From Dehalococcoidia bacterium (GTDB lineage Bacteria; Chloroflexota; Dehalococcoidia; Lucifugimonadales; GCA-2712585): a stretch of DNA of 64,000 nt. Shown piece by piece: positions 1-64,000 of the stretch; the stretch's first letter is position 1; every line of letters starts with the position of its first letter. The position numbers were made by a program, and so were the translations under genes. Where the stretch lies: positions 956,480 through 1,020,479 of the forward strand of contig CBDBNU010000003.1 in NCBI GenBank assembly GCA_965207845.1, in the 5' to 3' direction. The notes below the pieces were generated by a model. It searched no databases. It was not told where the DNA came from and worked only from the letters and a program-made list of their open reading frames with translations.

Positions 1-10
1 AGCGATTGCC

Positions 11-1141
11 TTAACTTAGGCCGTAGAGCTCCGCGCAGTTGTCGCCGACCAACATCGCCCTCTCTTCATCGGGGACGCCTTCCATGATTTCGTTCAGGAT
101 TCGCTGAGACTCGGGGAAGGTGGACTCGGCGTGGGGGTAGTCGGAACCCCACATTATCCGGTCGACGCCTATGATGTCTCGAAGCCGGATTCCCAGATCG
201 TCCTCCTGGAACCCGTGGTAGATGTTCGTACGCATGAAGTCGCTGGGTAGCGCGTCGGACCGATAGCGGTGGACGGCCTGGGTGTGACGCTCGATATATG
301 TGGAGTCCATGCGCTTCATGAAGAAGGGAATCCAGGCCAGTTCGTGCTCCACGTTGACCACCCTGAGGTTGGGGAAGCGCTCAAACACGCCTGAGAATAC
401 CATGTGGCCCAGGGAGAGCCGGACCCAGTAGTCCGCAACACTGCGTTCGGCGGCCGACTGGGTTATTCGCCCTTCCGTCCGCATCTGCGCCACGCCCTCG
501 CCGGGTCGCTTCGTGCCCACGTGCAGGCTCAGGGGCATTCCCAGGTCCTGGGCGGCGGCCCAGAGGGGATCGTACATGGGCAGGTCGTAGGTCTCGGAGG
601 GCCTTGGGTAGATCGGGATCATGGCCCCGCAGAGGCCCAGTTCGGCGGCGTGCTTCAATTGGGCGATTCCTGCCGACATGTCGTCGTCCAGGAGCACCTG
701 GGCGATGCCCTTGAGCCGGTTGGGATGGGCGCTGCAGAACTCAGCCAGCCACCGGTTGTAGGCGGTGAACACGTCCCGCATGAAGGCGGCGTCCGGCACG
801 GCGTACATATTCCCCGCCACCGACGAATACAGGACGCTGGCATAGACGCCGTCCACGTCCAGGTCCTGAACGTGGGCGTGGGGATCATAGCCACCGGGGG
901 GGACGTTGGCGAAGCTGCCCTCCAGGATAATCTCCTCGGGCCTGGAAAACCGCATTCCGGCGGAGGAGGCGCCACCCAGGGTGCCTACAACCTCTCCGTC
1001 GCAGAGCCACTGATCGTGGGGGTCTCCTACCTGCAGGCGGGGGATGCGCTCACCAAGGTCGGGGTCCATCCGGTCGATCCAGAGACGCGGCGGTTCCACC
1101 ACGTGAGAATCCGAAGAAATGATAAACGAGTTGGCGCCCAT
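11..1141 (-). CDS. metal-dependent amidohydrolase, amidohydrolase-2 (ACMSD-like) family
   Basis: 376-aa ORF. It has an N-terminal SSDSHVVEPP motif and a C-terminal WGSDYPH motif typical of this family. By eye roughly two-thirds identical to the next ORF. Confidence 0.8.
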   Translation of the reverse strand: MGANSFIISSDSHVVEPPRLWIDRMDPDLGERIPRLQVGDPHDQWLCDGEVVGTLGGASSAGMRFSRPEEIILEGSFANVPPGGYDPHAHVQDLDVDGVYASVLYSSVAGNMYAVPDAAFMRDVFTAYNRWLAEFCSAHPNRLKGIAQVLLDDDMSAGIAQLKHAAELGLCGAMIPIYPRPSETYDLPMYDPLWAAAQDLGMPLSLHVGTKRPGEGVAQMRTEGRITQSAAERSVADYWVRLSLGHMVFSGVFERFPNLRVVNVEHELAWIPFFMKRMDSTYIERHTQAVHRYRSDALPSDFMRTNIYHGFQEDDLGIRLRDIIGVDRIMWGSDYPHAESTFPESQRILNEIMEGVPDEERAMLVGDNCAELYGLS

Positions 1142-1222
1142 GAAATCACACCTCTTTTTCGCGGTCGACTAAGACCCGCCGCGGACTCCCAAATTCGACT
1201 AGATTGTCGAGTTAGTCTAAGA

Positions 1223-2344
1223 CTAGCTGAGGTTGTAGAGCTCCGAGCAGTTGCGGGAGACTATCATTTCCCGCTCTTCGTCGGAGACGCCGTTCAGGAT
1301 CTCATCCAGCACCCTCTGAGACTCGGGGAAGGTGGACTCGGCGTGGGGGTAGTCGGAGGCCCAAACCAGCTTGTCGACGCCGATAATCTCCCGGTCGCGA
1401 ATGCCGAGACCATCGTCCTGGAAGCTGTGGTAGATGTTGCGGCGCATGAAGTCGCTGGGGAGCATGTCGTCCTTGAATCGGTGGGACGCCTGGGTGGGAC
1501 GCTCGATGTAGGTCACGTCCATCCGCTGCATGTAGTAGGGGATCCAGGCCAGGTCGTGCTCCACGTTGACCACCCTGAGGGTGGGGTACCGCTCGAAAAC
1601 GCCGGAGAAGATCATGTGGCCCATGGACATGCGCACCCAGTAGTCCGTGTTGCTGCGGTCCACGCCGGTCTGGGTCACCTCGCCTTCGGTGCGCATGACG
1701 GTGGAGCCGGGGCGGTTAGTTCCCGTGTGCAGGCTGAGGGGGATGTCCATCTCGTGGGCGGTGGCCCAGAAAGGCTCGTAGATGGGGCTGTCGTAGGTCT
1801 CGTGTCCCCTGGGAAAGACGGGAATCATGGCGCCGCAGAGGCCCAACTCCGCGCTGCGCTTCAGCTCGCTTATGCCGGCTTCGATGTCGTCGTCCAGCAG
1901 AAGCATGGCGATGCCCTTCAGACGGTTGGGATAGGCGTTGCAGAACTCTGCCAGCCAGTCGTTGTAGGCGGCGAAGACATCCCGGATGAATACGGGGTCC
2001 GGAATGGCGTAGAGGTTAAGGCCGATGGAGGGATAGAGCACGTCGGCGTAGACGCCATCCACGTCCAGGTCCTGCACGTGGGCATGGGGGTTGTAGCCTC
2101 CGGGGGGAACGTCGGCGAAGCTGCCCTCCAGGGTGATTTCCTCAGGGTTGGAGTAGCGCTTGCCCGCCTGGGATATGCCGCCAAGGACGCCGACGCCTTC
2201 GCCGTCGCAGAACCACTGGTCAAAGGGGTCGCCGGTGACGAGGTGGGGGATGCGGTCGCCGTACTTTGGGTCCATCCGGTCCGTCCAAAGGTCTGGCGGC
2301 TCTACAACGTGGGAGTCTGAGGAGATGATCAGCTTCTTTGACAT
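1223..2344 (-). CDS. metal-dependent amidohydrolase, amidohydrolase-2 family (tandem paralog)
   Basis: Same motifs as the first paralog (SSDSHVVEPP, ASDYPH). Start moved to ATG 2344 (MSKKLIISSD), which aligns with the N-terminus of the paralog. The track ORF extends to 2383. Confidence 0.8.
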   Translation of the reverse strand: MSKKLIISSDSHVVEPPDLWTDRMDPKYGDRIPHLVTGDPFDQWFCDGEGVGVLGGISQAGKRYSNPEEITLEGSFADVPPGGYNPHAHVQDLDVDGVYADVLYPSIGLNLYAIPDPVFIRDVFAAYNDWLAEFCNAYPNRLKGIAMLLLDDDIEAGISELKRSAELGLCGAMIPVFPRGHETYDSPIYEPFWATAHEMDIPLSLHTGTNRPGSTVMRTEGEVTQTGVDRSNTDYWVRMSMGHMIFSGVFERYPTLRVVNVEHDLAWIPYYMQRMDVTYIERPTQASHRFKDDMLPSDFMRRNIYHSFQDDGLGIRDREIIGVDKLVWASDYPHAESTFPESQRVLDEILNGVSDEEREMIVSRNCSELYNLS

Positions 2345-2579
2345 GGCAAGCTCTCCATTAAAGTTTGCGGCTTGGCAACCCAAGAGTTGACCTCATTGCG
2401 CCATTCAAGCCGTACTGTTGGGTATTTTCCAGAATTTTACTGCAACACTAGAGGGCTTGCAATCGGGTAATTGCGACGATTTACATAATTCGGCTAAGGG
2501 ATGCGTTCGTTTGGGAAGCAAGCGGGGGTAGAATCGCCTCTACGAGTTCGCTTAGGGATGGTATGGCGGCTTTGGCGAC

Positions 2580-2613
2580 GAGATTCTTCGTCGCGGAGCC
2601 TCGTCAAAATGAC
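2580..2613. repeat. 34-nt intergenic repeat GAGATTCTTCGTCGCGGAGCCTCGTCAAAATGAC
   Basis: Matches 32953..32986 with 3 mismatches. It lies between two same-strand genes. Confidence 0.7.
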
Positions 2614-2681
2614 TTGCTGGCATAGTCTGAGGCGGGCGATTCGTGAACTGCCTCTACCGGATGGGTGGGAGTGGGGTGGAT

Positions 2682-3287
2682 TTACCCGGATTGTTCGGTG
2701 TAGAGCCAGGGTTCGGTGAGAGGGTTGGACTTCGACTCTTCGAAAGTCTCGCGGAATCTGTAGAGGGTCATCTCCGGCTCTATGGGGGCGTAGGGCAGGT
2801 GCTCCGTCTCCTCTATCTTGGCGACGATGAACCAGGGGCCGGGTGTGCTCAACGCCTCCCTGAGAACTGTCTCCAGCTGCTCCTCGCTGCTGACGGTTGC
2901 AGTGTGGGGTATGCCACAGCCCTTCGCCACTTTCTCCAGGTCCGTGCCCATGGCGGTGTGGGAGGACTGATGCCCCGTCTGTCCCCATTCCTCGTTGTCC
3001 CAAACGATGACGATGAGGTTTTGCGGCTTCTCCCGTCCGATGGAGGCTATTGTCCCCAGGTTCATCAGAAGCGAACCGTCGCCGTCCAGGGAGATTATCT
3101 GCTCGTCGGTGGAGAGGGCCATCCCCAATGCAATCGATGAGCAGAGTCCCATGGAACCCCAGGTGTAGAAGTTCCGGTCCCTGTGGCCCGTGTGCCAGAG
3201 CTCGTCCGTGGTGGGGCCGAGGTTGCTGACGATGGGCCGGTCGCCGACCTGCTCCAGGACAACTTTGGTTGCTTCTATTCTATGCAA
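2682..3287 (-). CDS. TPP-dependent decarboxylase, beta subunit (sulfopyruvate/phosphonopyruvate decarboxylase ComE-like)
   Basis: 201 aa with the TPP-binding C-terminal signature GSMGLCSSIALGMAL...LDGDGSLLMNLG. TTG start overlaps the upstream gene by 8 nt. Confidence 0.7.
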   Translation of the reverse strand: MHRIEATKVVLEQVGDRPIVSNLGPTTDELWHTGHRDRNFYTWGSMGLCSSIALGMALSTDEQIISLDGDGSLLMNLGTIASIGREKPQNLIVIVWDNEEWGQTGHQSSHTAMGTDLEKVAKGCGIPHTATVSSEEQLETVLREALSTPGPWFIVAKIEETEHLPYAPIEPEMTLYRFRETFEESKSNPLTEPWLYTEQSG

Positions 3288-3786
3288 GGGAACCTCTGTG
3301 GAGCAGCGGAGTCATGCAGAGCGCCACCGGCTCCCGGCTGGCGTAGCAGAGGTCCAGCGCGCCATCCAGCACGGTATCGAGTTGATCGGCGGTGGTCAGT
3401 GTGTAGTGGGGAATGCCGAGGATGTCCAGGATGGGTTTTGAGGCCCGACCCATGGCAACCTGTGCAATGTTGAACTCGCCCAACTCTCCGCGAAGGTTGA
3501 TGAAGAAGGGTATTGGCGTGCGGCACGGCATGCAAAGGCTGGCAATGGCGTTGATGCAGTTGCCGAGCCCGCTGGACTGCATGAAAACGGCGGACCTGCG
3601 ACCTACGGCGTATGCCCCGACGGCTACTCCGATGGCTTCTTCCTCCCGTGTGGAGGACACCACCTGAAAGTAAGGATCATCCTCCATCAGCTTGGTAGCC
3701 TGGTAGATGCTGATGTCCGGGACGTATGCAATTAGGGAGATTCCCGCCTTCTTGAGGGCGGCAACCAGAATGTCGGCCCAAGTCAA
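3280..3786 (-). CDS. TPP-dependent decarboxylase, alpha subunit (ComD-like, pyrimidine-binding domain)
   Basis: 168 aa. N-terminal TPP-enzyme domain pattern (YVPDISI...TREEEAIGVAVGAY...MQSSGLGN). Translationally coupled to the beta subunit. Confidence 0.7.
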   Translation of the reverse strand: MTWADILVAALKKAGISLIAYVPDISIYQATKLMEDDPYFQVVSSTREEEAIGVAVGAYAVGRRSAVFMQSSGLGNCINAIASLCMPCRTPIPFFINLRGELGEFNIAQVAMGRASKPILDILGIPHYTLTTADQLDTVLDGALDLCYASREPVALCMTPLLHRGSLA

Positions 3787-3957
3787 GGGCTGCCTCGCAA
3801 ATTTTATTTTGAAGCCGAAGCCAAAATAGCAGAGCAGAGGCGTGCTGTCAAAGAACGGTCACGCCAAGACTATGGGCCCGGGGGCGAAGGACGAGGTCCT
3901 CAGCCCTGGAAAGAATGGGCCGCAATTCCGAAAGGGAAAGCGGCCCGGCGAACAAAT

Positions 3958-4104
3958 CTAGGCGGTGGCCTTGCCGATACGGAACATCTTCGTGCCGCAC
4001 ACAGGGCAGACGCCGCGCGTGGCCGGCCGGCCGTTCTTCATGGTGATCTGTTCCGGGTCGTTCATCTCCTGAGAAGCTCGGCACTTCACACAGTAGGCTT
4101 GCAT
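3958..4104 (-). CDS. small zinc-ribbon protein (DUF5679-like), 48 aa
   Basis: Own translation of the minus strand: MQAYCVKCRASQEMNDPEQITMKNGRPATRGVCPVCGTKMFRIGKATA. It has two CxxC pairs and is below the 60-aa cutoff of the track. It replaces the implausible 3848..4084 ORF in another frame. Confidence 0.6.
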   Translation of the reverse strand: MQAYCVKCRASQEMNDPEQITMKNGRPATRGVCPVCGTKMFRIGKATA

Positions 4105-4354
4105 TCCTATAACCCCCGTTCTTAATTTCGTTTATCCTACTCTACATAACCACAAGATTCACTACAGTCAGAAACGAATTCACGTGAGTTTTTGCGTTTT
4201 AGGCGTGTTTTGGCCCTTTTCCGCGCCTGAGGGGTCGGCCTGTAGCCGCTAATCCACGCCTGCAGGCCTCGTGGGAGCGTGTTCCCGAGAAGGGCGTGTT
4301 GAATTCCGAAGTGCTGCCTCACCAGCCAATTAGTCCGGCGAAAACGTCAGAAAT

Positions 4355-4375
4355 AACCGGAGGTTGCTGCCGGTT
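4355..4375 (-). terminator. possible hairpin terminator after the helicase-amidohydrolase gene
   Basis: AACCGG-N9-CCGGTT hairpin abutting the stop codon, followed on the minus strand by ATTTCTGACGTTTTC. Confidence 0.3.
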
Positions 4376-7300
4376 CAGTCGCGCTGATAGACAGTTTCGC
4401 CGCCGACAATAGTCCGTAGGACTGGGATGTCCATGATGGACCGGGGATTTACTGTTCGGGGATCGTCGCCCAGGATCACCAGGTCTGCCAGCTTTCCAGG
4501 CTCTATCGATCCCTTCAAGTCCTCTTCGAAGGAAGCGTATGCGCCATTGATGGTGTAGAGCTTCAGCGCTTCCTCCACGGTGATGCGCTGCTCCGGGCCC
4601 CAAACCTGGCCGTTGTAGTCTTCACGCGTTACGCAGCTCTGGATCCCCATGAGGGGTGGCAGCGGACTGCAGGGATAGTCGGCTGCGCCGGTGGAGTTGA
4701 TGCCGTGGTCGATGAAGGACCGCTGGGCAAACATCCACTTGAGCCGTTCCTCGCCGTAGAAGCGCATCTTTTCGCCGTGGTAGTAGACGTAAGAGCAGAA
4801 GGGGGTAACCACGCAGCCAGCAGCCTTGATCCTTCGCAGCAGGTCCGGGTTGACGACGCTGCAATGCTCTATGCGATGACGCGGGTCCTTGCGCGGAAAT
4901 GCTTCTTGGGCCTTCTCGTAGGCAGTGACGACCATGTCGATGGCCTCGTCGCCGTTTGAGTGGATGCAGACCTGGAAACCGGCTTTGTGCGCCTCCAGCA
5001 CGCGGTGTTCCGTTTCCTCTGCGTCCATGACGGCCAGGCCGTGGTCGCAGCAGCTGCCAACGTAGGGCTGGGAGAGATAGGCCGTGCGGGTGGCAATAGC
5101 GCCGTCGGCGACCATTTTGATGCCGCCGATGCGCAGCCGCTCGTCTCCGAGGCCGCTGCGGATGCCCGCGTCGCGGAGGGCGGGAAAGTGGTCGCGGTAC
5201 ATGAGCAGGTAGACACGCAGCGGCAGGTCGCCTTCGTCCCGCGCCTGCTGGTAGACCCGCAGATCGTCGATTGAGACCATGGCGTCGTGCACGCTTGTAA
5301 GGCCCGCCTCAGCGAACATGCGGCAGATAAGGTCGAGGCCACTGCGCCTGTCCTCGTCGGTGTGACGGGGTAGCACCTTTTGCAGGACGGGATAGATGGC
5401 TGCGCCGTAGACGCGTCCGTTCAGCTTGCCTGTCTCCGTATCGCGTCCCAGGCGGCCGCCGTGGGGGTCGGGGGTATCGTCGCTGAATCCGGCCCGGCGC
5501 AGCCCGAGGGAGTTGAAGAAATAGACGTGGCCCGCCTGGTGGGCGACCATGATGGGGTGCTCGCAGGAGACGGCGTCCAGGTCGCGGCGGTGGAGGAAAC
5601 GCTGCTCGGATGTCTTGGTGTCGTCAAACTTGAAGCCCCGGACCCACTCGCCCGAAGCCGTAGTGACGGTGCGGACCTTGAGGGCTTCCTGGATTTCGCC
5701 AATGGAGCGGAGGTCGCAGTCCTCCTCCGCCACGTGCCGGAGGCCGCTGCTCATGACGTGGGTGTGAGCGTCTATGAAGCCGGGAAGAACCGTGCCGCCC
5801 TCCGCGTCCAGAATCTCGGTGGCGCTGTTCCTGAACGGGGCCAAGTCCTCGTCTGCGCCTACGGCCAGGAACCTGCCGTCCTTGATGGCGATGGCGCCGG
5901 CGGAGGGGGAGGCGGGATCCATGGTGATGACGTTGGCGTTTAGGATGATTGTATCGGCCCGGATGGTGTCGGCGAGCCCGCGGTCGGGCGTGTGCAGAAA
6001 AACATCTTTGCCGGGCCCGTGTCCGTTGCCGTTCAAGCGCCACACGCCCCATCCGGCGTTGGGATCGCAGCGGCCGGCCCGTTCCAACCTCTTATACGCC
6101 TGCCTGATGGCCGACTGCACGTCGGTATCCGAAAAGTCTGCTAGCCGGTAGTGGCTGATTAGCAGTTGACGCTCAGTTTCGCTTGAATGCGACAGCATGT
6201 GTTCTCTCATGGCGACTATGCGCTCTTCCTGGGCGTCTACGGACGATAGGCCGTCGTGTTCCAGCTCTGTCCCTCTTGTGATGACTCCGTGCCTGCGGCC
6301 TTCGATTTCGTAGAGAATTTCCGCCGTTCTTCGGATGACATCCTTCACTTTGCCCTCGCCGCCGATCTCTTCCAGCGCGGTCACAAGCGCCGGATCCAGA
6401 ATCGCCGGGTCTTCCAGCGCGTAGGAGCCGTTTCCGTTTGCCGCGGTCTCCTCACCCGTATATTCGAATGCGTATATTCCCGGGATGGCTGGCAAATCCG
6501 CCTGTTGGTGGGCGTCCTTGTGGCACAGGTTGCACACCCTTTCGTGGGAGAACCCACACTTTCCGTCCAGCGACCAGTGGGAGAAGGCGCGCCATTTGCC
6601 GCATCGCGGACAGTCTTCGCCGAAGGGGGCGCTGCAGTGTCCGCAAAGGTGGCTGCCTGCGGGCGAGGCGGACTGGCATTCGTTGCACATCACCACGGGC
6701 GGCTCTCCTTCGTCCGCTTCCCCTCGAGCTGTAAGCGACCATTCCCGGTCGTCTTCGGGCAGGCCGTGCTCCAGGGCGTTTCCCGCCAGGTCCAGGATCA
6801 GGCAGTTGCCGCCCTGCTCCTTGGGACGGAGACCACGCCCCACCATCTGGAGGTAGAGCGAGAGACTCTTGGTGGGCCGTGCGATGACGACGCATGAAGC
6901 GTCGGGCAGGTCGAAGCCCTCGGTGGCGATTGCCACGTTTATCAGCACCCTCAGCCTTCCGTGTGAGAAGCTGTCAATAGCCTGAGCCCGCGCAGGAGCG
7001 TCGGTCCTGGCGTGGATTGCCGCGGCGGGGATTCCCTGCTCCTGCAGCAGCGCGGCCAGGTTGTCGGCGTGGGCGACGGAAACGGCGTACATAATCGTCT
7101 GCCGGTCGGCGGCGTATTCCTGCCAGAATTTGATTGCGAGGGCCGTCAGTACGCCCCCGGAGTCGTTTGCCGCTTCGATGCCAGTCTCGGTGTAGTCGCC
7201 CGTGGAGCCGATATTGCCGCCGGCGATGCGATTTTCTTCGTCGGGGAGCACCACCTGGGCAGGGCAGAGGAAGCGCTGCGCCTGAAGGTCACGGATTTGC

Positions 7301-7857
7301 GGCCCCGGGATGAGTTCGCCGAAGAGGTGGTCGAAGCCCTCTTTCCTGGACAGACGCCAGGGGGTGGCCGTCATGCCCAGCACACGACCGGGCCACTGGC
7401 GCATGGCCCTCTCCCAGCCTTTGGCGACGGCGTGATGTGCCTCATCGATGATCATCAGGTCGTCCCGGTCGTAGTCCCCCCAAACGTCGTCGGCAATGTT
7501 GATGGTGCGACGTCCGACGGTCTGGGCCATGAGGATGACAGTGCCGTTGGCGATTCTGGGCGCCCTTGCTCCCGGCGTCCACCTGACGTTTTGGGTGGCC
7601 GAGACGCCCGACTGGAACAGCCTGCTCTCCGTTTGGCTGGCAAGTTCCTTGCGGTGGGTGAGCCAGACGGCCTTGCGCCCTCCGGCGAGGTATTTCGACA
7701 GGAAAGCAGCGGCAATGTCGGTCTTGCCGGCGCCCGTCGGAAGCTGCATCATCACCGGCCTTTCGCTGCTTTGGAGGGCCGTGAGGACTTTATCCAGGAG
7801 TTCCTGCTGGTATTCTCGCAGTCCGTGGGCTGTGGTTGCCGCTTGGGTAGTGGTGAT
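4375..7857 (-). CDS. SF2 (ResIII/DEAD-like) helicase with double zinc ribbon and winged-helix-like C-terminal region, fused in frame to an amidohydrolase-3 domain
   Basis: Walker A (QLPTGAGKT), DEAH box (IIDEAHH), motif VI (QMVGRGLR) and Cys-rich ribbons. The last 527 aa (ADTIILNANVITMDP...GFIDAHTHV...RIEHCS) form a complete amidohydrolase-3-type domain. Homology to the paralog at 8748..10652 continues 34 codons upstream of the track start. The 5' end is set at ATC 7857, 6 nt after AGGAGG (non-canonical and uncertain). Confidence 0.65.
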   Translation of the reverse strand: MTTTQAATTAHGLREYQQELLDKVLTALQSSERPVMMQLPTGAGKTDIAAAFLSKYLAGGRKAVWLTHRKELASQTESRLFQSGVSATQNVRWTPGARAPRIANGTVILMAQTVGRRTINIADDVWGDYDRDDLMIIDEAHHAVAKGWERAMRQWPGRVLGMTATPWRLSRKEGFDHLFGELIPGPQIRDLQAQRFLCPAQVVLPDEENRIAGGNIGSTGDYTETGIEAANDSGGVLTALAIKFWQEYAADRQTIMYAVSVAHADNLAALLQEQGIPAAAIHARTDAPARAQAIDSFSHGRLRVLINVAIATEGFDLPDASCVVIARPTKSLSLYLQMVGRGLRPKEQGGNCLILDLAGNALEHGLPEDDREWSLTARGEADEGEPPVVMCNECQSASPAGSHLCGHCSAPFGEDCPRCGKWRAFSHWSLDGKCGFSHERVCNLCHKDAHQQADLPAIPGIYAFEYTGEETAANGNGSYALEDPAILDPALVTALEEIGGEGKVKDVIRRTAEILYEIEGRRHGVITRGTELEHDGLSSVDAQEERIVAMREHMLSHSSETERQLLISHYRLADFSDTDVQSAIRQAYKRLERAGRCDPNAGWGVWRLNGNGHGPGKDVFLHTPDRGLADTIRADTIILNANVITMDPASPSAGAIAIKDGRFLAVGADEDLAPFRNSATEILDAEGGTVLPGFIDAHTHVMSSGLRHVAEEDCDLRSIGEIQEALKVRTVTTASGEWVRGFKFDDTKTSEQRFLHRRDLDAVSCEHPIMVAHQAGHVYFFNSLGLRRAGFSDDTPDPHGGRLGRDTETGKLNGRVYGAAIYPVLQKVLPRHTDEDRRSGLDLICRMFAEAGLTSVHDAMVSIDDLRVYQQARDEGDLPLRVYLLMYRDHFPALRDAGIRSGLGDERLRIGGIKMVADGAIATRTAYLSQPYVGSCCDHGLAVMDAEETEHRVLEAHKAGFQVCIHSNGDEAIDMVVTAYEKAQEAFPRKDPRHRIEHCSVVNPDLLRRIKAAGCVVTPFCSYVYYHGEKMRFYGEERLKWMFAQRSFIDHGINSTGAADYPCSPLPPLMGIQSCVTREDYNGQVWGPEQRITVEEALKLYTINGAYASFEEDLKGSIEPGKLADLVILGDDPRTVNPRSIMDIPVLRTIVGGETVYQRD

Positions 7858-8023
7858 GACGCGCCTCCTACTCCGCTTGATTCCGCCTAGAATATATCAT
7901 GGTAAAGGCGGCTCAGGCATTGGGTTTTGTGCCTGAGGTTTGGGACAAATTCGGAATTTCTGGTTGCCTTACTTATGTTCGCAGTGTTAGACTTGAAGGC
8001 GGCGAAAGGCGTAGGGGCCTGAA

Positions 8024-8365
8024 ATGGAGGAACGTATGCAGGACGTCAACAAGAGTACGGGCATTTACGAAGAGCGCGATCGGCGGGTACCCAGACTCAC
8101 GCCTGATGAAGCGGGGCGGTTGGGGAAGGAGATCTACAGGAGGGAAATCCGGCATAAGGTGGAGCCGGAGCTCGTCGGAAAATACGTTGCCATCGATGTA
8201 GAAAGCAGCTGTTGGGCCGTGGGGGAAAGCACAATGGGGGCGAGGGACAAACTTGCGGAATTGAGGCCCGATGCGATTGACGTGTGGATGGAGTGGATTG
8301 GCTACGAGGCGGTATTCAGCATCGGAGGTGGGGCTCCCAGGAGAACGAATTGGTCGAAGGAGTAG
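8024..8365 (+). CDS. small hypothetical protein paired with an aspartic protease (start uncertain)
   Basis: 113-aa ORF. The core ...GKYVAIDVESSCWAVGEST...ELRPDAIDVWMEWIGY resembles the small partner proteins found upstream of retropepsin-like proteases. It overlaps the next gene. Confidence 0.45.
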   Translation: MEERMQDVNKSTGIYEERDRRVPRLTPDEAGRLGKEIYRREIRHKVEPELVGKYVAIDVESSCWAVGESTMGARDKLAELRPDAIDVWMEWIGYEAVFSIGGGAPRRTNWSKE

Positions 8366-8721
8366 TCAACGATCAGCTGGAACCTGTAGTTATTCTGTCA
8401 GTTATGGGACCATCGGGTCACGCCCGAGAAATCGAAGCCGTGATCGACACCGGCTTTAACGGTTTCATTTTCCTTCCCACTGACGTGGTGCTGGGGCTCA
8501 ATCTGGAATTCATCTATGACAGTCCCGTAGTTTTGGCAGATGGAACCATTGGAAGGTCGGGAATTTATAGGGCTACGGTCATTTGGGACGGAGAGGAACG
8601 GGAGGTTCAAGCCATCGCATCAACCGGAATGTTCCTCGTCGGTATGCGTATGCTTGAAGACCATGACCTGCATGTGCAAGTCAGGAATGGCGGCAGTGTC
8701 CTCATAGAGTCGCTGGTTTGA
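8350..8721 (+). CDS. retropepsin-like (clan AA) aspartic protease
   Basis: AVIDTGFNGFIFLP contains the D-T-G active-site signature, and the size is about 120 to 145 aa. Start is ambiguous (GTG 8284 or TTG 8350). Confidence 0.7.
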   Translation: MVEGVVNDQLEPVVILSVMGPSGHAREIEAVIDTGFNGFIFLPTDVVLGLNLEFIYDSPVVLADGTIGRSGIYRATVIWDGEEREVQAIASTGMFLVGMRMLEDHDLHVQVRNGGSVLIESLV

Positions 8722-8747
8722 CGCCGCCCGGCGGGGCTGTCGCAGGC

Positions 8748-10652
8748 TTATTCGTTGCCGGTAGGGGATTGTAGATGGATGTTCTTGGCCAGTTCTCGTC
8801 CGCTTATAGATAGGCGCCATATTCCCCAAGGCGAGTTGGAGTCGCAGTGGCCGGATTTCTTTAGTTGGTTATATGCACTAGTAATCGATTTACGGAGATT
8901 CGTATGAGTGGAAGTGTCTTGGTAGGTGATAATCAATAACAGCTTACTCTGTTCAGATGGCGTAAGTTTCATAATCTCTTCCGCATCTGGAATGGGAATT
9001 AGAATGTGTTTCTGCGCATCATTTAGAGACAACGTTCCCTTAATTACAAGATTTGTGTACTTGTTCCAAGTGTGTCTCCGTACGTCTTCCGGGTTAAGGG
9101 AAATCCCCAATCGCTTACCCTCTGTCACATAAAGTAACTCGGCTATCCTGCGAATTACACTCCCAGTTTCCCCCTCTCCTCCCATATCCCCTAGTGTAGC
9201 TAATAGTGCTTGAGAGACGATTCTAGGATTCTTGTGGAGTTCTCCATTGGCTATGTAATCCGGATTTGCTCTAGCCGACCATTCTAAGAGGTTTTCGATG
9301 GGTATGGTGGGCAAATTCTGCCGTTCGTGGGCATCTGCATGGCAATAATCGCATACTGGGTCATGCGGTAAATTACACAGTTCTTCCAGCATCCACCCAC
9401 TTCGGAAGGCGCGCCACTTGACGCAGCGGGGGCAAACTTTGCCGAAGGGCGCACCGCAGGACTTGCAGTCATGGCTGGCGGCTGGGGAAACGGTTCGGCA
9501 TTTATTACAGGTGACAACGGGCGCATCTCCGTCACTCTCTGCTTCACCCCGTGCTACCAGGGACCATTCACGGTAATCTTCCGGCAAACCATGCTTCCCA
9601 GCGTTGTGTGCCAAGTCTAATATTAAACAGTTGCCCCCGTCATCCTTGCGTCGAAGGCCCCGGCCTACCATCTGGAGGTAGAGGGAGAGACTCTTGGTGG
9701 GGCGGGCGATGACGATGCAGGATGCATCAGGCAAATCGAAACCTTCGGTTGCAATAGCCACGTTAATTAGCACGTTGAGATTCCCATTCCCAAAGTTATC
9801 AATTGCGTTGAAGCGCCGGTCTTGGTCAATCTTGCTATGAATCACCTCAGCGGAAACACCAGCCTCTTGAAACAGAGCGGCCAAATTCTCGGCATGGCCA
9901 ATGGAGACTGCGTAAACGATGGTCTGTCGATTCTCGGCGTGCTCTTGCCAGAACTTCAGGGCGCGGGCAGTCATCACGTCCCTATTTGCGTTCGCTGCTT
10001 CAATACTCTTTGGGTTGTAATCAAGATGGGATGGGACATTTCCGCCAAAGATGCGTCCTTCTGAATCTGGCACAAGAACGTTGGCCTTGCAGAGGAACCC
10101 TTTGTCTTGCAATTCGCTCACTTGCGGGCCGAGCACGAGTTCATCAAAAAGATGGCTAAAGCCTTCTTTCTTGGATAGCCTCCACGGAGTTGCGGTCATG
10201 CCTAGCACTTTGCCGGGCCACTGTCGGATTGCCCGTTCCCAACTCTTCGCGACTGCGTGATGAGCTTCATCGATTATCATCAGATCATTGGCGTCGTAGT
10301 CTCCCCATACGTCGTCAGCGATACGCGTACGACGCCCGACGGTTTGCGCCATCAGAATAACCGCACATCTGAGAATGCTGGGCGCCTTCCTATGGGGTGT
10401 CCAATCGATGTTGCATGTGGCCGATATGTCGGCCTCAGATAGCATCAATTCTGTTTGACTGGCTAGCTCTCTACGATGAGTAAGCCATACTGCCTTACGC
10501 CGACCGAGAAGGTATTTCGAAAGTAGCGCAGCAGCAATCACCGTCTTGCCGCCGCCGGTCGGCAGTTGCATCATCACCGGCTTGTCCGTTGATTCGAGTG
10601 ACGATAGGACTTCCTCCAGAAGTTTTTGCTGGTAAGGGCGTAGTTCGGTCAT
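8748..10652 (-). CDS. SF2 (ResIII/DEAD-like) helicase with double zinc ribbon and winged-helix-like C-terminal region
   Basis: 634 aa with LRPYQ, QLPTGGGKT, IIDEAHH and QMVGRGLR motifs and CxxC ribbons. It is a paralog of 4375..7857. GC is visibly lower, especially in the 3' third. Confidence 0.85.
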   Translation of the reverse strand: MTELRPYQQKLLEEVLSSLESTDKPVMMQLPTGGGKTVIAAALLSKYLLGRRKAVWLTHRRELASQTELMLSEADISATCNIDWTPHRKAPSILRCAVILMAQTVGRRTRIADDVWGDYDANDLMIIDEAHHAVAKSWERAIRQWPGKVLGMTATPWRLSKKEGFSHLFDELVLGPQVSELQDKGFLCKANVLVPDSEGRIFGGNVPSHLDYNPKSIEAANANRDVMTARALKFWQEHAENRQTIVYAVSIGHAENLAALFQEAGVSAEVIHSKIDQDRRFNAIDNFGNGNLNVLINVAIATEGFDLPDASCIVIARPTKSLSLYLQMVGRGLRRKDDGGNCLILDLAHNAGKHGLPEDYREWSLVARGEAESDGDAPVVTCNKCRTVSPAASHDCKSCGAPFGKVCPRCVKWRAFRSGWMLEELCNLPHDPVCDYCHADAHERQNLPTIPIENLLEWSARANPDYIANGELHKNPRIVSQALLATLGDMGGEGETGSVIRRIAELLYVTEGKRLGISLNPEDVRRHTWNKYTNLVIKGTLSLNDAQKHILIPIPDAEEIMKLTPSEQSKLLLIITYQDTSTHTNLRKSITSAYNQLKKSGHCDSNSPWGIWRLSISGRELAKNIHLQSPTGNE

Positions 10653-10741
10653 GGAGATAGCAGTATCCTCTACAGTTGGAATTGATTCTCAGCCGTTTGA
10701 ATATATCACGGGTGTTTGGCCTCTCGGTATTGCCGTAATCG

Positions 10742-10771
10742 TTGACGGTTCCCAAAGCGTCTTCATATACT
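10742..10771 (+). promoter_or_regulatory. putative sigma70-type promoter
   Basis: TTGACG, 18-nt spacer, TATACT, about 40 nt upstream of the ATG at 10809. Confidence 0.3.
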
Positions 10772-10808
10772 GCTGCTTTACGGTAATTCTGTCGTCGGAG
10801 GGTTGAAC

Positions 10809-11876
10809 ATGGCAGTCGGCCCAATCAACATCTACGAATACGAACCACTGGCCAAGGAGCGTCTTTCCAAAAGTCAGTACGACTTCATCGCGGGAGGGGC
10901 CACCGACGAAGTCACCCTCCGCCGTACGCGCCGAATGATGGACTCAATAGTCCTTCGCCCCAAGGTGATGGAGGACGTCAGCGTGGTCGACACCTCGACA
11001 ACGGTGCTTGGGCATCAGATAATCTTTCCCGTGATGCCCGCGCCCTCCGGCGCCCACGGTCGGGCGCACCCCGACGCTGAACTGGCCACGGTGCGGGCCG
11101 CTGGCGACGCAGGCACGGTGATGCTTCTCAGCTCCGGCTCCACGTTCACCATGGAGGAGGTGGCCCAGGCCGCCACGGGCCCCGTCTGGTTCCAGCAGTA
11201 TTTCTACACCGACAGGGGGATGACGGTGGAGATGGCCCACCGGGCGGAGGAAGCCGGATTCTCGGCCATTGCCCTCACGCTGGACATCAAGACCCTATCC
11301 AAGCGGGAGCGGAACATCCGCAACGAATACGTGCCACCTCAGACGGCCAACTACCAGTGGGCCAGCAACCTGGTGCGGGACCCGGCGGCCTCGTGGGACT
11401 ACCTGGAATGGTTTGCGTCGCAGACCTCCCTGCCCATCGTCATGAAGGGTATCATGACGGCGGAGGAGGCGGCGCGGTGCGGACAGTACGGCGCAAAGGC
11501 AATCGTCGTTTCTAACCACGGTGCGCGGCAGCTGGACACCACCTTTGCCACCATCGAGGTGCTGCCGGAAGTGGTTGACGCAGTTGACGGAGCGGTGGAG
11601 GTGTACATGGACGGGGGAATACGCCGCGGCGCGGACATCGTCAAGGCGGTGGCCCTGGGGGCGCGGGCCGTGCTCATCGGACGACCTCTCTTTTGGGGCT
11701 TGGCCGTCGACGGCCAAGCGGGGGTGCGGAACGTGCTTCAGATCCTGAAGGACGAGATGGAAATGACCATGGCTCTATGCGGCCGCCCCAACCTGGCCAG
11801 CCTGGACCGGACGCTGCTGGGGTTCCGCTCGCCGCTGCAGGACGTGCTGCCGGAGGTGGGGGGATTGGGCGGCTAG
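10809..11876 (+). CDS. FMN-dependent alpha-hydroxy-acid oxidase/dehydrogenase (glycolate oxidase/LldD family)
   Basis: Family pattern YEYEPLAKERLSKSQYDFIAGGA...LRPKV...VVSNHGARQLD...DGGIRRGADIVKA. The ATG is preceded by GGAGGG. Confidence 0.85.
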   Translation: MAVGPINIYEYEPLAKERLSKSQYDFIAGGATDEVTLRRTRRMMDSIVLRPKVMEDVSVVDTSTTVLGHQIIFPVMPAPSGAHGRAHPDAELATVRAAGDAGTVMLLSSGSTFTMEEVAQAATGPVWFQQYFYTDRGMTVEMAHRAEEAGFSAIALTLDIKTLSKRERNIRNEYVPPQTANYQWASNLVRDPAASWDYLEWFASQTSLPIVMKGIMTAEEAARCGQYGAKAIVVSNHGARQLDTTFATIEVLPEVVDAVDGAVEVYMDGGIRRGADIVKAVALGARAVLIGRPLFWGLAVDGQAGVRNVLQILKDEMEMTMALCGRPNLASLDRTLLGFRSPLQDVLPEVGGLGG

Positions 11877-12187
11877 TCGCGAGTCAACGTCTTCCCACGG
11901 GGTTGCACCCGTTCCCTGATGAGGGTACCCGATTTCGTCTCTGCTTTTCGCAGCTCGTAAGTCTTCTGCAGGTTCAGCCAGAATTGGGGAGACGTCCCGA
12001 GGTATCGGCCAAGACGTAGCGCCGTGTCCGCAGTCACCCCTCGTTGGCGGTTCAAGATGGCCGTAATTCGATTTGTTGGGACGTGCAGAACTTTCGCCAG
12101 TCCGCTTGCAGACATTCCCAATTCCTCCAACTCCTCCGCCAGAATCTCTCCCGGATGGACCGGCCTCATGCCGTTCTTGAATTTCAT
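11873..12187 (-). CDS. higA: HigA-family antitoxin (XRE HTH)
   Basis: MKFKNGMRPVHPGEILAEELEELGMSASGLAKVLHVPTNRITAILNRQRGVTADTALRLGRYLGTSPQFWLNLQ is the canonical HigA/VapI pattern. Start set at ATG 12187. Confidence 0.8.
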   Translation of the reverse strand: MKFKNGMRPVHPGEILAEELEELGMSASGLAKVLHVPTNRITAILNRQRGVTADTALRLGRYLGTSPQFWLNLQKTYELRKAETKSGTLIRERVQPRGKTLTRD

Positions 12188-12378
12188 AAAATGCCGCCTA
12201 ATGGGATAAATGAGCGCCAAGCAATCTATCAGGGTCTCCTCCCACAAGCAACTTCCCCTTCGTTGACGCTTTTGGCTTTGCTATCTATAATCCCGTCCGC
12301 TGGGACTGGGGGCAGTGGCCCATCCTTGGGTCTGCTTCGTGTTGCGGTCCCGGCGCTTATTCGGAAGGAAGAAGAATT

Positions 12379-12594
12379 TTGGACCCCAGCAAGATTGGCA
12401 TATACCTGCAGCCCGTAGAGGGTAAGCTGGTGCGCATCACCTCGCCATATTGGATTCCCGAGGCCCCCGACTGGGTGATGATAGCCAGCGACCCCAACGT
12501 CACCCTGCTCGCCGCCAGGCAGATTATCGGCGAGAAGGGACTGATGGAAGAATCCCAATCAGCTTTCTGGGCCAGAATTCCCGTGAAGGACTAG
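12379..12594 (+). CDS. hypothetical protein (possibly the remnant of a longer gene)
   Basis: Codon usage looks coding (high GC3). The frame is open from 12214 without a canonical start before TTG 12379. No family recognised. Confidence 0.25.
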   Translation: MDPSKIGIYLQPVEGKLVRITSPYWIPEAPDWVMIASDPNVTLLAARQIIGEKGLMEESQSAFWARIPVKD

Positions 12595-12636
12595 CAAGCC
12601 GGACTCCAGCTGTCACAAGATTCGGCTTTGGGAGAA

Positions 12637-13809
12637 ATGATGATAGACAGAATCGAGCAGTTTCTGAAGGATTCCCAAGCCTGCGTCGGCAAACGCGCCG
12701 AGGACGTTCCCCAGGGAGCGGACCTGGCCGACTGGCTGACCATCCGGCGCTTCTGCGCCGCCCTGGGAGACCCGAACCCCCTGTATAAGGACCCCGCCTC
12801 CGGGGTAGGCACCAAGTATCACAGCATGATCGCTCCGCCGACTTTTGTCGCAGCCATTCGCACCCCCACTGCCGCGGCCGCTTACCAGACGAAGGACTAC
12901 GGCGTCACCAGGATCACCCGCCGCGCCTCCATGGAGCTTGTGGACGTTATCCGCGTGGGCGACCGACTGAAGAGCGGCTTGCAGGTGACCGGCGTGTCTG
13001 TGGGCAAGGCCATGAACGGCAAGGCCACCGCCGACGTGGACTGCCGCGCCGTCTACCATAACTCCTACGGCGGGCTGATAGGCACGAGCACGGGCACGAC
13101 CGCTCTGGTCCCATTTCAGACGGGCGAGGGGATGATCTGTGACCGCGAGATATATGTCTATTCCGACGAGGAGATCGATAACATTCGGGAGGGCATCGAA
13201 GGCGAGCCGCCGCCAAGGGGCCGTCTGCTTCGCTACTGGGAGGACGCCGCCATCGGCGAAGAGCTTCCCCAACTGGTGAAAGGCCCCCTGAGTCTTTCCG
13301 ACATGATGGCGTGGACGGTGGCGGAGCAGAAGACGATGCCCCTCGGTTCGCCGGTTTACAGCGAACTGAAGCGGATGCCGGGCCGGGTGCGCACGAACCC
13401 CTCCACCAACTGGCCCTACTGGGACGCCGACCAGGAATACGAGGACATCCTCTCCTGCCGCGACGCTGGATTCGTCGCTCCCTTCAGCCGGGGCATGCAC
13501 GTGGTCTGCGTCGCAGGGCAGGTTGTCACAAGCTGGATGGGCGACGACGCATTTATGCGGTCGCTGGACGTCGAACTCCCCAACCACTTCCTTTACGGCG
13601 ATACGATGTGGCTGAAGGGTACGGTTTCGGACAAGTACAAGGAACGCGTCGGCGGCCAGACCTACTTCGCCGTAGAGGTGCGAATCAACGGAGTCAACCA
13701 GCTTGGGGAGACTGTCGTCATTGGCAAGGCCGTCGCCTATCTGCCTTCGCCCGGCCATCACGTGTCGCTGCCCATTCCCCACGCCGACTACGCCCCCCTC
13801 GGACGCTAA
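12637..13809 (+). CDS. double hotdog-fold (MaoC N-terminal plus MaoC dehydratase) enoyl-CoA hydratase-like protein
   Basis: FCAALGDPNPLYKDP...IAPPTF matches the MaoC_dehydrat_N pattern, and the C-terminal half is hotdog-like. Paralog of the next gene. Confidence 0.75.
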   Translation: MMIDRIEQFLKDSQACVGKRAEDVPQGADLADWLTIRRFCAALGDPNPLYKDPASGVGTKYHSMIAPPTFVAAIRTPTAAAAYQTKDYGVTRITRRASMELVDVIRVGDRLKSGLQVTGVSVGKAMNGKATADVDCRAVYHNSYGGLIGTSTGTTALVPFQTGEGMICDREIYVYSDEEIDNIREGIEGEPPPRGRLLRYWEDAAIGEELPQLVKGPLSLSDMMAWTVAEQKTMPLGSPVYSELKRMPGRVRTNPSTNWPYWDADQEYEDILSCRDAGFVAPFSRGMHVVCVAGQVVTSWMGDDAFMRSLDVELPNHFLYGDTMWLKGTVSDKYKERVGGQTYFAVEVRINGVNQLGETVVIGKAVAYLPSPGHHVSLPIPHADYAPLGR

Positions 13810-13829
13810 TTCCCGGACAGGAGCATTGC

Positions 13830-15176
13830 ATGACCACCGAACAGACCTTTGACGAAGCTATAGAGGAATATATTTCGCGCACCAGGGCCATGATCGACGA
13901 AGAGGTCATGGAGAACCTCCCGCCGGATCCGCCCTCGCCCATCGACCAGTCGGGGCCGCCCTATGAGGCGACGCTGCGCCTCGACGAGCGCACCATTCGC
14001 AATTACGCCCTCAGCATCGGCGACGACAATCCACTATTCACCGACCCTGAGTATGGCCGTCGTTCACGTTATGGTTCCCAGATAGCGCCGGGGCCGGTTC
14101 TCGCGCTTATTCGATACCCCTCGGCCCACGGGGCGAAGCGTCCCCAGGGCTACCCTATGGCCAACTTCATCTCCGGCACGGCGTGGGAGTTCTACGACGT
14201 TATCCGCGCCGGTGCGAAATTCCGCTCTTCCAAGGTCACCAAAGAGCTTATCGAGAGGTCCGGCTCCCAGGGCAAGCTGATTTTTCTGATTTCCGAATGC
14301 TATTATCACGACTTTCATGGCGACATGCCCGCCAAGTGCTACGGCACCCAGATTATGGTGCCCCAGCGCAACATGGAGTCCAGCCGCGCCGTTCCCCGAG
14401 AACGGCTGGGCAAGCACATGATGTACGAGCGAAAAGCGTCCCAGTACTCCCCGGAGCAGATTGACGAATACGTGCGGATGATTGAGGAATTCAAACCCCG
14501 CGGCGCAGAACCGCTCTACTGGGAGGACGTGAACGAAGGCGACGAAATCGGTCCCTTCGTGCTGCCGCCGTGGACGCTCCAGGACCAGGTGTCCCGCCAC
14601 TTCATGGACTACTGCACCAAGGCGGCGGAGAATCTCCCCGGCGACGAACTGGCCTTCGAGCCTTCCTACCACCACTCCCGCAAGACCGGCGAATGGGTGC
14701 GTGTGCATCCCATCACTCGATGGCCCTGGACGCCCGGCTCCGAGCACGAAGACGCGCTGCTGGCGATCTATCGCGGTCTGCCCGGCCCCTTCGATTTCGG
14801 CGTTCAGCGCGTCCAGATCCCCGCACAGCTGCTGACTAACTGGATGGGTGACGAGGGGTTCATCCGACGCCTCTACATCGCCATGCGCAAGCCCGTGTTC
14901 TACGGCGACGTGACCATCTACAAGGGCACTATCGTCAAGAAGTTCAAGGAGGTCCAGCGGGGCGAGGAAGGCCCCGGAGCCGTGCCCGGCGAGGTGGAAT
15001 ACTGCGCCGTCGGCATCGATATCGAGGGCACCAACCAGGTGGGCGAGGCCCAGGCCCCCGGCTCCGCGACGGTCTACCTTCCCTCCCGGGAATCCGGTCC
15101 GGTGCAGCTGCCCATCCCCCATCCGGCGCGTCCGCCCTTCGTCGGCTACAACACCTACCGGAAGAACTGGTACTAG
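13830..15176 (+). CDS. double hotdog-fold (MaoC-like) enoyl-CoA hydratase-like protein
   Basis: YALSIGDDNPLFTDPEYG...IAPGP pattern. Start set at ATG 13830 after GGACAGGAG. The track ORF (from 13311) overlaps the previous gene. Confidence 0.75.
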   Translation: MTTEQTFDEAIEEYISRTRAMIDEEVMENLPPDPPSPIDQSGPPYEATLRLDERTIRNYALSIGDDNPLFTDPEYGRRSRYGSQIAPGPVLALIRYPSAHGAKRPQGYPMANFISGTAWEFYDVIRAGAKFRSSKVTKELIERSGSQGKLIFLISECYYHDFHGDMPAKCYGTQIMVPQRNMESSRAVPRERLGKHMMYERKASQYSPEQIDEYVRMIEEFKPRGAEPLYWEDVNEGDEIGPFVLPPWTLQDQVSRHFMDYCTKAAENLPGDELAFEPSYHHSRKTGEWVRVHPITRWPWTPGSEHEDALLAIYRGLPGPFDFGVQRVQIPAQLLTNWMGDEGFIRRLYIAMRKPVFYGDVTIYKGTIVKKFKEVQRGEEGPGAVPGEVEYCAVGIDIEGTNQVGEAQAPGSATVYLPSRESGPVQLPIPHPARPPFVGYNTYRKNWY

Positions 15177-15219
15177 CATCGATGCCCAACGTAAATCTAT
15201 CTCATAAGGGTGAAAAATA

Positions 15220-16179
15220 ATGGCGCTGCTTCTCGGCGACGCTGAAGTCGATCAGGTGATGTCCATGGCCGACTGCGTAGAAGTCATGGAGGACGCGTTT
15301 CTGCAGGCGGGGCAGGGCGACACATGGAACCGACCCCGCTCCCGCATCCGCCTTCCTCGGGGGTTTCATCATCTGATGGCCGCGTCGGTGCTGGGTAGCG
15401 GTGTCTTCGGCCTGAAGACGTACACCAGCTTCCGCGCGGGCACCCGATTTCTGATCCTGCTGTATGACAGCAACACGGGAGACCTGCTGTCGCTGGTACA
15501 GGGGGCGCGCTGTTCCCTGCTTCGCACCAGCGCCGTGAGCGCCGTGGCGACGCGGCACATGGCGAGGGAAGATTCGGCGTCCGTGGGCATAATTGGCACG
15601 GGGTTTCAGGGTCGAGGCCAGCTGGAGGGGGTGTGCGCCGTTCGCGACATCAAGTCGGTCAAGGCCTTCGACCGCTTCCCCGAAGCCGCCGCCAAGTTCT
15701 CCGAAGAAATGTCGGCCAAGCTCGGTATCGAAGTCTCCCAGGCCGAAAGCGCCGAGGATTGCGTCCGCGGCTCCGACATCGCCATCACCATGACCACCGC
15801 CCGCAGTCCCGTTCTGCTGGGCGAATGGCTGGAACCGGGCATCCACGTCAACGCCGCCGGCAGCAACCACTGGATTCGCCAGGAGGTGGACGACGACGTC
15901 ATACGCAGCGCCGACCGGATAGTCGTCGACAGCATCGAGGACGCGAAAATCGAAGCGGGCGACCTGCTCTACCCCATCGAACGCGGCAGGGTGCGCTGGG
16001 ACCAGATCCACGACCTCGCCTCCGTAGTGGTGGGGCGGGTTTCGGGTCGGGACTCCGCCGAGGATATCACCCTTTTTGAGTCCCAGGGCATCGCAGTCAG
16101 CGACGTTGCCGCCGCCGCTTACGTCTACCGCAAGGCCAAAGAAGCGGGCCTGGGCGTGGAAGTCCCCCTGGAGTTGTAA
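15220..16179 (+). CDS. ornithine cyclodeaminase / mu-crystallin family NAD(P)-dependent enzyme
   Basis: 319 aa with a GTGFQGRGQLE Rossmann motif and family-typical N-terminus (LLLGDAEVDQVMSMADCVEVMEDAF). Confidence 0.8.
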   Translation: MALLLGDAEVDQVMSMADCVEVMEDAFLQAGQGDTWNRPRSRIRLPRGFHHLMAASVLGSGVFGLKTYTSFRAGTRFLILLYDSNTGDLLSLVQGARCSLLRTSAVSAVATRHMAREDSASVGIIGTGFQGRGQLEGVCAVRDIKSVKAFDRFPEAAAKFSEEMSAKLGIEVSQAESAEDCVRGSDIAITMTTARSPVLLGEWLEPGIHVNAAGSNHWIRQEVDDDVIRSADRIVVDSIEDAKIEAGDLLYPIERGRVRWDQIHDLASVVVGRVSGRDSAEDITLFESQGIAVSDVAAAAYVYRKAKEAGLGVEVPLEL

Positions 16180-16182
16180 CCT

Positions 16183-17541
16183 TTGAAAGCTGACGCGAAG
16201 AAGAAAGGCCCCCTCGCCGGTCTGCGCATCATAGACTCCACCACCATGGTCGCCATGCCCATGGCGCTTCACATCATGGCGGACATGGGCGCGGAGGTCA
16301 TCAAGGTGGAGACGCACACGCTATTTCGCACCGAGGCCGCCCGCCTCCTCTACGCTGACAACGAACCCGGCGACGACCCGTGGAACCGGGACGGCTCCTT
16401 CAACACCCTCCAACGCAGCAAGCTCGGGGTCACCCTGAACCTGAAAGTCCCCGAAGCCGTCCAGGCCTTCAAGGATCTGGCTCGCATCAGCGACGTTGTG
16501 GTGGAAAACAACCGCGCGGGCACCATGAAGCGCCTAGGCCTCTCCTACGAGGACCTGAAGCAGGAGAAGCCTGACCTTATCTACGTTTCCAACACCGGCT
16601 TCGGCCACACGGGCCCGTGGCGCACCTACGCCGGCATCGGGCGGATGTTTGAGCTCACCTGCGGCCTCAGCCAGTTCACCGGATACCCCGACGAAGGGCC
16701 CCGCCGCGTCGGAAAGTCCTTCTTCGACCAGCACGTGGGCTGGACGGCGGTCTTCGCCATCCTCGCCGCGCTGCACTACCGCCAGAAGACGGGCAAAGGG
16801 CAGTGGCTCGACCTGGCCATGTACCAGATTGGCGTGGCTACGATGGGCGACGCGCTGCTGGACTACGAGGTGAACGGACGCAACGGGCGCATCATGGGCA
16901 ACCGCCACCCCTACCACGCCCCCCACGGCGTCTACCCCTGCCGCGGCGACGATAACTGGATCGCCATTGGCGTGGAAGACGACGAGCAGTGGCAGGCGTT
17001 GGTGAAAGCTATGGGCAGCCCCGACTGGAGCCTCGACCCACGGTTTGCCAGCGCGCCCTTCCGTCTCCAGCACCAGGACGAAATCGACGTCCATCTGGGC
17101 CGGTGGACCTCTGGCTGGGACCACATGGAGCTTATGCAGATTCTTCAGGACGAAAATATTCCTGCCGCCGGGGTGCTGAACAGCCGGGAGGTGCTCACGA
17201 ATTCCCACATGAGAGGACGCGGCTTCTACGAAAGGGTAGAGCACAACCCCGATTCCGGCATCGGCCCGAAGATCTACTTCGGACGTCCCTGGAAGATGTC
17301 GAAAACACCGGCGAAAATCCGCCGCCCAGCGCCCGCCCTTGGCGAGCACAACGAGTTCATTCTAGGAGACCTGCTGGGTCGCGACGACGCTGAAATCCAG
17401 CGTCTATATGACATAAACGTCCTCGGCAAGACGCCCACGGACCCGCCCGACTTCAAGCCTCCTTCCTACGAACGCCAGCTGGAGGAGGGCACGCTGGCCG
17501 GGTACGATCCGGACTACTCCAGGAAAGTGGGGACCGACTAG
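16183..17541 (+). CDS. family III CoA-transferase (CaiB/BaiF)
   Basis: GPLAGLRIIDSTTMVAMPMALHIMADMGAEVIKVE is the N-terminal signature. TTG start. Confidence 0.85.
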   Translation: MKADAKKKGPLAGLRIIDSTTMVAMPMALHIMADMGAEVIKVETHTLFRTEAARLLYADNEPGDDPWNRDGSFNTLQRSKLGVTLNLKVPEAVQAFKDLARISDVVVENNRAGTMKRLGLSYEDLKQEKPDLIYVSNTGFGHTGPWRTYAGIGRMFELTCGLSQFTGYPDEGPRRVGKSFFDQHVGWTAVFAILAALHYRQKTGKGQWLDLAMYQIGVATMGDALLDYEVNGRNGRIMGNRHPYHAPHGVYPCRGDDNWIAIGVEDDEQWQALVKAMGSPDWSLDPRFASAPFRLQHQDEIDVHLGRWTSGWDHMELMQILQDENIPAAGVLNSREVLTNSHMRGRGFYERVEHNPDSGIGPKIYFGRPWKMSKTPAKIRRPAPALGEHNEFILGDLLGRDDAEIQRLYDINVLGKTPTDPPDFKPPSYERQLEEGTLAGYDPDYSRKVGTD

Positions 17542-17542
17542 G

Positions 17543-18766
17543 ATGCTGGACACCGCCCTCGGCCAGTTCAAGGTCGTCGACCTGAGCACCTACATCGCGG
17601 GGCCGCTGTGCTCCAAGATGTTCGCAGACTACGGCTCCGAGGTGCTGAAGGTGGAGCCCGCCCCCGCCGGAGACCCCGCCCGTGGCGTCGGCCCCTTCTT
17701 CCACGACGACCCCCACCCGGAGAAGAGCCTGCTCTACTTCTATCTCAACTGCAACAAGCGCGGCGTCACACTGAACCTGGAGACCGCCGCCGGTCGCAAG
17801 CTGCTGCTGGAACTGGTGAAGGACGCCGACGTTCTGCTGGAGAGTTTCCCCGCCGGTTACCTCGCTTCGTTGGGTCTTGGATGCGAAGACCTGGAAAAAG
17901 TGAATCCGGGGCTGGTGGTCACGTCCATAACCCCCTTCGGCCAGTTTGGCCCCTACCGTGACTACGCGGGCAGCGACCTGGTCTACTACGCCCTGAGCGG
18001 CATGATGTATTCCAGCGGTGCCCACGATCGGGAGCCATTGAAGCACGGACACCCTCAGAGCTTCTACATGGGCGGAATGATCGCCGCCTACGCCACCTCC
18101 GCCGCGCTGTTCTCCCGGCTGCTGACGGGCGAGGGACAGCACATCGACCTGTCCCTCCAGGAATCGGTCGCGGCGCACCACTACGACAGCGCCACCCGCT
18201 ACTCCTATACCGGCACCATCGAGCGTCGCGCGCCCAAAATCGAGAGCGGCTCCTTCAAGGGCACCCGCTTCGAAGGCATCGTCCCCGCCGCCGACGGACA
18301 CATCGCGCCGACGATGCAGCGAGGCCGCCCCACGGCGCCCTTCCACGAATACGTCACCTTCCTCGGCCACCCTGAGCTGGACGACACGAAATTCGCCGAC
18401 CGGCAGATGATTGCCGAGAACCGGGAGGAGCTGGACGAGGTGCTGCTTCCCCTGCTAAAGCAGTGGAAGAAGCTGGAGTACTTCAACACCTTCATGTCGG
18501 AGGGATTCGTGGCGGGCGTGGTGCAGACCTCGGAAGACCTGGCCAACTGCCCCCAGCTTGAGCACCGGGGCTACTTCGCTGAAATCGACCATCCCGTCAT
18601 GGGACGACTGCGAGTGCCGGGGGAGATGTTCCGCCTGCCGGAGTGTCCGTGGTCACTGCGCCTTCCCGCGCCTTTGCTGGGCCAGCACAACGGGGAAGTC
18701 TACCGCGACGAACTCGGCCTCTCCCAGTCGGACCTGGTAAACCTCCGACAACTGGGCGCGATCTGA
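17543..18766 (+). CDS. family III CoA-transferase (CaiB/BaiF)
   Basis: FKVVDLSTYIAGPLCSKMFADYGSEVLKVEP signature. It starts 2 nt after the previous gene. Confidence 0.85.
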   Translation: MLDTALGQFKVVDLSTYIAGPLCSKMFADYGSEVLKVEPAPAGDPARGVGPFFHDDPHPEKSLLYFYLNCNKRGVTLNLETAAGRKLLLELVKDADVLLESFPAGYLASLGLGCEDLEKVNPGLVVTSITPFGQFGPYRDYAGSDLVYYALSGMMYSSGAHDREPLKHGHPQSFYMGGMIAAYATSAALFSRLLTGEGQHIDLSLQESVAAHHYDSATRYSYTGTIERRAPKIESGSFKGTRFEGIVPAADGHIAPTMQRGRPTAPFHEYVTFLGHPELDDTKFADRQMIAENREELDEVLLPLLKQWKKLEYFNTFMSEGFVAGVVQTSEDLANCPQLEHRGYFAEIDHPVMGRLRVPGEMFRLPECPWSLRLPAPLLGQHNGEVYRDELGLSQSDLVNLRQLGAI

Positions 18767-18770
18767 ACCC

Positions 18771-19001
18771 TTAATCCGTGGTGACGCAGGTCACCGTGTT
18801 TCTGATCCCGCCGATGTTGCGGATGTGCTGTTGGAGGATTACGAGAATCGCCTCGACGTTCTCCGCCACCACCTCTGCGACGATGTCGTAGGGGCCAAGC
18901 ACCTCGTGCACCTCCACCAACCCCTCCAGCTTCCGCAACGCCTCCAACACATCCTTGGTGTAGGCAACCTCAGAAGTTATCAGCACGTAGGCCTTGGTCA
19001 T
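18771..19001 (-). CDS. stand-alone Lrp/AsnC-type ligand-binding (RAM) domain protein
   Basis: 76 aa. MTKAYVLITSEV...VHEVLGPYDIVAEV is the typical AsnC C-terminal domain pattern. Confidence 0.65.
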   Translation of the reverse strand: MTKAYVLITSEVAYTKDVLEALRKLEGLVEVHEVLGPYDIVAEVVAENVEAILVILQQHIRNIGGIRNTVTCVTTD

Positions 19002-19068
19002 GACAAAATCCTCCCCGGCATTCGGAATCTTGCCTACCAGCTTACCACCGATTGCAGATGGACGACGG

Positions 19069-20697
19069 CTACGACGCCTCCCGAATCCGCAGCATCAGCA
19101 AGTCCCCCTCCTCCCACGGCTGCGATTCCACCACCCACGAATACGCCCCCACCCCATCGTCAACCTCCGCGTCATCAACAACCAACGACAACGACACGCT
19201 CCCATCCAGCTCTATAAACTCCAACGCATACCCGAACAGCGACGCGTGGGGACTCAGCGTCAGCACCACCTCGTTGTTCTCCCACTCCAACCCCGTCATC
19301 TCCGTCAACGCGCCGCCTACGGTGAATGACGCGGGACTGAGCACCCCGTTGGTCCCGTCGGCCCCCACCCCTGTGCCAATAGCCACAGGGTCGAAGAACG
19401 CCTCGTGCAGCGTGTACAGAGGGGCCTCGACCGTGACTTCATACTTACTGTAACCGTCTGTGGGTTTGAAATTGCAGACCATTTTCTTGTAACCCTGTTG
19501 GTGGAAGTTCACCGAATATAGGCCTGCAGGGAGAGGACGTTTTGTGGTCTCAACATAATAATATCCATTGGACGGGACATCGTCGTTATCAACTACATAC
19601 TCTTGGAAAAGCTCAGAATCAGGGCCGCTAGTCCAATAAGAATTATACTGAATGCCATGAACTTCTTTTGATTTGTAGAATGGGTCCGCTTGTGGATCTT
19701 TCCCAGAAACGATAGTTGCCTCATATTCGGTTGGGGTCCAGTCGCGATAATATCGCTCCCTGGTCAGCATGGAGTAGATGCAGTCCGCATAGCCCTCAAT
19801 GCCTTCTCCCGCCGCTAGCATCGCGTCAACCTCGCCGATGCGGGTGCGCAGGCTGGAGAGAGAGACCACAGGGGAGGGAGTCTCAGAACCGTCAGTGATG
19901 TACTCTGGGTCGGCGGTGCCTGTTTCGCCGGTGGCCCCACCTGTGGGCGCGTCCTTCGCCGGCAGCCACGCCCTGCTTAGGGTATCAATGGAGTATTCAA
20001 AACTAGACTGTACCGATGGATGAGCTGAGAGGAATCTGAGGATAGGGGTGGACTCAGCCCCGACATCTCCCGAGGCTTCTTCCTCAGATGAGGGTGGCGC
20101 CGCAAGGGGTCCGAATAGAAAGAGAACCCCGGACTTGTCATCGTAGGCAGTATTGCGCTGGGATACCAGTGCGCTTGCCGCAGTCATCGCATCCGCCTCT
20201 GTGAGGTAACCTTCATAGCGACTTCCCCCGATGTACACGCCGCCTGAGTAATCCAGCACTTCCACGACGAACTCGTCAGGGCCTGTTCCCTTCAGGTACT
20301 CATCTGCCCTGAATCTCAGCACCTGCTTGGGTTGATAGGTGGGAGCCACACCTTCATCCCCTGAAATGGTCTGCACTCCCGCCGCCACGGATAGCAGGGA
20401 CGCGACAACGATGACGTCGGAGTCCAGAATCTGCTGGTCTAAGGAGGGAGGAACCAACCAAATGGGATTGATATGAGCATACTGAACCTGTGGGCTTTGT
20501 GGGATTGGCTGGGGAGGGCGAAGGGTAGGTGCAGGGGTTTTCGCCGGCGTAGGCGCCGGCGCTTGCGTTGCCATCGGGATCGCCGCCGCCGTCGTGGGCG
20601 TTGCCGTCGGGGTTGGGGTGTCAAGCCCGTCGGAACGGCAGGCAGCTAATGCCATCGCCATCAGCAGGATTGCGGCTATCAGAATTGATTGCTTCAT
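19069..20697 (-). CDS. hypothetical lipoprotein with Pro/Thr/Ala-rich linker
   Basis: Signal peptide with lipobox (LAAC) followed by a PT-rich linker. The remainder was not recognised. Confidence 0.6.
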   Translation of the reverse strand: MKQSILIAAILLMAMALAACRSDGLDTPTPTATPTTAAAIPMATQAPAPTPAKTPAPTLRPPQPIPQSPQVQYAHINPIWLVPPSLDQQILDSDVIVVASLLSVAAGVQTISGDEGVAPTYQPKQVLRFRADEYLKGTGPDEFVVEVLDYSGGVYIGGSRYEGYLTEADAMTAASALVSQRNTAYDDKSGVLFLFGPLAAPPSSEEEASGDVGAESTPILRFLSAHPSVQSSFEYSIDTLSRAWLPAKDAPTGGATGETGTADPEYITDGSETPSPVVSLSSLRTRIGEVDAMLAAGEGIEGYADCIYSMLTRERYYRDWTPTEYEATIVSGKDPQADPFYKSKEVHGIQYNSYWTSGPDSELFQEYVVDNDDVPSNGYYYVETTKRPLPAGLYSVNFHQQGYKKMVCNFKPTDGYSKYEVTVEAPLYTLHEAFFDPVAIGTGVGADGTNGVLSPASFTVGGALTEMTGLEWENNEVVLTLSPHASLFGYALEFIELDGSVSLSLVVDDAEVDDGVGAYSWVVESQPWEEGDLLMLRIREAS

Positions 20698-20915
20698 TGC
20701 GTTACCCTTTGCACCCTCTATAGATTATATGCATATCTTGTGCAAAAGGTTCCCGACGCACTGATTGCGGGATAAAGAGCAACAAGCACGCCCACAATCT
20801 CGCGCTCCCGCCGCAAACACGCTATTGACGCCAAACTCGCCTGCGCCTGAAAATAGCACTGCCCACGGACGAATCATCCGCCGGGGCATCCATTCCCCGT
20901 CATTCACCTCCGCGG

Positions 20916-22211
20916 GTGCGCGAAATGCCTTCCAGGGGCGCCAGAAAAGGGATCTTCTATGGCTGGTGGATAGTCCTCATCGGCCTGCTTGTCAACGCCG
21001 TCCCCGCCGGTCTCTACTTCATCGGCTTTGCCGTCCTCTTTCTCCCCATCACCCGGGACCTGGGCATGAGCCGCGCCGCCGCATCCCTGCCCTTCTCCCT
21101 CACCCGGGGGATTTCGGCGGTGCAGAGCCCCCTCATCGGCATCGCCATCGACCGATACGGTCCGGGACGCGTACTCTTTTTCTGCTCCCTCTTCGCCGGA
21201 CTCGGCTTTATTCTGCTCAGCCGCGTCGACTCGTACCTGACCTATTTTCTGGTTGTCCTGCTGGTGCTTTCGCCGCCGATCATGGGCGGCTTCGACTCCA
21301 CTTCCATCACGGCCACCTGCCGCTGGTTCATCCGAAAGCGGGGAATGGCGCTGGCCATCACCGTCCTGGGCTTCTCCATCGGTGGCGCAGCCATTCCGCC
21401 CATACTCTCAATCTCCAGCGACGTCTATGGATGGAGGACTACACTGCTGGCCGCGGGCCTGTTGATGTGGGTGCTCTATCTACCCCTCAGCACTCGAATG
21501 TACAGCTCCCCGGAGGAGCGGGGCCTGCTGCCCGACGGCGACCCTCCGCCGGACGGAGACGACTCTCCCGAATCCGCGTCCCGTCCCCCACCGCCCCGCA
21601 ACTCCATTGTGCACGAGGGGATGAGCCCCGGTGAGGCCTTCCGCACTCCCACCTACTGGATTCTCTCCCTCTCCCTGGCCATGCGCGGCATGGTCTTCAC
21701 CGCCATCGCCATCCACGTCGTCGCAATCATGGTCTGGAAGGGCATCGACGAAGGGACAGCCGGACTGCTCATCTCCTTCATGTCCATGGCGTGGCTGCCC
21801 ATCTCCCTGCTTATGGGCTGGCTGGGCGACCGGTGGGAGAAGAAATACGTGGCCGGAACGGGGGCAATCATCGCCGGCCTGGGGATGTTCAGTCTCGCCT
21901 TCTGGGACCAGGTGGGGCCGTGGCAGATGGTCGTAATCTTCGTCATGTGGGCCTTCAGCGAAGGCGGCCTTCCCCTCGGCTGGGCCATGCTGGCGGACCA
22001 GTTCGGACGTCGCAGCTTCGGCGTCCTGCGGGGAGGCATCATGGCCACCTTCAGCGTTCTGGGCCTTGGGACGCCCCTCTATGCGGGCTGGGTTTTCGAC
22101 GCCACCCAGAGCTATTTCTGGGCAATTATCCCCGCTGGTGCGCTTCTCGTCGCGGCGGGACTGCTGGGCTGGGCCATGCCCCGGCTGGATACCGCCACCA
22201 CCCAAAGCTGA
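20916..22211 (+). CDS. MFS transporter
   Basis: About 12 hydrophobic segments with a central Pro/Asp-rich loop. Start is GTG 20916 or ATG 20925. Confidence 0.8.
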   Translation: MREMPSRGARKGIFYGWWIVLIGLLVNAVPAGLYFIGFAVLFLPITRDLGMSRAAASLPFSLTRGISAVQSPLIGIAIDRYGPGRVLFFCSLFAGLGFILLSRVDSYLTYFLVVLLVLSPPIMGGFDSTSITATCRWFIRKRGMALAITVLGFSIGGAAIPPILSISSDVYGWRTTLLAAGLLMWVLYLPLSTRMYSSPEERGLLPDGDPPPDGDDSPESASRPPPPRNSIVHEGMSPGEAFRTPTYWILSLSLAMRGMVFTAIAIHVVAIMVWKGIDEGTAGLLISFMSMAWLPISLLMGWLGDRWEKKYVAGTGAIIAGLGMFSLAFWDQVGPWQMVVIFVMWAFSEGGLPLGWAMLADQFGRRSFGVLRGGIMATFSVLGLGTPLYAGWVFDATQSYFWAIIPAGALLVAAGLLGWAMPRLDTATTQS

Positions 22212-22428
22212 TATAGCGACGGGTTGTGCCAATGGGGGCGTTGACCCTCGGTGTCCCAAGGCTGGAAGGTGTAGATTCTTGGCTCTCACCACCATCCATG
22301 GAAACCTTTCCGTCTTGATGTGCGTATTATCTGGTGTAAGGGGAAATCAAGAATTTGATAACATGTCCTGACGGGGCCTTTCATGGCCCCACCCTTGAGC
22401 CAAATGCCAGTTGGGAGAAATAGATTAC

Positions 22429-25194
22429 ATGAAGCTGCCCCTCGCCCTGGTTTCCGCCGCCGCGATAGTGCTGATTATCGTCTCAGTTATGGTGTTCGTG
22501 CTGGTTACCAACGATGGTCCAACAGAAACTCCGCTGGCGACGCCCGTCGCCACGCCCGCGCCGACCCCCTTGCCGCCGCCGCCGACACCCGCGGCCACGC
22601 CGGTCCCCACCCCGGAACCAACGCCGACGCCCACGCCAACACCAGGGGTCACGCCGTTCCCCACGCCCCCACCGACCGTGACGCCAACGCCTGTGCCGGA
22701 GCCGACACCGCCGCCCATCGTTGAAGCGGTTAACCCGCTGCGGGTGGGCGACACGGCGCCGGACTTCGACCTCCTGGATGCCGACGGCACACCTACGTCC
22801 CTGTATTCCACGCTCTCATTGTATGACGCGGTGGTGGTCGTGTTCTACCGGGAATTCTCTTGAGGCATCTGCCAGTCGCAGCTCGGTGAGTTGCAAGAGG
22901 TCTACACGGATTTCAAAGCCCTGAACGCAGAAATTTTGGCTATCAGCAAGGACGATGTCGCTCACGCCGCTGAAATGCGGGCATTGCTGGGCGCGGAATA
23001 CGTCATACTCGCGGACCCCTCAGGCGTCGTCGTCAAGTCTTACGGCGTGGACGACCTGCTGAGCGACGGCCTTGCCGCCCCGTCAACCTTTATTGTCGGG
23101 TCTGACGGCGTGGTCCGCTGGGCCTACGTCGCGCAGGACGACTCAGACCGGCCCTCCGCGGCGGAGACGCTGGCGGCCCTCGTAGACACCGCTCCGTCCG
23201 CCAGGTACATCCTCTTTGAAGACTCGACCCTCGGCATATCCTTCATGCACCCCGAATCATGGACCTCCATCCCGATTGAGGCAGGCAACGGAGAGGAAGT
23301 CGACGACGCCATGGAAGAAGGATCCCCCTGGGCGATTCTTGAAGCGGAAGACGGCGTCACCCTCCAGATTATGCTTGAGTTCAACAGCCCCGGCTCCGAC
23401 CAGCGCCCAACATTGGCGGGCACCATTGAGTCGCTCCTGCCGGAGGGCGGCGTCCCGTCCCCGGGGGACCTGCGCTACTTCGACCTGGAAAGCGGCGACC
23501 CCGCAGTTCGCGCCGACCTGCTCTTCGAATCGGACGCCGGCGACACGAGAACCGTCATCCAATCCGCCATGCGGGGCGCGGCGACCTTCGTTGTCGTCGC
23601 GTCCGGCCCCGCCGAAGCGTTGGACGCCCAGCAGGAGGCCATCGACACCGTTTTCGACACCCTAACCACGTCCGTGCCTGCGCCCTACGGCATCGACCGC
23701 AGCACGGCCTTCACCATGCCCCTGGGCGAACCCAGGACCCTCGACCCCCACGTCTCGAGGGAGACCACGTCCCACTTCTACGTCTCCAGCATCTTCAGCG
23801 GTCTGGTGAAGCTGGGCGAGGGCTTGGCAGTCGTGCCGGACCTGGCTGAATCCTGGGAGGTCGACGAGTCCGGCGCCGTCTACACCTTCACCATCAGGGA
23901 CGACATCACCTTCCACGATGGCAGGCCCATCACCGCCGCCGACTTCAAGTACTCCATCGAGCGGGCCACGGACCACGAACTGCACAGCGACACCGCGCTC
24001 CTCTATCTTTCCGACATCGTCGGTGCGCGGGAGAAGCTGGACGACGAAGCAGAGGAAGTCTCGGGCGTCGTGGTGGTCGACGACCGCACCCTCCAAATCA
24101 CCATCGATTCGCCCAAGGAGTATTTCCTGGCCAAGCTCACCTACCCCACCAGCTACGTGGTGGACTCTGCCTCCATCGAAGGGCAGGGCGAAGAGTGGTG
24201 GCGCGCGGAACCGCTGAACGGCTCCGGCCCCTACACCCTCCACACCTGGGACGCTGAAGAAGTCCTCATCCTCAAGCGATTCGACGGCTACTACCAGCCG
24301 CCGCAGATGCAGCACATCATCTCCCCCTTTGCCGCCCTCCCCGGCGCCAACGGCAGGCACATGTACGAGTCCGGCTACTGGGACGGCATCTACATCCGAT
24401 TGTCCTCCGTGGACCGCCTCAGGGCCGACGAAGCGCTCGGCAGCCACGTGCAGCAATTCGAACAGCTGGTGAGCTACTACGTTGGCATCGACGCCGACAA
24501 GGCGCCGCTTGACGACCCCATGGTACGTCGCGCCCTGGCGATGTCCGTGGACCGGCAGAAGCTCGTCGACGAACTCTTCGGCGGCAACGTTCAACGGGCC
24601 GAAGGTCTTCTTCCGCCGGGCCTTCCCGGCTTCTCCGAAGACCTGCAGGGCATCACCTTCGACCCCGCGGAAGCAAAGCGGCTGCTCGCCGAGTCGAGGT
24701 ACGGCGAGGACCTCCCCGAAATTACGTATCTGGCCACCGGCTCTGAAGGTGAACCGTCGTCCATAGTCCGGTTCCTGGTCGACTCATGGGAGGAGAACCT
24801 GGGCGTGACCGTGAAGCTGAACCTGGTGGATTCGGAGGAATACTACTACCACCTGGAGGAGCAGGAGGGGCACCTGTTCACCTACGGCTGGGTGGCCGAC
24901 TACCCGGACCCGGAGAACTTCCTGGACCTGCTACTGCACTCCGAGTCCCACGACTCCCGCTACGCAAACCCGGTCTTTGACGGCCTGCTGGAGCTGGCGC
25001 GGTTGACCCAGGACCGTGAGATCCGCCTGAGCCTGTACGCGCAGGCGGAGCAGCTGCTGGTGGACGACGCGGGGATTATCCCCCTCTTCCACACCCAGGA
25101 ATACGCCCTCATCCAGCCCTACGTCAGGAACTTCACCGTCGGCCCCGTGGGCCAGCCGGTAATCGCCAACGTGGAGCTCGAAGGCGGGCCGTAG
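22429..25194 (+). CDS. exported redoxin (AhpC/TSA-like)-SBP family 5 fusion protein with in-frame TGA at 22861..22863 (candidate selenocysteine; otherwise a pseudogene)
   Basis: Domain order is signal/TM, PT linker, redoxin domain, about 200-aa middle domain, family-5 solute-binding domain. The two track ORFs (22411..22863 and 22891..25194) share one frame and are separated only by the TGA. The frame reads [19 protein letters not shown], where homologues have FYRG.WCP.C. Confidence 0.5.
22878..22894 (+). promoter_or_regulatory. candidate bacterial SECIS-like hairpin
   Basis: GCAGCU-CGGUG-AGUUGC: a 6-bp stem (one G-U pair) with a 5-nt G-containing loop. It starts 15 nt after the UGA, and the loop lies about 24 nt from the UGA. 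Confidence 0.3.
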
Positions 25195-25222
25195 GACAAT
25201 GAAGTAGGCGAAAGTCTGGTAG

Positions 25223-25242
25223 GGGCGGTTCGCGAACCGCCC
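25223..25242. repeat. REP-like perfect palindrome GGGCGGTTCGCGAACCGCCC
   Basis: 20-nt perfect palindrome. A near-identical copy lies at 61078..61097. Confidence 0.8.
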
Positions 25243-25268
25243 GCCCCTTCCAACGCCACTTCAACGTA

Positions 25269-25291
25269 GGGGCGGGTTTCAAACCCGCCCC
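25269..25291. repeat. REP-like palindrome GGGGCGGGTTTCAAACCCGCCCC
   Basis: 23-nt palindrome with 11-bp arms that overlaps the vapC stop codon. Confidence 0.8.
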
Positions 25292-25725
25292 TGCGTTGTG
25301 TTCCCCCAATCGTCCACCAACTCAATTCGGTACCCGTAGCGTCGGAAGTCTGCCACGTTCAGAGTCAACAGCCGGTGTTCTCCGTGGGCAAGCATGGTAG
25401 CCACGATGTTGGCGTCGTGAATCTGACTTCCCCCGACCGGGGTTTCCCGACACAATGTAGTCAACGATTCGGTTACCCACGGGCCGTCCTCCAATATGTC
25501 GAAGGTCTGGATAAATCGATTCACGTCGTCAAGCGCATCGTTAATGGAAATGGCCAACAGCCAAGTCTGCGGCCTGGTGACCACTGACAAATACTCGCGT
25601 AGAACTTGCCTGCTGATTCTCACCGGTTCTTCCTGAAAGGCTCTCCCCAGCCTGATCCTCGCCATGTGATGATCCGGCGCTTCCCGGATCCGAGCATTGA
25701 CGAGTACGTTTGTGTCTATAAACAT
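25279..25725 (-). CDS. vapC: PIN-domain toxin VapC
   Basis: MFIDTNVLVNA... N-terminus and conserved acidic residues. 148 aa. It follows a small upstream partner gene after an 8-nt gap. Confidence 0.85.
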   Translation of the reverse strand: MFIDTNVLVNARIREAPDHHMARIRLGRAFQEEPVRISRQVLREYLSVVTRPQTWLLAISINDALDDVNRFIQTFDILEDGPWVTESLTTLCRETPVGGSQIHDANIVATMLAHGEHRLLTLNVADFRRYGYRIELVDDWGNTTQGRV

Positions 25726-25733
25726 AGAGCGGA

Positions 25734-26159
25734 TTATACTCCAGACTCGTACATATCCCGTCGGCTGAGACTCAGGCCTTCTGGCCAGCCTCCAGCGCTG
25801 TGAACAGGCAGAACCTGGTCCAGGGTGGGTTTGCGTGGATCCATTGATTGGCGTGAACGTCGCAGCAGCAGAGTCTCAGCCTCCAAATCCACGTTTGCCG
25901 TTTCCCACCCGGCCGCTATCCATGCCAGGGCTTGGCTGTGACCGCCGCTCTTCTGATTCGCCCACCAGGGGCGGTGGCGCCGAGCGGAATCGGGGAGGCG
26001 GAAACCCAGAATCGCTTCAATTTCTCTGAAGGATGTCAACCACTGCCCGTCCTCTTTATCGCACAAATGCGTATAAAGCCTCCTGTACTTGCTCCTGGAC
26101 GCCATTTCCTGATACATATTGAGCGCTTCTTTGGACATCTTGACGTTTCTCCTGTTCAA
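25734..26159 (-). CDS. putative VapB-type antitoxin with N-terminal extra domain (start uncertain)
   Basis: Position immediately upstream of vapC. The C-terminal ...GWPEGLSLSRRDMYE resembles antitoxin tails seen with PIN toxins. The N-terminal domain was not recognised with confidence. Confidence 0.5.
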   Translation of the reverse strand: MNRRNVKMSKEALNMYQEMASRSKYRRLYTHLCDKEDGQWLTSFREIEAILGFRLPDSARRHRPWWANQKSGGHSQALAWIAAGWETANVDLEAETLLLRRSRQSMDPRKPTLDQVLPVHSAGGWPEGLSLSRRDMYESGV

Positions 26160-28425
26160 ATAGTGTTAGTACCTACTTAGTATCTTATAGTTAGTTCGAA
26201 GCGTCAATGCCCCTTTCCACCATTTGCATCCCCCACCCCTCCCTCTGCATAATGACGGGTGATGCCGAAACACATCAACCACAACAATCCGAAGTTCCGC
26301 GAGGCTGCCGCCGAAATCCTGCGTCGCCACGATAGCGGCGAGGCGGAGGCGAACATCACCACCGCCGTCCGGGACTTCCTTGTCGTCACCGGCCTCGCGA
26401 GGGCCCACGAGATTGTTGAGGAAAAGCACCCCGCCCTCGACTCCCGTCAGGCCGTGGATCTGGCGGCTCTCGACACCTTCATCGAATTCAAGCGTCGCAT
26501 CGGCTCCACCGGCGGCATGGACCCCAACCCCGAATACGTCGACCAGCTTGACCACTACCTGGAGCAGTCCCACAGGCAGGGCCGCGTCCGCATGGGCGTC
26601 CTCACCGACGGCAAGCACTGGCTGCTCCGCTGGCCCAACGCCGGCCCCGTGAAGCCCACCCTCCCTTACGCCTTCACCCTGGATGGCCCGGACGGGTGGA
26701 TTCCCCTCTACGACTGGCTGCGGGACAACGCCCTGAACGCCGAGGAGAACGTAGCCCCCGACCGTGGCACCATCCCTGAACGTTTCGGCCCGAAGAGCAC
26801 CCGCTATGAGCAGGACATCGCCGTCCTCAAGTCCCTCTATCAGCGCAACAAGCGCGCCAAGACCATCAGCGTCAAGACCCAGCTGTGGCGCAACCTGCTC
26901 ATGGCCGCCCTCGGCGAGGTCGCCAGCACCGAAGCGAAAATGGACGACCTCTTCGTCCGCCACACCTACCTCACCGCCGTCATCGGCATGGTGGTGCAGG
27001 CCCGCTTCGGCATCGACGTCAGGGAGCGGGCGGAGAACGACCCCGCGGACCTGCTCTATGGCCGGGAGTTCCGCAGCAAGACGGGCCTGCAGGGGGTGGT
27101 GGAGTCGGACTTCTTCGCCTGGCCCACCGAGGTCGATGGCGGCCTCCCCTTCCTCAAGACCCTCGCCCGCCGCGTCGCCCGCTTCGACTGGCAAATGGCC
27201 CCCAACGACGTTGCGTCCATCCTCTACGAGACCGTCATCCCGCCGGACGAACGCCGCCAGCTTGGCGAATACTACACCCCCGACTGGCTGGCGCGGACGA
27301 TGGTCCGGGAGGTGGTGACGGACCCCTTCGAGCAGTCCGTCCTCGACCCCGCCTGTGGCTCCGGGACCTTCGTAGCCGAGGCCGTAACCCACCTCATCGA
27401 GACCGCCAGAGACCGCCGCATGAGCGGCAAGGAAACGTTGGACTGGCTCCGCATTCAGGTTGCAGGCATCGACGTTCATCCCGTGGCCGTCCACCTCGCC
27501 CGCGCCGCCTGGGTGCTGGCCGCCTCGCCAGCCATTCAGGACGCCTTAAGCGAGGGCTTTCAGAGCAGCATCACCGTCCCCATCTACCTTGGGGACGCGC
27601 TGCAGCTGCGCTATCGCTACCGTGCAGGGGACATGTTCGATGAGAAGGAAGTGACAATCCAGGTGAACGACGAACAAAACACGGAGCTTGTCTTCCCCGT
27701 GAGCCTGATCGACAGGGCGGAGGACTTCGACGCGCTGATGGGGGACGTTTCCGAGTCGATCGAAAAGGGAGAACACCCCTTTGTGTACCTGGACGACCAC
27801 GGCATCAAGGCAGGGACTTCCGAAAGGGAGATACTGGAAGCGACCATCGACACGCTTCAGAGGCTGCACAACGAAGGGCGCAACCACATCTGGGCCTACT
27901 ACACCCGCAACCTGGTGCGCCCCGTGGCCCTCTCCCGCAGCAAGGTGGACGTGGTCATCGGCAACCCGCCCTGGCTCAACTACAACAAGACCGCCAGCAC
28001 CCTGCGCACGGAACTGGAGCGGCAGAGCAAGGACGACTACGGCATCTGGCAGGGTGGAATTTACGCCACCCACCAGGACGTTGCCGGTCTGTTCTTTGCC
28101 CGATGCGTCGACCTCTACCTGAAGGACGGCGGCGTCATCGGAATGGTGCTGCCTCACAGCGCGTTACAGACGGGGCAGTACGCCAAGTGGCGCAACGGCA
28201 CCTGGAGACCGAGGCGATACCTGCCGGACTTCACCGTCAAGTTCGATTACAAAATGGCCTGGGACCTTGAGGGGCTTGAACCAAACGACTTTTTCCCCGT
28301 TCCGGCCTCCGTGGTGTTCGCGAAACGCTCGGCGAAGATTGGAGATGCGACGCCCCTTGTCGGAAAGGTGGAACGCTGGCTAGGCAAGCCGGGCCTGGAC
28401 GCCAACAGGAGCGCCCGATTCATCA

Positions 28426-28433
28426 TTACTGAT
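28426..28433. repeat. target-site duplication TTACTGAT (left copy)
   Basis: Identical 8-mer directly flanks both IRs (right copy at 31090..31097). Confidence 0.85.
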
Positions 28434-28463
28434 CGGAATAAGTAGTTAGGGGCTTATTGTATC

Positions 28464-30143
28464 TCAAGAACCAGTCCCTGGCAAGCGGGGCTGGCGTTCA
28501 TGGCGGCCCAATACCCACGGCGTCTCAAACCGTTTGCCTTCCAGTATCTCCCCAACTGTGAGTATCTGCAACTTTGGGTACTCCGCTGGCCCTATCTTCA
28601 GCAACCCAGCATCTGCCATGAAGTTGTTGAAGTTCCGGGCCTTAGGGACTCCCAGGGGATGAAGCACTATCAGGCCGCCTAGAAGGGCCTCGTCATTATC
28701 CAGGACGCCTTTCAAGGCCCTCAAGTCCCTTATGTTAACGTTCCGTCCGCCCTTCACTTCTATCACCATGCTTTGAATGTCTGGGTTACCCGGCACGTCA
28801 AAGTACAGCCGGCCGTCAATGCCGCCGTCCGCCGTTCTCTTGGAAGTGACGAACCCATCCACCATCTCCACCGCCCACTGTTGGAAGTGGTACGTGTCCC
28901 GCTTCCACAAGTCCTGTGCGGCCTCTACGGAAGATGGTACCCCGCTGACCTGGAAATCCTTACCTTCCTCCAGTCCCAGCCGTTCTCTGAGCCTTTGTCG
29001 GGTCACCCGATTGATGCAGTGGAACGCTATGTCTATGCCTATCCATTTCCGCCCCAACTTGTGGGCCGCCTCTATGGTGGACGCACAGCCGCAGAAAGGG
29101 TCTAGCACCACGTCCCCGGGGTTGGAGGACGCTTTTATGATTCGCTCCATCAAAGATACGGGCTTTTGAGTAGCGTACCCTATACGTTCTTTTGCTTGCG
29201 AATTTATCGGCGCGATGTCCCAAACAATATCTCTAATCGGTATACCTTTGCCCATGCTCAGATAGCGTTTGTAGGACGGCATGAACCCTCGCATTGGCCA
29301 ATAAATCAGATCTGACTCATCCAACACGTCTAACCGTTCTTGTACCGTCAATGTCTCGTAGTTGGGTGGCGGGTCAAAGTGCGGGGGTAATCGCCGTCGT
29401 GTCGGAACGGCCCAGTGGCGCCCCTGTTCCGTAGGGTCTATCCCGCGCCAAGGCTGTCCTGACTCGCCGCGGGTAGTTCCTGGGCCGGTTAGTCCGTCAT
29501 CCCTGAATCGCCCATGTTTGTCTCTGTAGCGGTAGTGACTGTCAATATATTTTGGGTCATACGCTTCATAAATTTCGTTCCAGGTATAGGCATTCGCTTT
29601 GGTATAAAAGAGTACCGTATCGTGGATAGGCGCCCATTTCTTCGCCCCTCCATGGGCGGCCACCCTCCGCCAGATTATTTCACTGCGGAAATTGCGGTGT
29701 CCAAAGATAGCATCGAGGAAGGGCTTTACATAGTGGGAAACTGTGGGATCGCAATGAAAGTAGAGGCTTCCCGTGGACTTGAGAATTCGCCGCATGATTA
29801 ACAGGCGTTGCGCCATATATGATAGGTACGCCAAGAGACGAGGCTGCGTCTTCCTTAGAGCGTTCATCCATAGTCGCCAAAATTCGGTTGTTGCATCATC
29901 TACGCCGCTATCCCGCATCAGAACGGGGATGGTCCTAATCTCTCTCTCCCGGTCTGGGGTCAGCTCCCACATATCGTTGAAGGCGTCCACCTGGTCGGGG
30001 AGGGGGCGCCCTGTTTCGTCCTTATAGATGCTGTTGTATTGACGCTGGGAATTGAAGGGTGGGTCTAGGTAAATCAGGTCAACGCTGGCCAGCGGCATGT
30101 CCAGCATGATGGTTAAGCAGTCGCCATAATAGAGTTGGTTCAT
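28464..30143 (-). CDS. beta-class N4/N6 DNA methyltransferase with C-terminal Mrr-like PD-(D/E)xK domain (passenger gene of the IS)
   Basis: Motif IV DPPF (IYLDPPFNS) precedes motif I (VLDPFCGCAST). The C-terminus has GGIDG...IEVKGG, a restriction-endonuclease-like pattern. The ATG at 30143 overlaps the transposase stop (ATGA). Confidence 0.8.
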   Translation of the reverse strand: MNQLYYGDCLTIMLDMPLASVDLIYLDPPFNSQRQYNSIYKDETGRPLPDQVDAFNDMWELTPDREREIRTIPVLMRDSGVDDATTEFWRLWMNALRKTQPRLLAYLSYMAQRLLIMRRILKSTGSLYFHCDPTVSHYVKPFLDAIFGHRNFRSEIIWRRVAAHGGAKKWAPIHDTVLFYTKANAYTWNEIYEAYDPKYIDSHYRYRDKHGRFRDDGLTGPGTTRGESGQPWRGIDPTEQGRHWAVPTRRRLPPHFDPPPNYETLTVQERLDVLDESDLIYWPMRGFMPSYKRYLSMGKGIPIRDIVWDIAPINSQAKERIGYATQKPVSLMERIIKASSNPGDVVLDPFCGCASTIEAAHKLGRKWIGIDIAFHCINRVTRQRLRERLGLEEGKDFQVSGVPSSVEAAQDLWKRDTYHFQQWAVEMVDGFVTSKRTADGGIDGRLYFDVPGNPDIQSMVIEVKGGRNVNIRDLRALKGVLDNDEALLGGLIVLHPLGVPKARNFNNFMADAGLLKIGPAEYPKLQILTVGEILEGKRFETPWVLGRHERQPRLPGTGS

Positions 30144-31020
30144 GCCGGAGCCGCGACGGTAGACCGCAAGAAGGCGTTGAACGGGTCCGAAACCTTGCGG
30201 ATGTTGTACTTGAAGGCGGCTTCTGCAACGTACAGAAAGGCGTTGGCCCTGGAGTAGTGGTGATGGGAGCCGTACCAGGCCCTCTTTAAGAGGCTCCAAA
30301 AGCCCTCGATGGTGTTGGTGTGAACCATTCCATCAACGTACTGCTTGGAGTGGTCTACAGTGGCATGGCGGACGTAACGGCGCATTGGCCGATAGGCGGG
30401 GTAGGCGTCGGTGATAAGTAGGCTTGCGTCCTCGTCAATGTGACGATTCAGGAAGCTGGTTATGGCCTTGGCGTCAACCTTGATTGAAGGTTCGGCAACA
30501 ACTCTCCCCCCCTCTCAACTGCGCCAAGGATGGGGAGCTTGTCAGTACCACGCCCAGGGAGTGAAGGGCGGAAATCAGCCCGCTTGTTGGGCCGACGGGG
30601 CTTCCCGCCCACGTACGCTTCATCAGCCTCTACCAGGCCGGTCAGAAGCTCCCTCTCCTCTACCATTGCGCGCCTGATGCGTTCCTGCATGTATAGGGCT
30701 GACTTCTGGTTCATATCCAGGTCTCGGGCCAACTGGTGGGAGCTTAGGGACTTCTTGGCATTCAGCATCAGGGATATCCCCAGGAACCAGCGTTGAAGGT
30801 CAATTTTCGTCTTCTGGAATATTGTACCGGAGAGGACGTTGAAGCTAGAATGACAACTATGGCAATTCCAGCGGCCCACCCTATGACCGTCGGCCTTGCG
30901 GCCCACCGAAGTCTTGCCACAGTGCGGGCAAGTGGGCGTGTCACCCCATCGTAGTTGCTCCAGATGTTCGATGCAGGATTCATGGGTTGGAAAGCGTTGG
31001 AAGACTTCAATCAGATTCAT
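30140..31020 (-). pseudogene. IS1595-family (ISXO2-like) transposase, frameshifted at a G7 run
   Basis: The N-terminus has CPHCG...WNCHSCHSSF zinc ribbons. The C-terminal part (..LLITDAYPAYR..HTNTIEGFWSLLKR..) is in another frame. The frames join at the homopolymer 30506..30512, and an 8th G would restore one ORF. Confidence 0.75.
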
Positions 31021-31067
31021 GGTGTACCCCCTATGTGGGTATACTACCAAAACCCTTATCCCTTGTC

Positions 31068-31089
31068 AAGCCCCTAACTACTTATTCCG
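31068..31089. repeat. IS right terminal inverted repeat
   Basis: AAGCCCCTAACTACTTATTCCG is the exact reverse complement of 28434..28455. Confidence 0.85.
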
Positions 31090-31097
31090 TTACTGAT
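31090..31097. repeat. target-site duplication TTACTGAT (right copy)
   Basis: Identical to 28426..28433. Confidence 0.85.
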
Positions 31098-32147
31098 ACG
31101 TCTATACAAGGTGAGTCGCCATACTCTGTTCTGTCCCGAAATGGGGCCACCATATGTCCCCGGGTATTGTTCTTTGTCAATGAGGCAACCAACACCGCCA
31201 TCATACAGGCGGGCCAAACAGTAACGTTAAACCCTCGCCGAGGGCGCTACGATAAGGAACCGTGGCGCAGTCAGGACTTGAGCGCCATAACCGGCTAGAC
31301 CATTGAAATTAACCACCTTTTTGATGTCCATCTAGGAGAGACCGTTGCGCCCTATGTTACGCTCACTCCCCTCAAGGCAGTCTTGCCCATGAAGACGGGC
31401 GAATGCAAGATTCCGGTAGACAAAGGTGGGGTTAGTAGGGTTCGCCTTGGCGGCCTTGAACGACGGATGCGAGACCGCTGGCGAACTATCACGCGCTTAT
31501 GGGAAAAGAACAAGTCGGCGGCAAACAAGCTAGATTTGCTAGGTCAGTTGGACTACTTCGGCAAACTATCGTCGCAACTAGAGTGGCAGGGGGATACAGG
31601 AACACGGAATATTCGCGTACTGTACAACGGATCAGGAGCACCTACGGCCGCTTTACTTGAGGGTGATAATACGCTCGTTGACTATACGTTGTTCTGGATC
31701 ACCTGCAAGGAATTAGGCGAGGCACACTATCTTCTTTCCATAATCAACAGCGATAAATTGAGAGAAGCTGTAACCCCTCTAATGCCCAAGGGCCAATTCG
31801 GGGCGCGACACCTGCAAAAACACCTGTGGAAGCTGCCGATACCGGAGTTCGACGCCGACGTCCCGCTCCACGTCGAGATATCCGAGGCCGGGAAAGCGGC
31901 GGCGACAGGCGCGGCCCAGCGTCTGTCGGAACTCCGCGCCGAACGCGGCGACAACGTCTCCGTCACCATCGCCCGCCGCGAACTCCGCGCCTGGCTCCGA
32001 ACGTCGCCCGAAGGGGCGGCGGTGGAGGGGGCGGTGGGGCGGCTGTTGGGGTAGGGGGTTATGTTGCGTGATTGATTGCATCCCGCTACAATGCCTCTGC
32101 CTTGACCGCTGCCTTTGTGGCAAGGCGAGGTAATGTAAGGTTGCAAG

Positions 32148-32187
32148 TGCCTAGGTGGGCAACGGGTTCGCCTAGGCATTTTATTTT
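32148..32187 (+). terminator. rho-independent terminator-like hairpin
   Basis: TGCCTAGG-N15-CCTAGGCA followed by TTTTATTTT. Confidence 0.45.
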
Positions 32188-32203
32188 ATTGGGGAAAGAG
32201 GAT

Positions 32204-32308
32204 ATGAAAAGCAGATTTCTTGTAAACAAGACTGATGACCCGTTTGTCAGAGGCGCACCACCCCCATCACCAAGGCCTCGACCGGCGCCGAAGCCTCCGA
32301 AGAAGTAA
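32204..32308 (+). CDS. possible 34-aa proline-rich basic peptide (very uncertain)
   Basis: GAAAGAGGA then 4 nt then ATG. Translation is MKSRFLVNKTDDPFVRGAPPPSPRPRPAPKPPKK. It overlaps the convergent 3' end of 32247..32789 by 62 nt. Confidence 0.15.
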   Translation: MKSRFLVNKTDDPFVRGAPPPSPRPRPAPKPPKK

Positions 32309-32789
32309 GGACCTTCCAAGCCCAGAGAGCCCAAAAGACTAACTCCACAAACAAGAATACCGCGGCCCAATTCACAAGCGCGTGTTTCTTATTAATCGTG
32401 CTCATTGTCGTCTCAAAATTGCGGCCTGCTCGCTGTATCATCTTCAGTTGAAACTCATTTGGGCGCAGCCTGATCAACGCACCCTCGTCCCTTGCTTTGG
32501 TCAAATTAGAGGGATGTGGCAGTTGGATTCCTTTGTAGTATCTGGTTCGGTACAGTATTCCGATAAAGACAATGAACGAAACCATTGCTAGAATTGGGAA
32601 TAACCAACCACTGAATAGACTCCCATCGTCATTTAGGGCACTGATTATGATTGGAACAGCCAAGGTAACAGTTGTTCCAAGTGTTGCAAACTGGTTTATT
32701 CGGTCTTCAACAGATTCGAATCGTCGCAACATGAAATCATAAGATGGCAAGACGTAATCATGCGCGATGTCAATAGTAGTTCTTTCCAT
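32247..32789 (-). CDS. hypothetical 3-TM membrane protein in a low-GC islet
   Basis: 180-aa ORF with three clear hydrophobic helices. Local GC is clearly below the flanking DNA. No family recognised. Confidence 0.55.
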   Translation of the reverse strand: MERTTIDIAHDYVLPSYDFMLRRFESVEDRINQFATLGTTVTLAVPIIISALNDDGSLFSGWLFPILAMVSFIVFIGILYRTRYYKGIQLPHPSNLTKARDEGALIRLRPNEFQLKMIQRAGRNFETTMSTINKKHALVNWAAVFLFVELVFWALWAWKVLTSSEASAPVEALVMGVVRL

Positions 32790-32890
32790 AATTACCCCAC
32801 TGGTCTGAAGTCAATTTCTGCCTTCATTATATTTCGGACGGTGGATGTCTTCCAAATCAATGCTCATTTGAGACCCCGCGCCCCCCACAT

Positions 32891-32986
32891 GTCATTCTGA
32901 ACGCAGCGCAGCGGAGTGAAGAATCTCGTTGCCATTGACGCCCAACTCCTGCGAGATTCTTCGTCGCGGGGCCTCCTCAGAATGAC
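32891..32986. repeat. inverted pair of the 34 to 37-nt intergenic repeat (GTCATTCTGA...GAAGAATCTC / GAGATTCTTC...TCAGAATGAC)
   Basis: Arms at 32891..32927 and 32953..32986 share conserved 10-nt termini in inverted orientation. The right arm matches 2580..2613. Confidence 0.7.
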
Positions 32987-33078
32987 AGCTAAAGCGGGCA
33001 AACGTCTACCGGTGTATAATCCAAAACAGACATCCCACAATCCCCCAACAAATCCCTCGCCAACAGATAGAGTGAGCC

Positions 33079-33471
33079 ATGACCGCAAACTCAGATAACC
33101 AGGAACGCCTCACCACAACCAAGCAGCACCAAGTCGCCGAAAGTCCAGCTTCGGACCCCGCAGGAGACTACTACAACCGCGCCATCGCCTCCCTTAAGCG
33201 GTCGGAGTGGGACAAGGCCTGCGCCGACCTCTCAGCCGCCGTCGAACGAGGCTTGGACGTCGCCGCCACCTTCATCGAAACGTACAAGAGCGCCGGCGAC
33301 TTCGAGGATTCCTTCGACGTAGAACTGCCGGGAGACATCGCAGACATCGTCGACCCCATCAGCGAAGAAGAAGACGCTGCTCTGGCCAGACTAACCGAAG
33401 AGGGCCTGGATTCTGAACTGGTCAGCGAAGAGTGTGTAATGGCCATCCTCAGAGGTGAGGATGGAGGTTGA
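33079..33471 (+). CDS. putative antitoxin partner of RelE (atypical, acidic C-terminus)
   Basis: 130 aa. Its stop overlaps the RelE start region and it has an acidic C-terminal tail. No RHH or HTH motif recognised. Confidence 0.45.
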   Translation: MTANSDNQERLTTTKQHQVAESPASDPAGDYYNRAIASLKRSEWDKACADLSAAVERGLDVAATFIETYKSAGDFEDSFDVELPGDIADIVDPISEEEDAALARLTEEGLDSELVSEECVMAILRGEDGG

Positions 33472-33718
33472 GCAGAGGGCAACCTTCATTCGTGACCTGC
33501 GACGACTGCGTAATGGGGACATTCTCAACAGGCTTCACCGGAAGATCAAACAGTTGGAGCAAGCTTCCAGCATTTCTCAAATCTCAGGACTTCGGAAACT
33601 GAAATCCTCTCGGAATATATTCCGCGTCAGAATAGGCAACCATCGTTTGACCTTCGCAGTTGAAGGCAGCAGCGTGCAGTTGATTAGGTTCAGGCATAGG
33701 CGGGACGTTTATAGGTAA
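33461..33718 (+). CDS. relE: RelE/ParE-family toxin
   Basis: ...FRVRIGNHRLTFAVEGSSVQLIRFRHRRDVY is the canonical RelE/StbE C-terminal pattern. Start is ATG 33461 or GTG 33455. Confidence 0.8.
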   Translation: MEVEQRATFIRDLRRLRNGDILNRLHRKIKQLEQASSISQISGLRKLKSSRNIFRVRIGNHRLTFAVEGSSVQLIRFRHRRDVYR

Positions 33719-34141
33719 CCTCCATAGTGCCCCCCCTCTGCCACCTCCCCCTTGCCACAACCCCTGCGTTCCTGCTACCATACGCGCAGGAACACAAGTG
33801 CTGTAAGCCGCGCCTTCCCTGACCTGCCATCATCCTCCAAAAACTTTTTTCGAAACAAAAACAATCCTCAAAACACCCTGATTCGTGCCTGAAACACCCC
33901 CAACCCCGGCTAATTGTTTCCCGAAACAACTCGAAACAATTCGATTCTTGACACCTCGTTACCCGAAACGGGAGCCCCCGATTTTCGGAGGCGAGTCCCG
34001 GAATCCCATTCGTGGCTCATTCGAATTCCCCCGTCCGGCAGGGGGAATTTGCGGGGATGTCTCAAACTGTGCATAATTGACATGTTAATTCCGGTTTACT
34101 GTTGAAGGGAGAAAGATGACAACCGATAAAGACGACGGCCT

Positions 34142-35083
34142 ATGCTAGGGCTGTTCAAGAGGATCACCAACTCAAAGGGCTCGACGCAGGCCGGGTCGAA
34201 GACCAGGGCGCTGCGGAAGGCCGGCAAGGCCGCCCTGTACGTGGACACGGAGAACCTGCTGGCTGCGGCCCAGGGCACCGTCAAGACCATCGTCGAAAAG
34301 TGGCCGGAGGGCGCTCCCGCCCTCGGCTCGCTCCACCTTTACGTCCGCGCAGACCGCGTCGCCCTCTGGGAGATGTGGGCCACCGGCAACTACCCCGGCC
34401 TCACCGTCACCGTCAAGGGCGTCCAGCACTTCAGCCACCACCATTCCAAGAACTCCGCCGACATGGCCATCGCCATGGACGCCATCGCAGACTTCGTCAC
34501 GGGCGACACGGAGTTTGTCGCCGTCCTGAGCGACGACAGCGACTTCATGCCCGTGTTTGCCAAGCTGAAGGCAATGTCGGCTGGAAGGGCGCCCTTCCTC
34601 TGGCTGGTCACCGACCGCGTGCGGACCCGTTCCGCCACCATCGAGGAATACTTCCCCAGCGACCACATCCACACTATCAAGATGAGTACGCCCGCCAACG
34701 ACTTTATACTGCTGCGCCCCGGGGACGATGGCAACAACGTCAATCAGAGGGCCCTGGAGGAAGAGCGAAGGCGGGCCGCCGATAACAAGGTCAGGGAAGA
34801 CGACGTCAGGATTCGGGAAGAGATGGTGGACCTGATTGTCCGCCAGATCCCCGTCGGCTCCTTCAAGAGCACCGACTGCCTGCCGATAATCCAGGGCCGG
34901 TTCCCGCGCCACCGCATGGCAAGGATGCAGGGGGGGAGCTTCGGAATGGAGTTCACCAACAAGCTCTGGCCGCTGCTGGAGAAACGGGGAGTCCGCGTCG
35001 GCAGCAAGCGCCCCCGCAAGTACGAAATGACCCCCGAGGCCAAGAACGCCGGCCAGCCGCGAAGGCGGCACATCGGTCAATAG
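34142..35083 (+). CDS. NYN (LabA-like, PIN-related) domain protein with C-terminal extension
   Basis: ALYVDTENL...KNSADMAIAMDAIADFVTGDTEFVAVLSDDSDFMPV matches the NYN signature. Confidence 0.75.
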   Translation: MLGLFKRITNSKGSTQAGSKTRALRKAGKAALYVDTENLLAAAQGTVKTIVEKWPEGAPALGSLHLYVRADRVALWEMWATGNYPGLTVTVKGVQHFSHHHSKNSADMAIAMDAIADFVTGDTEFVAVLSDDSDFMPVFAKLKAMSAGRAPFLWLVTDRVRTRSATIEEYFPSDHIHTIKMSTPANDFILLRPGDDGNNVNQRALEEERRRAADNKVREDDVRIREEMVDLIVRQIPVGSFKSTDCLPIIQGRFPRHRMARMQGGSFGMEFTNKLWPLLEKRGVRVGSKRPRKYEMTPEAKNAGQPRRRHIGQ

Positions 35084-35118
35084 ACCCGGGCGTCGGTCAG
35101 TCCCAACCCAATAGCAAA

Positions 35119-35156
35119 ACGGGCAGCCCTGATTGGCGAGAATCAGGACTGCCCGT
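35119..35156. terminator. long hairpin between convergent genes (bidirectional terminator candidate)
   Basis: ACGGGCAGcCCTGATT-ggcgag-AATCAGGaCTGCCCGT followed by a T-rich stretch (CGTCTTTGCCCGTTTT). Confidence 0.55.
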
Positions 35157-35174
35157 CGTCTTTGCCCGTTTTAG

Positions 35175-36599
35175 CTAATCTTCGTCGAAGTCCTCCGGCA
35201 TCAGTACGAATTCAGGGTAGGACTCCATGCCAAGCTCGCCTGCGTCCTGTCCCAAACGCTCCACCGAGTAGGGCACCCGAACGCTGATGGTCCTTTCCAG
35301 GGCCTTCCACACGAGCCAGGATACGCCGAATGCGAATGCGCCAACGCACACGATGCCGATGAGCTGTACGTGGAATGTGGCGCCGACCGTGAAGCTGGCC
35401 GCCAGCGTGCCCCAGACTCCCGCAATCAGGTGCGCGGGAATGGCGCCCACAACGTCGTCCACCTTCAGGTTCTCCAGCAGCTTGAGGCCCATGACGACCA
35501 ACACTCCGCCTACCGCGCCGACCAGCAGCGCCCACTGATGGTCTACGAAGTTCGGCGCAGCAGTGACCGCCACCAGACCCGCGATGGCGCCGTTCAGGCC
35601 TGCAAACAGGTCGATGCGGCCCATGATAGGCCGGGAGACCAGCAAAGCCGCGACGACACCGGCCGCTGCGGCCAGGTTGGTGTTGACGATGACCACGCTC
35701 ATGGCTATCGCGTCAGCGGCGCTGCCCAAGGCCAGTTGGGACCCGCCATTGAATCCGAACCAGCCCAGCCAGAGAATGAACACGCCCAGGGTGACTACGA
35801 GAATGTTGGAAGGCGGGGTGGCTCTGGCCGTCCCATCCTTCCTGAACTTGCCCAGCCTGGGGCCGACTATCAGCACTCCGGCGAGGGCCGCCCAGCCGCC
35901 TGTGCTGTGCACTATGGTGGAGCCGGCGAAGTCTACGAAGCCCATGTCCGCCAGCCAGCCGCCGCCCCAGTACCAAGCGCCGATAACCGGGTAGATGAAG
36001 GCGGTGAGAACGAGCACGAAGACGAAGAAGGACCACATCTTGACCCTTTCCGCTAGCGCACCAGACACGATGGACGCCGCCGTGGCGACGAACACCATCT
36101 GGAAGAACCAGTCGGACATGGCGGCGTAACCGGCGCTGCCTTCAAGCATCGCCGCCGTGCTGCCATTGCCTGCCAGCAGCGCCGCCTCCGCAGCGGACGA
36201 CTCGTAGAAGATCCTGAAGGAACCAATGAGGCCGCCGAAGTCGACGCCGAAGAGGCTCAACTCCCTGCCTACGTCCACGTACATCAGGTTGTAGCCAAGG
36301 ATGAAATAGGCCAACCCGGCAATGGAGTAGATGCCTATGTTCTTGAGGCAGATCATGGAGGCGTTCTTGGTGCGAACGGAACCGGCTTCCAGCATTGTGA
36401 ATCCGGCGGCCATCCACATAACCAGCGCCCCCCAGATGAGGAACGCGAAAGTATTGAATATAAAGACTGCTTCTTCTTCAACTCCGGCCGCTTCCGCAGC
36501 GACCGGACGGAAAACAAACAAGAGCAGGGTGGCTATACCGGTTGCCGCCAGAAGCGTGATGATCCGGCTACGGTTGAATGCTCCTACCAGTGTCTTCAA
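35175..36599 (-). CDS. amt: ammonium transporter (Amt family)
   Basis: AAGFTMLEAGSVRTKN, FAGSTIVHSTGGWAAL and other Amt signatures. Start set at TTG 36599, 6 nt after GGAGGA. The track ORF starts at GTG 36650. Confidence 0.9.
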   Translation of the reverse strand: MKTLVGAFNRSRIITLLAATGIATLLLFVFRPVAAEAAGVEEEAVFIFNTFAFLIWGALVMWMAAGFTMLEAGSVRTKNASMICLKNIGIYSIAGLAYFILGYNLMYVDVGRELSLFGVDFGGLIGSFRIFYESSAAEAALLAGNGSTAAMLEGSAGYAAMSDWFFQMVFVATAASIVSGALAERVKMWSFFVFVLVLTAFIYPVIGAWYWGGGWLADMGFVDFAGSTIVHSTGGWAALAGVLIVGPRLGKFRKDGTARATPPSNILVVTLGVFILWLGWFGFNGGSQLALGSAADAIAMSVVIVNTNLAAAAGVVAALLVSRPIMGRIDLFAGLNGAIAGLVAVTAAPNFVDHQWALLVGAVGGVLVVMGLKLLENLKVDDVVGAIPAHLIAGVWGTLAASFTVGATFHVQLIGIVCVGAFAFGVSWLVWKALERTISVRVPYSVERLGQDAGELGMESYPEFVLMPEDFDED

Positions 36600-36895
36600 G
36601 GAATCTCCTCCGCTATCTAAATTTGCCGCCCCGGCTCTTAGACCGGGCACTCAAGTGGCAGTTTAGGAATTGTGAGACAGACTTGCAACAGCAGGCTAAA
36701 CTTTGGCGATGTTACCATAACTGCAAAGTCAAAACCAACGCTCGCGCAACTTTCTCTGCATAGGGGAGATTCTGGCGCACGCCGAGACCTGTTCGGGTGA
36801 GTGATGGGTGGGCGAATCGCTGATTCTCAAGCCGGGACGTGTCAAGCGCACCTTTCGGACCGTCGGAGACGGCCAAACGGGAAGCGGACTGATTC

Positions 36896-37207
36896 TCACT
36901 CCAGAGGCAAATTCAAGGCGCGCCGTAGGTTGACCAGGTAGTCGCCGTATGCCAGCCGGCCATCGTGGGTTGCTTGTACCCAGGTGCGTGGCTTGTCCTC
37001 CACAAACTCCTTGGAGGTCGCCACGTACCCTGCCTGCTCAAGTTTGCGTAGATGGATGGTCAGATTGCCGCCGGTGAGCTTCAGAGCCCTCTGAATGAAA
37101 CCGTAGGCCGTCCGGTCCTCCTCGGACAGGTCCACCAGCAGGGTCATGATGCGGAGGCGCGTGGACTGGTGGATGAGTTCGTTCAGGACGACGGATTCGT
37201 CGATCAT
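36896..37207 (-). CDS. winged-helix transcriptional regulator (ArsR/MarR-like small wHTH)
   Basis: 103 aa. STRLRIMTLL...FIQRALKLTGGNLTIHLRKLEQAGYV pattern. ATGA overlap with the upstream membrane-protein gene. Confidence 0.7.
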   Translation of the reverse strand: MIDESVVLNELIHQSTRLRIMTLLVDLSEEDRTAYGFIQRALKLTGGNLTIHLRKLEQAGYVATSKEFVEDKPRTWVQATHDGRLAYGDYLVNLRRALNLPLE

Positions 37208-37839
37208 GTGGCGTCGCTTCTCCGCAGCCACAGCCAGGCGACGCCAACCACCGCAAGCATGAACACTGCGGACACCACGGGAGCGGCGTCGCCGAACAGG
37301 TGGTATGGGAGATAGTAGGAGGAGGCGATTCCAAGACCGACTAGGGATATGGCCGGGCGACTCATGATGCCGAAGAGGACGTAGCCAAGGGCGATGATAC
37401 CGATAACCACGCCGCCGATTGCAGCTCCGTCGACCTCGGCGGTCCACATGCCAGCAGCCGGCGGGATAACAAAGGCGGCGGAGACGACGGCCATCCAAAA
37501 GAAGAAGATGCGAAGGCCGATCTTGGTGGCGGTGCGGCCCTGAGCGTTGCGACTGCCGGCGCGATGTCCGATGATGGCGCTGCCGATCATTCCCACGAAG
37601 CCCACGCCCGCCCAGACTGGAGCCGGGTACCAGGGATAGGTCTCCGCAAAGGAGGTGGCGAGGGTCTCGATCGCGTACTGGGAAAGGAAACCTATGGCGT
37701 ACAGGGCCCCCCACATGAGCATGATGGTGGTCCATCCGGCTACGTACATGGAACTGCGGGAGCTGTCTAGAGTGTGTTGAATGGACTCCCAGCTTTGCTC
37801 CGGGGTGATGGCCTGTTGTTCTCCATGCTGTCGTTCCAT
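37204..37839 (-). CDS. hypothetical polytopic membrane protein
   Basis: 211 aa with about 6 hydrophobic helices. Translationally coupled to the wHTH regulator. The 320-aa track ORF in another frame is rejected. Confidence 0.6.
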   Translation of the reverse strand: MERQHGEQQAITPEQSWESIQHTLDSSRSSMYVAGWTTIMLMWGALYAIGFLSQYAIETLATSFAETYPWYPAPVWAGVGFVGMIGSAIIGHRAGSRNAQGRTATKIGLRIFFFWMAVVSAAFVIPPAAGMWTAEVDGAAIGGVVIGIIALGYVLFGIMSRPAISLVGLGIASSYYLPYHLFGDAAPVVSAVFMLAVVGVAWLWLRRSDAT

Positions 37840-38168
37840 TGTATCCTCGCTCTTTCAAGTCATAAAATAGTTTGTATTATAAATCAGAGCGTTTGTCAAG
37901 TGGTCAGGAGAAGGAGAATGGGGTGGGAGGCGCAAGCCTTGCGGGGAGTGGTTGCCGGGAGTTGCGCAGCTACGACCGGTTGGGAGGGGGTGGATAGACT
38001 AAAGGAGGCAGTCCGTTCCCTTGACACGGCAAAGTCTGCTCTTACATCATCCAATTGCCGAAGGCGCGACTCTTGATGGCGAGTGACTACCATGTGGCGA
38101 GCGAATTGTATTCTGGATGCAGGCGCAGCTGAACTGCCCCAAAGCCGGGCGACACACAATAAGCCGGG

Positions 38169-38657
38169 GTGGTCAGTAGCGTGAGACGGGCCATTCTACG
38201 TTTCATCGGCAGGTGGCTCTCCAGGGAGATGCGGGACGCCCGAACCCGGTGGGTGTATGGGTTTGAGCAGGGCAGGGTCTGGCTCGCCGTTCCCATCACC
38301 ATCGCGACCATGTACGTGCTGTGGCAGTGGGCCTTCGGTCTCAGCTTCTACTTCGGGGTCTCATTCGTCGCTGCCGCTTCTCTCGCCATTCTCAGGGGGC
38401 ACGTGTTCACCCACCCATTCCGCATGGTGCTGGTGGCGGTCGCGGTGGTCATCGGTTCCTTCGTCATACCCAGCCTGGCGGGGGACGCGTGGGCGGCATT
38501 CCGCCGGGGCGACACGATTACTGCGCTGGTGCTGTTGGGAATCGTGGCGCTTACGTGGCTGCTGAAGCGGTACCTGGAGACGGGACAGATTAAGGGTCGA
38601 AACGTTCCCCGTAGGCGCAAACGCGGCAGGTCGCGGTCTAAGCGCCGCAGGCGTTAG
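38169..38657 (+). CDS. hypothetical membrane protein with Arg/Lys-rich C-terminal tail
   Basis: 162 aa with about 4 TM segments. It ends ..RRRKRGRSRSKRRRR. GTG start. Confidence 0.45.
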   Translation: MVSSVRRAILRFIGRWLSREMRDARTRWVYGFEQGRVWLAVPITIATMYVLWQWAFGLSFYFGVSFVAAASLAILRGHVFTHPFRMVLVAVAVVIGSFVIPSLAGDAWAAFRRGDTITALVLLGIVALTWLLKRYLETGQIKGRNVPRRRKRGRSRSKRRRR

Positions 38658-38865
38658 AGTCTTTCGTCCCTTTTCAGGCTTCGAATCTCGCAAATCCAAA
38701 AGGGAAACAGCACGCGTCCTGAGACGAATAAGATGACTTTGTGAGTCAGCTTATCGATGTCCTATCACCGCCTAATTTTGTGATAAGATGTGCCGAGCCG
38801 TGGAGACCGAGTCCTGAGAGACCGGTCGAATCTCCACCGCGAATATGAGGAGGTGAAGCAAACCG

Positions 38866-39447
38866 ATGCTAGGAAGAATGCTGGGAGCCGCCCGCTTGAA
38901 CGTCCAGACCTACGAGGACGTGGAGCATGACAGCGGGGCAACTATGCAGGCGCTGCTGGTTGTAATTCTGGTATCCATCGCCAGTGTTGTTGGTCAGATC
39001 ATTGGCGCCAGCGGCGACGATGTGATTTGGGCAATTGTCATTGGCGTCATTCGTGGAGTTGTTAGCTGGGCGCTGTGGGCGCTGTTTACCTGGTTGATCG
39101 GGTCAACGATTCTGAAGACGGAGCAGACCGAGGCAAACTGGGGTCAGTTGGCCAGGGGCACGGGTTTTGCTCAAACACCGGGACTGTTTAACGTCCTGTT
39201 CTTCATTCCCATAGTCGGCGGGATAATCTACCTGATAGCCCTGATCTGGACCATCGTTTGCATGGTTGTGGCCGTGCGTCAGAGTCTTGACTACACGTCC
39301 TCGTTGCGCGCGTTCATTGTGATTCTGCTCGCCCTGATTCCGGTCGCCATCCTGAACGTCATAGTCTTTGCACTGACGGGTGGTGTGACGGATGACGAGA
39401 GCAGCGCTACGCTCATCAACAACGTGCTGCAGGTGTTCACCGCCTAG
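38866..39447 (+). CDS. Yip1-domain membrane protein
   Basis: N-terminal ..NVQTYEDVEHDSGATMQALLVV.. plus 5 TM helices, typical of the YIP1 family. Confidence 0.65.
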   Translation: MLGRMLGAARLNVQTYEDVEHDSGATMQALLVVILVSIASVVGQIIGASGDDVIWAIVIGVIRGVVSWALWALFTWLIGSTILKTEQTEANWGQLARGTGFAQTPGLFNVLFFIPIVGGIIYLIALIWTIVCMVVAVRQSLDYTSSLRAFIVILLALIPVAILNVIVFALTGGVTDDESSATLINNVLQVFTA

Positions 39448-39617
39448 ACTGGAATATGCCGTCGCATCCTCGGACCTCCGGGGGTGCGATGGTTAACTTT
39501 CCCCTGGAAGGATCACGATGGTCTCGTCTCACCTTCCGCCGCGTTGAGCAGCGACGTGCCCGACACGAAGGTGGGAGAGAGGGGCGTCTTAGGATTTACA
39601 TAAATTAGGAGCGCTTG

Positions 39618-40052
39618 ATGTCGGAATACATACCCTCCACCAAGGACTGGGTGCGAGAGCAGGTTGCGCAGTACGAGGCCAGCGGCGGCACCGAGGCGAC
39701 CACGCTGCGCGATACGGGGTTGCCCGTGATAATCGTCACCAACCGCGGCAATCGCACCGGCGCCATCCGTAAGACCCCACTGATGCGCGCGAAGGATGGT
39801 GACAACTACATTCTCGTCGCCTCCGTCGGCGGCTCTCCGAAGAACCCCGTGTGGGTCTACAACCTCCGCGCCGACGCCAATGTCCAGATTCAGGACGAGG
39901 CGGAGGTCTACCGGATGCGTGTCCGGGAGGTGGAGGACGGTGAGGAACGGGAGCGGTTGTGGAAGCTGGCTGCCGAAGCGTACCCGCCCTACGACGTCAT
40001 GCAGAAGCAGACGCCGCGAAAGATTCCCGTATTTCTCGCAGAGCCGGCCTGA
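39618..40052 (+). CDS. deazaflavin (F420)-dependent nitroreductase-family oxidoreductase (DDN-like)
   Basis: ..VTNRGNRTGAIRKTPLM...VASVGGSPKNPVWVYNLRA.. is the family signature. Confidence 0.8.
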   Translation: MSEYIPSTKDWVREQVAQYEASGGTEATTLRDTGLPVIIVTNRGNRTGAIRKTPLMRAKDGDNYILVASVGGSPKNPVWVYNLRADANVQIQDEAEVYRMRVREVEDGEERERLWKLAAEAYPPYDVMQKQTPRKIPVFLAEPA

Positions 40053-40125
40053 GACACCGATTCAGCATCCCGGTGACCCTGAGGGTGAGGGTTGCAGGTC
40101 TAGCTTCGGAATAGATGTTGACGCC

Positions 40126-41592
40126 CTAGCCACCGGGACGGGGCGCGAGACCCAGCGACTCACGCCAGCCGGTTTCCAGGGAGTCGAAGTCCAACCCGTA
40201 GACCTGACGGATTGCCTTCTCATCTGTGGAGCCTCGGGAGAATACCGCAAGAAGCTCCTGCATTTTTGTCCAGCCGTAGGTATCCAGCAGGTAGTTGACC
40301 AGGCTGTAGCTCTGGGCGTAGGACAGAATGGCCCCCGTATGGTCGGCGGGGAAGCTGCTGTTAAGGCTTCGCAGGCTGATTAGATCGTCGTTGGCGATAG
40401 CGTCGGCGAGGGCGACCCTCTGGGATTCGGTCGGAACACCTTCGGCATAGACTGCCAGACCCTCGTTCAGCCAGGTGGGCAGACCTCTAAAGCAGTTGAA
40501 GGTGACTTCTTCCACAAGCAGGTGTGTCAGCTCGTGGACCACTCCCTGCAAGTCGATGTCGAACCGGGCCGGGTTCACGGTAATCAGGATGATATTGTGG
40601 CGAACGTAGGCCAGGCCGCCGGTCCACTCCTGGGCGAAAAGCACCGCTCCGCGAACGTCGTCGGAACTTTCGTAGACGAAGACCCTGATGGGCTCGACCA
40701 GTTCCTGGCCCAAGACCAGGGAGTCGAGACCGGTGCGGACGCCTTCAGCAATGCGACGGCCGAAATCGTCGCCGCCAGCGTACCAGTGGAATGTGACGTT
40801 TCCGTCGGTGTGGGACTGCCAGTCGAAGCGGGCATCCTCGAACACCGTCTCCTTGCGGGGGGTCAGGAACTCCAGGCCACTGTCGTCGGTCACTCTCCAC
40901 CGCCACCAGATTGCGGCGCCGGGCGGAATGGATCCGCTGCGCCGCATGTCCCACTCCCACATTACCGAAACCTCCTCCCCGGCCTCCAGGTCAGCCCGGG
41001 CCGTCCAGTAGGAGGTGGAGGCGCAAGAGAAGACATGCTCCGTGCCGAACTCCAAGTCAACGGTCGAGATGCTGCTTTCGCTCCGCGCCTCCATGTGAAA
41101 CAGCGCGGACTCAGGGAAATTCAGGGTCGCGTGGTTAACCGACACCTGGATGTCGGGCACGGGTGTGACGGGAGCAACGGTCGGAGGTTGGGTAGGGGAA
41201 GGTTTGGGGCTGGATGTAGGCGTTGGCGTAGGAGTCGGTGTTGAAACAGGCGCGACTGGCGTTGCTGGTGTGGGAGTTGGCGTAGAATCAGGCGCAACTG
41301 GCGTCGACGTTGTAGGCGTAGAGGTGGGCGCTGGCGTAGGAGCAGGCGGCGGCGTTACCGTCGGGAAGGGCGCCGCCTGGGTGGAGGGGATGGGCGCGGG
41401 GGTCGGAGTCGGTGGAGGCGTCACTGTCGGGAACGGCGCGGCCTGGGTCTGAGGGGCCGGCGTCGGCGTGGGGGTGGCAACGGTCGCGCGTGTCTCCGCC
41501 GGAGTGGCGAGGGGTGTCGGAGTGGGCGGGTCGCAAGCTGCCAACGCCAAGACGATGACGGCAAATGCGATGGCGTATAACAGCGCGCGCAT
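40126..41592 (-). CDS. peptidase MA-like zinc metalloprotease lipoprotein with long PT-rich linker
   Basis: Lipobox (LALAAC), about 130 aa of PT-rich linker and an HELTH (HExxH) motif. The start ATG shares one nt with the upstream stop (TGATG). Confidence 0.7.
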   Translation of the reverse strand: MRALLYAIAFAVIVLALAACDPPTPTPLATPAETRATVATPTPTPAPQTQAAPFPTVTPPPTPTPAPIPSTQAAPFPTVTPPPAPTPAPTSTPTTSTPVAPDSTPTPTPATPVAPVSTPTPTPTPTSSPKPSPTQPPTVAPVTPVPDIQVSVNHATLNFPESALFHMEARSESSISTVDLEFGTEHVFSCASTSYWTARADLEAGEEVSVMWEWDMRRSGSIPPGAAIWWRWRVTDDSGLEFLTPRKETVFEDARFDWQSHTDGNVTFHWYAGGDDFGRRIAEGVRTGLDSLVLGQELVEPIRVFVYESSDDVRGAVLFAQEWTGGLAYVRHNIILITVNPARFDIDLQGVVHELTHLLVEEVTFNCFRGLPTWLNEGLAVYAEGVPTESQRVALADAIANDDLISLRSLNSSFPADHTGAILSYAQSYSLVNYLLDTYGWTKMQELLAVFSRGSTDEKAIRQVYGLDFDSLETGWRESLGLAPRPGG

Positions 41593-43622
41593 CACGGTTC
41601 ACGCTCTATGGAGATATTCTGGAGCTGGGGTATGCCAATGGGCGTAAGCTCATAGCCCTTCACGTATGGCTGCACCAGCATGTGTCTTGTGGTGTGGCGC
41701 AGCGGCACGGCAACCCAATCGTCGAGGACCAGCCTTTCCGCCTCGTGATACAGGCTGGCCCGCCGCTCGGCGTCCGCCTCAGTGGACGCCTCTTCCAGCA
41801 GCGCGTCCACCTGCTCGTTGCTGTAGCCGAACCGGTTTTCCCCACTATCGCTGTGGAACAGCACGTGAAGGAAGTTCTGCGGGTCGGGGTAGTCGGCGCA
41901 CCAACCGGTGGCGAACACCCCCAGCTCTTCGTTGTCCAACCTTTGAAGGAAGTCCGCGAACTCGAAGACCGAAACGGCTTCAACTTCCAGGCCGAGGTGT
42001 TCGCGCCACGCCCAGTGAATGGACTCGTTCTCGGCGAATGACTTGATTGGAGGCAGGTTCTCAGCACCGCCGTACCCGGACTCATCCAGCAGCTGTTTCG
42101 CCCTCTGCAGGTCAAAGGGCGTTGGTTCCAGGGCCTCGTTGTGCCCGAACATGCCGGGCGGAACAAAACCGGCGGCCCGCTCCGACAGTCCCTTCAGGGA
42201 AACCTCCAGCCACTTGTCCGTTTCCATAACCAGAGCGAGAGCCTCCCGAACCTTGGGATCATCGAAGGGCGGCTGGGATGCGTTGAAGCCCAGGTAGTAG
42301 GTGCACAGATTGGTCCCTTCCCTGAGGTGGGCGTTAAGGGAATTGGAAGGATCCTGAACGCGGTCGATATCATATGTGCCGACCCGTGTCAGGTCAATCT
42401 CGCCCTGTTCATACATCTGGATGGGCCTGCCGGCAAAGATGCGGTACACGGCGTGGGCCAGATTCGGCGTGCCGCCGTACCAGCCCTCGTTGCGCTCGAG
42501 GACGAGTAGCTGGTCCTTTTGCCAGACCTTCAGTTTGAACGCGCCGGTGCCGTTGGGATTGTCGGTCCAGTTTTCGACGCTTTCCACGTTGGCGCGGTCG
42601 ACCACGAAGGAAGTGGGATAGGTCAGCTTGGCCAGAAAGTAGGGGAACGGACCGGTGATGGTCACCTGAAGCGTCCGGTCATCCAGCGCTTGCACACCTT
42701 CCAGGGTCTCAGCCTCGCCAGCGGCGAGAGTGGCTGCGCCCACCACGTCGCCAAGATAGGTCCTTGCCACCGGCGAAGCCGTTTCCGGGTGGAGGGCCCT
42801 TTCCCACGAGTACTTGACGTCCAGGGCCGTGACCGGGCGGCCGTCATGGAATCGGGCGTTTTCTCGCAGCGTGAAGGTGTAGACGGTCCTGTCCTCCGAT
42901 ACCTCCCACCCTTCGGCGAGGTCGGCGACGACTTCCAGGTTGTCGTCCAGCTTGACCAAGCCGCTGAAGATAGCGCCCACAATGTCGCCTGCGCCGCGGC
43001 GGGAGAGCGCCGGATCGATAGTGATAATCTCTCCCCAATACTGAAAAAGGGAGTCCTTGGGAGAAGCGCCGAAGGGCATTGGCTCCTGCAGGGCGAAACT
43101 GTCGGCGAAAGCGGTGGCTTTCGACCTGATGTCGGGCCACAGGCCCTCCGTGGTCTGGACGCGGAGCAGGAAAACCTGCGAACCACGGACAACGGCGGTC
43201 CAGAAATCTACGATGACAGTCCCGTTTTGCTGGGCGTAGGCCATCAACGTTCGGTGTCCTGAATCGGCGCCGGCATAGACGACGGGGCCGCTGCTTCGGA
43301 TGTCGTCAATGCCCAGCCGGGCAATCTGCCCTTCGAGCCATTCCTCCGCCGTTGCGTCGCTTTCCAGAGGGAAAATCCACAGCTCCCCCGCAGCCAGGAA
43401 AACGGTCTGCGACGCATCTATGGATAGCAGGGGCAGGTTCGTGTCGTTCTCATGCCCGGTCCAGCCATCCGGGATGACAACGGAAAATCCCTCTGTGGTG
43501 TTTACGTATAGGCCGGTGAGGTGATCATCGCCGTCGTGAAACGGTGGGGAAGACCACGATAGGGCGAGGGTGACGCCGGCGACGGCCAGCAGTACGGCAA
43601 ACGCCGTGAGCGTCCTAAGCAT
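41592..43622 (-). CDS. ABC-transporter substrate-binding protein, family 5, with about 200-aa N-terminal extra domain
   Basis: ..[49 protein letters not shown].. is the classic SBP_bac_5 pattern. Signal anchor at the N-terminus. Confidence 0.85.
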   Translation of the reverse strand: MLRTLTAFAVLLAVAGVTLALSWSSPPFHDGDDHLTGLYVNTTEGFSVVIPDGWTGHENDTNLPLLSIDASQTVFLAAGELWIFPLESDATAEEWLEGQIARLGIDDIRSSGPVVYAGADSGHRTLMAYAQQNGTVIVDFWTAVVRGSQVFLLRVQTTEGLWPDIRSKATAFADSFALQEPMPFGASPKDSLFQYWGEIITIDPALSRRGAGDIVGAIFSGLVKLDDNLEVVADLAEGWEVSEDRTVYTFTLRENARFHDGRPVTALDVKYSWERALHPETASPVARTYLGDVVGAATLAAGEAETLEGVQALDDRTLQVTITGPFPYFLAKLTYPTSFVVDRANVESVENWTDNPNGTGAFKLKVWQKDQLLVLERNEGWYGGTPNLAHAVYRIFAGRPIQMYEQGEIDLTRVGTYDIDRVQDPSNSLNAHLREGTNLCTYYLGFNASQPPFDDPKVREALALVMETDKWLEVSLKGLSERAAGFVPPGMFGHNEALEPTPFDLQRAKQLLDESGYGGAENLPPIKSFAENESIHWAWREHLGLEVEAVSVFEFADFLQRLDNEELGVFATGWCADYPDPQNFLHVLFHSDSGENRFGYSNEQVDALLEEASTEADAERRASLYHEAERLVLDDWVAVPLRHTTRHMLVQPYVKGYELTPIGIPQLQNISIEREP

Positions 43623-43699
43623 TTTTCAATGATACGGGCATTCGCAGCAAGCCCACAAGAGAAGATTGGGTCATTCTCTAATACGTGAGGAGCCGTCGA

Positions 43700-45487
43700 C
43701 TAGATTCCCAAGGGCCAGACCCACATCAGAAGTGGGATAGCGACCGCGACGATGAGGACCACCATCGGAAGGCCCAATCTGGGATAGTCCGTGAAATGGT
43801 AGCCTCCCGGCCCCATGACGATGGTGTTGGACTGGTGACCTATTGGGGAAAGGAAGGCTGAAGAACCGCCGATGGCCACCGCCATCAAGAATGGGTCCGC
43901 CGACGCTCCGAGGGTCTGGGCTACGCCAATGCCAATTGGCGCCATCAGAATGACAGCGGCGGCGTTGTTGATGACGGCGGACAGCAGCATGGACACTACC
44001 AGAATCACGCCGAGCATCGCCCACGGGGGCAGCGCGTTGCCCAGGTCCGTTATCAGCATGGCAATTCGGGCCGCGCCACCGGTGGTCTCCAGGGCTTCGC
44101 CCACTGGGATCATTGCGCCGAGCAAAATAATCACGGGCCAGTCCACGGCCTGGTACGCTGACTCCAGGCTCAGGAACCGGGATATCAGCAGGACCGCAAC
44201 GGCGGCCACAAAGGAGACCTGCACCGACAGGACGCCAAGGGACGTGAGCAGGACCGCAACAACGAACACGGCCAGCGGGAAGACGAGCTTGCGTTCCCGG
44301 CCTATTCTTAACTCCCTTTCGGCGAGGGGGAGAAGGCCCAGGCGTGGAAGCGCCTTCCGCACCACGTCCTTCTTTCCCTGGAGCAGTAGCACGTCGCCCA
44401 CGTTGAAGACCACGGCGCCGAGATGCCGTATGAACCTGGTGCCCCTTCGGGATATGCCGAGCAGGTTCACGCCGAAGGTCTCGTGGAGGTGCAGCCCGTG
44501 GGCGCTGCCGCCTTCAGCCAGACTGTCAGGCCCGACGATGGCTTCAATCATGGCCACGTCTCGTCCCTTCAACGTCTCGTCTATGTCCGCCTTGATGTCC
44601 CTCGAGGAGCCTTCGAGGGCAAACCCCGTCTTGTCGACGAAGGTCTTGAGGTCCTCGGGATCGGCCTCGATGATGTAGATGTCGTTTGCGTCGATGATCT
44701 GGAAGCTGGAGGGGGCGGCGTGGACTACGCCATTATGCAGAAGGCCGACGATTGCCACGTCGTCCTCGGCCAGCTCCTCCAGGTTTCGCACCATCTTGCC
44801 CACGAATCTGGAGCCCTCCGGCACCCTCACTTCCGTCATGTAGTCCTCAATGTGGAGCGCGTCGCTCAGGGAGCCGGGGGCGCTGCGGGAGGGGAGCAGT
44901 CGCCAGCCGACGAGGGCGATGAAGGCCACGCCGGCAACCGTCAGCCCCAGCCCCACCAAGGCAAAGTCGAACATGTTGAATGCCGCACCGCTCTGCTCCA
45001 ATCGAAAGTTGGAGATGATGATGTTCGGCGGTGTCCCTATCATGGTGATCATCCCGCCCAGCAGCGATGCGAAGGCCAGCGGCATAAGGTAGCGCGAAGC
45101 CGGATGATTGCCCTTGCTGGAAACCCGCATGGCAACCGGCAAGAGCAGGCTAACCGCTCCTACGTTGTTGATGAACGCCGAGAGGAAGGCCCCCAACCCG
45201 GAGAGGGATGCTATCCTCACCGGGAGGTAGTCGGGGATGCGCTGATACCAGCTGGCTATAACGTCTACCACTCCGGACTCGTACAGGGCCCGGCTCAGGA
45301 TGAGCACGGCAGCGACGGTGATGACCGCGGGATGTCCGAACCCGAGAAACGCTTCCGAGGGCGAGACAATTCCCACAACGGCAAGAATAAGCAGAGACGC
45401 CAAGGCGACGATGTCGTACCGCCACCTGCCCCAAATGAACATCACAAGGGCAAAGGCCAGCACCGCAAACACCACGGCTTCATCCAT
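43700..45487 (-). CDS. SLC13/DASS-family permease with two central TrkA-C domains
   Basis: 595 aa. Hydrophobic N- and C-terminal halves flank a soluble middle region with TrkA_C-like repeats. Confidence 0.8.
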   Translation of the reverse strand: MDEAVVFAVLAFALVMFIWGRWRYDIVALASLLILAVVGIVSPSEAFLGFGHPAVITVAAVLILSRALYESGVVDVIASWYQRIPDYLPVRIASLSGLGAFLSAFINNVGAVSLLLPVAMRVSSKGNHPASRYLMPLAFASLLGGMITMIGTPPNIIISNFRLEQSGAAFNMFDFALVGLGLTVAGVAFIALVGWRLLPSRSAPGSLSDALHIEDYMTEVRVPEGSRFVGKMVRNLEELAEDDVAIVGLLHNGVVHAAPSSFQIIDANDIYIIEADPEDLKTFVDKTGFALEGSSRDIKADIDETLKGRDVAMIEAIVGPDSLAEGGSAHGLHLHETFGVNLLGISRRGTRFIRHLGAVVFNVGDVLLLQGKKDVVRKALPRLGLLPLAERELRIGRERKLVFPLAVFVVAVLLTSLGVLSVQVSFVAAVAVLLISRFLSLESAYQAVDWPVIILLGAMIPVGEALETTGGAARIAMLITDLGNALPPWAMLGVILVVSMLLSAVINNAAAVILMAPIGIGVAQTLGASADPFLMAVAIGGSSAFLSPIGHQSNTIVMGPGGYHFTDYPRLGLPMVVLIVAVAIPLLMWVWPLGI

Positions 45488-46070
45488 GGTTCACCCCTGT
45501 AAAACGCAGGATACCGGAGCCGCGCCTACCACAATGGAGGACTGGAAACCCTGGACCACCGGGCACAACTTCTCAGCTTGAACACTATCGCGATTCAAGG
45601 GATCTCCTCGTTGGAGAGCCTCGAATCGGCGGGTTATTGTAAACCAATTATACAGCGTATCCTGTTTCGAGACACCTGCAGAGATTCTTCGGCCTTCGCA
45701 GGTGCAATGAATTCCACGTCCTGATGAGCGCTCTGCATCCGGTCTGTTTCCCGCAACTGCCCTGTGGATCCAATGGCTGGGAACCCGCGCAGTCGAATGG
45801 AAACAGCATCACATACCCTTACAGAACCTAACAACGGAACGACAGAAGCAGTCCTTCTCTTGCGACTTGCGGGGCGTAGTTATGCTACAATGCCGTGCCG
45901 TGGACGTTTGATGAATTGCAGGAAGCGATTCAGGCTGGGCGCCACGACGGAGGACCATTGGAAATACAACGAGGCGATGGCAGTTGCCTCTCGTAGATTA
46001 GTCGAGGCGGATCATTTCGGTACTGTCTGCTCTGGGTAGATTCATAGTCAGCTGGAATCTTCTCGTACCG

Positions 46071-47060
46071 GTGTTTGTCGCCGTGGGCGTAACGGCGGGG
46101 GCGTGGATATTTTTCAACGTGACGCCAGGCCCGCCGAAAATAGGCGTCATAAACGTACCATTTACCGTCATCAGCGAAAATTCCGCCGCGGCAATCGGGG
46201 AACTGGTCAACTACGCCCGCCGGGACGACTCCATAAAAGGCGTGGTGCTCAACCTGAACTCACCCGGCGGAACCGCTGGGGCCAGCGAGCGGCTCTACAT
46301 CGAGACCCGCAAGCTCAGGGAGGAGAAGCCGGTGGTGATTGTGGTGAACGATCTGGTCGCCAGCGGCGGGTACATGATGGCCATGGGCGCATCGTACACC
46401 TATGCTCAGTCTTCCTCCCTGGTGGGCAACGTGGGCGTTATCTCGACGGTGGGACCGCTGGTTCCGGACCTCCCCGAAGAGTCAATGGTTATCAGCAGCC
46501 CCTACAAGGCCTCAGGGTTTACGCGTCGGGACAGGATGGCGACGGTAGACATGCTGAAGACTTCTTTCGGCCAGATGGTGGTGAGCGAGCGGGGCGACAG
46601 GCTGCGCATTTCCAGGGAAGAGCTGGTGGAGGGACGCGTATATCCCGGCATGACGGCTGTGAGGCTGGGCCTGGTCGACGAAATTGGCGGGGAAAGCGAC
46701 GCCATCGAAAAAGTCGCCGAACTGGCCGGGATCTCCAACTATGAATTCGTGGACGTGAACCTGGAGGTCCTGCGGGAACAGCTGGCAGCCCTGCAGCGTA
46801 TTCTGCCCTCCCTGGGCCAACAGGACGGCGACGGTTCCGGTCTCGCGGATGTCCTTGCGCTGGTAGCGCAGGACTTCGACGAGGATGGCGCGGATACGTC
46901 CGGCGGCGGCGCGGGCAACACCATCGCCGCCCTCCAGGCACTTCGTGCCATGATGCTGAGCGGGAACATTATGGTGGACGGGGAAGATCCTTTGCCAAAC
47001 TTCCCCGTGGACATAAACCGCCCGAATATGTACTACCTGTACGTGGGACATGGTCAGTAG
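46071..47060 (+). CDS. sppA: signal peptide peptidase SppA (S49 family, 36K type)
   Basis: ..VVLNLNSPGGTAGASE...NDLVASGGYMMAMGAS.. catalytic-Ser region. GTG start. Confidence 0.8.
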   Translation: MFVAVGVTAGAWIFFNVTPGPPKIGVINVPFTVISENSAAAIGELVNYARRDDSIKGVVLNLNSPGGTAGASERLYIETRKLREEKPVVIVVNDLVASGGYMMAMGASYTYAQSSSLVGNVGVISTVGPLVPDLPEESMVISSPYKASGFTRRDRMATVDMLKTSFGQMVVSERGDRLRISREELVEGRVYPGMTAVRLGLVDEIGGESDAIEKVAELAGISNYEFVDVNLEVLREQLAALQRILPSLGQQDGDGSGLADVLALVAQDFDEDGADTSGGGAGNTIAALQALRAMMLSGNIMVDGEDPLPNFPVDINRPNMYYLYVGHGQ

Positions 47061-48363
47061 ACTGCTGTTGCTGGGCCTGCTGCCCATCGCCGGCATTGCG
47101 ACCTTTGCCGGGCTCTTTTTCTTTTATTACCGCGGAAACTATACGCCTCCCCCATCTGTGGATATTCCGTTTGAACAGATAACTGCTCCCGGTGTTGTTC
47201 CTTCGCCCGCAACGGACGTGGGCGGATTCCAGTCTGAGGGCGGGCTTCTTATAATTGACGCCCTACACGACAACTTTTTCATGGAGAGCGAGATAGTCAC
47301 CCTCACTTCATGGGTCTCGAACCGAGGCTACGACGTGGAGATTCTCGGCGAGGACTCCGTGGAGAGGGGATCTTCCAGGCTAAGTTTGCTGGAGGAAAGG
47401 CTAAAGCGGGCAGACAGTCTTCTGGTCATGCTGCCCCAAGAGCCATATTCGGATGCCGAGGCAAGGGTGGTGGAGAGATTCGTTGGCAAGGGGGGCAAGC
47501 TGCTGCTCGTATCCGACCCTACCCGTCCAAACGCGGTGAATGGCCTGGCGCAGAGATTCGGCCTCGAGTTTCGGTCCGACTATCTTTACAACACGGTGGA
47601 ATACGACCAGAACTTCCGCCATATATTCGTCAGGGATTTTCAGCCGGATGCCCTCACGAACGGGCTGGACACCATCGCCTTCTACGTCGCGAGCTCCGTG
47701 CGCTCCTCCGGGCCCGGGCTGGCGGTCACCGACGCGAATACGCAGTCCTCGCTGATTGAAGCCGGGCGGAATTTCTCTCCAATTGCCTGGGGCGACCGCC
47801 GGAACGTGCTCGCAATCGGCGACTTCACATTCATGGTGCCGCCTTACAACTCCCTGTTGGACAACGACAAACTGTTGTCTAACCTGACTGACTACCTGAC
47901 GGATAGCCAGAGAAGTTTCGAACTGGCAGACTTTCCCTATTTCTTCGCTGGCGATGGTGGGGAGAGCATCGATATCCTGCTGGGGCGGGACGACCTATGG
48001 GACAATGGAGTGCTGATGAGAAGCGTTCTATCCACGGTTGGAGTTACTGCCGGAATCAGCGCGGATGAGAACCTCAGCCGGGATACGGTGTTCCTGGGCC
48101 TGTTTGAGGACGCGGCTCAGGTGGAACGATATTTGCAAACTGTTGGGGTCACAATTGATGGAGCCATACGCCTTCCCTCCGGCCTGGAATTGGAGAGAAG
48201 AGGTACGTCGATAACGCTCCTGCACGGGGATGAAGACCGCCACGTCCTGGTGCTATTGGCTGACACTGCAAGATCGCTGTCCTCAGCGGTGGATGCCCTG
48301 CTTGGCGGCAATTTCAGGGAAGACCTTGTGAACGATTTTGTGGGGGTGCGCAGCAGGCCATGA
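47050..48363 (+). CDS. hypothetical membrane-anchored protein (DUF4350-like?)
   Basis: N-terminal TM segment. It overlaps sppA by 11 nt. The family assignment is only a weak recollection. Confidence 0.5.
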   Translation: MVSRLLLLGLLPIAGIATFAGLFFFYYRGNYTPPPSVDIPFEQITAPGVVPSPATDVGGFQSEGGLLIIDALHDNFFMESEIVTLTSWVSNRGYDVEILGEDSVERGSSRLSLLEERLKRADSLLVMLPQEPYSDAEARVVERFVGKGGKLLLVSDPTRPNAVNGLAQRFGLEFRSDYLYNTVEYDQNFRHIFVRDFQPDALTNGLDTIAFYVASSVRSSGPGLAVTDANTQSSLIEAGRNFSPIAWGDRRNVLAIGDFTFMVPPYNSLLDNDKLLSNLTDYLTDSQRSFELADFPYFFAGDGGESIDILLGRDDLWDNGVLMRSVLSTVGVTAGISADENLSRDTVFLGLFEDAAQVERYLQTVGVTIDGAIRLPSGLELERRGTSITLLHGDEDRHVLVLLADTARSLSSAVDALLGGNFREDLVNDFVGVRSRP

Positions 48364-49787
48364 TGTCAAGAATTATTATCTATCCATTGCTCTGCGCAGT
48401 CATGCTTCTGCCTGCCCTGGCCTTGGCTTGTCGTGGGGACGACGGACCCGAATCCGTGCCCGTAACCTTGCCTACGGCCCTTCCGACGGAATCCGCGAGG
48501 CCGCTTTCGGCCTCGGATTTGATGCAGTTGGAAGAGTTTGCCACCCAGCAGCAGGCTATTGACCAGGACTGGGACAGGTTCCACCGTGAATTCGACGCCT
48601 GGCGCAACGGACTGACGGCCTGCACCAGGAGTTCCGTGGAAGAGGCGCTGCAGGGATTCGCCGTGGGATTCGGCGACGTAACCGCGCAGGCGAGGAATTT
48701 GCCGAGGTCCGACGATGAGACAAGGGACCTGGCGGACATGCTGATTGCCGCCGCAGAGGCCGAAGAGACCGCGTACCGTCAGCTGCGAGACGAATGGCAG
48801 CCCGATGCCCTGTCGTTGTTCGAGTTGGTGGAGGAGAATCGTGCCGACTCTGCGCGTGCCCACCGTATGGTGGAAGACGAAGCAGAGGACCTGCTTGACG
48901 GGCTCGAGGATGCCGCAGATCCGGTAGAGATCCGCAACGTCGAAGAGATATCCGTCGCCCTAGCCGAAGTCACATCGGAGTGGAGACGGTTTAACGACGA
49001 ATTTGACGTGCTGCTGCAGGTAATGGACGATCTGGAGGATGCTGCCCTGCTCTCACGCGTGAAAGGTCTGGTCGATGCCTTCGATGCTATTCTGGAGGAC
49101 GTGAACGCGCTGGCCGATTCGGACGCCCTGGGGGACAAGATAGAGAACCTAAAGCGGGCTGCCCATGCGGAGTCGGCGGCCCTACTAAGCTTGCATGACG
49201 CTATTTCTGTGGGAACCCCGTCGGAACCCGAAAAGGGGCCACCGCCAATCCCCACCGCCACCAGTGCGCCCAAGCGATCCATAGAGGCCCACCTCGAGGC
49301 GATGAATGGGGCCATCGGGGAGGCGGAATCGATGTTTACCGACGTAGACCAGGGCGTGAGAGACATCATTGACGGCAGGGCGACCGAGCGTATCGAACAC
49401 GTCCATGCCTTTCTCCTGGAATATGAGACGCTTCTCCTCGGGTGGGGCCAATTCCACCAGGGATACAACCAGTGGCGGAGCACCAATGGCGGCTGCGACG
49501 AGGGAGCAGTGCTTGATAAGCTGGCCCAATTCAGGACCCAGATATCGGAGGTTGGGCATCGGACCCGTGACCTTCCCCAGTCCGGATACCTTCTGCCAGC
49601 ATACGGCCTGCTCGTTGAAGCAGCGGACAAGGAAGAAGGGGCAATCCGCGCGTTGCAGAACACGTGGAGGCCCTACACCGTGGACGCTTTCGTAGCCGTA
49701 GACAGGGAGAGGAGCAACGCCACCGGTCTCCGTCGTGAGGCGGACACAGCCGTTCAGGAGCTCCGAAGCCGCGCCGCCGGCCCTTAG
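48360..49787 (+). CDS. hypothetical helical lipoprotein with internal domain repeat
   Basis: Lipobox LALAC. The W..F..(E/G)(F/Y)..WR...(G/T).C motif occurs near both the N- and C-terminal parts. ATGA overlap with the upstream gene. Confidence 0.55.
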   Translation: MMSRIIIYPLLCAVMLLPALALACRGDDGPESVPVTLPTALPTESARPLSASDLMQLEEFATQQQAIDQDWDRFHREFDAWRNGLTACTRSSVEEALQGFAVGFGDVTAQARNLPRSDDETRDLADMLIAAAEAEETAYRQLRDEWQPDALSLFELVEENRADSARAHRMVEDEAEDLLDGLEDAADPVEIRNVEEISVALAEVTSEWRRFNDEFDVLLQVMDDLEDAALLSRVKGLVDAFDAILEDVNALADSDALGDKIENLKRAAHAESAALLSLHDAISVGTPSEPEKGPPPIPTATSAPKRSIEAHLEAMNGAIGEAESMFTDVDQGVRDIIDGRATERIEHVHAFLLEYETLLLGWGQFHQGYNQWRSTNGGCDEGAVLDKLAQFRTQISEVGHRTRDLPQSGYLLPAYGLLVEAADKEEGAIRALQNTWRPYTVDAFVAVDRERSNATGLRREADTAVQELRSRAAGP

Positions 49788-50271
49788 CTCAGTCTGACGC
49801 CAACCAGGCGGTGATCTTATAGCCGGAGGCCGTCGGGCCAGCATCACCGGATGGATTGGGTATTGGGCGGCTGCCAACCTCGCTGGGCCGCAACTGTTTC
49901 CTGCTTGACCGCATGCTCCATCGCAACTCCTGACCGGCGACTTGCTGCGCCCGTGCCTCCAGGGTGGAGCATCAGCTTCCGCTATGGTTGCAGTAGCTAA
50001 AACGGCGGGGGCATGTTGATATTCCACTTAAAAATTGACTGCAATTAGGTATCGGTATTGTTTACGTAATGTATATCATCTAGTTGCCCGGCATTACATA
50101 ACCCACTTGGACGACGATACGTTTGCTTCCTTTGAAACGGTGTCCGGAAAAGTTGAACAAAAAAAGCGTCGGACTTCCGGTACTGAGCGCGGCCTCAGGA
50201 AGTGAGGAACCAAGAGACGAGGGACCATTGGTGGAGCAAGTCAAAAATACGCCAGACTGTGTGGAAGAGTA

Positions 50272-51363
50272 GTGAGGCTTCTCCTTGTCATAGCCATTGC
50301 CGGATTCTTGACCGCATTCGCGGTGAGCGTTGCTTTGGGGCATGACAGGAATGATTGTGGCGGGACTACCCAAGAGGACGTGAATAATGGCCCAGCAGGC
50401 CGATACTGGCTGTACGTAGAGACTTCCCACGATAATCTGTTTGTCAGGGCGGGGAGCAGCGTTTCCAGCATTTCGACCAGCAAGGTGTCATCCGGTATTT
50501 TCGACTACAATGGCATCGAGATTAGAGTACCCAACAGCAATGTATACAGGATAAGCTACACGACGACGGGAAGAGGCGCCGTAGTCTTAATATGCTTTGA
50601 GGATGACCTGGGCTTGTGGGCCCCACTCCCGCAGGGGGGGACACGATCCCCGCCGCCGCCCCCGCCCCCTCCTCCCCGTGTAGAAGAACAGCAAGCGCCT
50701 ACGCCCAGGCCCACTCGGGAGTCCACGCCTACTCCAAAGCCGACGCCCTCTCCGACGGCCACGCCTACGCCGACGCCCCGTCCTACGGCGGAAGCGACGC
50801 CCCGACCCACTCGTCAATCCACTCCGAGGCCCACCCGGGAGTCTACGCCTACGCCGGTACCCACTCCAGAGCCTACTCCGGAGCCTACGCCCACGCCTAC
50901 GCCCGAACCCACGCCAACCCCCACGCCGGAACCCACCCCCACCCCTACGCCGGTACCGACTCCGACGCCTACTCCCGAACCCACGCCTACTCCAACGCCG
51001 GAGCCCACGCCCACTCCCACCCCGGAGCCCACACCGACACCCACGGCTGCGCCGACGCCTACTCCTGCGCCGACGCTCATTGCTCCGCCTAATATCGTGC
51101 CTTCAGCTTCAGAGGCACTAGAGGTTGCCGTAGCAGCTCTTCCTACTCCGCTGCCAACGTCGATTGAGGAAGTGCAGCCCGAGCTTCTTGAGTTGGAGGA
51201 GCCACCAATACCGATAATCGGCGCCCCGGTGGAGCGGGTGCGAAACACCCTGAGCGGTATTGCGTCCAGCCCGAGAAAGCGGATGACGCTGATCATCATC
51301 CAGGCCTTCACGATACTCTTCGCTCTTTCGGTGTTCGGATATCTGGTATTGCGCCGACGCTAG
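50272..51363 (+). CDS. hypothetical secreted protein with about 140-aa (T/E)P-repeat linker and C-terminal TM plus RRR anchor
   Basis: Signal peptide, small N-terminal domain and a [10 protein letters not shown] tandem low-complexity region. The C-terminus is ...[15 protein letters not shown]. Confidence 0.55.
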
Positions 51364-51436
51364 ACTTTGAGGCCCGGCGGGCTCAAGGTGGGGAATTCTG
51401 CCTACGGGCCCCGGAGGGACTCCTCAAGGCCGTTCC

Positions 51437-53335
51437 CTATGCGGCGGCGGGTACGAGGGCTGTCGGGAGGCTCATGACAAGCTCGGCGTACTCCCCGTAG
51501 ACCGTTTCAACAGAGAGGTCGCCGCCCAGCCTGCGGGCCACGTCCGCGGCCACCGGCAGTCCCAACCCGGCGCCCTCCGAACCGCTGCGAGTGGAGAAGA
51601 AGGGGTTGAATATTTGGCCGACAACGTCGTCAGCGATGCCGGGGCCGTTGTCCCGGATTCGAATGGTAACAGCGTCGTTCTCCCTGAGGGAAGAAACTGC
51701 CAGCATAGGCTCGTAGCCTTCTTCCGATTCAAGCAATTTGCCGCGCATTGCATAGCAGGCGTTGGAGACGAGGTTTACGATGGCGTCGCCGAAATCACCC
51801 TCGACCAACATCAATTCGCCGACGGACGAATCCAGGTCGAATTCGGTCTTCATGGAGAAGTCCGGCCAGGTCCCCGTGAAGGTGTTATAGCCTGAGACCA
51901 CGGCGTTCCTCAGGACCGAGTTCAGGTCGGTGAGCACGGGTTCACCACCCACAAGTCCCAAGCCCTGCATGCGTTCCACGATGGCCAGAGCGCGACCGCC
52001 ATTGGTAAGCACGCGATTGAGGCTGCTGGTCAAGTCCTGGCTGATCTCGTCCAGCAATGCGCTGTCGTCGGTGGACATCCTGCTCTTGTAGATATCCAGC
52101 ATCTCGGCCAATTCGTCGTAAAGGTCCAGGGAACCCTCGGTGAAGTTCTTGACGAAGTTCAACGGGTTGCTAATCTCGTGGGCCACGCCGGACACCAACT
52201 CGCCGAGGGCGGCCAGCTTCTCCTGGGCGACCAGACGTGCCTGGGCCTGCTTCAGTTCATCGTTGGTAACTCGCAGCTCCTCGTAAAGCTGTTCGACCAG
52301 GTTCAGGCGTTGCACCTCCAGGGCATTTTGCCTGAACACCTCCAGAGCGTTGGCCAACTCGCCAATCTCGTCCTGGCCTATTTCGGGCACCGGGGTCTCC
52401 AGATCGCCATCGGCCATGCCTCGCATGCGGTCGGACATGCGGGAGAGCCGGCGCACCATGCCATTGCCCACCCAAACCCAGGCAGCGATGGTGGCTACAA
52501 TGACGCTGATAACACTGATGCCCGTTAGCAGAGTCCTGCCTTCGTCGAAGCTGCTTACTGCCATTGCCAGGTTCTCCGAAGAGTTGGCCCTGGCCGAAGT
52601 CAGAAGACCGGCTACGGTGCCCTCCAGCTGTGTGCTGGCGGCATCGAAATTCCCCGTTAGTTCCCTCAGATTCGATAGGAGCAGCAGCTGACGGCCCCGA
52701 ACGAAGAAGGCCCCTTCGCCTTCACCGAGGGACCTTACTTCCGGCTCAACACCAACTGCCAGACTTGAGAATTGGCTCCAGAGAACCTGGAGGTCAGCGT
52801 CGCTCTCCGCCAGCCACACCTGCCGCAGCACCGCGAGGACCGCCCGTGACTCGGCGGAGTCCACAGAAAGTGTCGAGGCGCGCGCCTGGAGTTCGGCGGC
52901 GTTGGCGTTTGCCTCCACAAGCGAGTCTCTATTGGCGTCGAGATTGTCGATAACCTGTACCAATTCGTTTGCCGAATCGTTCACCGCTTGCGCGTCACCA
53001 GCGAGCGACGAGACGCCTCCGACAACGTTCAGGGCGTTTCCGAGCCGTTCCAGCGTGTCCGTAACGGTCTCAGACTGAAATTCCTGGGCTTCGGCGCCCG
53101 GGTCTGCCATCAGTCCCAACGCCAGCACCCTAAGCCGCTCAGACTCTCTGGCAGCCTCCCAGGAGGCTTCCAGCGCGGGCACAGACTCCGATTCAAGCTC
53201 GTAGTTCAGGTCGCCGCTCTGCTCAAAGTAGAAGACTGCCGTAGCTCCTGAAACGAGGGTGAGAAGCACCGCGACGCCCAGGGCGATATAGAGGCGGACT
53301 CCGATTCGTCGCCATCTATCCATCAAGAAGCGCAT
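51437..53335 (-). CDS. sensor histidine kinase (TM-sensor-TM-HAMP-HisKA-HATPase)
   Basis: H-box VSGVAHEISNPLN, N/G boxes (NLVSNA, DNGPGI, GAGLGL) and a HAMP region. Start set at ATG 53335, 9 nt after GGGAGGG. Confidence 0.85.
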   Translation of the reverse strand: MRFLMDRWRRIGVRLYIALGVAVLLTLVSGATAVFYFEQSGDLNYELESESVPALEASWEAARESERLRVLALGLMADPGAEAQEFQSETVTDTLERLGNALNVVGGVSSLAGDAQAVNDSANELVQVIDNLDANRDSLVEANANAAELQARASTLSVDSAESRAVLAVLRQVWLAESDADLQVLWSQFSSLAVGVEPEVRSLGEGEGAFFVRGRQLLLLSNLRELTGNFDAASTQLEGTVAGLLTSARANSSENLAMAVSSFDEGRTLLTGISVISVIVATIAAWVWVGNGMVRRLSRMSDRMRGMADGDLETPVPEIGQDEIGELANALEVFRQNALEVQRLNLVEQLYEELRVTNDELKQAQARLVAQEKLAALGELVSGVAHEISNPLNFVKNFTEGSLDLYDELAEMLDIYKSRMSTDDSALLDEISQDLTSSLNRVLTNGGRALAIVERMQGLGLVGGEPVLTDLNSVLRNAVVSGYNTFTGTWPDFSMKTEFDLDSSVGELMLVEGDFGDAIVNLVSNACYAMRGKLLESEEGYEPMLAVSSLRENDAVTIRIRDNGPGIADDVVGQIFNPFFSTRSGSEGAGLGLPVAADVARRLGGDLSVETVYGEYAELVMSLPTALVPAAA

Positions 53336-53706
53336 GTGCAATAGCCCTCCCATGGCCGTTGGAGGCAGGCAAGCGATACTGTGTCAGCTTGTCTCTGATG
53401 TAGAGTATCACAATTGTGAAACCGCTTAATCAAGTAGTCAGACGCTCTTAGTTACCGTAAATGAGAAGTAGGCAATGCCGTCTCGACAACGATTTTCAGG
53501 CCCTGCTTGGTCCGGTTATTGTTGGGGACGTATCCGGCAAGTCCGAAGGTTGAATCGAGTGTCAGGGCGGAAAGAGACGCTAATTCGTAGGTCAAGCCAA
53601 TTGAACGTCGAAATGGGCCTATCTTAGAATCAAGCTTAGTCCCTTGCGCCAGCAACCCGCCGCCAGCGTCCCGAGCCGAGAATTCATTCAATAGGTAGCG
53701 CCATAC

Positions 53707-54534
53707 ATGGACATAAACAGTATCGTAGACTCCGCATTCCTCAATGGTCTGAGCTTAGAGGCCGGTATCGACCTCGTTTTGCCCGTCGTCTTCTATGTTC
53801 TGGGCATGGTCGCTTACACTGTTTTCATCTTCAAGTTCTACCGGTTCATCGCCTCCAGGGACATGTTCGCATTGGATCTTTCCAGCTACGAGCAGTCTCG
53901 CTATGTGTGGGTGCGGCGATTTCTCCACATGGTCATGTACGTGGCAAAGTACCTCATTGTGTTTCCAGCCTTCGCCTTCTTCTGGTTCGCCGTTCTCACC
54001 TTCATTCTTGCGCTGCTGTCAAAGGAACGGCCAATTTCCGAGATCTTGATCATTGCTCTGGCCACGGTTGGAGTGATCCGGGTTGCCAGCTACTACAGCG
54101 AGGAGCTGTCCCGCGACGTTGCCAAGATCCTGCCATTTGCGGTACTGGGACTCTTTCTGATAGATGCCTCATTCTTCGAGGTCGGAAAGTCGTTGAATGT
54201 GCTGAGAGGGGCTGACGACTACCGGGAGAGCATTCTCTACTACATGTTGTTCATCATTGCGCTGGAGTTCACAATGAGGACTCTGTTGGGTGTGGTGAGC
54301 CTTTTCCTTCGATGGAAGGGAACCCCCATGAGAGGAGCAGCACCGCCCGACGAGACTGGGGACTCCGCCTCTGCTACGGTGGAATGGCCGGATTGGGAGG
54401 AAGACGTGGGGAACAGCCACACCGCCAGCACCCTGGAGCAGGCGACCGAAGCCTCCCCGGCTAAGGAGAATGTCGCGGAGAGGCGCGAGGACGAAGAAGA
54501 GAAAAGCGCGCCCACCGTTCCTCAGACTTCGTAG
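53707..54534 (+). CDS. hypothetical polytopic membrane protein with acidic C-terminal tail
   Basis: 275 aa with about 6 TM helices. No family recognised. Confidence 0.5.
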   Translation: MDINSIVDSAFLNGLSLEAGIDLVLPVVFYVLGMVAYTVFIFKFYRFIASRDMFALDLSSYEQSRYVWVRRFLHMVMYVAKYLIVFPAFAFFWFAVLTFILALLSKERPISEILIIALATVGVIRVASYYSEELSRDVAKILPFAVLGLFLIDASFFEVGKSLNVLRGADDYRESILYYMLFIIALEFTMRTLLGVVSLFLRWKGTPMRGAAPPDETGDSASATVEWPDWEEDVGNSHTASTLEQATEASPAKENVAERREDEEEKSAPTVPQTS

Positions 54535-54815
54535 TCGTTTCGGTCCGCCGGTTACCTTCGTTCCAGTCCTGCGTCTTGGGTTGGGCGAATCTTGTGATTC
54601 CTTGCTTGTATCGACTAGTTTTGTGTTTGCGGTGGGTCAGTTGTTTCTCCCGTGGGGCAGGCGCGCCAGCAATTCGTCCAAATTTTCAAGGAATTTGACA
54701 TGGTTGGCAGCTTAGGCTTACTATCCCGACGCCAAACAAGCTCTTTTCCGGGCTACTCGTGCGTTTTGTGACGATTGTCCCGACCCGAATTCACATCATC
54801 CAGGGAGGCGTAGAA

Positions 54816-56726
54816 GTGAAACCTCTAGTTCGCAATAGGAGTCCCCTAATCCTGGCCGCACTTGCCCTGCTTTCCCTGGTTGCGATCTTGATCGTAGCCT
54901 GCGGAGATGACGCCACGCCAACGCCCGTGGCGGGACCGTCGACGGCCTCAGCCCCGACGCAAGCCCCCGCCCCGGCAGCACCGCAGCCGACGGCGGCACC
55001 GGCTCAGGCGCCTCAGGCAACAGCCCGACCGGCGCCAACGCCAGCTGCGACTCAGAGGCCCGCCGCCACCTCTGCTGCAACGCAGGCCGCCACGGCTACC
55101 GCTGCCCCGGCAGCTGCTGCAACCGTCGCGCCCACCGCGGCGCCAACGGCCTTGCCTACAGCCGCTCCGGCGACACCTGCCGTGATGGTGCCCGTGTCTT
55201 CGAGGATTGTGGTGGCTGCTCCCGCGTTGACCTGGTACACCACCCTGCCTCACAAGGGAGGATTCTCGGGGTCTGGTCAGATTCGCCCGGCCTTCGAATA
55301 CCCCATCGGCTCCGATCGCTACACCGGTGTGGAAGAACCGCAGCTGTTTCGCGAGTGGGTGATGGCCCCCGACGGGATGGGCTGGACATTCAACCTGCAG
55401 GAAGGGGTGCCCTTCCATTCCACGGACACCTTTACCGGGCCTGAATTCACCTCCAAGGACTTCGTTCACAGCTGGATGAAGTACGTCGCGCCGGATGCCC
55501 AGGTCGTCGGTTCCGGCCTGTTTGCTATTTGGGCCAATAGCGAGGACAACTTCGATATCGTCGACGACTACGAAGTCAAGATGACCCTGAACGTGCCCAA
55601 CCCGGTGCTTGCTGTGTGGCTCGGAGAGATTTCCTTCCTCGTGCAGAGCAAGGACTACTATGATGCCGTGGGCGAAGAGGGCTACGCCGCCCACCCCATC
55701 GGCACCGGTCCCTTCCGGTACCTGGAGCACTCCATTAACAGCCACTTCCAGTATGAGCGGGTGGAGAACCATTGGCGCAAGACTCCGGAGATTCAGGAGC
55801 TTCGGTTCATCGGCGTTCAGGAAACGGCCACCCGCATGGCTATGCTATTCAACCAGGAAGTTCAGCTGGCTTCCATTTCCCCCAACCTGGTGCCCACCGT
55901 GCGTGACAGGGGCTTCCAGATAAACTACAGCACACTGCCGGGCAACTGGCTGGAAGTGCAGTTTGGCGGTCAATACTACGCCGTGCCCGAGGGAGTCGAA
56001 CCCAAGCTGGACGAATCGGACCCATTGACGAATCTCAACGTCCGCAAGGCCCTGAACTATGCCATCAATCGGGAAGCGATTAACGATTCATTCTACGAAG
56101 GGCAGATGGTACCCCAGACTATCTCCGACATTCCGCCCAACGCGCGGGGGTTCCAGGATTCGTGGACTCCCTACCCGTACGACCCCGACGAAGCCAGGCG
56201 GCTGCTCGCAGAAGCGGGCTACGCCGACGGTTTTGACCTGGCCGTTCGCTGGGGCCTGAATCCCTCCATCCCGGAGATTGGAGACATTGCGGAGGCCATC
56301 ACTGCCTACTGGAACGAAGTGGGCGTCCGCGCCAACCTGGAGTTCGTAGAGTCGTCGAGATTCAGGAATTTGCGCCGAAACTGGGGCATGAACCAGGCCG
56401 TCGCCATCGCTGGCATCGGCTACATCAACCTGGAGTTCCAGCTGCCCCTGAACATGAAGCTGCAGGCCTCCAGCGAGCACTGGTTCGATCACCCCGAGTT
56501 GAGCGTGTTGGTGGACATGTTCGCGGAAGAGCTGGACCCCAACAGGCGTGAACAGCTGGTGACTGAGATTGGCCAGTTCCTCTACGACAACCATGCCACG
56601 GGGCCGATGTTCTGGATACTGCCCGTAATGGGGATGGACCACAGCATCATCGAGGAGTATTCCGCCCACATTTCCGTGTGGGGCCCAACGGCCAAGTACG
56701 AGTACGCCACCCTCGTCAAGCAATAG
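54816..56726 (+). CDS. ABC-transporter substrate-binding lipoprotein, family 5
   Basis: GTG start after GGAGG. Lipobox (IVAC) and an Ala/Pro/Thr-rich linker. SBP_bac_5-like core (..FHSTDTFTGPEFTSKDFVHSW..). Confidence 0.8.
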   Translation: MKPLVRNRSPLILAALALLSLVAILIVACGDDATPTPVAGPSTASAPTQAPAPAAPQPTAAPAQAPQATARPAPTPAATQRPAATSAATQAATATAAPAAAATVAPTAAPTALPTAAPATPAVMVPVSSRIVVAAPALTWYTTLPHKGGFSGSGQIRPAFEYPIGSDRYTGVEEPQLFREWVMAPDGMGWTFNLQEGVPFHSTDTFTGPEFTSKDFVHSWMKYVAPDAQVVGSGLFAIWANSEDNFDIVDDYEVKMTLNVPNPVLAVWLGEISFLVQSKDYYDAVGEEGYAAHPIGTGPFRYLEHSINSHFQYERVENHWRKTPEIQELRFIGVQETATRMAMLFNQEVQLASISPNLVPTVRDRGFQINYSTLPGNWLEVQFGGQYYAVPEGVEPKLDESDPLTNLNVRKALNYAINREAINDSFYEGQMVPQTISDIPPNARGFQDSWTPYPYDPDEARRLLAEAGYADGFDLAVRWGLNPSIPEIGDIAEAITAYWNEVGVRANLEFVESSRFRNLRRNWGMNQAVAIAGIGYINLEFQLPLNMKLQASSEHWFDHPELSVLVDMFAEELDPNRREQLVTEIGQFLYDNHATGPMFWILPVMGMDHSIIEEYSAHISVWGPTAKYEYATLVKQ

Positions 56727-56944
56727 GGCCTGCAACTCCAGCCGTTAGCAAAGCAAATCCGTAGGCGTCTTGGCAGGTGCCAATCTAGGCGCCTGCGGAT
56801 TTGCTTGCTCCAAGCATCAGGCATGCGACGTTCTAAGAACCGCCTTTCCCGCGGGTTCCAAATGGGGTTTGCGTGTATGTTGTGGCATTCTGAATTTGAG
56901 GGGAGTAGAATCGGCGACATGCGTGAGAGCGGCGCTCCAAGACG

Positions 56945-58243
56945 GTGAGAGACGACACATTCCGATCCCGACTGTTGGGGGCGCTTCATTATGCGGAATA
57001 CCGCCGTCTATGGTTCGCCACGGCGTTTTCGCAGTCGTCGGCGTGGGCGCTGATTGTTGCACGGGCGGCCCTTGCACTGAACGAAACGGGTTCTTCCAGC
57101 GCGGCAGGAATAGTTACATTCGCGGCGATGATGCCCTCCGTGGTGATGTCCCCAATAGCGGGCTATCTGGCGGATCGATTTGACCGTCGGAAGGTTCTGG
57201 CCGCAGCCTACTCGGTAAATCTGGCCCAGAACCTGATACTGGCCATGCTGGTGATTACGGGGAACATCGAGTTCTGGCATCTTGTCATACTCTCTACGGT
57301 GAACGGGTTTGCGAGGGCAACCCAGATGCCGGCTGCGCAGGCGCTGCTGCCGAATCTTGTGCCAAAGAGAATACTGGTGAATGCGGTGGCGTTCCACCAC
57401 GCCACCCTGCAGGCGAGCAAGCTGACCGGGCCGCTTTTCATCCTTCCGGTGGTGCTGATGGGCTATGGCGACTGGGCTTTCGTCATATCCCTGGCGCTTT
57501 ACGTGGTTGGGTTCTTCCTGATAATGCAGATTCGGACGGTGTCGAGGGGGGTGGTGGACCGGAGCAGAAGCGCGGTGGGCAACCTGGCGCAAGGTTTGAC
57601 CTTTGTTTACCACCACAAACTGCTGCTGCCTCTCTTTCTGATGGTGATTTTCCACTGTGCATTGACAATGTCCTATGAGACGCTATTCCCTGTTCTATCC
57701 AGGGACAATCTGGGCATGCAAGAGGGATCGGAGTTGTACAAAGGGGGGAACCTGCTGATGATTGGGGTTGGGGCAGGCTCACTGTTGTCGTCCTTCGGAA
57801 TTGCAGGGTTGGGCAGTGAGGTGGTGCGGGGGCGGACTCTGCTTGTGCTGGGGGTGCTGAGCGGGCTTACGCCGGTGTTGATGGGCCTTTCCACCAACCT
57901 GACCATGGCCGTGCTTGCAGCGGCGGGGGTGGGGTTCTCGCAGGCGGGCTATATGACGCTTTCCAGCGCGATGGTGCAGCAGATTGTGCCGGACGAGATT
58001 CGGGGAAGGGTTATGGCGGTGTACAGCTGGCACATACAGGGGGCGATGGCCAGCTTCAACCTGGTGAACGGGATCCTGGCGGACACTACGTGGCTGAACG
58101 CCACGCGGGTGCTGGGCATATTCGGATCGGTGTTTACGGGGATGATGGCGATCAGCGTGCTGAACGGGCCGCTGAGGGGCTTGTACAATCGAGGCATCAG
58201 GACTCGTTCCGCCGTGAAGGAGATGGCGGGACGCCCAGCATAG
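56945..58243 (+). CDS. MFS transporter (EntS/MFS_3-like)
   Basis: ..YRRLWFATAFSQSSAWA.. N-terminus and 12 TM pattern. GTG start. Confidence 0.8.
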   Translation: MRDDTFRSRLLGALHYAEYRRLWFATAFSQSSAWALIVARAALALNETGSSSAAGIVTFAAMMPSVVMSPIAGYLADRFDRRKVLAAAYSVNLAQNLILAMLVITGNIEFWHLVILSTVNGFARATQMPAAQALLPNLVPKRILVNAVAFHHATLQASKLTGPLFILPVVLMGYGDWAFVISLALYVVGFFLIMQIRTVSRGVVDRSRSAVGNLAQGLTFVYHHKLLLPLFLMVIFHCALTMSYETLFPVLSRDNLGMQEGSELYKGGNLLMIGVGAGSLLSSFGIAGLGSEVVRGRTLLVLGVLSGLTPVLMGLSTNLTMAVLAAAGVGFSQAGYMTLSSAMVQQIVPDEIRGRVMAVYSWHIQGAMASFNLVNGILADTTWLNATRVLGIFGSVFTGMMAISVLNGPLRGLYNRGIRTRSAVKEMAGRPA

Positions 58244-58264
58244 AATGAATTGGGGGGAGAAGCT

Positions 58265-59500
58265 ATGGTGCAGACTATCATCCGCGCAGAGAGGGTAATC
58301 GACGGTTTCGGCGGGCCTCCGCATAGGGACGTGGCCGTTGTGGTGAAGGGAAATAGGATTGTGAAGGTGTGTCCGGCGGAGCAGCTCGGCGACGGAGTGG
58401 ACCCTGCGGGAACGCTTCACTTTCCCGGGGCGACGTTGCTGCCGGGTTTGATTGACGTTCACACGCACACGAACATGGCGGGGAGAGGGCGCAGCGGGGA
58501 GGAGGCAATCGCCGACGGGGACGATCTGATGCTGCTACGGTCCGCCCGCAATGCACGCATCGCGCTGCGGAGCGGGGTGACGACGATGTGCGACAACGGA
58601 GCGTGGCACAACACGGGGTTATCGTTGAAGCGCGGCATCGAGGAGGGGGAGGTCTCAGGGCCTACACTGCTGGCCTGTGGGCGACCGGTAACGGTGACGG
58701 GGGGACACCTGTGGTTCATGGGCGGCGAGGCCGACGGGGTGGACGGGGTGCGGACGGCTACGCGGCAGCTTATGAAGGAGGGGGCGGACTTCATCAAGGT
58801 AATTGCGACGGGGGGCAGCACGCTCACCAGCTATCCGTTCCGTCCGGCGTTCGGAGTGGACGAGTTGAGGGCGATTGTGGCTGAAGCGCACAACCAGGGT
58901 CGGTTCGTGGGGGCGCACTGTCGCTCCAACCAGGGTATGAGTAACGTGCTGGAGGCGGGACTGGACGCAATTTACCACGCATTCTTCACGGACGAGGAGG
59001 GAATCGCCAGTTACGACGGGGACATCGTCGAGCGAATAGTTCAGCAGGGGGTGTGGGTGAATCCGACGATGCACATCGGTCGGAGCGCTATATGGGCGTT
59101 GGAGGCCAAACGGGACGGAGAGGGGTTGACGTCGGAAGAAGAGGCGAAGCTTTCGGCGGGGTATGAGCATCGGAAGGTAAGGGTGGATCAGGTTGCTAGG
59201 ATGGTGGATGCGGGGGTGCGGCTGATTGCCGGGTCGGATTGCGGCTGGGGGAGCTATCCCTTCGGCCAGCTTCATTATGAGTTGGACTGCATGGTTCAGG
59301 GCGGTTTAGCGCCGATGCAGGCGATTCTTTCGGCGACGAGCCATGCGGCGGAAGCGCTGGGCATCGGCGACGGGGTGGGGACGTTGGCGTCGGGAAAGAG
59401 GGCGGACCTGCTGGTGGTGGAGGGGGACCCGTCGGAAGACATTCTTGATTTGATGAAAGTGCAGTCGGTGTTTAAGGGCGGGGAGCGGGTGGAGGCGTAG
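58265..59500 (+). CDS. amidohydrolase-1 family metallohydrolase
   Basis: ..GATLLPGLIDVHTHT.., ..GADFIKV.. and ..GSDCG.. motifs. The ATG follows GGGGGGAGA. Confidence 0.85.
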   Translation: MVQTIIRAERVIDGFGGPPHRDVAVVVKGNRIVKVCPAEQLGDGVDPAGTLHFPGATLLPGLIDVHTHTNMAGRGRSGEEAIADGDDLMLLRSARNARIALRSGVTTMCDNGAWHNTGLSLKRGIEEGEVSGPTLLACGRPVTVTGGHLWFMGGEADGVDGVRTATRQLMKEGADFIKVIATGGSTLTSYPFRPAFGVDELRAIVAEAHNQGRFVGAHCRSNQGMSNVLEAGLDAIYHAFFTDEEGIASYDGDIVERIVQQGVWVNPTMHIGRSAIWALEAKRDGEGLTSEEEAKLSAGYEHRKVRVDQVARMVDAGVRLIAGSDCGWGSYPFGQLHYELDCMVQGGLAPMQAILSATSHAAEALGIGDGVGTLASGKRADLLVVEGDPSEDILDLMKVQSVFKGGERVEA

Positions 59501-60162
59501 CTGTCGGAGTGGACGTTGGTGAGAGTTACTCAGGGAGGGTGCCAGTTTAGGGGGCTACCCCGTACCGTTGGGAGGAGATTCGGCGATGTCCTCGCCGCGG
59601 GCTAGGGCGTCCTTCCAGCATGCGTACCAGTCTTCCAAAGCTTGTTGATTTTCGTCGCGGCCTTCCGCCAGGAGCTTCTTGCGAAGCGTCTTGGTCACCC
59701 ATCTCTGGAAAGAGTGAGCCATTCACATAGCGCATATCGCCATTTCGGCAAAGCCGAATGACAGACCCGTGGAAGCAGTAACCATGCAGCCGAGCCGACG
59801 AGCATTCCAAATGACGCTTCATTTGTGCAGTTATACTGAACGATTTCTCTTGCGCCGTTGATTGTCGCTCCAATAACCAGCAGGGCGACGTAAAATCGGA
59901 ATTGCCTATGCCTGGAGACGGGGACCGGGGCCCAGATGAAATCTCCCTGTGGACTTACTGTAGATTAGTTTTCTCTAAGGGGTCTGTACGATTCAGCGAC
60001 AAAAGTCTCCCTCTGTATTGGTCGCCAGCGGAGCTGTCGCGGTTGGAATGCAGAATAATACTAGATATGTCGAGGTGCATGGTAAGCAGGTGTGGAGAAA
60101 TAGTTGCGTGGTGACAGCGGTTCCCTGTTGGGATATGATGGTCGAAAATCAGGAAGGATGCC

Positions 60163-60378
60163 ATGACTCTTCCCGTCATTTACACCATTCAGTTCTGCCC
60201 CGCCTGCGATAAGCTTCGTGAGACCTGGACGGCCCAGGGCATCGAGTTTGTGGAGAAGCGGGTGGACGAGAGCCAGGAGGCACTCGACGAGGCGTTGGAG
60301 TATGGAAGCGCGGTGCCAATCATCGTCTTTCCGGACGGGCGGATTGAGGAAGGGGAGTTTGAGGGCGTCCATGGTTGA
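60163..60378 (+). CDS. glutaredoxin-like small thiol-disulfide protein
   Basis: 71 aa. VIYTIQFCPACDKL (CPxC) and ..VPIIVFPDG.. pattern. Confidence 0.7.
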   Translation: MTLPVIYTIQFCPACDKLRETWTAQGIEFVEKRVDESQEALDEALEYGSAVPIIVFPDGRIEEGEFEGVHG

Positions 60379-60420
60379 GACATCGGCTGACGGGCCGTGA
60401 GCCCGTATAGGAGGCAGGCA

Positions 60421-61008
60421 ATGACAGGCAAGACGACGGTAGTGACATCGCAGAGGTATGCGCAGGGGCTTTCCTACGAGGAGTACCTTTCGCAGATAAA
60501 GGTGAACAAGCTGCGTTTTCAGCAGTATTACGATGAGTTCGAACCGGAAGAGGGGGAGGTTGAGCGATTCAGGAGCCTTACGCGACGGGAGGCAGGGCCG
60601 ACGAAGGTGGTGGCGATCGGGGAAGACTGGTGTCCCGACGTGTACCGGGGACTGCCGACAATGGCGAAGCTGGCGGACAGCGCGGGGGTGGAGGTGCGGG
60701 TGTTTCCGCGGGACTCGAACGTGGACGTGATGAACGAGTTTCTGAAGGAAGGGAAGTACATGTCCATTCCCGTCTTCGTGTTCTACACGGATGAGTTGGG
60801 GTACATCTGCCACTGGATTGAGCGTCCGGCGAAGGCGGACCGGGAGTCGGAGGCGATAGAGTCGGAGATTCGGGAGGAGAACCCAGGGATGGACGACAGA
60901 CAGTTCGGAATTGAGCGTCGGAAGAGGGTTAGCAGGCGATTTCCGGCGTGGCAGCAGGAGACTGTCCGGGAGATTAACGAGATACTGGAGCAGGCGGTGG
61001 GTGGTTAG
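60421..61008 (+). CDS. thioredoxin-fold family protein (WCPD motif)
   Basis: ..VVAIGEDWCPDV.. motif. The ATG is 6 nt after AGGAGG. The track ORF starts earlier at 60397. Confidence 0.65.
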   Translation: MTGKTTVVTSQRYAQGLSYEEYLSQIKVNKLRFQQYYDEFEPEEGEVERFRSLTRREAGPTKVVAIGEDWCPDVYRGLPTMAKLADSAGVEVRVFPRDSNVDVMNEFLKEGKYMSIPVFVFYTDELGYICHWIERPAKADRESEAIESEIREENPGMDDRQFGIERRKRVSRRFPAWQQETVREINEILEQAVGG

Positions 61009-61077
61009 GGCGGGGGCGTCTGGATTTCAGCCTTCGCCGGAAAGACGATAGAGGGGCCGGAGTGACGTCCGTGGAGA

Positions 61078-61097
61078 GGGCGGTTCGTGAACCGCCC
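61078..61097. repeat. REP-like palindrome GGGCGGTTCGTGAACCGCCC
   Basis: One-nt variant of 25223..25242, located in an intergenic position. Confidence 0.75.
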
Positions 61098-61195
61098 CTA
61101 CATGGGATATGCGAGCGGTCGGAGAGACAAAAGAGACGTTGAAATAGACAGTTCTTGGGGACCAGCACAAGCGCAACAAGGGGAGGGAAAGAAAA

Positions 61196-61576
61196 ATGAA
61201 GTTTGGCATGAACCATATTCACATCAAGGCGGAGGACCCGAGGAGCACGGCCCCGTGGTACGTGGACACGTTCGGGGCGAAGATAGATGCAGAGGCGGAG
61301 ATGGGCGGAACGTTGACGGTCCGCACGGACCTGGGAGGCGTGCGGGTGAACATAACGCAGGCCTCGGCGGAGAGCCTGCCGGCGGGTTCGTCGGACCCTC
61401 ACATGGGGCTGGAGCACTTCGGCATCGAGACGGACGACATAGACGCGGCGATGTCGGAGTTAGAGGGGAAGGGGGTGAAGGTGTTGGAGGGTATACGCCC
61501 GTTGCCGAACGGGATGCGGATCGCCTTTGTGGAAGCGCCGGACAACGTTCGGGTGGAGATAATGCAGCTTCCCTAG
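61196..61576 (+). CDS. VOC (glyoxalase/bleomycin-resistance/dioxygenase) family protein
   Basis: 126 aa. ..MNHIHIKAED.. and ..GLEHFGIETDD.. paired beta-alpha-beta-beta-beta pattern. Confidence 0.75.
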   Translation: MKFGMNHIHIKAEDPRSTAPWYVDTFGAKIDAEAEMGGTLTVRTDLGGVRVNITQASAESLPAGSSDPHMGLEHFGIETDDIDAAMSELEGKGVKVLEGIRPLPNGMRIAFVEAPDNVRVEIMQLP

Positions 61577-61656
61577 TTTAGGGAGGTGTAGTCAAGATAG
61601 GAGCGGAGTTGGTGAACTGCCTGCCGACCCCTGCTACGACGGAGAACTTGTGAGGC

Positions 61657-63522
61657 ATGGGTAGACTCTGGTTGGTGACGCTGTCGGCGGTGGGGCTTGT
61701 TTTGGTTGGGCTGCTTTCTGGCTGCGACGATAAGCCGCCAACTCCCGTTGCTACGCCGACGCCAACCCCACCACCGATGGCCGCGTTAACGGCGAGTCCC
61801 ACACCTACCCCGGCTCCGACGAAGACCCAAACACCGATGGCCCCGCTTACGGCTGTACCCACATCTACCGCGGAGGCGCGGCCGACTGCTAGCGCAACTC
61901 CCACATCTACGCCGGAGCCAACCCCGACGCTTGCGCCAACTTCCACTCCTATAGCCGAGCAGGCTCCTGAACCGGCTCCAATGCCTACTCTCCGTCCTAC
62001 GCCAACATTGATACCTATTGATTCACCCAGCTCACGCGAAAAGGCTGCCGCAAGTCTGGCTGAGTTACTTTCATGGTTTGAGGACCCGGGGGATAGGGCT
62101 GAAAGCGACGCAATAGAATCGCTGATTGACCTGTGGCTTATGGACGTCGAACTGGCGGAGCGGGTTGCCGCGTTCAATTGGGTCGCTAATGGGGTGAATT
62201 CGACGGAGAGCGATGCTCTAGAAAGTTTGCTGTGGTTGGTTGCTGCCTATCCAGATCTATCCGACGAGGTCATGACATGGCCTTGGATCGAGGACGGTGT
62301 GACCGAGTCTGAAGAATATGACCTTGAACGATTGACCATAATTGCATCTGAGGATATGGAGATTGCCAGGCACTTGTTGGCACTTGACTGGATAACCGAC
62401 ACCATAACTCTAAATGAGGAGATCGCCTTGAACGCACTTTCCCGCATTGCTTCTTACGACATACGGATTGTCAGAGAGTTGGTATACCTACCCTGGTTTA
62501 CCGACAACGACATGACAACAACCGAAGGCAATGTTCTGAACGGACTGCACCGAGCTATTCCCAATAGAAATAGAATTGGGTTAGTCAAGGAGTTGGCAGC
62601 TCTTCTGTGGATTAGAGACGATGTGACGAATGAGGAGGGCAGCGCATTTGGCCCACTCTCCACCATTGTTTCTCGATTAGCCTCTCAAGACTTGGAATTA
62701 GCCAGGAGGTTGGCGGCATACTCGTGGATAGCGGACGGAGTGACAGAAGAAGAGGTCATTGCGTTAAAGGCCCTAGCAACTGTGTCCAGTCGAGACGTGG
62801 AGTTGGCTGTGGAGGTGGCAAGTTTTGACTGGTTCGTTGACGGTGTGACAGAGGCTGAGAGTGTTGTCATGGATAGCTTCGCGGATTCAGATTCGCGAGA
62901 TAACGGGTTGATAAACCGGATCATCACGCTTGGATGGGTCGACGATGCCATGACATCAGATGAGGAGACTGCCTTGAACGCACTTTCCTACATTGCTTTG
63001 AGCGACATACAGCTTGCCGGAGAGTTGGTAGACCTACCCTGGTTCATCGACAATGAAATTACAGTAGCTGAGAGTAACGTTCTGAACGGATTGCGCAGAG
63101 TTATTCCCGGTACTGGATATATAGCGTTAGCCAAGGTGTTGGCAGCTCTCCCGTGGATAAGAGACGACGTAACGAATGAGGAGGGCGGTGCCTTTGAGTC
63201 ACTTGCTTATGTTATTGCTAGCTTTACTTATCAAGACTTGGAGTTGGCCAGGGGGTTGGCAACTTACTGGTGGATTGCAGACGGAGTGACCGAAGAGGAG
63301 GTCACTGCGTTACAGGCACTAGAAGAGGTGGTCAGTCGAGACGTTGAGTTAGCAGTGGAGGTGGCAAGTCTTGACTGGTTCGTTGATGGTGTGACAGAGG
63401 CTGAGAGTGTTGTCTTGGACAGCTTTGCAGCTTCAGATTCGCGTGATATCGAGATAATGAACAGGGCATTGCACTCCGGTGTTTCGGCGACTAGCTCACA
63501 AGTAGTGAAATCGTTGTCGTGA
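61657..63522 (+). CDS. hypothetical lipoprotein: PT-rich linker plus array of about 45-aa W(I/F).D(G/D)(V/M)T..E repeats
   Basis: Lipobox LLSGC, about 120-aa PT linker, then repeated helical units such as LA..W(I/V).DGVTE.E..AL..L. Confidence 0.6.
   Translation: MGRLWLVTLSAVGLVLVGLLSGCDDKPPTPVATPTPTPPPMAALTASPTPTPAPTKTQTPMAPLTAVPTSTAEARPTASATPTSTPEPTPTLAPTSTPIAEQAPEPAPMPTLRPTPTLIPIDSPSSREKAAASLAELLSWFEDPGDRAESDAIESLIDLWLMDVELAERVAAFNWVANGVNSTESDALESLLWLVAAYPDLSDEVMTWPWIEDGVTESEEYDLERLTIIASEDMEIARHLLALDWITDTITLNEEIALNALSRIASYDIRIVRELVYLPWFTDNDMTTTEGNVLNGLHRAIPNRNRIGLVKELAALLWIRDDVTNEEGSAFGPLSTIVSRLASQDLELARRLAAYSWIADGVTEEEVIALKALATVSSRDVELAVEVASFDWFVDGVTEAESVVMDSFADSDSRDNGLINRIITLGWVDDAMTSDEETALNALSYIALSDIQLAGELVDLPWFIDNEITVAESNVLNGLRRVIPGTGYIALAKVLAALPWIRDDVTNEEGGAFESLAYVIASFTYQDLELARGLATYWWIADGVTEEEVTALQALEEVVSRDVELAVEVASLDWFVDGVTEAESVVLDSFAASDSRDIEIMNRALHSGVSATSSQVVKSLS
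62425..63446 (+). repeat. intragenic tandem duplication, period 546 bp (182 aa)
   Basis: GCCTTGAACGCACTTTCC.. at 62425 recurs at 62971. About 476 nt of each copy align, at an estimated 80% identity by eye. Confidence 0.75.
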
Positions 63523-63626
63523 GGCGCCGATTAAGCATTGCGGTCAAGGACTCAGAGCTGATTGCCGTGCTTCGCGGATTCGAAGAATCTCCGCCGATTG
63601 TGTGAATGCTTACACGAGGATATTGC

Positions 63627-64000
63627 ATGAGTAGATTCTGGTTGGTGACGCTGTCGGTGGTGGGGATTGTTTCGATTGGGCTGCTTTCGGGCTGCCGCGA
63701 TGAGCCTGCGACACCCAATGCGGCGCCGGAAGCGACGGTCGCGCCAACCGCTGTGGTGTTACCAACTCCGACCGCGACCCCTACCTTCACGCCTACTCAA
63801 GAGCCTACAGTAGAGCAGACGCCAACTGCAACGCCGACGGCAACCGCAACGCAGACTCGTCGACCGACGCCTTCGGCTACGCCTCGTCCAACTCCCACAA
63901 CCACACCAACACCAGCGCCTACGCCGAGACCTACTCCCTCTGTGACGCGTACCCCTCGACCGACACCTACGGCGACGCCCAGACCAACCCCGAGGCCACG
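63627..64000 (+). CDS. paralogous lipoprotein, 5' part (runs off the window)
   Basis: MSRFWLVTLSVVGIVSIGLLSGC.. parallels MGRLWLVTLSAVGLVLVGLLSGC.. of the previous gene. It is followed by a PT-rich linker and is open to the window end. Confidence 0.6.
   Translation, partial: MSRFWLVTLSVVGIVSIGLLSGCRDEPATPNAAPEATVAPTAVVLPTPTATPTFTPTQEPTVEQTPTATPTATATQTRRPTPSATPRPTPTTTPTPAPTPRPTPSVTRTPRPTPTATPRPTPRP

Follow-up and report, generated by a model that had tools for sequence, protein, structure and literature searches.

The helicase-amidohydrolase open frame at this locus raises the question of whether it encodes one genuine protein and, if so, whether its two halves act together or merely share a reading frame. 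On the minus strand of the 64 kb window (the whole stretch of DNA analysed), translation gives a single stop-free frame at 4375..7896 holding a RadD-like SF2 helicase and a full-length Amidohydro_3 (YtcJ-type) domain. The frame is bounded by TGA codons at 7899..7897 and 4375..4377 and has 1,173 sense codons, or 1,160 (4375..7857) if the ATC at 7857..7855 is the start. In a Pfam scan with residues counted from 7827, the protein matches ResIII (residues 3–156), Helicase_C (238–335) and a complete Amidohydro_3 domain (671–1147; profile positions 1–472 of 472, 342 bits against a gathering score of 29.7, E 1e-101). The initial annotation had described a helicase running without a stop into a hydrolase, and this reading is real: the seam is ..GVWRLNGNGHGPGKDVFLHTPDRGLADTIRADTIILNANVITMDP..GFIDAHTHV.. 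as quoted there, the hydrolase segment that begins at ADTIIL runs for 527 aa before its stop, and the paralogous helicase at 8748..10652 ends in ..WRLSISGRELAKNIHLQSPTGNE followed by a stop. From these features we infer a full-length fused product and its start codon. Among papers listed on SAR202 amidohydrolases and on amidohydrolase-helicase fusions in an anti-phage context we found no account of a helicase-Amidohydro_3 fusion, and none of those on SAR202 and amidohydrolases concerns, by its listing, this gene.

The initial annotation had left room for a sequence or assembly artefact, in which a stop was missed or an indel introduced at 5950..6003. The window does belong to a metagenome-assembled genome, and the two runs that hold it at 99–100% of sampled words derive from one sample, which may be the window's own source; the runs listed for it include no RNA data set. 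Against an error of this kind, the same fused frame is found in three other species-level genomes at 77–89% identity, giving four of the 13 genus genomes (the window's own, G000, and G006, designated type 1, and G005 and G012, type 2) and none of the 28 genomes outside the genus. Further assemblies carry it too. A helicase and PF07969 occur together in only four protein clusters (4 of 10 matches in one search, 4 of 42 in another), and no long helicase relative beyond these clusters carries PF07969 among the 42 matches examined. Of ten retrieved members of the fused clusters, six were distinct full-length fused sequences and one was partial, which puts the additional distinct full-length fused proteins in public data at six or more. 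Contigs of two other studies are collinear over the seam, spanning 5003–7675 and 5009–7212 without a net frameshift; one is gap-free, and in the other a +1 and a -1 lie 4 nt from each other, outside the seam. An artefact is contradicted by these data, and we consider it exceedingly improbable. The fusion is genuine, evolutionarily stable and conserved in a few related marine Dehalococcoidia (SAR202-type).

A search for orthologues recovered both the fused and the separate state, so the fusion is not confined to one assembly. Sister species have two genes, separated at the seam position by a stop, 1–2 nt and an ATG (TAG+C+ATG in G008, TAG+CC+ATG in G004 and G010, TGA+T+ATG in G007), which bears out the proposal that a stop/start pair was lost to create a helicase-hydrolase of ~1,160 aa. 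Separate, adjacent, co-oriented orthologues and a collinear seam are what fusion by stop-codon loss, a known process, leaves behind. The fused linker can be matched, one codon at a time, to the helicase tails and first amidohydrolase codons of the unfused genes. Both fused types have a sense codon, CTC or CAG, in place of the old stop and an Ala codon (GCN) in place of the 2-nt spacer. Aligned with the unfused G008, G004, G010 and G003 junctions, the window's tail, linker and seam occupy 25 residues (5959..6033, minus strand), in which CTC (5974..5976) replaces the old helicase stop, the Ala codon at 5971..5973 stems from the spacer, and the old amidohydrolase Met, placed by the M-x-I-x-A-D of unfused orthologues, is now GAC (5968..5970). 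The ATC at 5962..5964, previously suggested as the site of the missing Met, aligns instead to a conserved Ile two codons before Ala-Asp. ATG, GTG and TTG are indeed absent in frame within 5950..6003, while the reported duplication of ADTI at the seam holds for the window (residues 619–622 and 624–627) and G006 but not for G005 and G012. The fused genes share a derived NGHGxG tail in place of the (K/T)GREMAKN of unfused genes. This alignment suggests that fusion needed a stop-to-sense change and one inserted base.

The order of events is less simple than the seam. The helicase adjoins the amidohydrolase gene, co-oriented, in 8 of the 11 genus loci, 1–2 nt apart where unfused, but G003 lacks it, G009 keeps a remnant and in G007 an in-frame TGA interrupts it; G003 and G009 have only weak partial helicase matches elsewhere in their genomes. 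The fused helicase cores are monophyletic (support 99/98), which, with the shared derived tail, speaks for a common origin. Because helicase-less G003 nests with G012 and G005 in the nucleotide trees of the amidohydrolase and of the flanks, the history includes loss or recombination, and recombination may itself confound this placement; the amidohydrolase protein tree does not separate helicase loss from original absence in G003 and G009. Since the C-terminal helicase domain at the seam differs between the two fused pairs, a single origin must have been followed by a swap of that domain within the gene; alternatively, fusion may have taken place twice, independently.

Selection has acted on both sides of the seam. 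The dN/dS is 0.08–0.13 for the helicase core, 0.04–0.08 for the amidohydrolase and 0.27–0.66 for the linker; within-pair values are 0.05 for the zinc region and 0.09–0.12 for the helicase C-terminal domain, and dS within the two fused pairs is 0.6–1.0. Both halves are thus under purifying selection and the 25-residue linker is relaxed. Third-position GC (GC3) of the fused helicase (0.80) matches that of the amidohydrolase (0.81), which we read as a sign of residence time.

How such a frame would be translated is less conventional, as the four fused genes all lack an in-frame ATG, GTG or TTG from the upstream TGA to the Q motif. All four have a putative ribosome-binding site, AGGAGG (7869..7864 in the window, minus strand), six nucleotides from a candidate near-cognate start (7857..7855; whole element 7855..7869), the codon being ATC in three genes and ATT in one. 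Conservation of this arrangement, together with the missing canonical codons, suggests a near-cognate start, and translation probably begins at the AUC/AUU six bases past AGGAGG. Further upstream on the same strand lies the box TGATATATTC (7890..7899), and a second copy (10699..10708, minus strand) precedes the stand-alone helicase; these two are the only exact matches in the 64 kb (expectation 0.06), each lies just 5' of a helicase, and the box also precedes the helicases of relatives and the helicase-less amidohydrolase gene of G003. A consensus promoter scan did not pick these boxes, and no -35 match was seen; we take them to be putative extended -10 elements. About 12 nt upstream of the first box is an operator-like 8-bp inverted repeat, CTCAGGCA-N10-TGCCTGAG (7912..7937, minus strand), imperfectly conserved in G006, G005 and G012. 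An upstream in-frame ATG (MPEPPLP-TGA) was considered as the true start, with readthrough of the TGA or selenocysteine insertion, and rejected: this ATG lies inside the conserved inverted repeat, and the TGA belongs to the box that also precedes the helicase-less gene of G003. An Rfam scan of 3500..12500 (E <= 1) returned no matches and so offers no known leader RNA to account for the upstream region.

The odd start invites a reading in which the helicase half is no longer translated and is decaying as a remnant, the amidohydrolase is made from an internal start and the fusion is only an open frame. It would account for the missing start codons and fits the apparent dispensability of the helicase in G003, G009 and G007, and seven of the eight distinct type-2 fused sequences viewed have an in-frame Met 11 codons ahead of the amidohydrolase domain. 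P0004 lacks that Met, however, as do the type-1 genes, the window's among them (neither G000 nor G006 has a conserved internal start near the seam), and we rejected it as a general amidohydrolase start. The AGGAGG-N6-ATC/ATT element is kept, all SF2 motifs and Cys pairs are intact in alignments of the fused helicases, and changes in GLREYQ are synonymous, at third positions. A dN/dS of 0.05–0.13 over ~600 helicase codons is incompatible with an untranslated helicase frame, and we regard this reading as very unlikely.

The helicase half consists of a RadD-like SF2 core (6748..7821, minus strand; ResIII and Helicase_C in Pfam) with the Q motif LREYQ, PTGAGKT, DEAH, TATP and QMVGRGLR, followed by a Cys-rich zinc-ribbon region and a C-terminal domain (6034..6747, minus strand). 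This 'type 1' region is common to G006 and G010 in alignments, with 54–55% identity to G010 and 35–38% to G005 and G012. Its C-terminal domain has no Pfam match, and at least three unrelated types occur within the genus, so that it is swappable; elsewhere the family has variable sensor-like C-terminal domains such as Mrr_N and DUF4357. E. coli RadD (YejH; PDB 6jde, 7r7j) is described as a DNA-repair protein that resembles SF2 helicases and carries a zinc ribbon (PMC9049331, PMC8887467, PMC10238739). The window's helicase resembles it in its motifs Q, I (GKT), II (DEAH), III and VI and in the Cys-rich ribbon that follows the second RecA-like domain: its N-terminal ~390 residues align to RadD 5–392 (6jde, E 1.7e-32), and RadD is its best NCBIfam match (NF053632, 150.6 bits, and 135.1 bits for the paralog), both scores lying below the equivalog cut-off of 720. 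It differs in that its C-terminal third is unrelated and swappable, the RadD alignment ending at residue ~389 of 622 with no RadD-type C-terminal domain carrying an SSB-binding site found, and in that the gene is accessory, patchy in the genus and fused to an enzyme.

The amidohydrolase half (4378..5958, minus strand) is by sequence an otherwise ordinary stand-alone gene. It shares 85–94% identity with the amidohydrolases, whether fused or separate, of the nine genus genomes closest to it, in conserved synteny, and relatives in databases are named 'amidohydrolase YtcJ' or 'N-substituted formamide deformylase'. The best solved relatives by sequence, 3icj (E 1.6e-38) and 3igh (E 6.2e-36), are uncharacterised YtcJ-type hydrolases. 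DAHTH (HxH), IKMVADG, IHSNGD, EHCS and AADYP are invariant in the four fused genes and may supply the metal ligands (HxH, Lys, His, His, Asp) of the amidohydrolase barrel. The full-length Pfam match and visible HxH motif are shared with other YtcJ-type Amidohydro_3 enzymes, from which the fused-lineage hydrolase differs in having no start codon of its own and in its attachment to a 620-residue helicase.

Next to the fused gene, the stand-alone helicase (8748..10652, minus strand; 634 aa, ATG start) is 57% identical to the fused one over 629 residues, has a low GC3 (0.54 against 0.80) and a core that groups with that of G010; its C-terminal domain gives just a weak Mrr_N match in Pfam (E 0.001, below cut-off). 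Between the two helicases, on the plus strand, lies a two-gene module (8024..8721). One gene encodes a small protein (8024..8365), the other (ORF 8284..8721) an aspartic protease of clan AA (TIGR03698, 66.2 bits, cut-off 57.35), and neither has a Pfam match. The module sits between the FMN dehydrogenase gene and the helicase or amidohydrolase gene in 8 of the 10 other genus loci compared, with remnants in G003, and is found as five tandem copies in G009 and about nine paired copies in G000. PADLOC returned nothing relevant for the FMN dehydrogenase, two TPP subunits or the small protein. The FMN dehydrogenase and amidohydrolase genes flank a variable site, into which the helicase has come as an accessory gene. 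The 'restriction-like domains' that the initial annotation had seen nearby are merely the ResIII domains of both helicases, and Pfam finds no nuclease domain in either.

Could the halves nevertheless cooperate as a 'Rosetta stone' pair, the RadD-like motor bringing the hydrolase to nucleic acid for base- or amide-modification removal, deamination or a role as defence effector? Consistent with this are the adjacency and shared orientation of the two genes across the genus, retention of the fusion with purifying selection on both halves, remodelling of the helicase tail to a flexible linker, the sensor-like domains of the helicase family, and a variable locus that also has toxin-antitoxin-like modules. 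The change of the tail to a Gly-rich linker and the persistence of the fusion over many strains could both reflect positive selection for tethering. Against cooperation, the stand-alone enzymes to which the hydrolase is so similar include those of G003 and G009, with no helicase at the locus; no helicase lies within 4 kb of the amidohydrolase in any of 72 loci outside the genus; and helicase relatives elsewhere sit among unrelated genes without an amidohydrolase partner, judged from flanking ORFs in the G001 and G031 loci (13–14 kb). Nor does the hydrolase look like a dedicated effector: it is YtcJ-type, not of the adenosine-deaminase family, and deaminase structures match it in sequence only over the N-terminal ~80 residues. 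PADLOC matches to the fused protein (23 families) all fall within residues 3–350, on the helicase core alone, with no RdrA or RdrB model among them. With no defence-type match on the hydrolase half, the RADAR-like idea of the initial annotation is unsupported. The likeness to RADAR (RdrA ATPase and RdrB deaminase) goes no further than a loose notion, that an NTPase is coupled to an enzyme of the amidohydrolase fold: RdrA is an AAA+-type ATPase, whereas here the NTPase is an SF2 helicase and the hydrolase a YtcJ-type metabolic enzyme with stand-alone orthologues. Likewise, a SauUSI-type type IV restriction enzyme (PADLOC mREase_IV) is matched by the helicase core alone (PDLC03659, E 9.5e-24, residues 28–350; PDB 7clg, E 2e-15), and Pfam finds no nuclease domain in the fused protein. 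Overall a joint function seems unlikely. An adaptive elaboration of it, in which the motor, with its swappable DNA-sensing domain, would carry the hydrolase to nucleic acid to edit or remove an amide-type base or nucleotide modification, or act as a one-gene defence effector, made at very low dose through the AUC/AUU start and spread among SAR202-type genomes by homologous recombination at a variable hotspot, is more doubtful still.

We therefore favour, as the likely explanation, a stable fusion arising from stop loss, one that is tolerated and not easily undone, joins two activities that are probably independent and is not a purpose-built helicase-effector machine. A RadD-like SF2 helicase gene of accessory character would have inserted between the leader and the start codon of a YtcJ-type amidohydrolase gene, leaving the two a stop, 1–2 nt and an ATG apart; in one lineage the helicase stop would then have become a sense codon, one base been gained in the 2-nt spacer and the ATG lost later, to give a single ORF of ~1,160 codons. 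Transcribed from the shared upstream box, this gene would encode a two-part protein. Its N-terminal part would be an ATP-dependent motor that binds DNA, has zinc ribbons and ends in an exchangeable domain; a Gly-rich, weakly constrained 25-residue tether would join this motor to a C-terminal metal-dependent amidohydrolase that most likely keeps its ordinary small-molecule hydrolysis. A near-cognate start would also throttle the amidohydrolase, which is odd for a metabolic enzyme, and the fusion may have a cost, or a purpose we do not see. In its stop-to-sense change, one-base frame correction and linker made from the old tail, spacer and first codons the locus resembles other stop-loss 'Rosetta stone' fusions, and both domain families are well known; it differs in that the partners have no evident common pathway, the upstream one is a recently inserted accessory gene, and the start is apparently non-canonical. 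The fusion seems to have come about by accident, through the close packing of the two genes, and does not look like a new defence system.

The main value of the finding lies in annotation and evolution. Fused and unfused alleles coexist naturally among species whose amidohydrolases share ~85–94% identity, and each codon of the seam can be traced. The case also cautions that a 'Rosetta stone' fusion is not proof of a functional link, the upstream partner here being an accessory gene that landed before a metabolic one. As a large open frame without a canonical start is nonetheless under strong purifying selection, public gene calls that begin at an internal Met or Val and cut the Q motif are probably wrong, and the locus is a testable pointer to near-cognate (AUC/AUU) initiation in uncultured Dehalococcoidia.

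On the minus strand of the window one frame stays open between two TGA codons, at 7899..7897 and 4375..4377, and in it Pfam places ResIII at residues 3-156, Helicase_C at residues 238-335 and a complete Amidohydro_3 domain at residues 671-1147 (profile 1-472 of 472, E 1e-101), all counted from 7827. Past the helicase end the protein reads ..WRLNGNGHGPGKDVFLHTPDRGLADTIR-ADTIILNANV.. and then 527 residues up to the stop. The open frame and full-length profile match bear out the in-frame fusion of a helicase to a complete amidohydrolase described in the initial annotation, which was also right about the C-terminal end of the paralogous helicase H2, as its translation confirms, and about the absence of an in-frame ATG, GTG or TTG at 5950..6003. 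The nearest characterised relative of the helicase half is E. coli RadD (PDB 6jde, E 1.7e-32), yet the RadD equivalog model gives it 150.6 bits, far below the cut-off of 720. For the hydrolase half the closest solved structures by sequence are uncharacterised YtcJ-type hydrolases (3icj, 3igh), and deaminase matches are confined to its first ~80 residues.

The fusion is not peculiar to this assembly. We searched 41 genomes, the window's own (G000) and 40 relatives, 13 of the 41 belonging to the same genus and 28 lying outside it; related records are Dehalococcoidia/SAR202-type metagenome-assembled genomes. A single uninterrupted match over both halves occurs in four of the 13 (G000, G006, G012 and G005) and in none of the 28, with identities to the window's fused frame of 89% for G006 and 77% each for G012 and G005. 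A seam-spanning search of a 5.8-billion-protein collection found 10 proteins, with four clusters combining helicase and PF07969, and among 42 long helicase relatives in the same collection PF07969 is present in those same four clusters only. The clusters (90% identity) also hold stand-alone amidohydrolases of 530/531 aa; 10 members examined comprised six distinct full-length fused proteins, one partial fused protein and three stand-alone enzymes. Coverage across the seam was assessed through contigs from two other studies, one collinear over 5003-7675 (168 differences, a +1/-1 indel pair at 6180/6184) and the other over 5009-7212 (179 differences, gap-free), both including the seam; they were judged by alignment, which could miss a point stop in them. 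Two near-identical runs are not independent, because they come from one sample, perhaps the window's own source. The fused frame is genuine, and the earlier suggestion of a sequence or assembly artefact has become extremely improbable in view of the four genomes, the six further full-length proteins and the contigs. Within the collections searched, the helicase-PF07969 architecture is limited to this small clade. Both families and the process of fusion are known; their combination is not described in the literature searched.

Both halves of the fused gene are kept by selection. Nei-Gojobori dN/dS among the four fused genes is 0.08–0.13 for the helicase core and 0.04–0.08 for the amidohydrolase, within pairs about 0.05 for the zinc-ribbon region and 0.09–0.12 for the C-terminal domain, and 0.27–0.66 for the 25-codon linker, with dS of about 1.0 for G000-G006 and 0.6 for G005-G012. 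All SF2 motifs and Cys pairs are intact, and the GC3 of the helicase (0.80) is at the level of the amidohydrolase (0.81). If the helicase were untranslated and the amidohydrolase made from an internal start, low dN/dS over a 600-codon frame with intact motifs and Cys pairs would not be expected, making this reading very unlikely.

Selection on both halves could also reflect their genuine functional integration, which we regard as improbable. The amidohydrolase shares 85–94% identity with its counterparts, whether fused or stand-alone, in the nine nearest genomes of the genus; two of these genomes (G003 and G009) have no helicase at this locus and weak partial matches elsewhere only. Among 79 loci with amidohydrolase relatives the helicase is present in four, all in the genus, and in none of the 72 outside it. 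Helicase relatives number in the thousands across phyla, with ~59% identity over the first ~450 residues and variable C-terminal domains (Mrr_N, DUF4357 and HTH among them), and at two other annotated loci the helicase stands solo among unrelated genes. PADLOC matches fall on the helicase core alone, leaving the hydrolase half without any. The evidence thus speaks against a functional tie, and for that reason the RADAR-like defence role raised in the initial annotation finds no support, the relatives of the hydrolase being of YtcJ type.

Sister species indicate how the seam formed. In these the helicase and amidohydrolase genes are separate, adjacent, co-oriented and almost touching, the junction reading TAG+C+ATG in G008, TAG+CC+ATG in G004 and G010, and TGA+T+ATG in G007. 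The fused linker equals in length the old tail, stop, spacer and first four codons, and aligns codon for codon: the former TAG is CTC (Leu, 5974..5976) in type 1 fused genes (G000, G006) and CAG (Gln) in type 2 (G005, G012), the 2 nt spacer (CC in G004 and G010) is GCC or GCG (both Ala), and the former ATG is GAC (5968..5970) or ACG, respectively. A stop-to-sense change and one inserted base therefore sufficed for fusion, and the decay of the start codon came later. A stop/start pair was indeed lost, as had been proposed; the ATC at 5962..5964, however, is not the former Met but corresponds to the conserved Ile in M-x-I-x-A-D. We consider it likely that the fusion was accidental: an accessory RadD-like helicase would have inserted between a metabolic amidohydrolase gene's leader and its start, where tight spacing would make fusion a two-mutation event. 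Reversal would be hard once stop, start and ribosome-binding site were gone, and the chimera would have persisted since both activities stayed useful.

The cores of the four fused helicases group together as one clade (99/98 support), and the fused genes share an unusual 5' end, the spacer-derived Ala codon and a derived NGHGxG tail, in place of the (K/T/S)G(R/Q)E(M/L)A seen in every unfused gene; these features favour a single fusion event. Two independent fusions are possible, as the domain between zinc ribbon and tail is type-specific: in G000 and G006 it resembles that of G010 (54–55% identity), while in G005 and G012 it resembles that of H2 (50–51%) and is only 35–38% identical to that of G000. 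If the origin was single, a domain swap inside the gene must have followed. In nucleotide trees built from the amidohydrolase and four flanking genes, the helicase-less G003 falls with G012 and G005, so loss or recombinational allele exchange must have occurred; the amidohydrolase protein tree does not settle the branching order.

The gene setting is metabolic, with synteny kept across the genus. A divergent FMN-dependent dehydrogenase gene (10803..11876) is followed by H2 (8748..10652, minus strand, 634 aa, ATG start), a two-gene module on the plus strand (small protein, 8024..8365; clan AA aspartic protease, TIGR03698, 8284..8721), the fused gene, two subunits of a sulfopyruvate/phosphonopyruvate-decarboxylase-like TPP enzyme (3786..2682) and two Amidohydro_2 genes. 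The fused gene and the TPP-enzyme subunit gene downstream are separated by ~590 nt, and a promoter-like site (3823..3851, minus strand, TTGACA-17-TATTTT with TG) stands before the latter, so that the downstream genes may not share a transcript with the fused gene. In G001 the amidohydrolase lies 157 nt from the dehydrogenase with nothing in between. The spot holding the helicase is visibly unstable, given the module copies, the second helicase of G000 and helicase remnants in G007 and G009. The module, a ~113-aa protein overlapping a 'DTGF' aspartic protease, is present in about nine paired copies in G000 (40–59% identity) and in five tandem copies between dehydrogenase and amidohydrolase in G009 (locus L100, 3000..8000). 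Its behaviour resembles that of a multi-copy addiction or toxin-antitoxin-type element. H2 is 57% identical to the fused helicase over 629 residues. Its GC3 is 0.54, against ~0.80 for its neighbours, and its core groups with the G010 helicase (97/96). It looks like a recent import that entered this hotspot by recombination, and it carried along its own TGATATATTC box within ~45 nt of upstream sequence resembling that of G010. In G007 (locus L096) the amidohydrolase ATG directly follows what is left of a helicase C-terminus, ..GTWRLTSKGRELAEKYDQEYPIVD-stop (the junction is shown for locus L012), and a second, longer helicase lies farther upstream, a mark left by repeated helicase replacement. 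A single in-frame TGA in the G007 helicase falls exactly on a Cys position that is invariant in the eight other aligned helicases, with a possible hairpin beginning ~18 nt downstream; this TGA may encode Sec or be a plain TGC/TGT-to-TGA nonsense mutation.

The 64 kb contain exactly two copies of the 10-mer TGATATATTC, where 0.06 would be expected, both immediately 5' of a helicase (7890..7899 before the fused gene); the 10-mer also precedes relatives' helicases and, in G003, the amidohydrolase that has no helicase. It resembles an extended -10 element serving whichever gene stands first. Upstream of it on the minus strand, an 8-bp perfect inverted repeat, CTCAGGCA-N10-TGCCTGAG (7912..7937), imperfectly kept in G006, G005 and G012, resembles an operator; a gene for an HTH_3 regulator is found at 11873..12247. 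None of the four fused genes has an in-frame ATG, GTG or TTG from the upstream TGA to the Q motif GLREYQ (7855..7899 in the window; loci L004, L005 and L006 in the relatives), whose codons differ only synonymously, at third positions. All four keep AGGAGG (GGGAGG in G012; 7869..7864 in the window), ~six bases and then ATC (ATT in G012; 7857..7855 in the window), suggesting that the fused genes use a near-cognate start. For unfused helicases the start is ATG or, plausibly, TTG or GTG, and public gene calls for the fused genes take internal starts (1,116–1,128 aa) that remove the Q motif. The lack of a canonical start across all four fused genes is the most testable oddity of this chimera.

Follow-up and report, generated by a model that had tools for sequence, protein, structure and literature searches.

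The locus described here raises the question of whether a TGA that interrupts a long open frame ends one gene and separates it from the next, or is instead translated. Within the stretch of DNA analysed (64 kb, hereafter the window) a frame of 921 codons at 22429-25194 on the forward strand is split by a single in-frame TGA at 22861-22863, the sole internal stop between ATG 22429 and TAG 25192-25194 (922 codons including the stop). Every public gene call splits the locus into two ORFs at this TGA and none of these ORFs bears a product name, so that a selenoprotein encoded here is invisible in annotation; an exact look-up of the window's 767-aa ORF found no record. Our comparative sequence analysis indicates that the locus is in all likelihood one gene for a 921-residue extracytoplasmic, membrane-tethered predicted selenoprotein, and that UGA 22861-22863 is almost certainly its selenocysteine codon. 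The predicted product would consist, in order, of a signal anchor, a Pro/Thr stalk, a redoxin domain with U145-G-I-C148, a PsbP-fold domain and an OppA-like family-5 solute-binding protein (SBP) domain.

An earlier sequence-only reading had placed ORFs 22411..22863 and 22891..25194 in one frame with the TGA between them, and translation agrees, down to the residues VVVFYREFS that lead up to the TGA. The frame of the first ORF stands but its start at TTG 22411 does not: ATG 22429 is probably the true start, as it is preceded by a Shine-Dalgarno sequence GGGAGAA (22413..22431 including the start codon, + strand) whose arrangement GAGAA-N7/8-ATG is conserved at 9/9 loci. Alignment of the 9 orthologous upstream regions also revealed a conserved intergenic motif, CGTATTATCTGGTGTA ... 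TTTGATAACAT (22323..22364, +), which is putatively promoter-like, although a consensus promoter scan made no call on it.

The TGA lies within a Prx-like/thioredoxin-fold redoxin domain (residues 97-255; 22717..23193, +). When U is replaced by C, the region of residues 106-247 matches Pfam AhpC-TSA (PF00578) with 91.1 bits (cut-off 26) and Redoxin (PF08534) with 72.5 bits (cut-off 26.6), both matches spanning the TGA. The best NCBIfam match of the domain is a SelL-related redox protein and its PDB matches are AhpE, Bcp, DsbE and ResA. The UGA (22861..22863, +) would encode residue 145 in the first position of U-G-I-C, and the last position is taken by Cys148 (22870..22872, +), the putative resolving Cys of the UxxC motif, which is the sole Cys of the 921-residue protein and whose equivalent is the lone Cys in every orthologue as well. 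In the closest Cys forms (P0149, P0144, P0180, P0192 and P0002-P0007) the TGA column is occupied by the first Cys of a CxxC, as the sequence-only reading had proposed: P0149 reads FYRGFFCGICRGQL (FYRGFFCGIC) where the window reads FYREFS-U-GIC, and P0003-P0007 read FYRGxWCPxC. Three stand-alone exported relatives, whose aligned part is 41-52% identical to the redoxin domain, have a TGA in the same column: L020 (FYRAFW-U-VYC), L021 (FYRGVF-U-GTC) and L024 (FYRAFW-U-YAC). These carry a hairpin in the same register and a lipoprotein or TM anchor at the N-terminus, followed in L020 by a long linker, but unlike the window protein they stop after the redoxin and have neither the PsbP nor the SBP module. 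P0134-P0142 are truncated calls among the stand-alone relatives. A scan of metagenome contigs returned distant redoxins only, including a TxxU Prx (L008) and a UxxC form (L010), and no orthologue of the fusion.

By these features we assign the redoxin to a known Prx-like UxxC selenoprotein type and not to the true peroxiredoxins. It combines the AhpC-TSA/Redoxin fold with a UxxC in place of the TxxC/TxxU of Prx, which is the defining trait of the Prx-like class (PMC1088965). Its members go under the names 'Prx-like 1/3', 'Prx-like thiol:disulfide oxidoreductase' and 'Redoxin family protein PF08534 UxxC' (Zhang & Gladyshev, PMC1088965, PMC2398784; table in PMC13188914), in line with the earlier remark that such selenoproteins are known. 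Shared with this class are the AhpC-TSA/Redoxin domain, Sec in the first position of UxxC, Cys homologues with CxxC, a downstream hairpin with a G in its loop and membership of a marine, metagenomic family. Members described so far consist of one domain or of a fusion with a small Cys-containing domain of unassigned kind, whereas the window protein has 921 residues, is anchored and carries an appended Cys-free PsbP-fold and OppA-like SBP. The best sequence matches of solved structure are M. tuberculosis AhpE (Rv2238c, 1XXU/1XVW) and Bcp/PrxQ (E about 5e-11), which have the fold and the GIC motif in common with the redoxin domain. In the AhpE alignment, U145 falls on Thr42 of PxxxTxxC and Cys148 on the peroxidatic Cys45, and the canonical combination of PxxxTxxC(U) with a catalytic Arg was not found: the active-site Pro, Thr and Arg of Prx are replaced by Arg141, Sec145 and Pro217, so that this is not a classical peroxiredoxin. 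Scores against the NCBIfam Prx equivalogs were likewise far under their cut-offs, and canonical peroxidase activity is not expected of the domain. The suggestion that the TGA occupies the catalytic Cys position is thus correct in the thioredoxin-like CxxC sense only, and fails against true peroxiredoxins such as Mtb AhpE. Pro217 itself lies in the segment AAPSTF (23074..23091, +), which pairs with 'anrgtf' of AhpE and is a putative cis-Pro loop of the kind present in TlpA/ResA-type thioredoxin-fold oxidoreductases.

The TGA is invariant in 9/9 syntenic orthologues (the window, L001-L003 and L014-L018; 65-76% amino-acid identity) from independent Dehalococcoidia assemblies, with Cys at this position in 0/9. 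The assemblies stem from different studies and technologies and include a closed 2.7-Mb chromosome and a Tara scaffold; OY762063.1 is the closed orthologous chromosome. By the Nei-Gojobori method dN/dS was 0.145 for the part before the TGA and 0.185 for the part after it, at a dS of about 1-1.7. With synonymous sites this close to saturation, the TGA is conserved far beyond chance expectation. Elsewhere in the window TGA is an ordinary stop, ending 13/45 genes, so the genetic code is not reassigned, and genome-wide UGA reassignment was ruled out as an explanation. A crude scan of the window and the orthologous loci turned up no further convincing selenoprotein gene, and the high-GC3 read-through candidates that remained are antisense frames of known genes.

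Downstream of the UGA by 14 nt begins a bSECIS-like hairpin, GCAGCUC-GGU-GAGUUGC (22878-22894, +), with 7 bp, a 3-nt loop and 21 nt from UGA to loop; the hairpin had been noticed in the sequence-only reading, where it was drawn with 6 bp and the loop CGGUG. The published bSECIS model asks for a stem of 4-16 bp, a loop of 3-9 nt that has a G among its first two nucleotides and lies 16-37 nt from the UGA, and an MFE <= -7.5 kcal/mol (PMC13188914). The hairpins of 9/9 orthologues lie within all of these constraints, as had been claimed of the geometry in the window, each with 7 bp, a loop of GGU, GGC, GGA or GUC, a spacing of 21 nt and an MFE of -7.7 to -11.6 kcal/mol (for the window -9.2 when the flanks are included and -7.7 for the 17-mer alone; among other orthologues -11.6 and -10.1 were obtained). 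The hairpin is intact in all nine and its changes are confined to the loop or to G-C to G-U replacements; the stand-alone relative L020 has an A-U pair at the same stem position, a compensatory change that completes a G-C / G-U / A-U series. A 7-bp stem arises in 1.9% of synonymous recodings of SQLGELQ, and the Leu codon CTC of the stem is invariant, while gene-wide 10% of invariant-Leu columns keep one codon. Other measures were less telling. Synonymous conservation equal to or above that of the hairpin region was reached in 54/507 sliding windows with 4 sequences and in 27/336 with 8, which is not extreme and thus suggestive only. The 76-nt region folds no better than its shuffles (z = 0.45), so that thermodynamic stability alone is no evidence. 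No Rfam family matched 22100-23100 at E <= 10, a negative of little weight as the collection is without a general bacterial SECIS model. Finally the Cys-type form P0149/L025, a control expected to be without the hairpin, has the identical structure following TGT. Since Sec and Cys forms thus share the hairpin, it is weaker as independent proof; it could represent a fossil SECIS or owe its presence partly to the encoded QLxELQ peptide.

From this conservation and the fit to the SECIS model we propose that hairpin 22878-22894 would act as a bacterial SECIS that recruits SelB with Sec-tRNA(Sec), the UGA then being read as Sec. The same fusion could be made free of selenium if a near-cognate or suppressor tRNA inserted Trp, Cys or Arg at the UGA, and we consider this improbable. 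It would agree with our search for the Sec machinery: ARAGORN, run on the window plus 10 loci, and Pfam, run on nearly every window ORF of at least 100 aa, detected no selA, selB, selD or tRNA-Sec within these 64 kb or the roughly 170 kb of flanking sequence at orthologous loci. It would also agree with the Trp of one relative at the TGA column (P0154, HFWGICRAQL) and with the hairpin of the Cys form, by which the hairpin is no proof of SelB recruitment. Yet the column holds the redox-active Cys in homologues, the classic Sec/Cys signature; the stand-alone relatives are of the UxxC Prx-like kind, a documented class of selenoproteins (PMC1088965, PMC2398784); and the hairpin conforms to the bSECIS model. 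Moreover a one-base change would give Trp or Cys, but TGA has been kept 9/9 at dS about 1. Other window genes end at TGA in the usual manner, so that read-through at high efficiency would depend on some dedicated signal. As indirect support, other Dehalococcoidia MAGs have been recorded with 46-49 selenoprotein genes (PMC13326102); a literature search combining SAR202 and selenocysteine found nothing specific.

If the TGA were a true stop, the locus would encode an anchored stub and a separately initiated, non-exported protein made of a redoxin fragment, PsbP and SBP, or it would be a pseudogene. All public gene calls divide the locus in this way and the missing Sec genes in the window and flanks would fit, but we regard this explanation as very unlikely. 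Termination here would cut the thioredoxin fold just before the active-site helix, and purifying selection acts on both sides of the TGA (dN/dS 0.15 and 0.19, rounded). None of the nine orthologues has a conserved start codon or Shine-Dalgarno sequence 3' of the TGA: the window TTG at 22891 is CTG in the other 8, and gene callers choose differing internal start codons for the downstream part. That part has no export signal of its own, whereas the redoxin-less orthologue and all paralogues are anchored, and a two-gene layout in which the SBP has its own signal peptide was seen in 0/9 orthologues. A pseudogene is further contradicted by the otherwise open 921-codon frame kept in 9 genomes, and with selection on both sides, no conserved downstream start and 9/9 open frames both the pseudogene and the two-gene readings were rejected. 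A sequencing or assembly error that turned TGC or TGT into TGA, conceivable since some source assemblies are low-coverage long-read contigs (ctg821584_10x, ctg159693_6x) and L001 is frameshifted in the SBP part, is effectively refuted by the recurrence of this TGA in all 9 assemblies, which were produced independently by different studies with different technologies.

The N-terminal hydrophobic signal anchor of the predicted protein (residues 5-26; 22441..22506, +), seen in the translation, is without a lipobox or obvious cleavage site and would be oriented N-in/C-out; in homologues P0016, P0023 and L021 a lipoprotein Cys replaces it. The Pro/Thr-rich stalk that follows (residues 30-96; 22516..22716, +) is present in all orthologues and is longer in the redoxin-less orthologue P0014. 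Beyond the redoxin, an AlphaFold2 model of the middle domain (residues 258-425; 23200..23703, +; pLDDT 82.9, pTM 0.77) was matched by Foldseek against the PDB to PsbP/CyanoP (E 4.5e-9 to 1e-6, TM 0.6-0.78), suggesting a PsbP fold. Pfam found no match in this domain of the window protein; homologue P0056 bears Pfam PsbP. The C-terminal OppA-like family-5 SBP domain (residues 433-921 and stop TAG 25192-25194; 23725..25194, +) matches Pfam SBP_bac_5 with 253 bits over residues 468-839, which places it in SBP family 5, and its best PDB matches are E. coli OppA, Yersinia OppA, DppE and MppA (E 1e-47 to 2e-54, the latter for E. coli OppA), the segment GWVADYPDP being aligned with GWCADYNEP of OppA. 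Hence the earlier observation that the lone export segment and the PT linker precede the TGA and the family-5 domain follows it was right, and the SBP part is anchored outside the membrane only if the UGA is read through.

The PsbP-SBP module has relatives in abundance. Like OppA, DppE and MppA (SBP family 5, cluster C) it has a full-length SBP_bac_5 domain and the conserved GW(V/C)ADY segment. Unlike them it has a PsbP-fold at the N-terminal side and an adjoining MFS gene in place of opp permease/ATPase genes, and it reached none of the NCBIfam equivalogs OppA, DppA, GsiB and NikA (best OppA, 192 against a cut-off of 947 bits). A Chloroflexota family named 'peptide ABC transporter substrate-binding protein' (P0014-P0127) has the same anchor and PT stalk design and 45-78% identity to the query across the common PsbP-fold and SBP5 region, and a paralogue within the window (41592-43622) is 41% identical over this region; in contrast to the window protein all of these are without the redoxin domain and without an in-frame TGA. 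Indeed PsbP+SBP is found redoxin-free in hundreds of Chloroflexota homologues and in one syntenic orthologue, P0014/L019, whose anchor and PT stalk are joined straight to PsbP+SBP, which argues that the SBP part depends on the upstream anchor.

The sequence-only reading had also stated that no transporter genes lie nearby. This is true of ABC components, as no ABC permease or ATPase gene, which may lie elsewhere in the genome, was found near the fusion gene in the 64-kb window or the syntenic loci, but it does not hold for a gene with a Pfam MFS_1 match (20916..22211, +) directly upstream, a position conserved at every orthologous locus. Its product resembles oxalate/formate or lactate-MCT transporters (NCBIfam SfMCT and OFA matches, both below cut-off). 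An MFS gene directly precedes the fusion gene in L014-L019, and L002 and L003 have a same-sized unannotated ORF there. Pfam annotation of the window found no CcdA/DsbD-type electron donor gene near the fusion gene.

These features lead us to suggest that the redoxin would be a selenol/thiol-disulfide oxidoreductase of the TlpA/ResA/CxxC type, with Sec145 as attacking nucleophile and Cys148 resolving the selenenyl-sulfide. The PsbP+SBP module may be the ancestral, self-sufficient part. The Sec-redoxin would be an accessory domain that descends from stand-alone anchored UxxC redoxins and came to lie between stalk and PsbP by insertion. As to its role, we speculate that it most likely performs surface redox chemistry beside the SBP, for example reducing disulfide-bonded or oxidised peptide ligands or defending against oxidants; nearly as likely, and just as speculative, its function is independent and it merely has the anchor in common with the SBP. 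A bolder and unlikely possibility is that Sec-redoxin and binding module form one machine, a 'redox-conditioning' SBP on the cell surface whose lone selenol/thiol pair reduces or otherwise alters disulfide-bonded or oxidised organosulfur or peptide substrates during capture, these perhaps then being passed to the conserved adjacent MFS transporter and not to an ABC importer. Were this true, the result would be an MFS system that depends on an SBP and has a selenoenzyme built in.

Although the redox domain of this predicted selenoprotein is of a known type, its joining to a module for oligopeptide binding is new, and the architecture is as unusual as had been supposed. With this protein the selenoproteomes of bacteria and of the marine Dehalococcoidia, a lineage for which richness in selenoproteins has now been reported, would gain a multi-domain member that is extracytoplasmic and tethered to the membrane. 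Selenoprotein SBPs have been described before: SaoB, SaoX and BtuF are, as is predicted for the window protein, extracytoplasmic Sec-containing proteins, and they serve as the binding proteins of transporters. They carry Sec in the binding protein itself (CUxxT, UxP and CxxU), where contact with metal or organometallic ligands has been suggested (PMC13188914), whereas the Sec of the window protein would sit in a separate redoxin domain. Apparently an otherwise conserved, syntenic gene either acquired this domain at the junction of its stalk and PsbP-SBP body or lost it from there, and the forms with and without it offer a natural comparison for the role of surface selenium chemistry in substrate capture. 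The family-5 SBPs at these loci consistently adjoin secondary transporters and not ABC systems, which raises the question of how they are used.

The fusion gene reads as a single 922-codon frame from the ATG at 22429 to the TAG at 25192-25194, and its sole internal stop is the TGA at 22861-22863, across which the translation runs VVVFYREFS-[TGA]; this confirms in the window sequence the earlier claim of one frame split by an in-frame TGA. When the stop is read as Cys, Pfam AhpC-TSA (91 bits) and Redoxin (72 bits) match residues 106-247, so the redoxin domain spans the TGA, and SBP_bac_5 (253 bits) covers residues 468-839. The ATG at 22429 is the likely start rather than the TTG at 22411 because the arrangement GAGAA-N7/8-ATG is conserved in nine orthologous loci, the GAGAA Shine-Dalgarno sequence and start codon lying at 22413-22431 in the window. 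An intergenic motif, CGTAyTATCTtGTGTAt-N12-TTTGATAtCAT with GGAAC upstream (window 22323-22364), is also conserved in nine loci about 65-110 nt ahead of the start codon and could be a promoter or operator; a consensus promoter scan made no call on it.

The TGA is conserved among orthologues. A protein search returned P0001, whose gene call starts right after the TGA position; on its contig (L001) the corresponding codon is TGA. A genome scan added two MAGs of Dehalococcoidia with TGA at this site, L003 and the closed 2.7-Mb chromosome L002 (OY762063.1). The gene calls from a second protein search (P0009-P0013 and P0015) are all truncated, at differing internal start codons, and their contigs (L014-L018) carry one in-frame TGA each at the identical column. 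In a codon alignment of the nine orthologous sequences, window included, the column, for which a look for TGA or Cys in orthologous fusions had been proposed, is TGA in every one, at 65-76% amino-acid identity and a mean pairwise dS of about 0.8-1.7. The dN/dS ratio is 0.145 in the redoxin part before the TGA and 0.185 after it; the middle domain has 0.33 and the SBP domain 0.19. No restart after the TGA is conserved, since the TTG at 22891 used by the ORF lister is CTG in the other eight. A pair of separate genes, which the sequence-only reading (for an SBP with its own signal peptide) had named as grounds for refutation, is thus excluded in the orthologues, as are a sequencing error and a pseudogene, by the invariant TGA, the dN/dS on both sides of it and the absence of a conserved restart. 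Genome-wide reassignment of TGA is ruled out because this codon terminates 13 of the 45 window genes of at least 100 aa. A frameshift within the SBP domain of L001 (about 1700-1815) is probably an assembly error and not gene decay, the contig being of low coverage with "10x" in its name.

The downstream part of the redoxin, used as query in an exhaustive HMMER search, returned two kinds of relative. The first are full-length Cys forms very close in motif (P0149, FYRGFFCGICRGQLVELQQAY; likewise P0144, P0180 and P0192), and the second are dozens of gene calls of about 100 residues that start "MELQEAY...", i.e. right after the TGA position. The DNA of three such short calls was examined, and in all three the Sec/Cys column is an in-frame TGA, with a lipoprotein or transmembrane anchor upstream of it: L020 (FYRAFW-U-VYCRAQL, with a long linker between anchor and redoxin), L021 (FYRGVF-U-GTCRSQL) and L024 (FYRAFW-U-YACRQQL). 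More distant Cys homologues (P0002-P0007) read FYRGxWCPxC. Since Cys forms and stand-alone TGA forms share one column, the subfamily to which the redoxin belongs has members of both the Sec and the Cys kind, and alignment with these Cys homologues bears out the assignment of the TGA to the first Cys of the CxxC. Elsewhere among distant redoxins, L008 at about 2700 (FFYPLDWTPV-TGA-SREL, a peroxiredoxin with Sec at the peroxidatic position) and L010 at about 70 (FLRHLG-TGA-LPC, a UxxC form) are recoding candidates. The call P0148 starts downstream of one TGA and runs to ...FYRGFW-stop, which looks like two Sec redoxin domains in tandem, and P0154 has Trp at the Sec/Cys column. At window 60163-61008 a small glutaredoxin gene (CPAC) is immediately followed by a Thioredoxin_9-family gene, both with Cys and not Sec.

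The best solved-structure match of the redoxin domain is M. tuberculosis AhpE, and the alignment with it rejects a canonical peroxiredoxin: Sec145 pairs with Thr42 of the AhpE PxxxTxxC motif and Cys148 with the peroxidatic Cys45, Arg141 replaces the AhpE Pro, and Pro217 (AAPSTF) sits at the catalytic Arg, so that the peroxiredoxin catalytic residues are absent and UxxC stands in place of TxxU. The domain matches instead the published definition of "Prx-like" selenoproteins, with distant peroxiredoxin homology and a thioredoxin-like UxxC in place of TxxU (PMC1088965), of which families 1 and 3 have been described (PMC2398784; also in the table of PMC13188914). The selenoprotein class is already known. 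Cys148 is the only Cys in the 921 residues, as in every orthologue, and U145/C148 is thus the sole redox pair.

Downstream of the TGA lies a hairpin, GCAGCUC-GGU-GAGUUGC (22878-22894). The bacterial SECIS model asks for a loop of 3-9 nt, a stem of 4-16 bp, G in the first two loop positions (mostly G[G/U]), a UGA-to-loop distance of 16-37 nt and an MFE of at most -7.5 kcal/mol (PMC13188914), and the SECIS-like geometry first proposed from the window holds in 9/9 orthologues for all four requirements: each has a 7-bp stem, a loop of GGU, GGC, GGA or GUC, a spacing of 21 nt and -7.7 to -11.6 kcal/mol. Substitutions among the nine all fall in the loop or change G-C to G-U, and the stand-alone Sec form L020 has A-U at the same pair (CAA...TTG), which completes a compensatory G-C/G-U/A-U series at synonymous sites. 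If SQLGELQ is recoded synonymously with the codon usage of these genes, the full 7-bp stem arises in only 1.9% of cases, and the stem Leu codon CTC is invariant, a single codon being kept in only 10% of invariant-Leu columns gene-wide. The hairpin agrees with a SECIS, and selection at the RNA level appears to act on it, but alone it is no proof, because the region folds no better than shuffles, its synonymous conservation in a sliding window is not extreme (27/336) and the Cys form P0149 (L025) has the same hairpin after TGT. The latter may be a fossil SECIS left after a Sec-to-Cys change.

The protein begins with a hydrophobic signal anchor (residues 5-26, no lipobox) and a Pro/Thr-rich stalk (residues 30-96). 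Large predicted lipoproteins at 19069-20697 (-), 61657-63519 (+) and 63606-64000 (+), with long Pro/Thr-rich linkers and no Pfam domain, show the same anchoring style. The middle domain (residues 258-425) has no Pfam match; its AlphaFold2 model (89 homologues, pLDDT 83, pTM 0.77) matches PsbP/CyanoP structures (best E 4.5e-9, highest TM 0.78), and one homologue, P0056, has a Pfam PsbP domain. The C-terminal domain is closest to E. coli/Yersinia OppA, B. subtilis DppE and MppA (E 2e-54 to 1e-47), its GWVADYPDP aligning with GWCADYNEP of OppA, and reaches no NCBIfam equivalog cut-off.

Anchor, stalk, PsbP-fold and SBP5 domains together form a large Chloroflexota family (2339 matches at E <= 1e-30, part of them annotated as "peptide ABC transporter substrate-binding protein") with a window paralogue at 41592-43622 (41% identity). 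Within this family the redoxin was found only in the small clade described here, always with TGA. The locus L019 shares synteny (FMN_dh, MaoC-like, OCD, two CoA-transferases, AsnC, MFS, this gene, NYN, Amt), and its protein P0014 (10001-12304), 76% identical to the fusion protein over the shared part, wholly lacks the redoxin: its anchor, of the same type, is followed by a longer PT stalk and then at once by the PsbP domain. Between stalk and body, the Sec-redoxin has therefore either been inserted as a module or, in L019, been deleted; plausible donors are stand-alone anchored UxxC redoxins, for example L020. The layout of P0014 also implies that the SBP part needs an upstream anchor, which supports the earlier argument that the only export signal precedes the TGA and that read-through is required.

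Pfam on essentially all window ORFs gave no SelA, SelB or SelD, and ARAGORN predicted no tRNA either in the window or in the ten related loci scanned. BSepDB records 49 and 46 selenoprotein genes for Dehalococcoidia MAGs, which supports Sec decoding indirectly; one of these MAGs has an isolate name of the UUID type, as do the MAGs in which the orthologues occur (PMC13326102). Overall the initial observation holds, as does its interpretation, and we consider 22429-25194 probably a genuine selenoprotein fusion. Sec would be inserted at UGA 22861-22863 in a SelB-dependent manner, and the protein would stand outside the cytoplasm on its PT stalk, where Sec145 could act as nucleophile and Cys148 as resolving residue in selenol/thiol-disulfide exchange. 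More speculatively, this chemistry might be coupled to the ligand of the OppA-like domain, or to its hand-over to the conserved upstream MFS transporter. The redoxin-PsbP-SBP5 architecture, suspected to be unusual, has no counterpart among the selenoprotein fusions and families of PMC2398784 (section 9) and the table of PMC13188914; the Sec-containing binding proteins SaoB, SaoX and BtuF carry Sec within the binding protein itself (PMC13188914), whereas here it lies in the redoxin domain.

The pair of MFS (20916-22211) and fusion genes is conserved in L014-L016, L018 and L019, the orthologous loci with gene calls reaching upstream, and near the fusion gene there are neither ABC genes nor a CcdA/DsbD-type electron donor. 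Each of the three family-5 SBP genes in the window is an immediate neighbour of a secondary-transporter gene, and ABC permease or ATPase genes adjoin none of them, the other pairs being 43700-45487(-)/41592-43622(-), with CitMHS with TrkA-C, and 54759-56726/56945-58243, with MFS; only 4 of about 52 window genes encode transporters. The stretch downstream of the fusion gene (25279-33718) is variable, an island encoding a PIN toxin, DUF7662, two DNA methyltransferases (N6_Mtase/Eco57I-like and N6_N4_Mtase), an IS1595-type transposase fragment and a ParE toxin. The genes in it vary from one orthologous locus to the next, and NYN and Amt on its far side are conserved. The longest ORF in the window, 4375-7755 (-), of 1126 aa, combines ResIII/DEAD/Helicase_C (residues 1-311) with Amidohydro_3 (residues 647-1123); it is an unusual fusion, or else the simple ORF rule has joined two genes.
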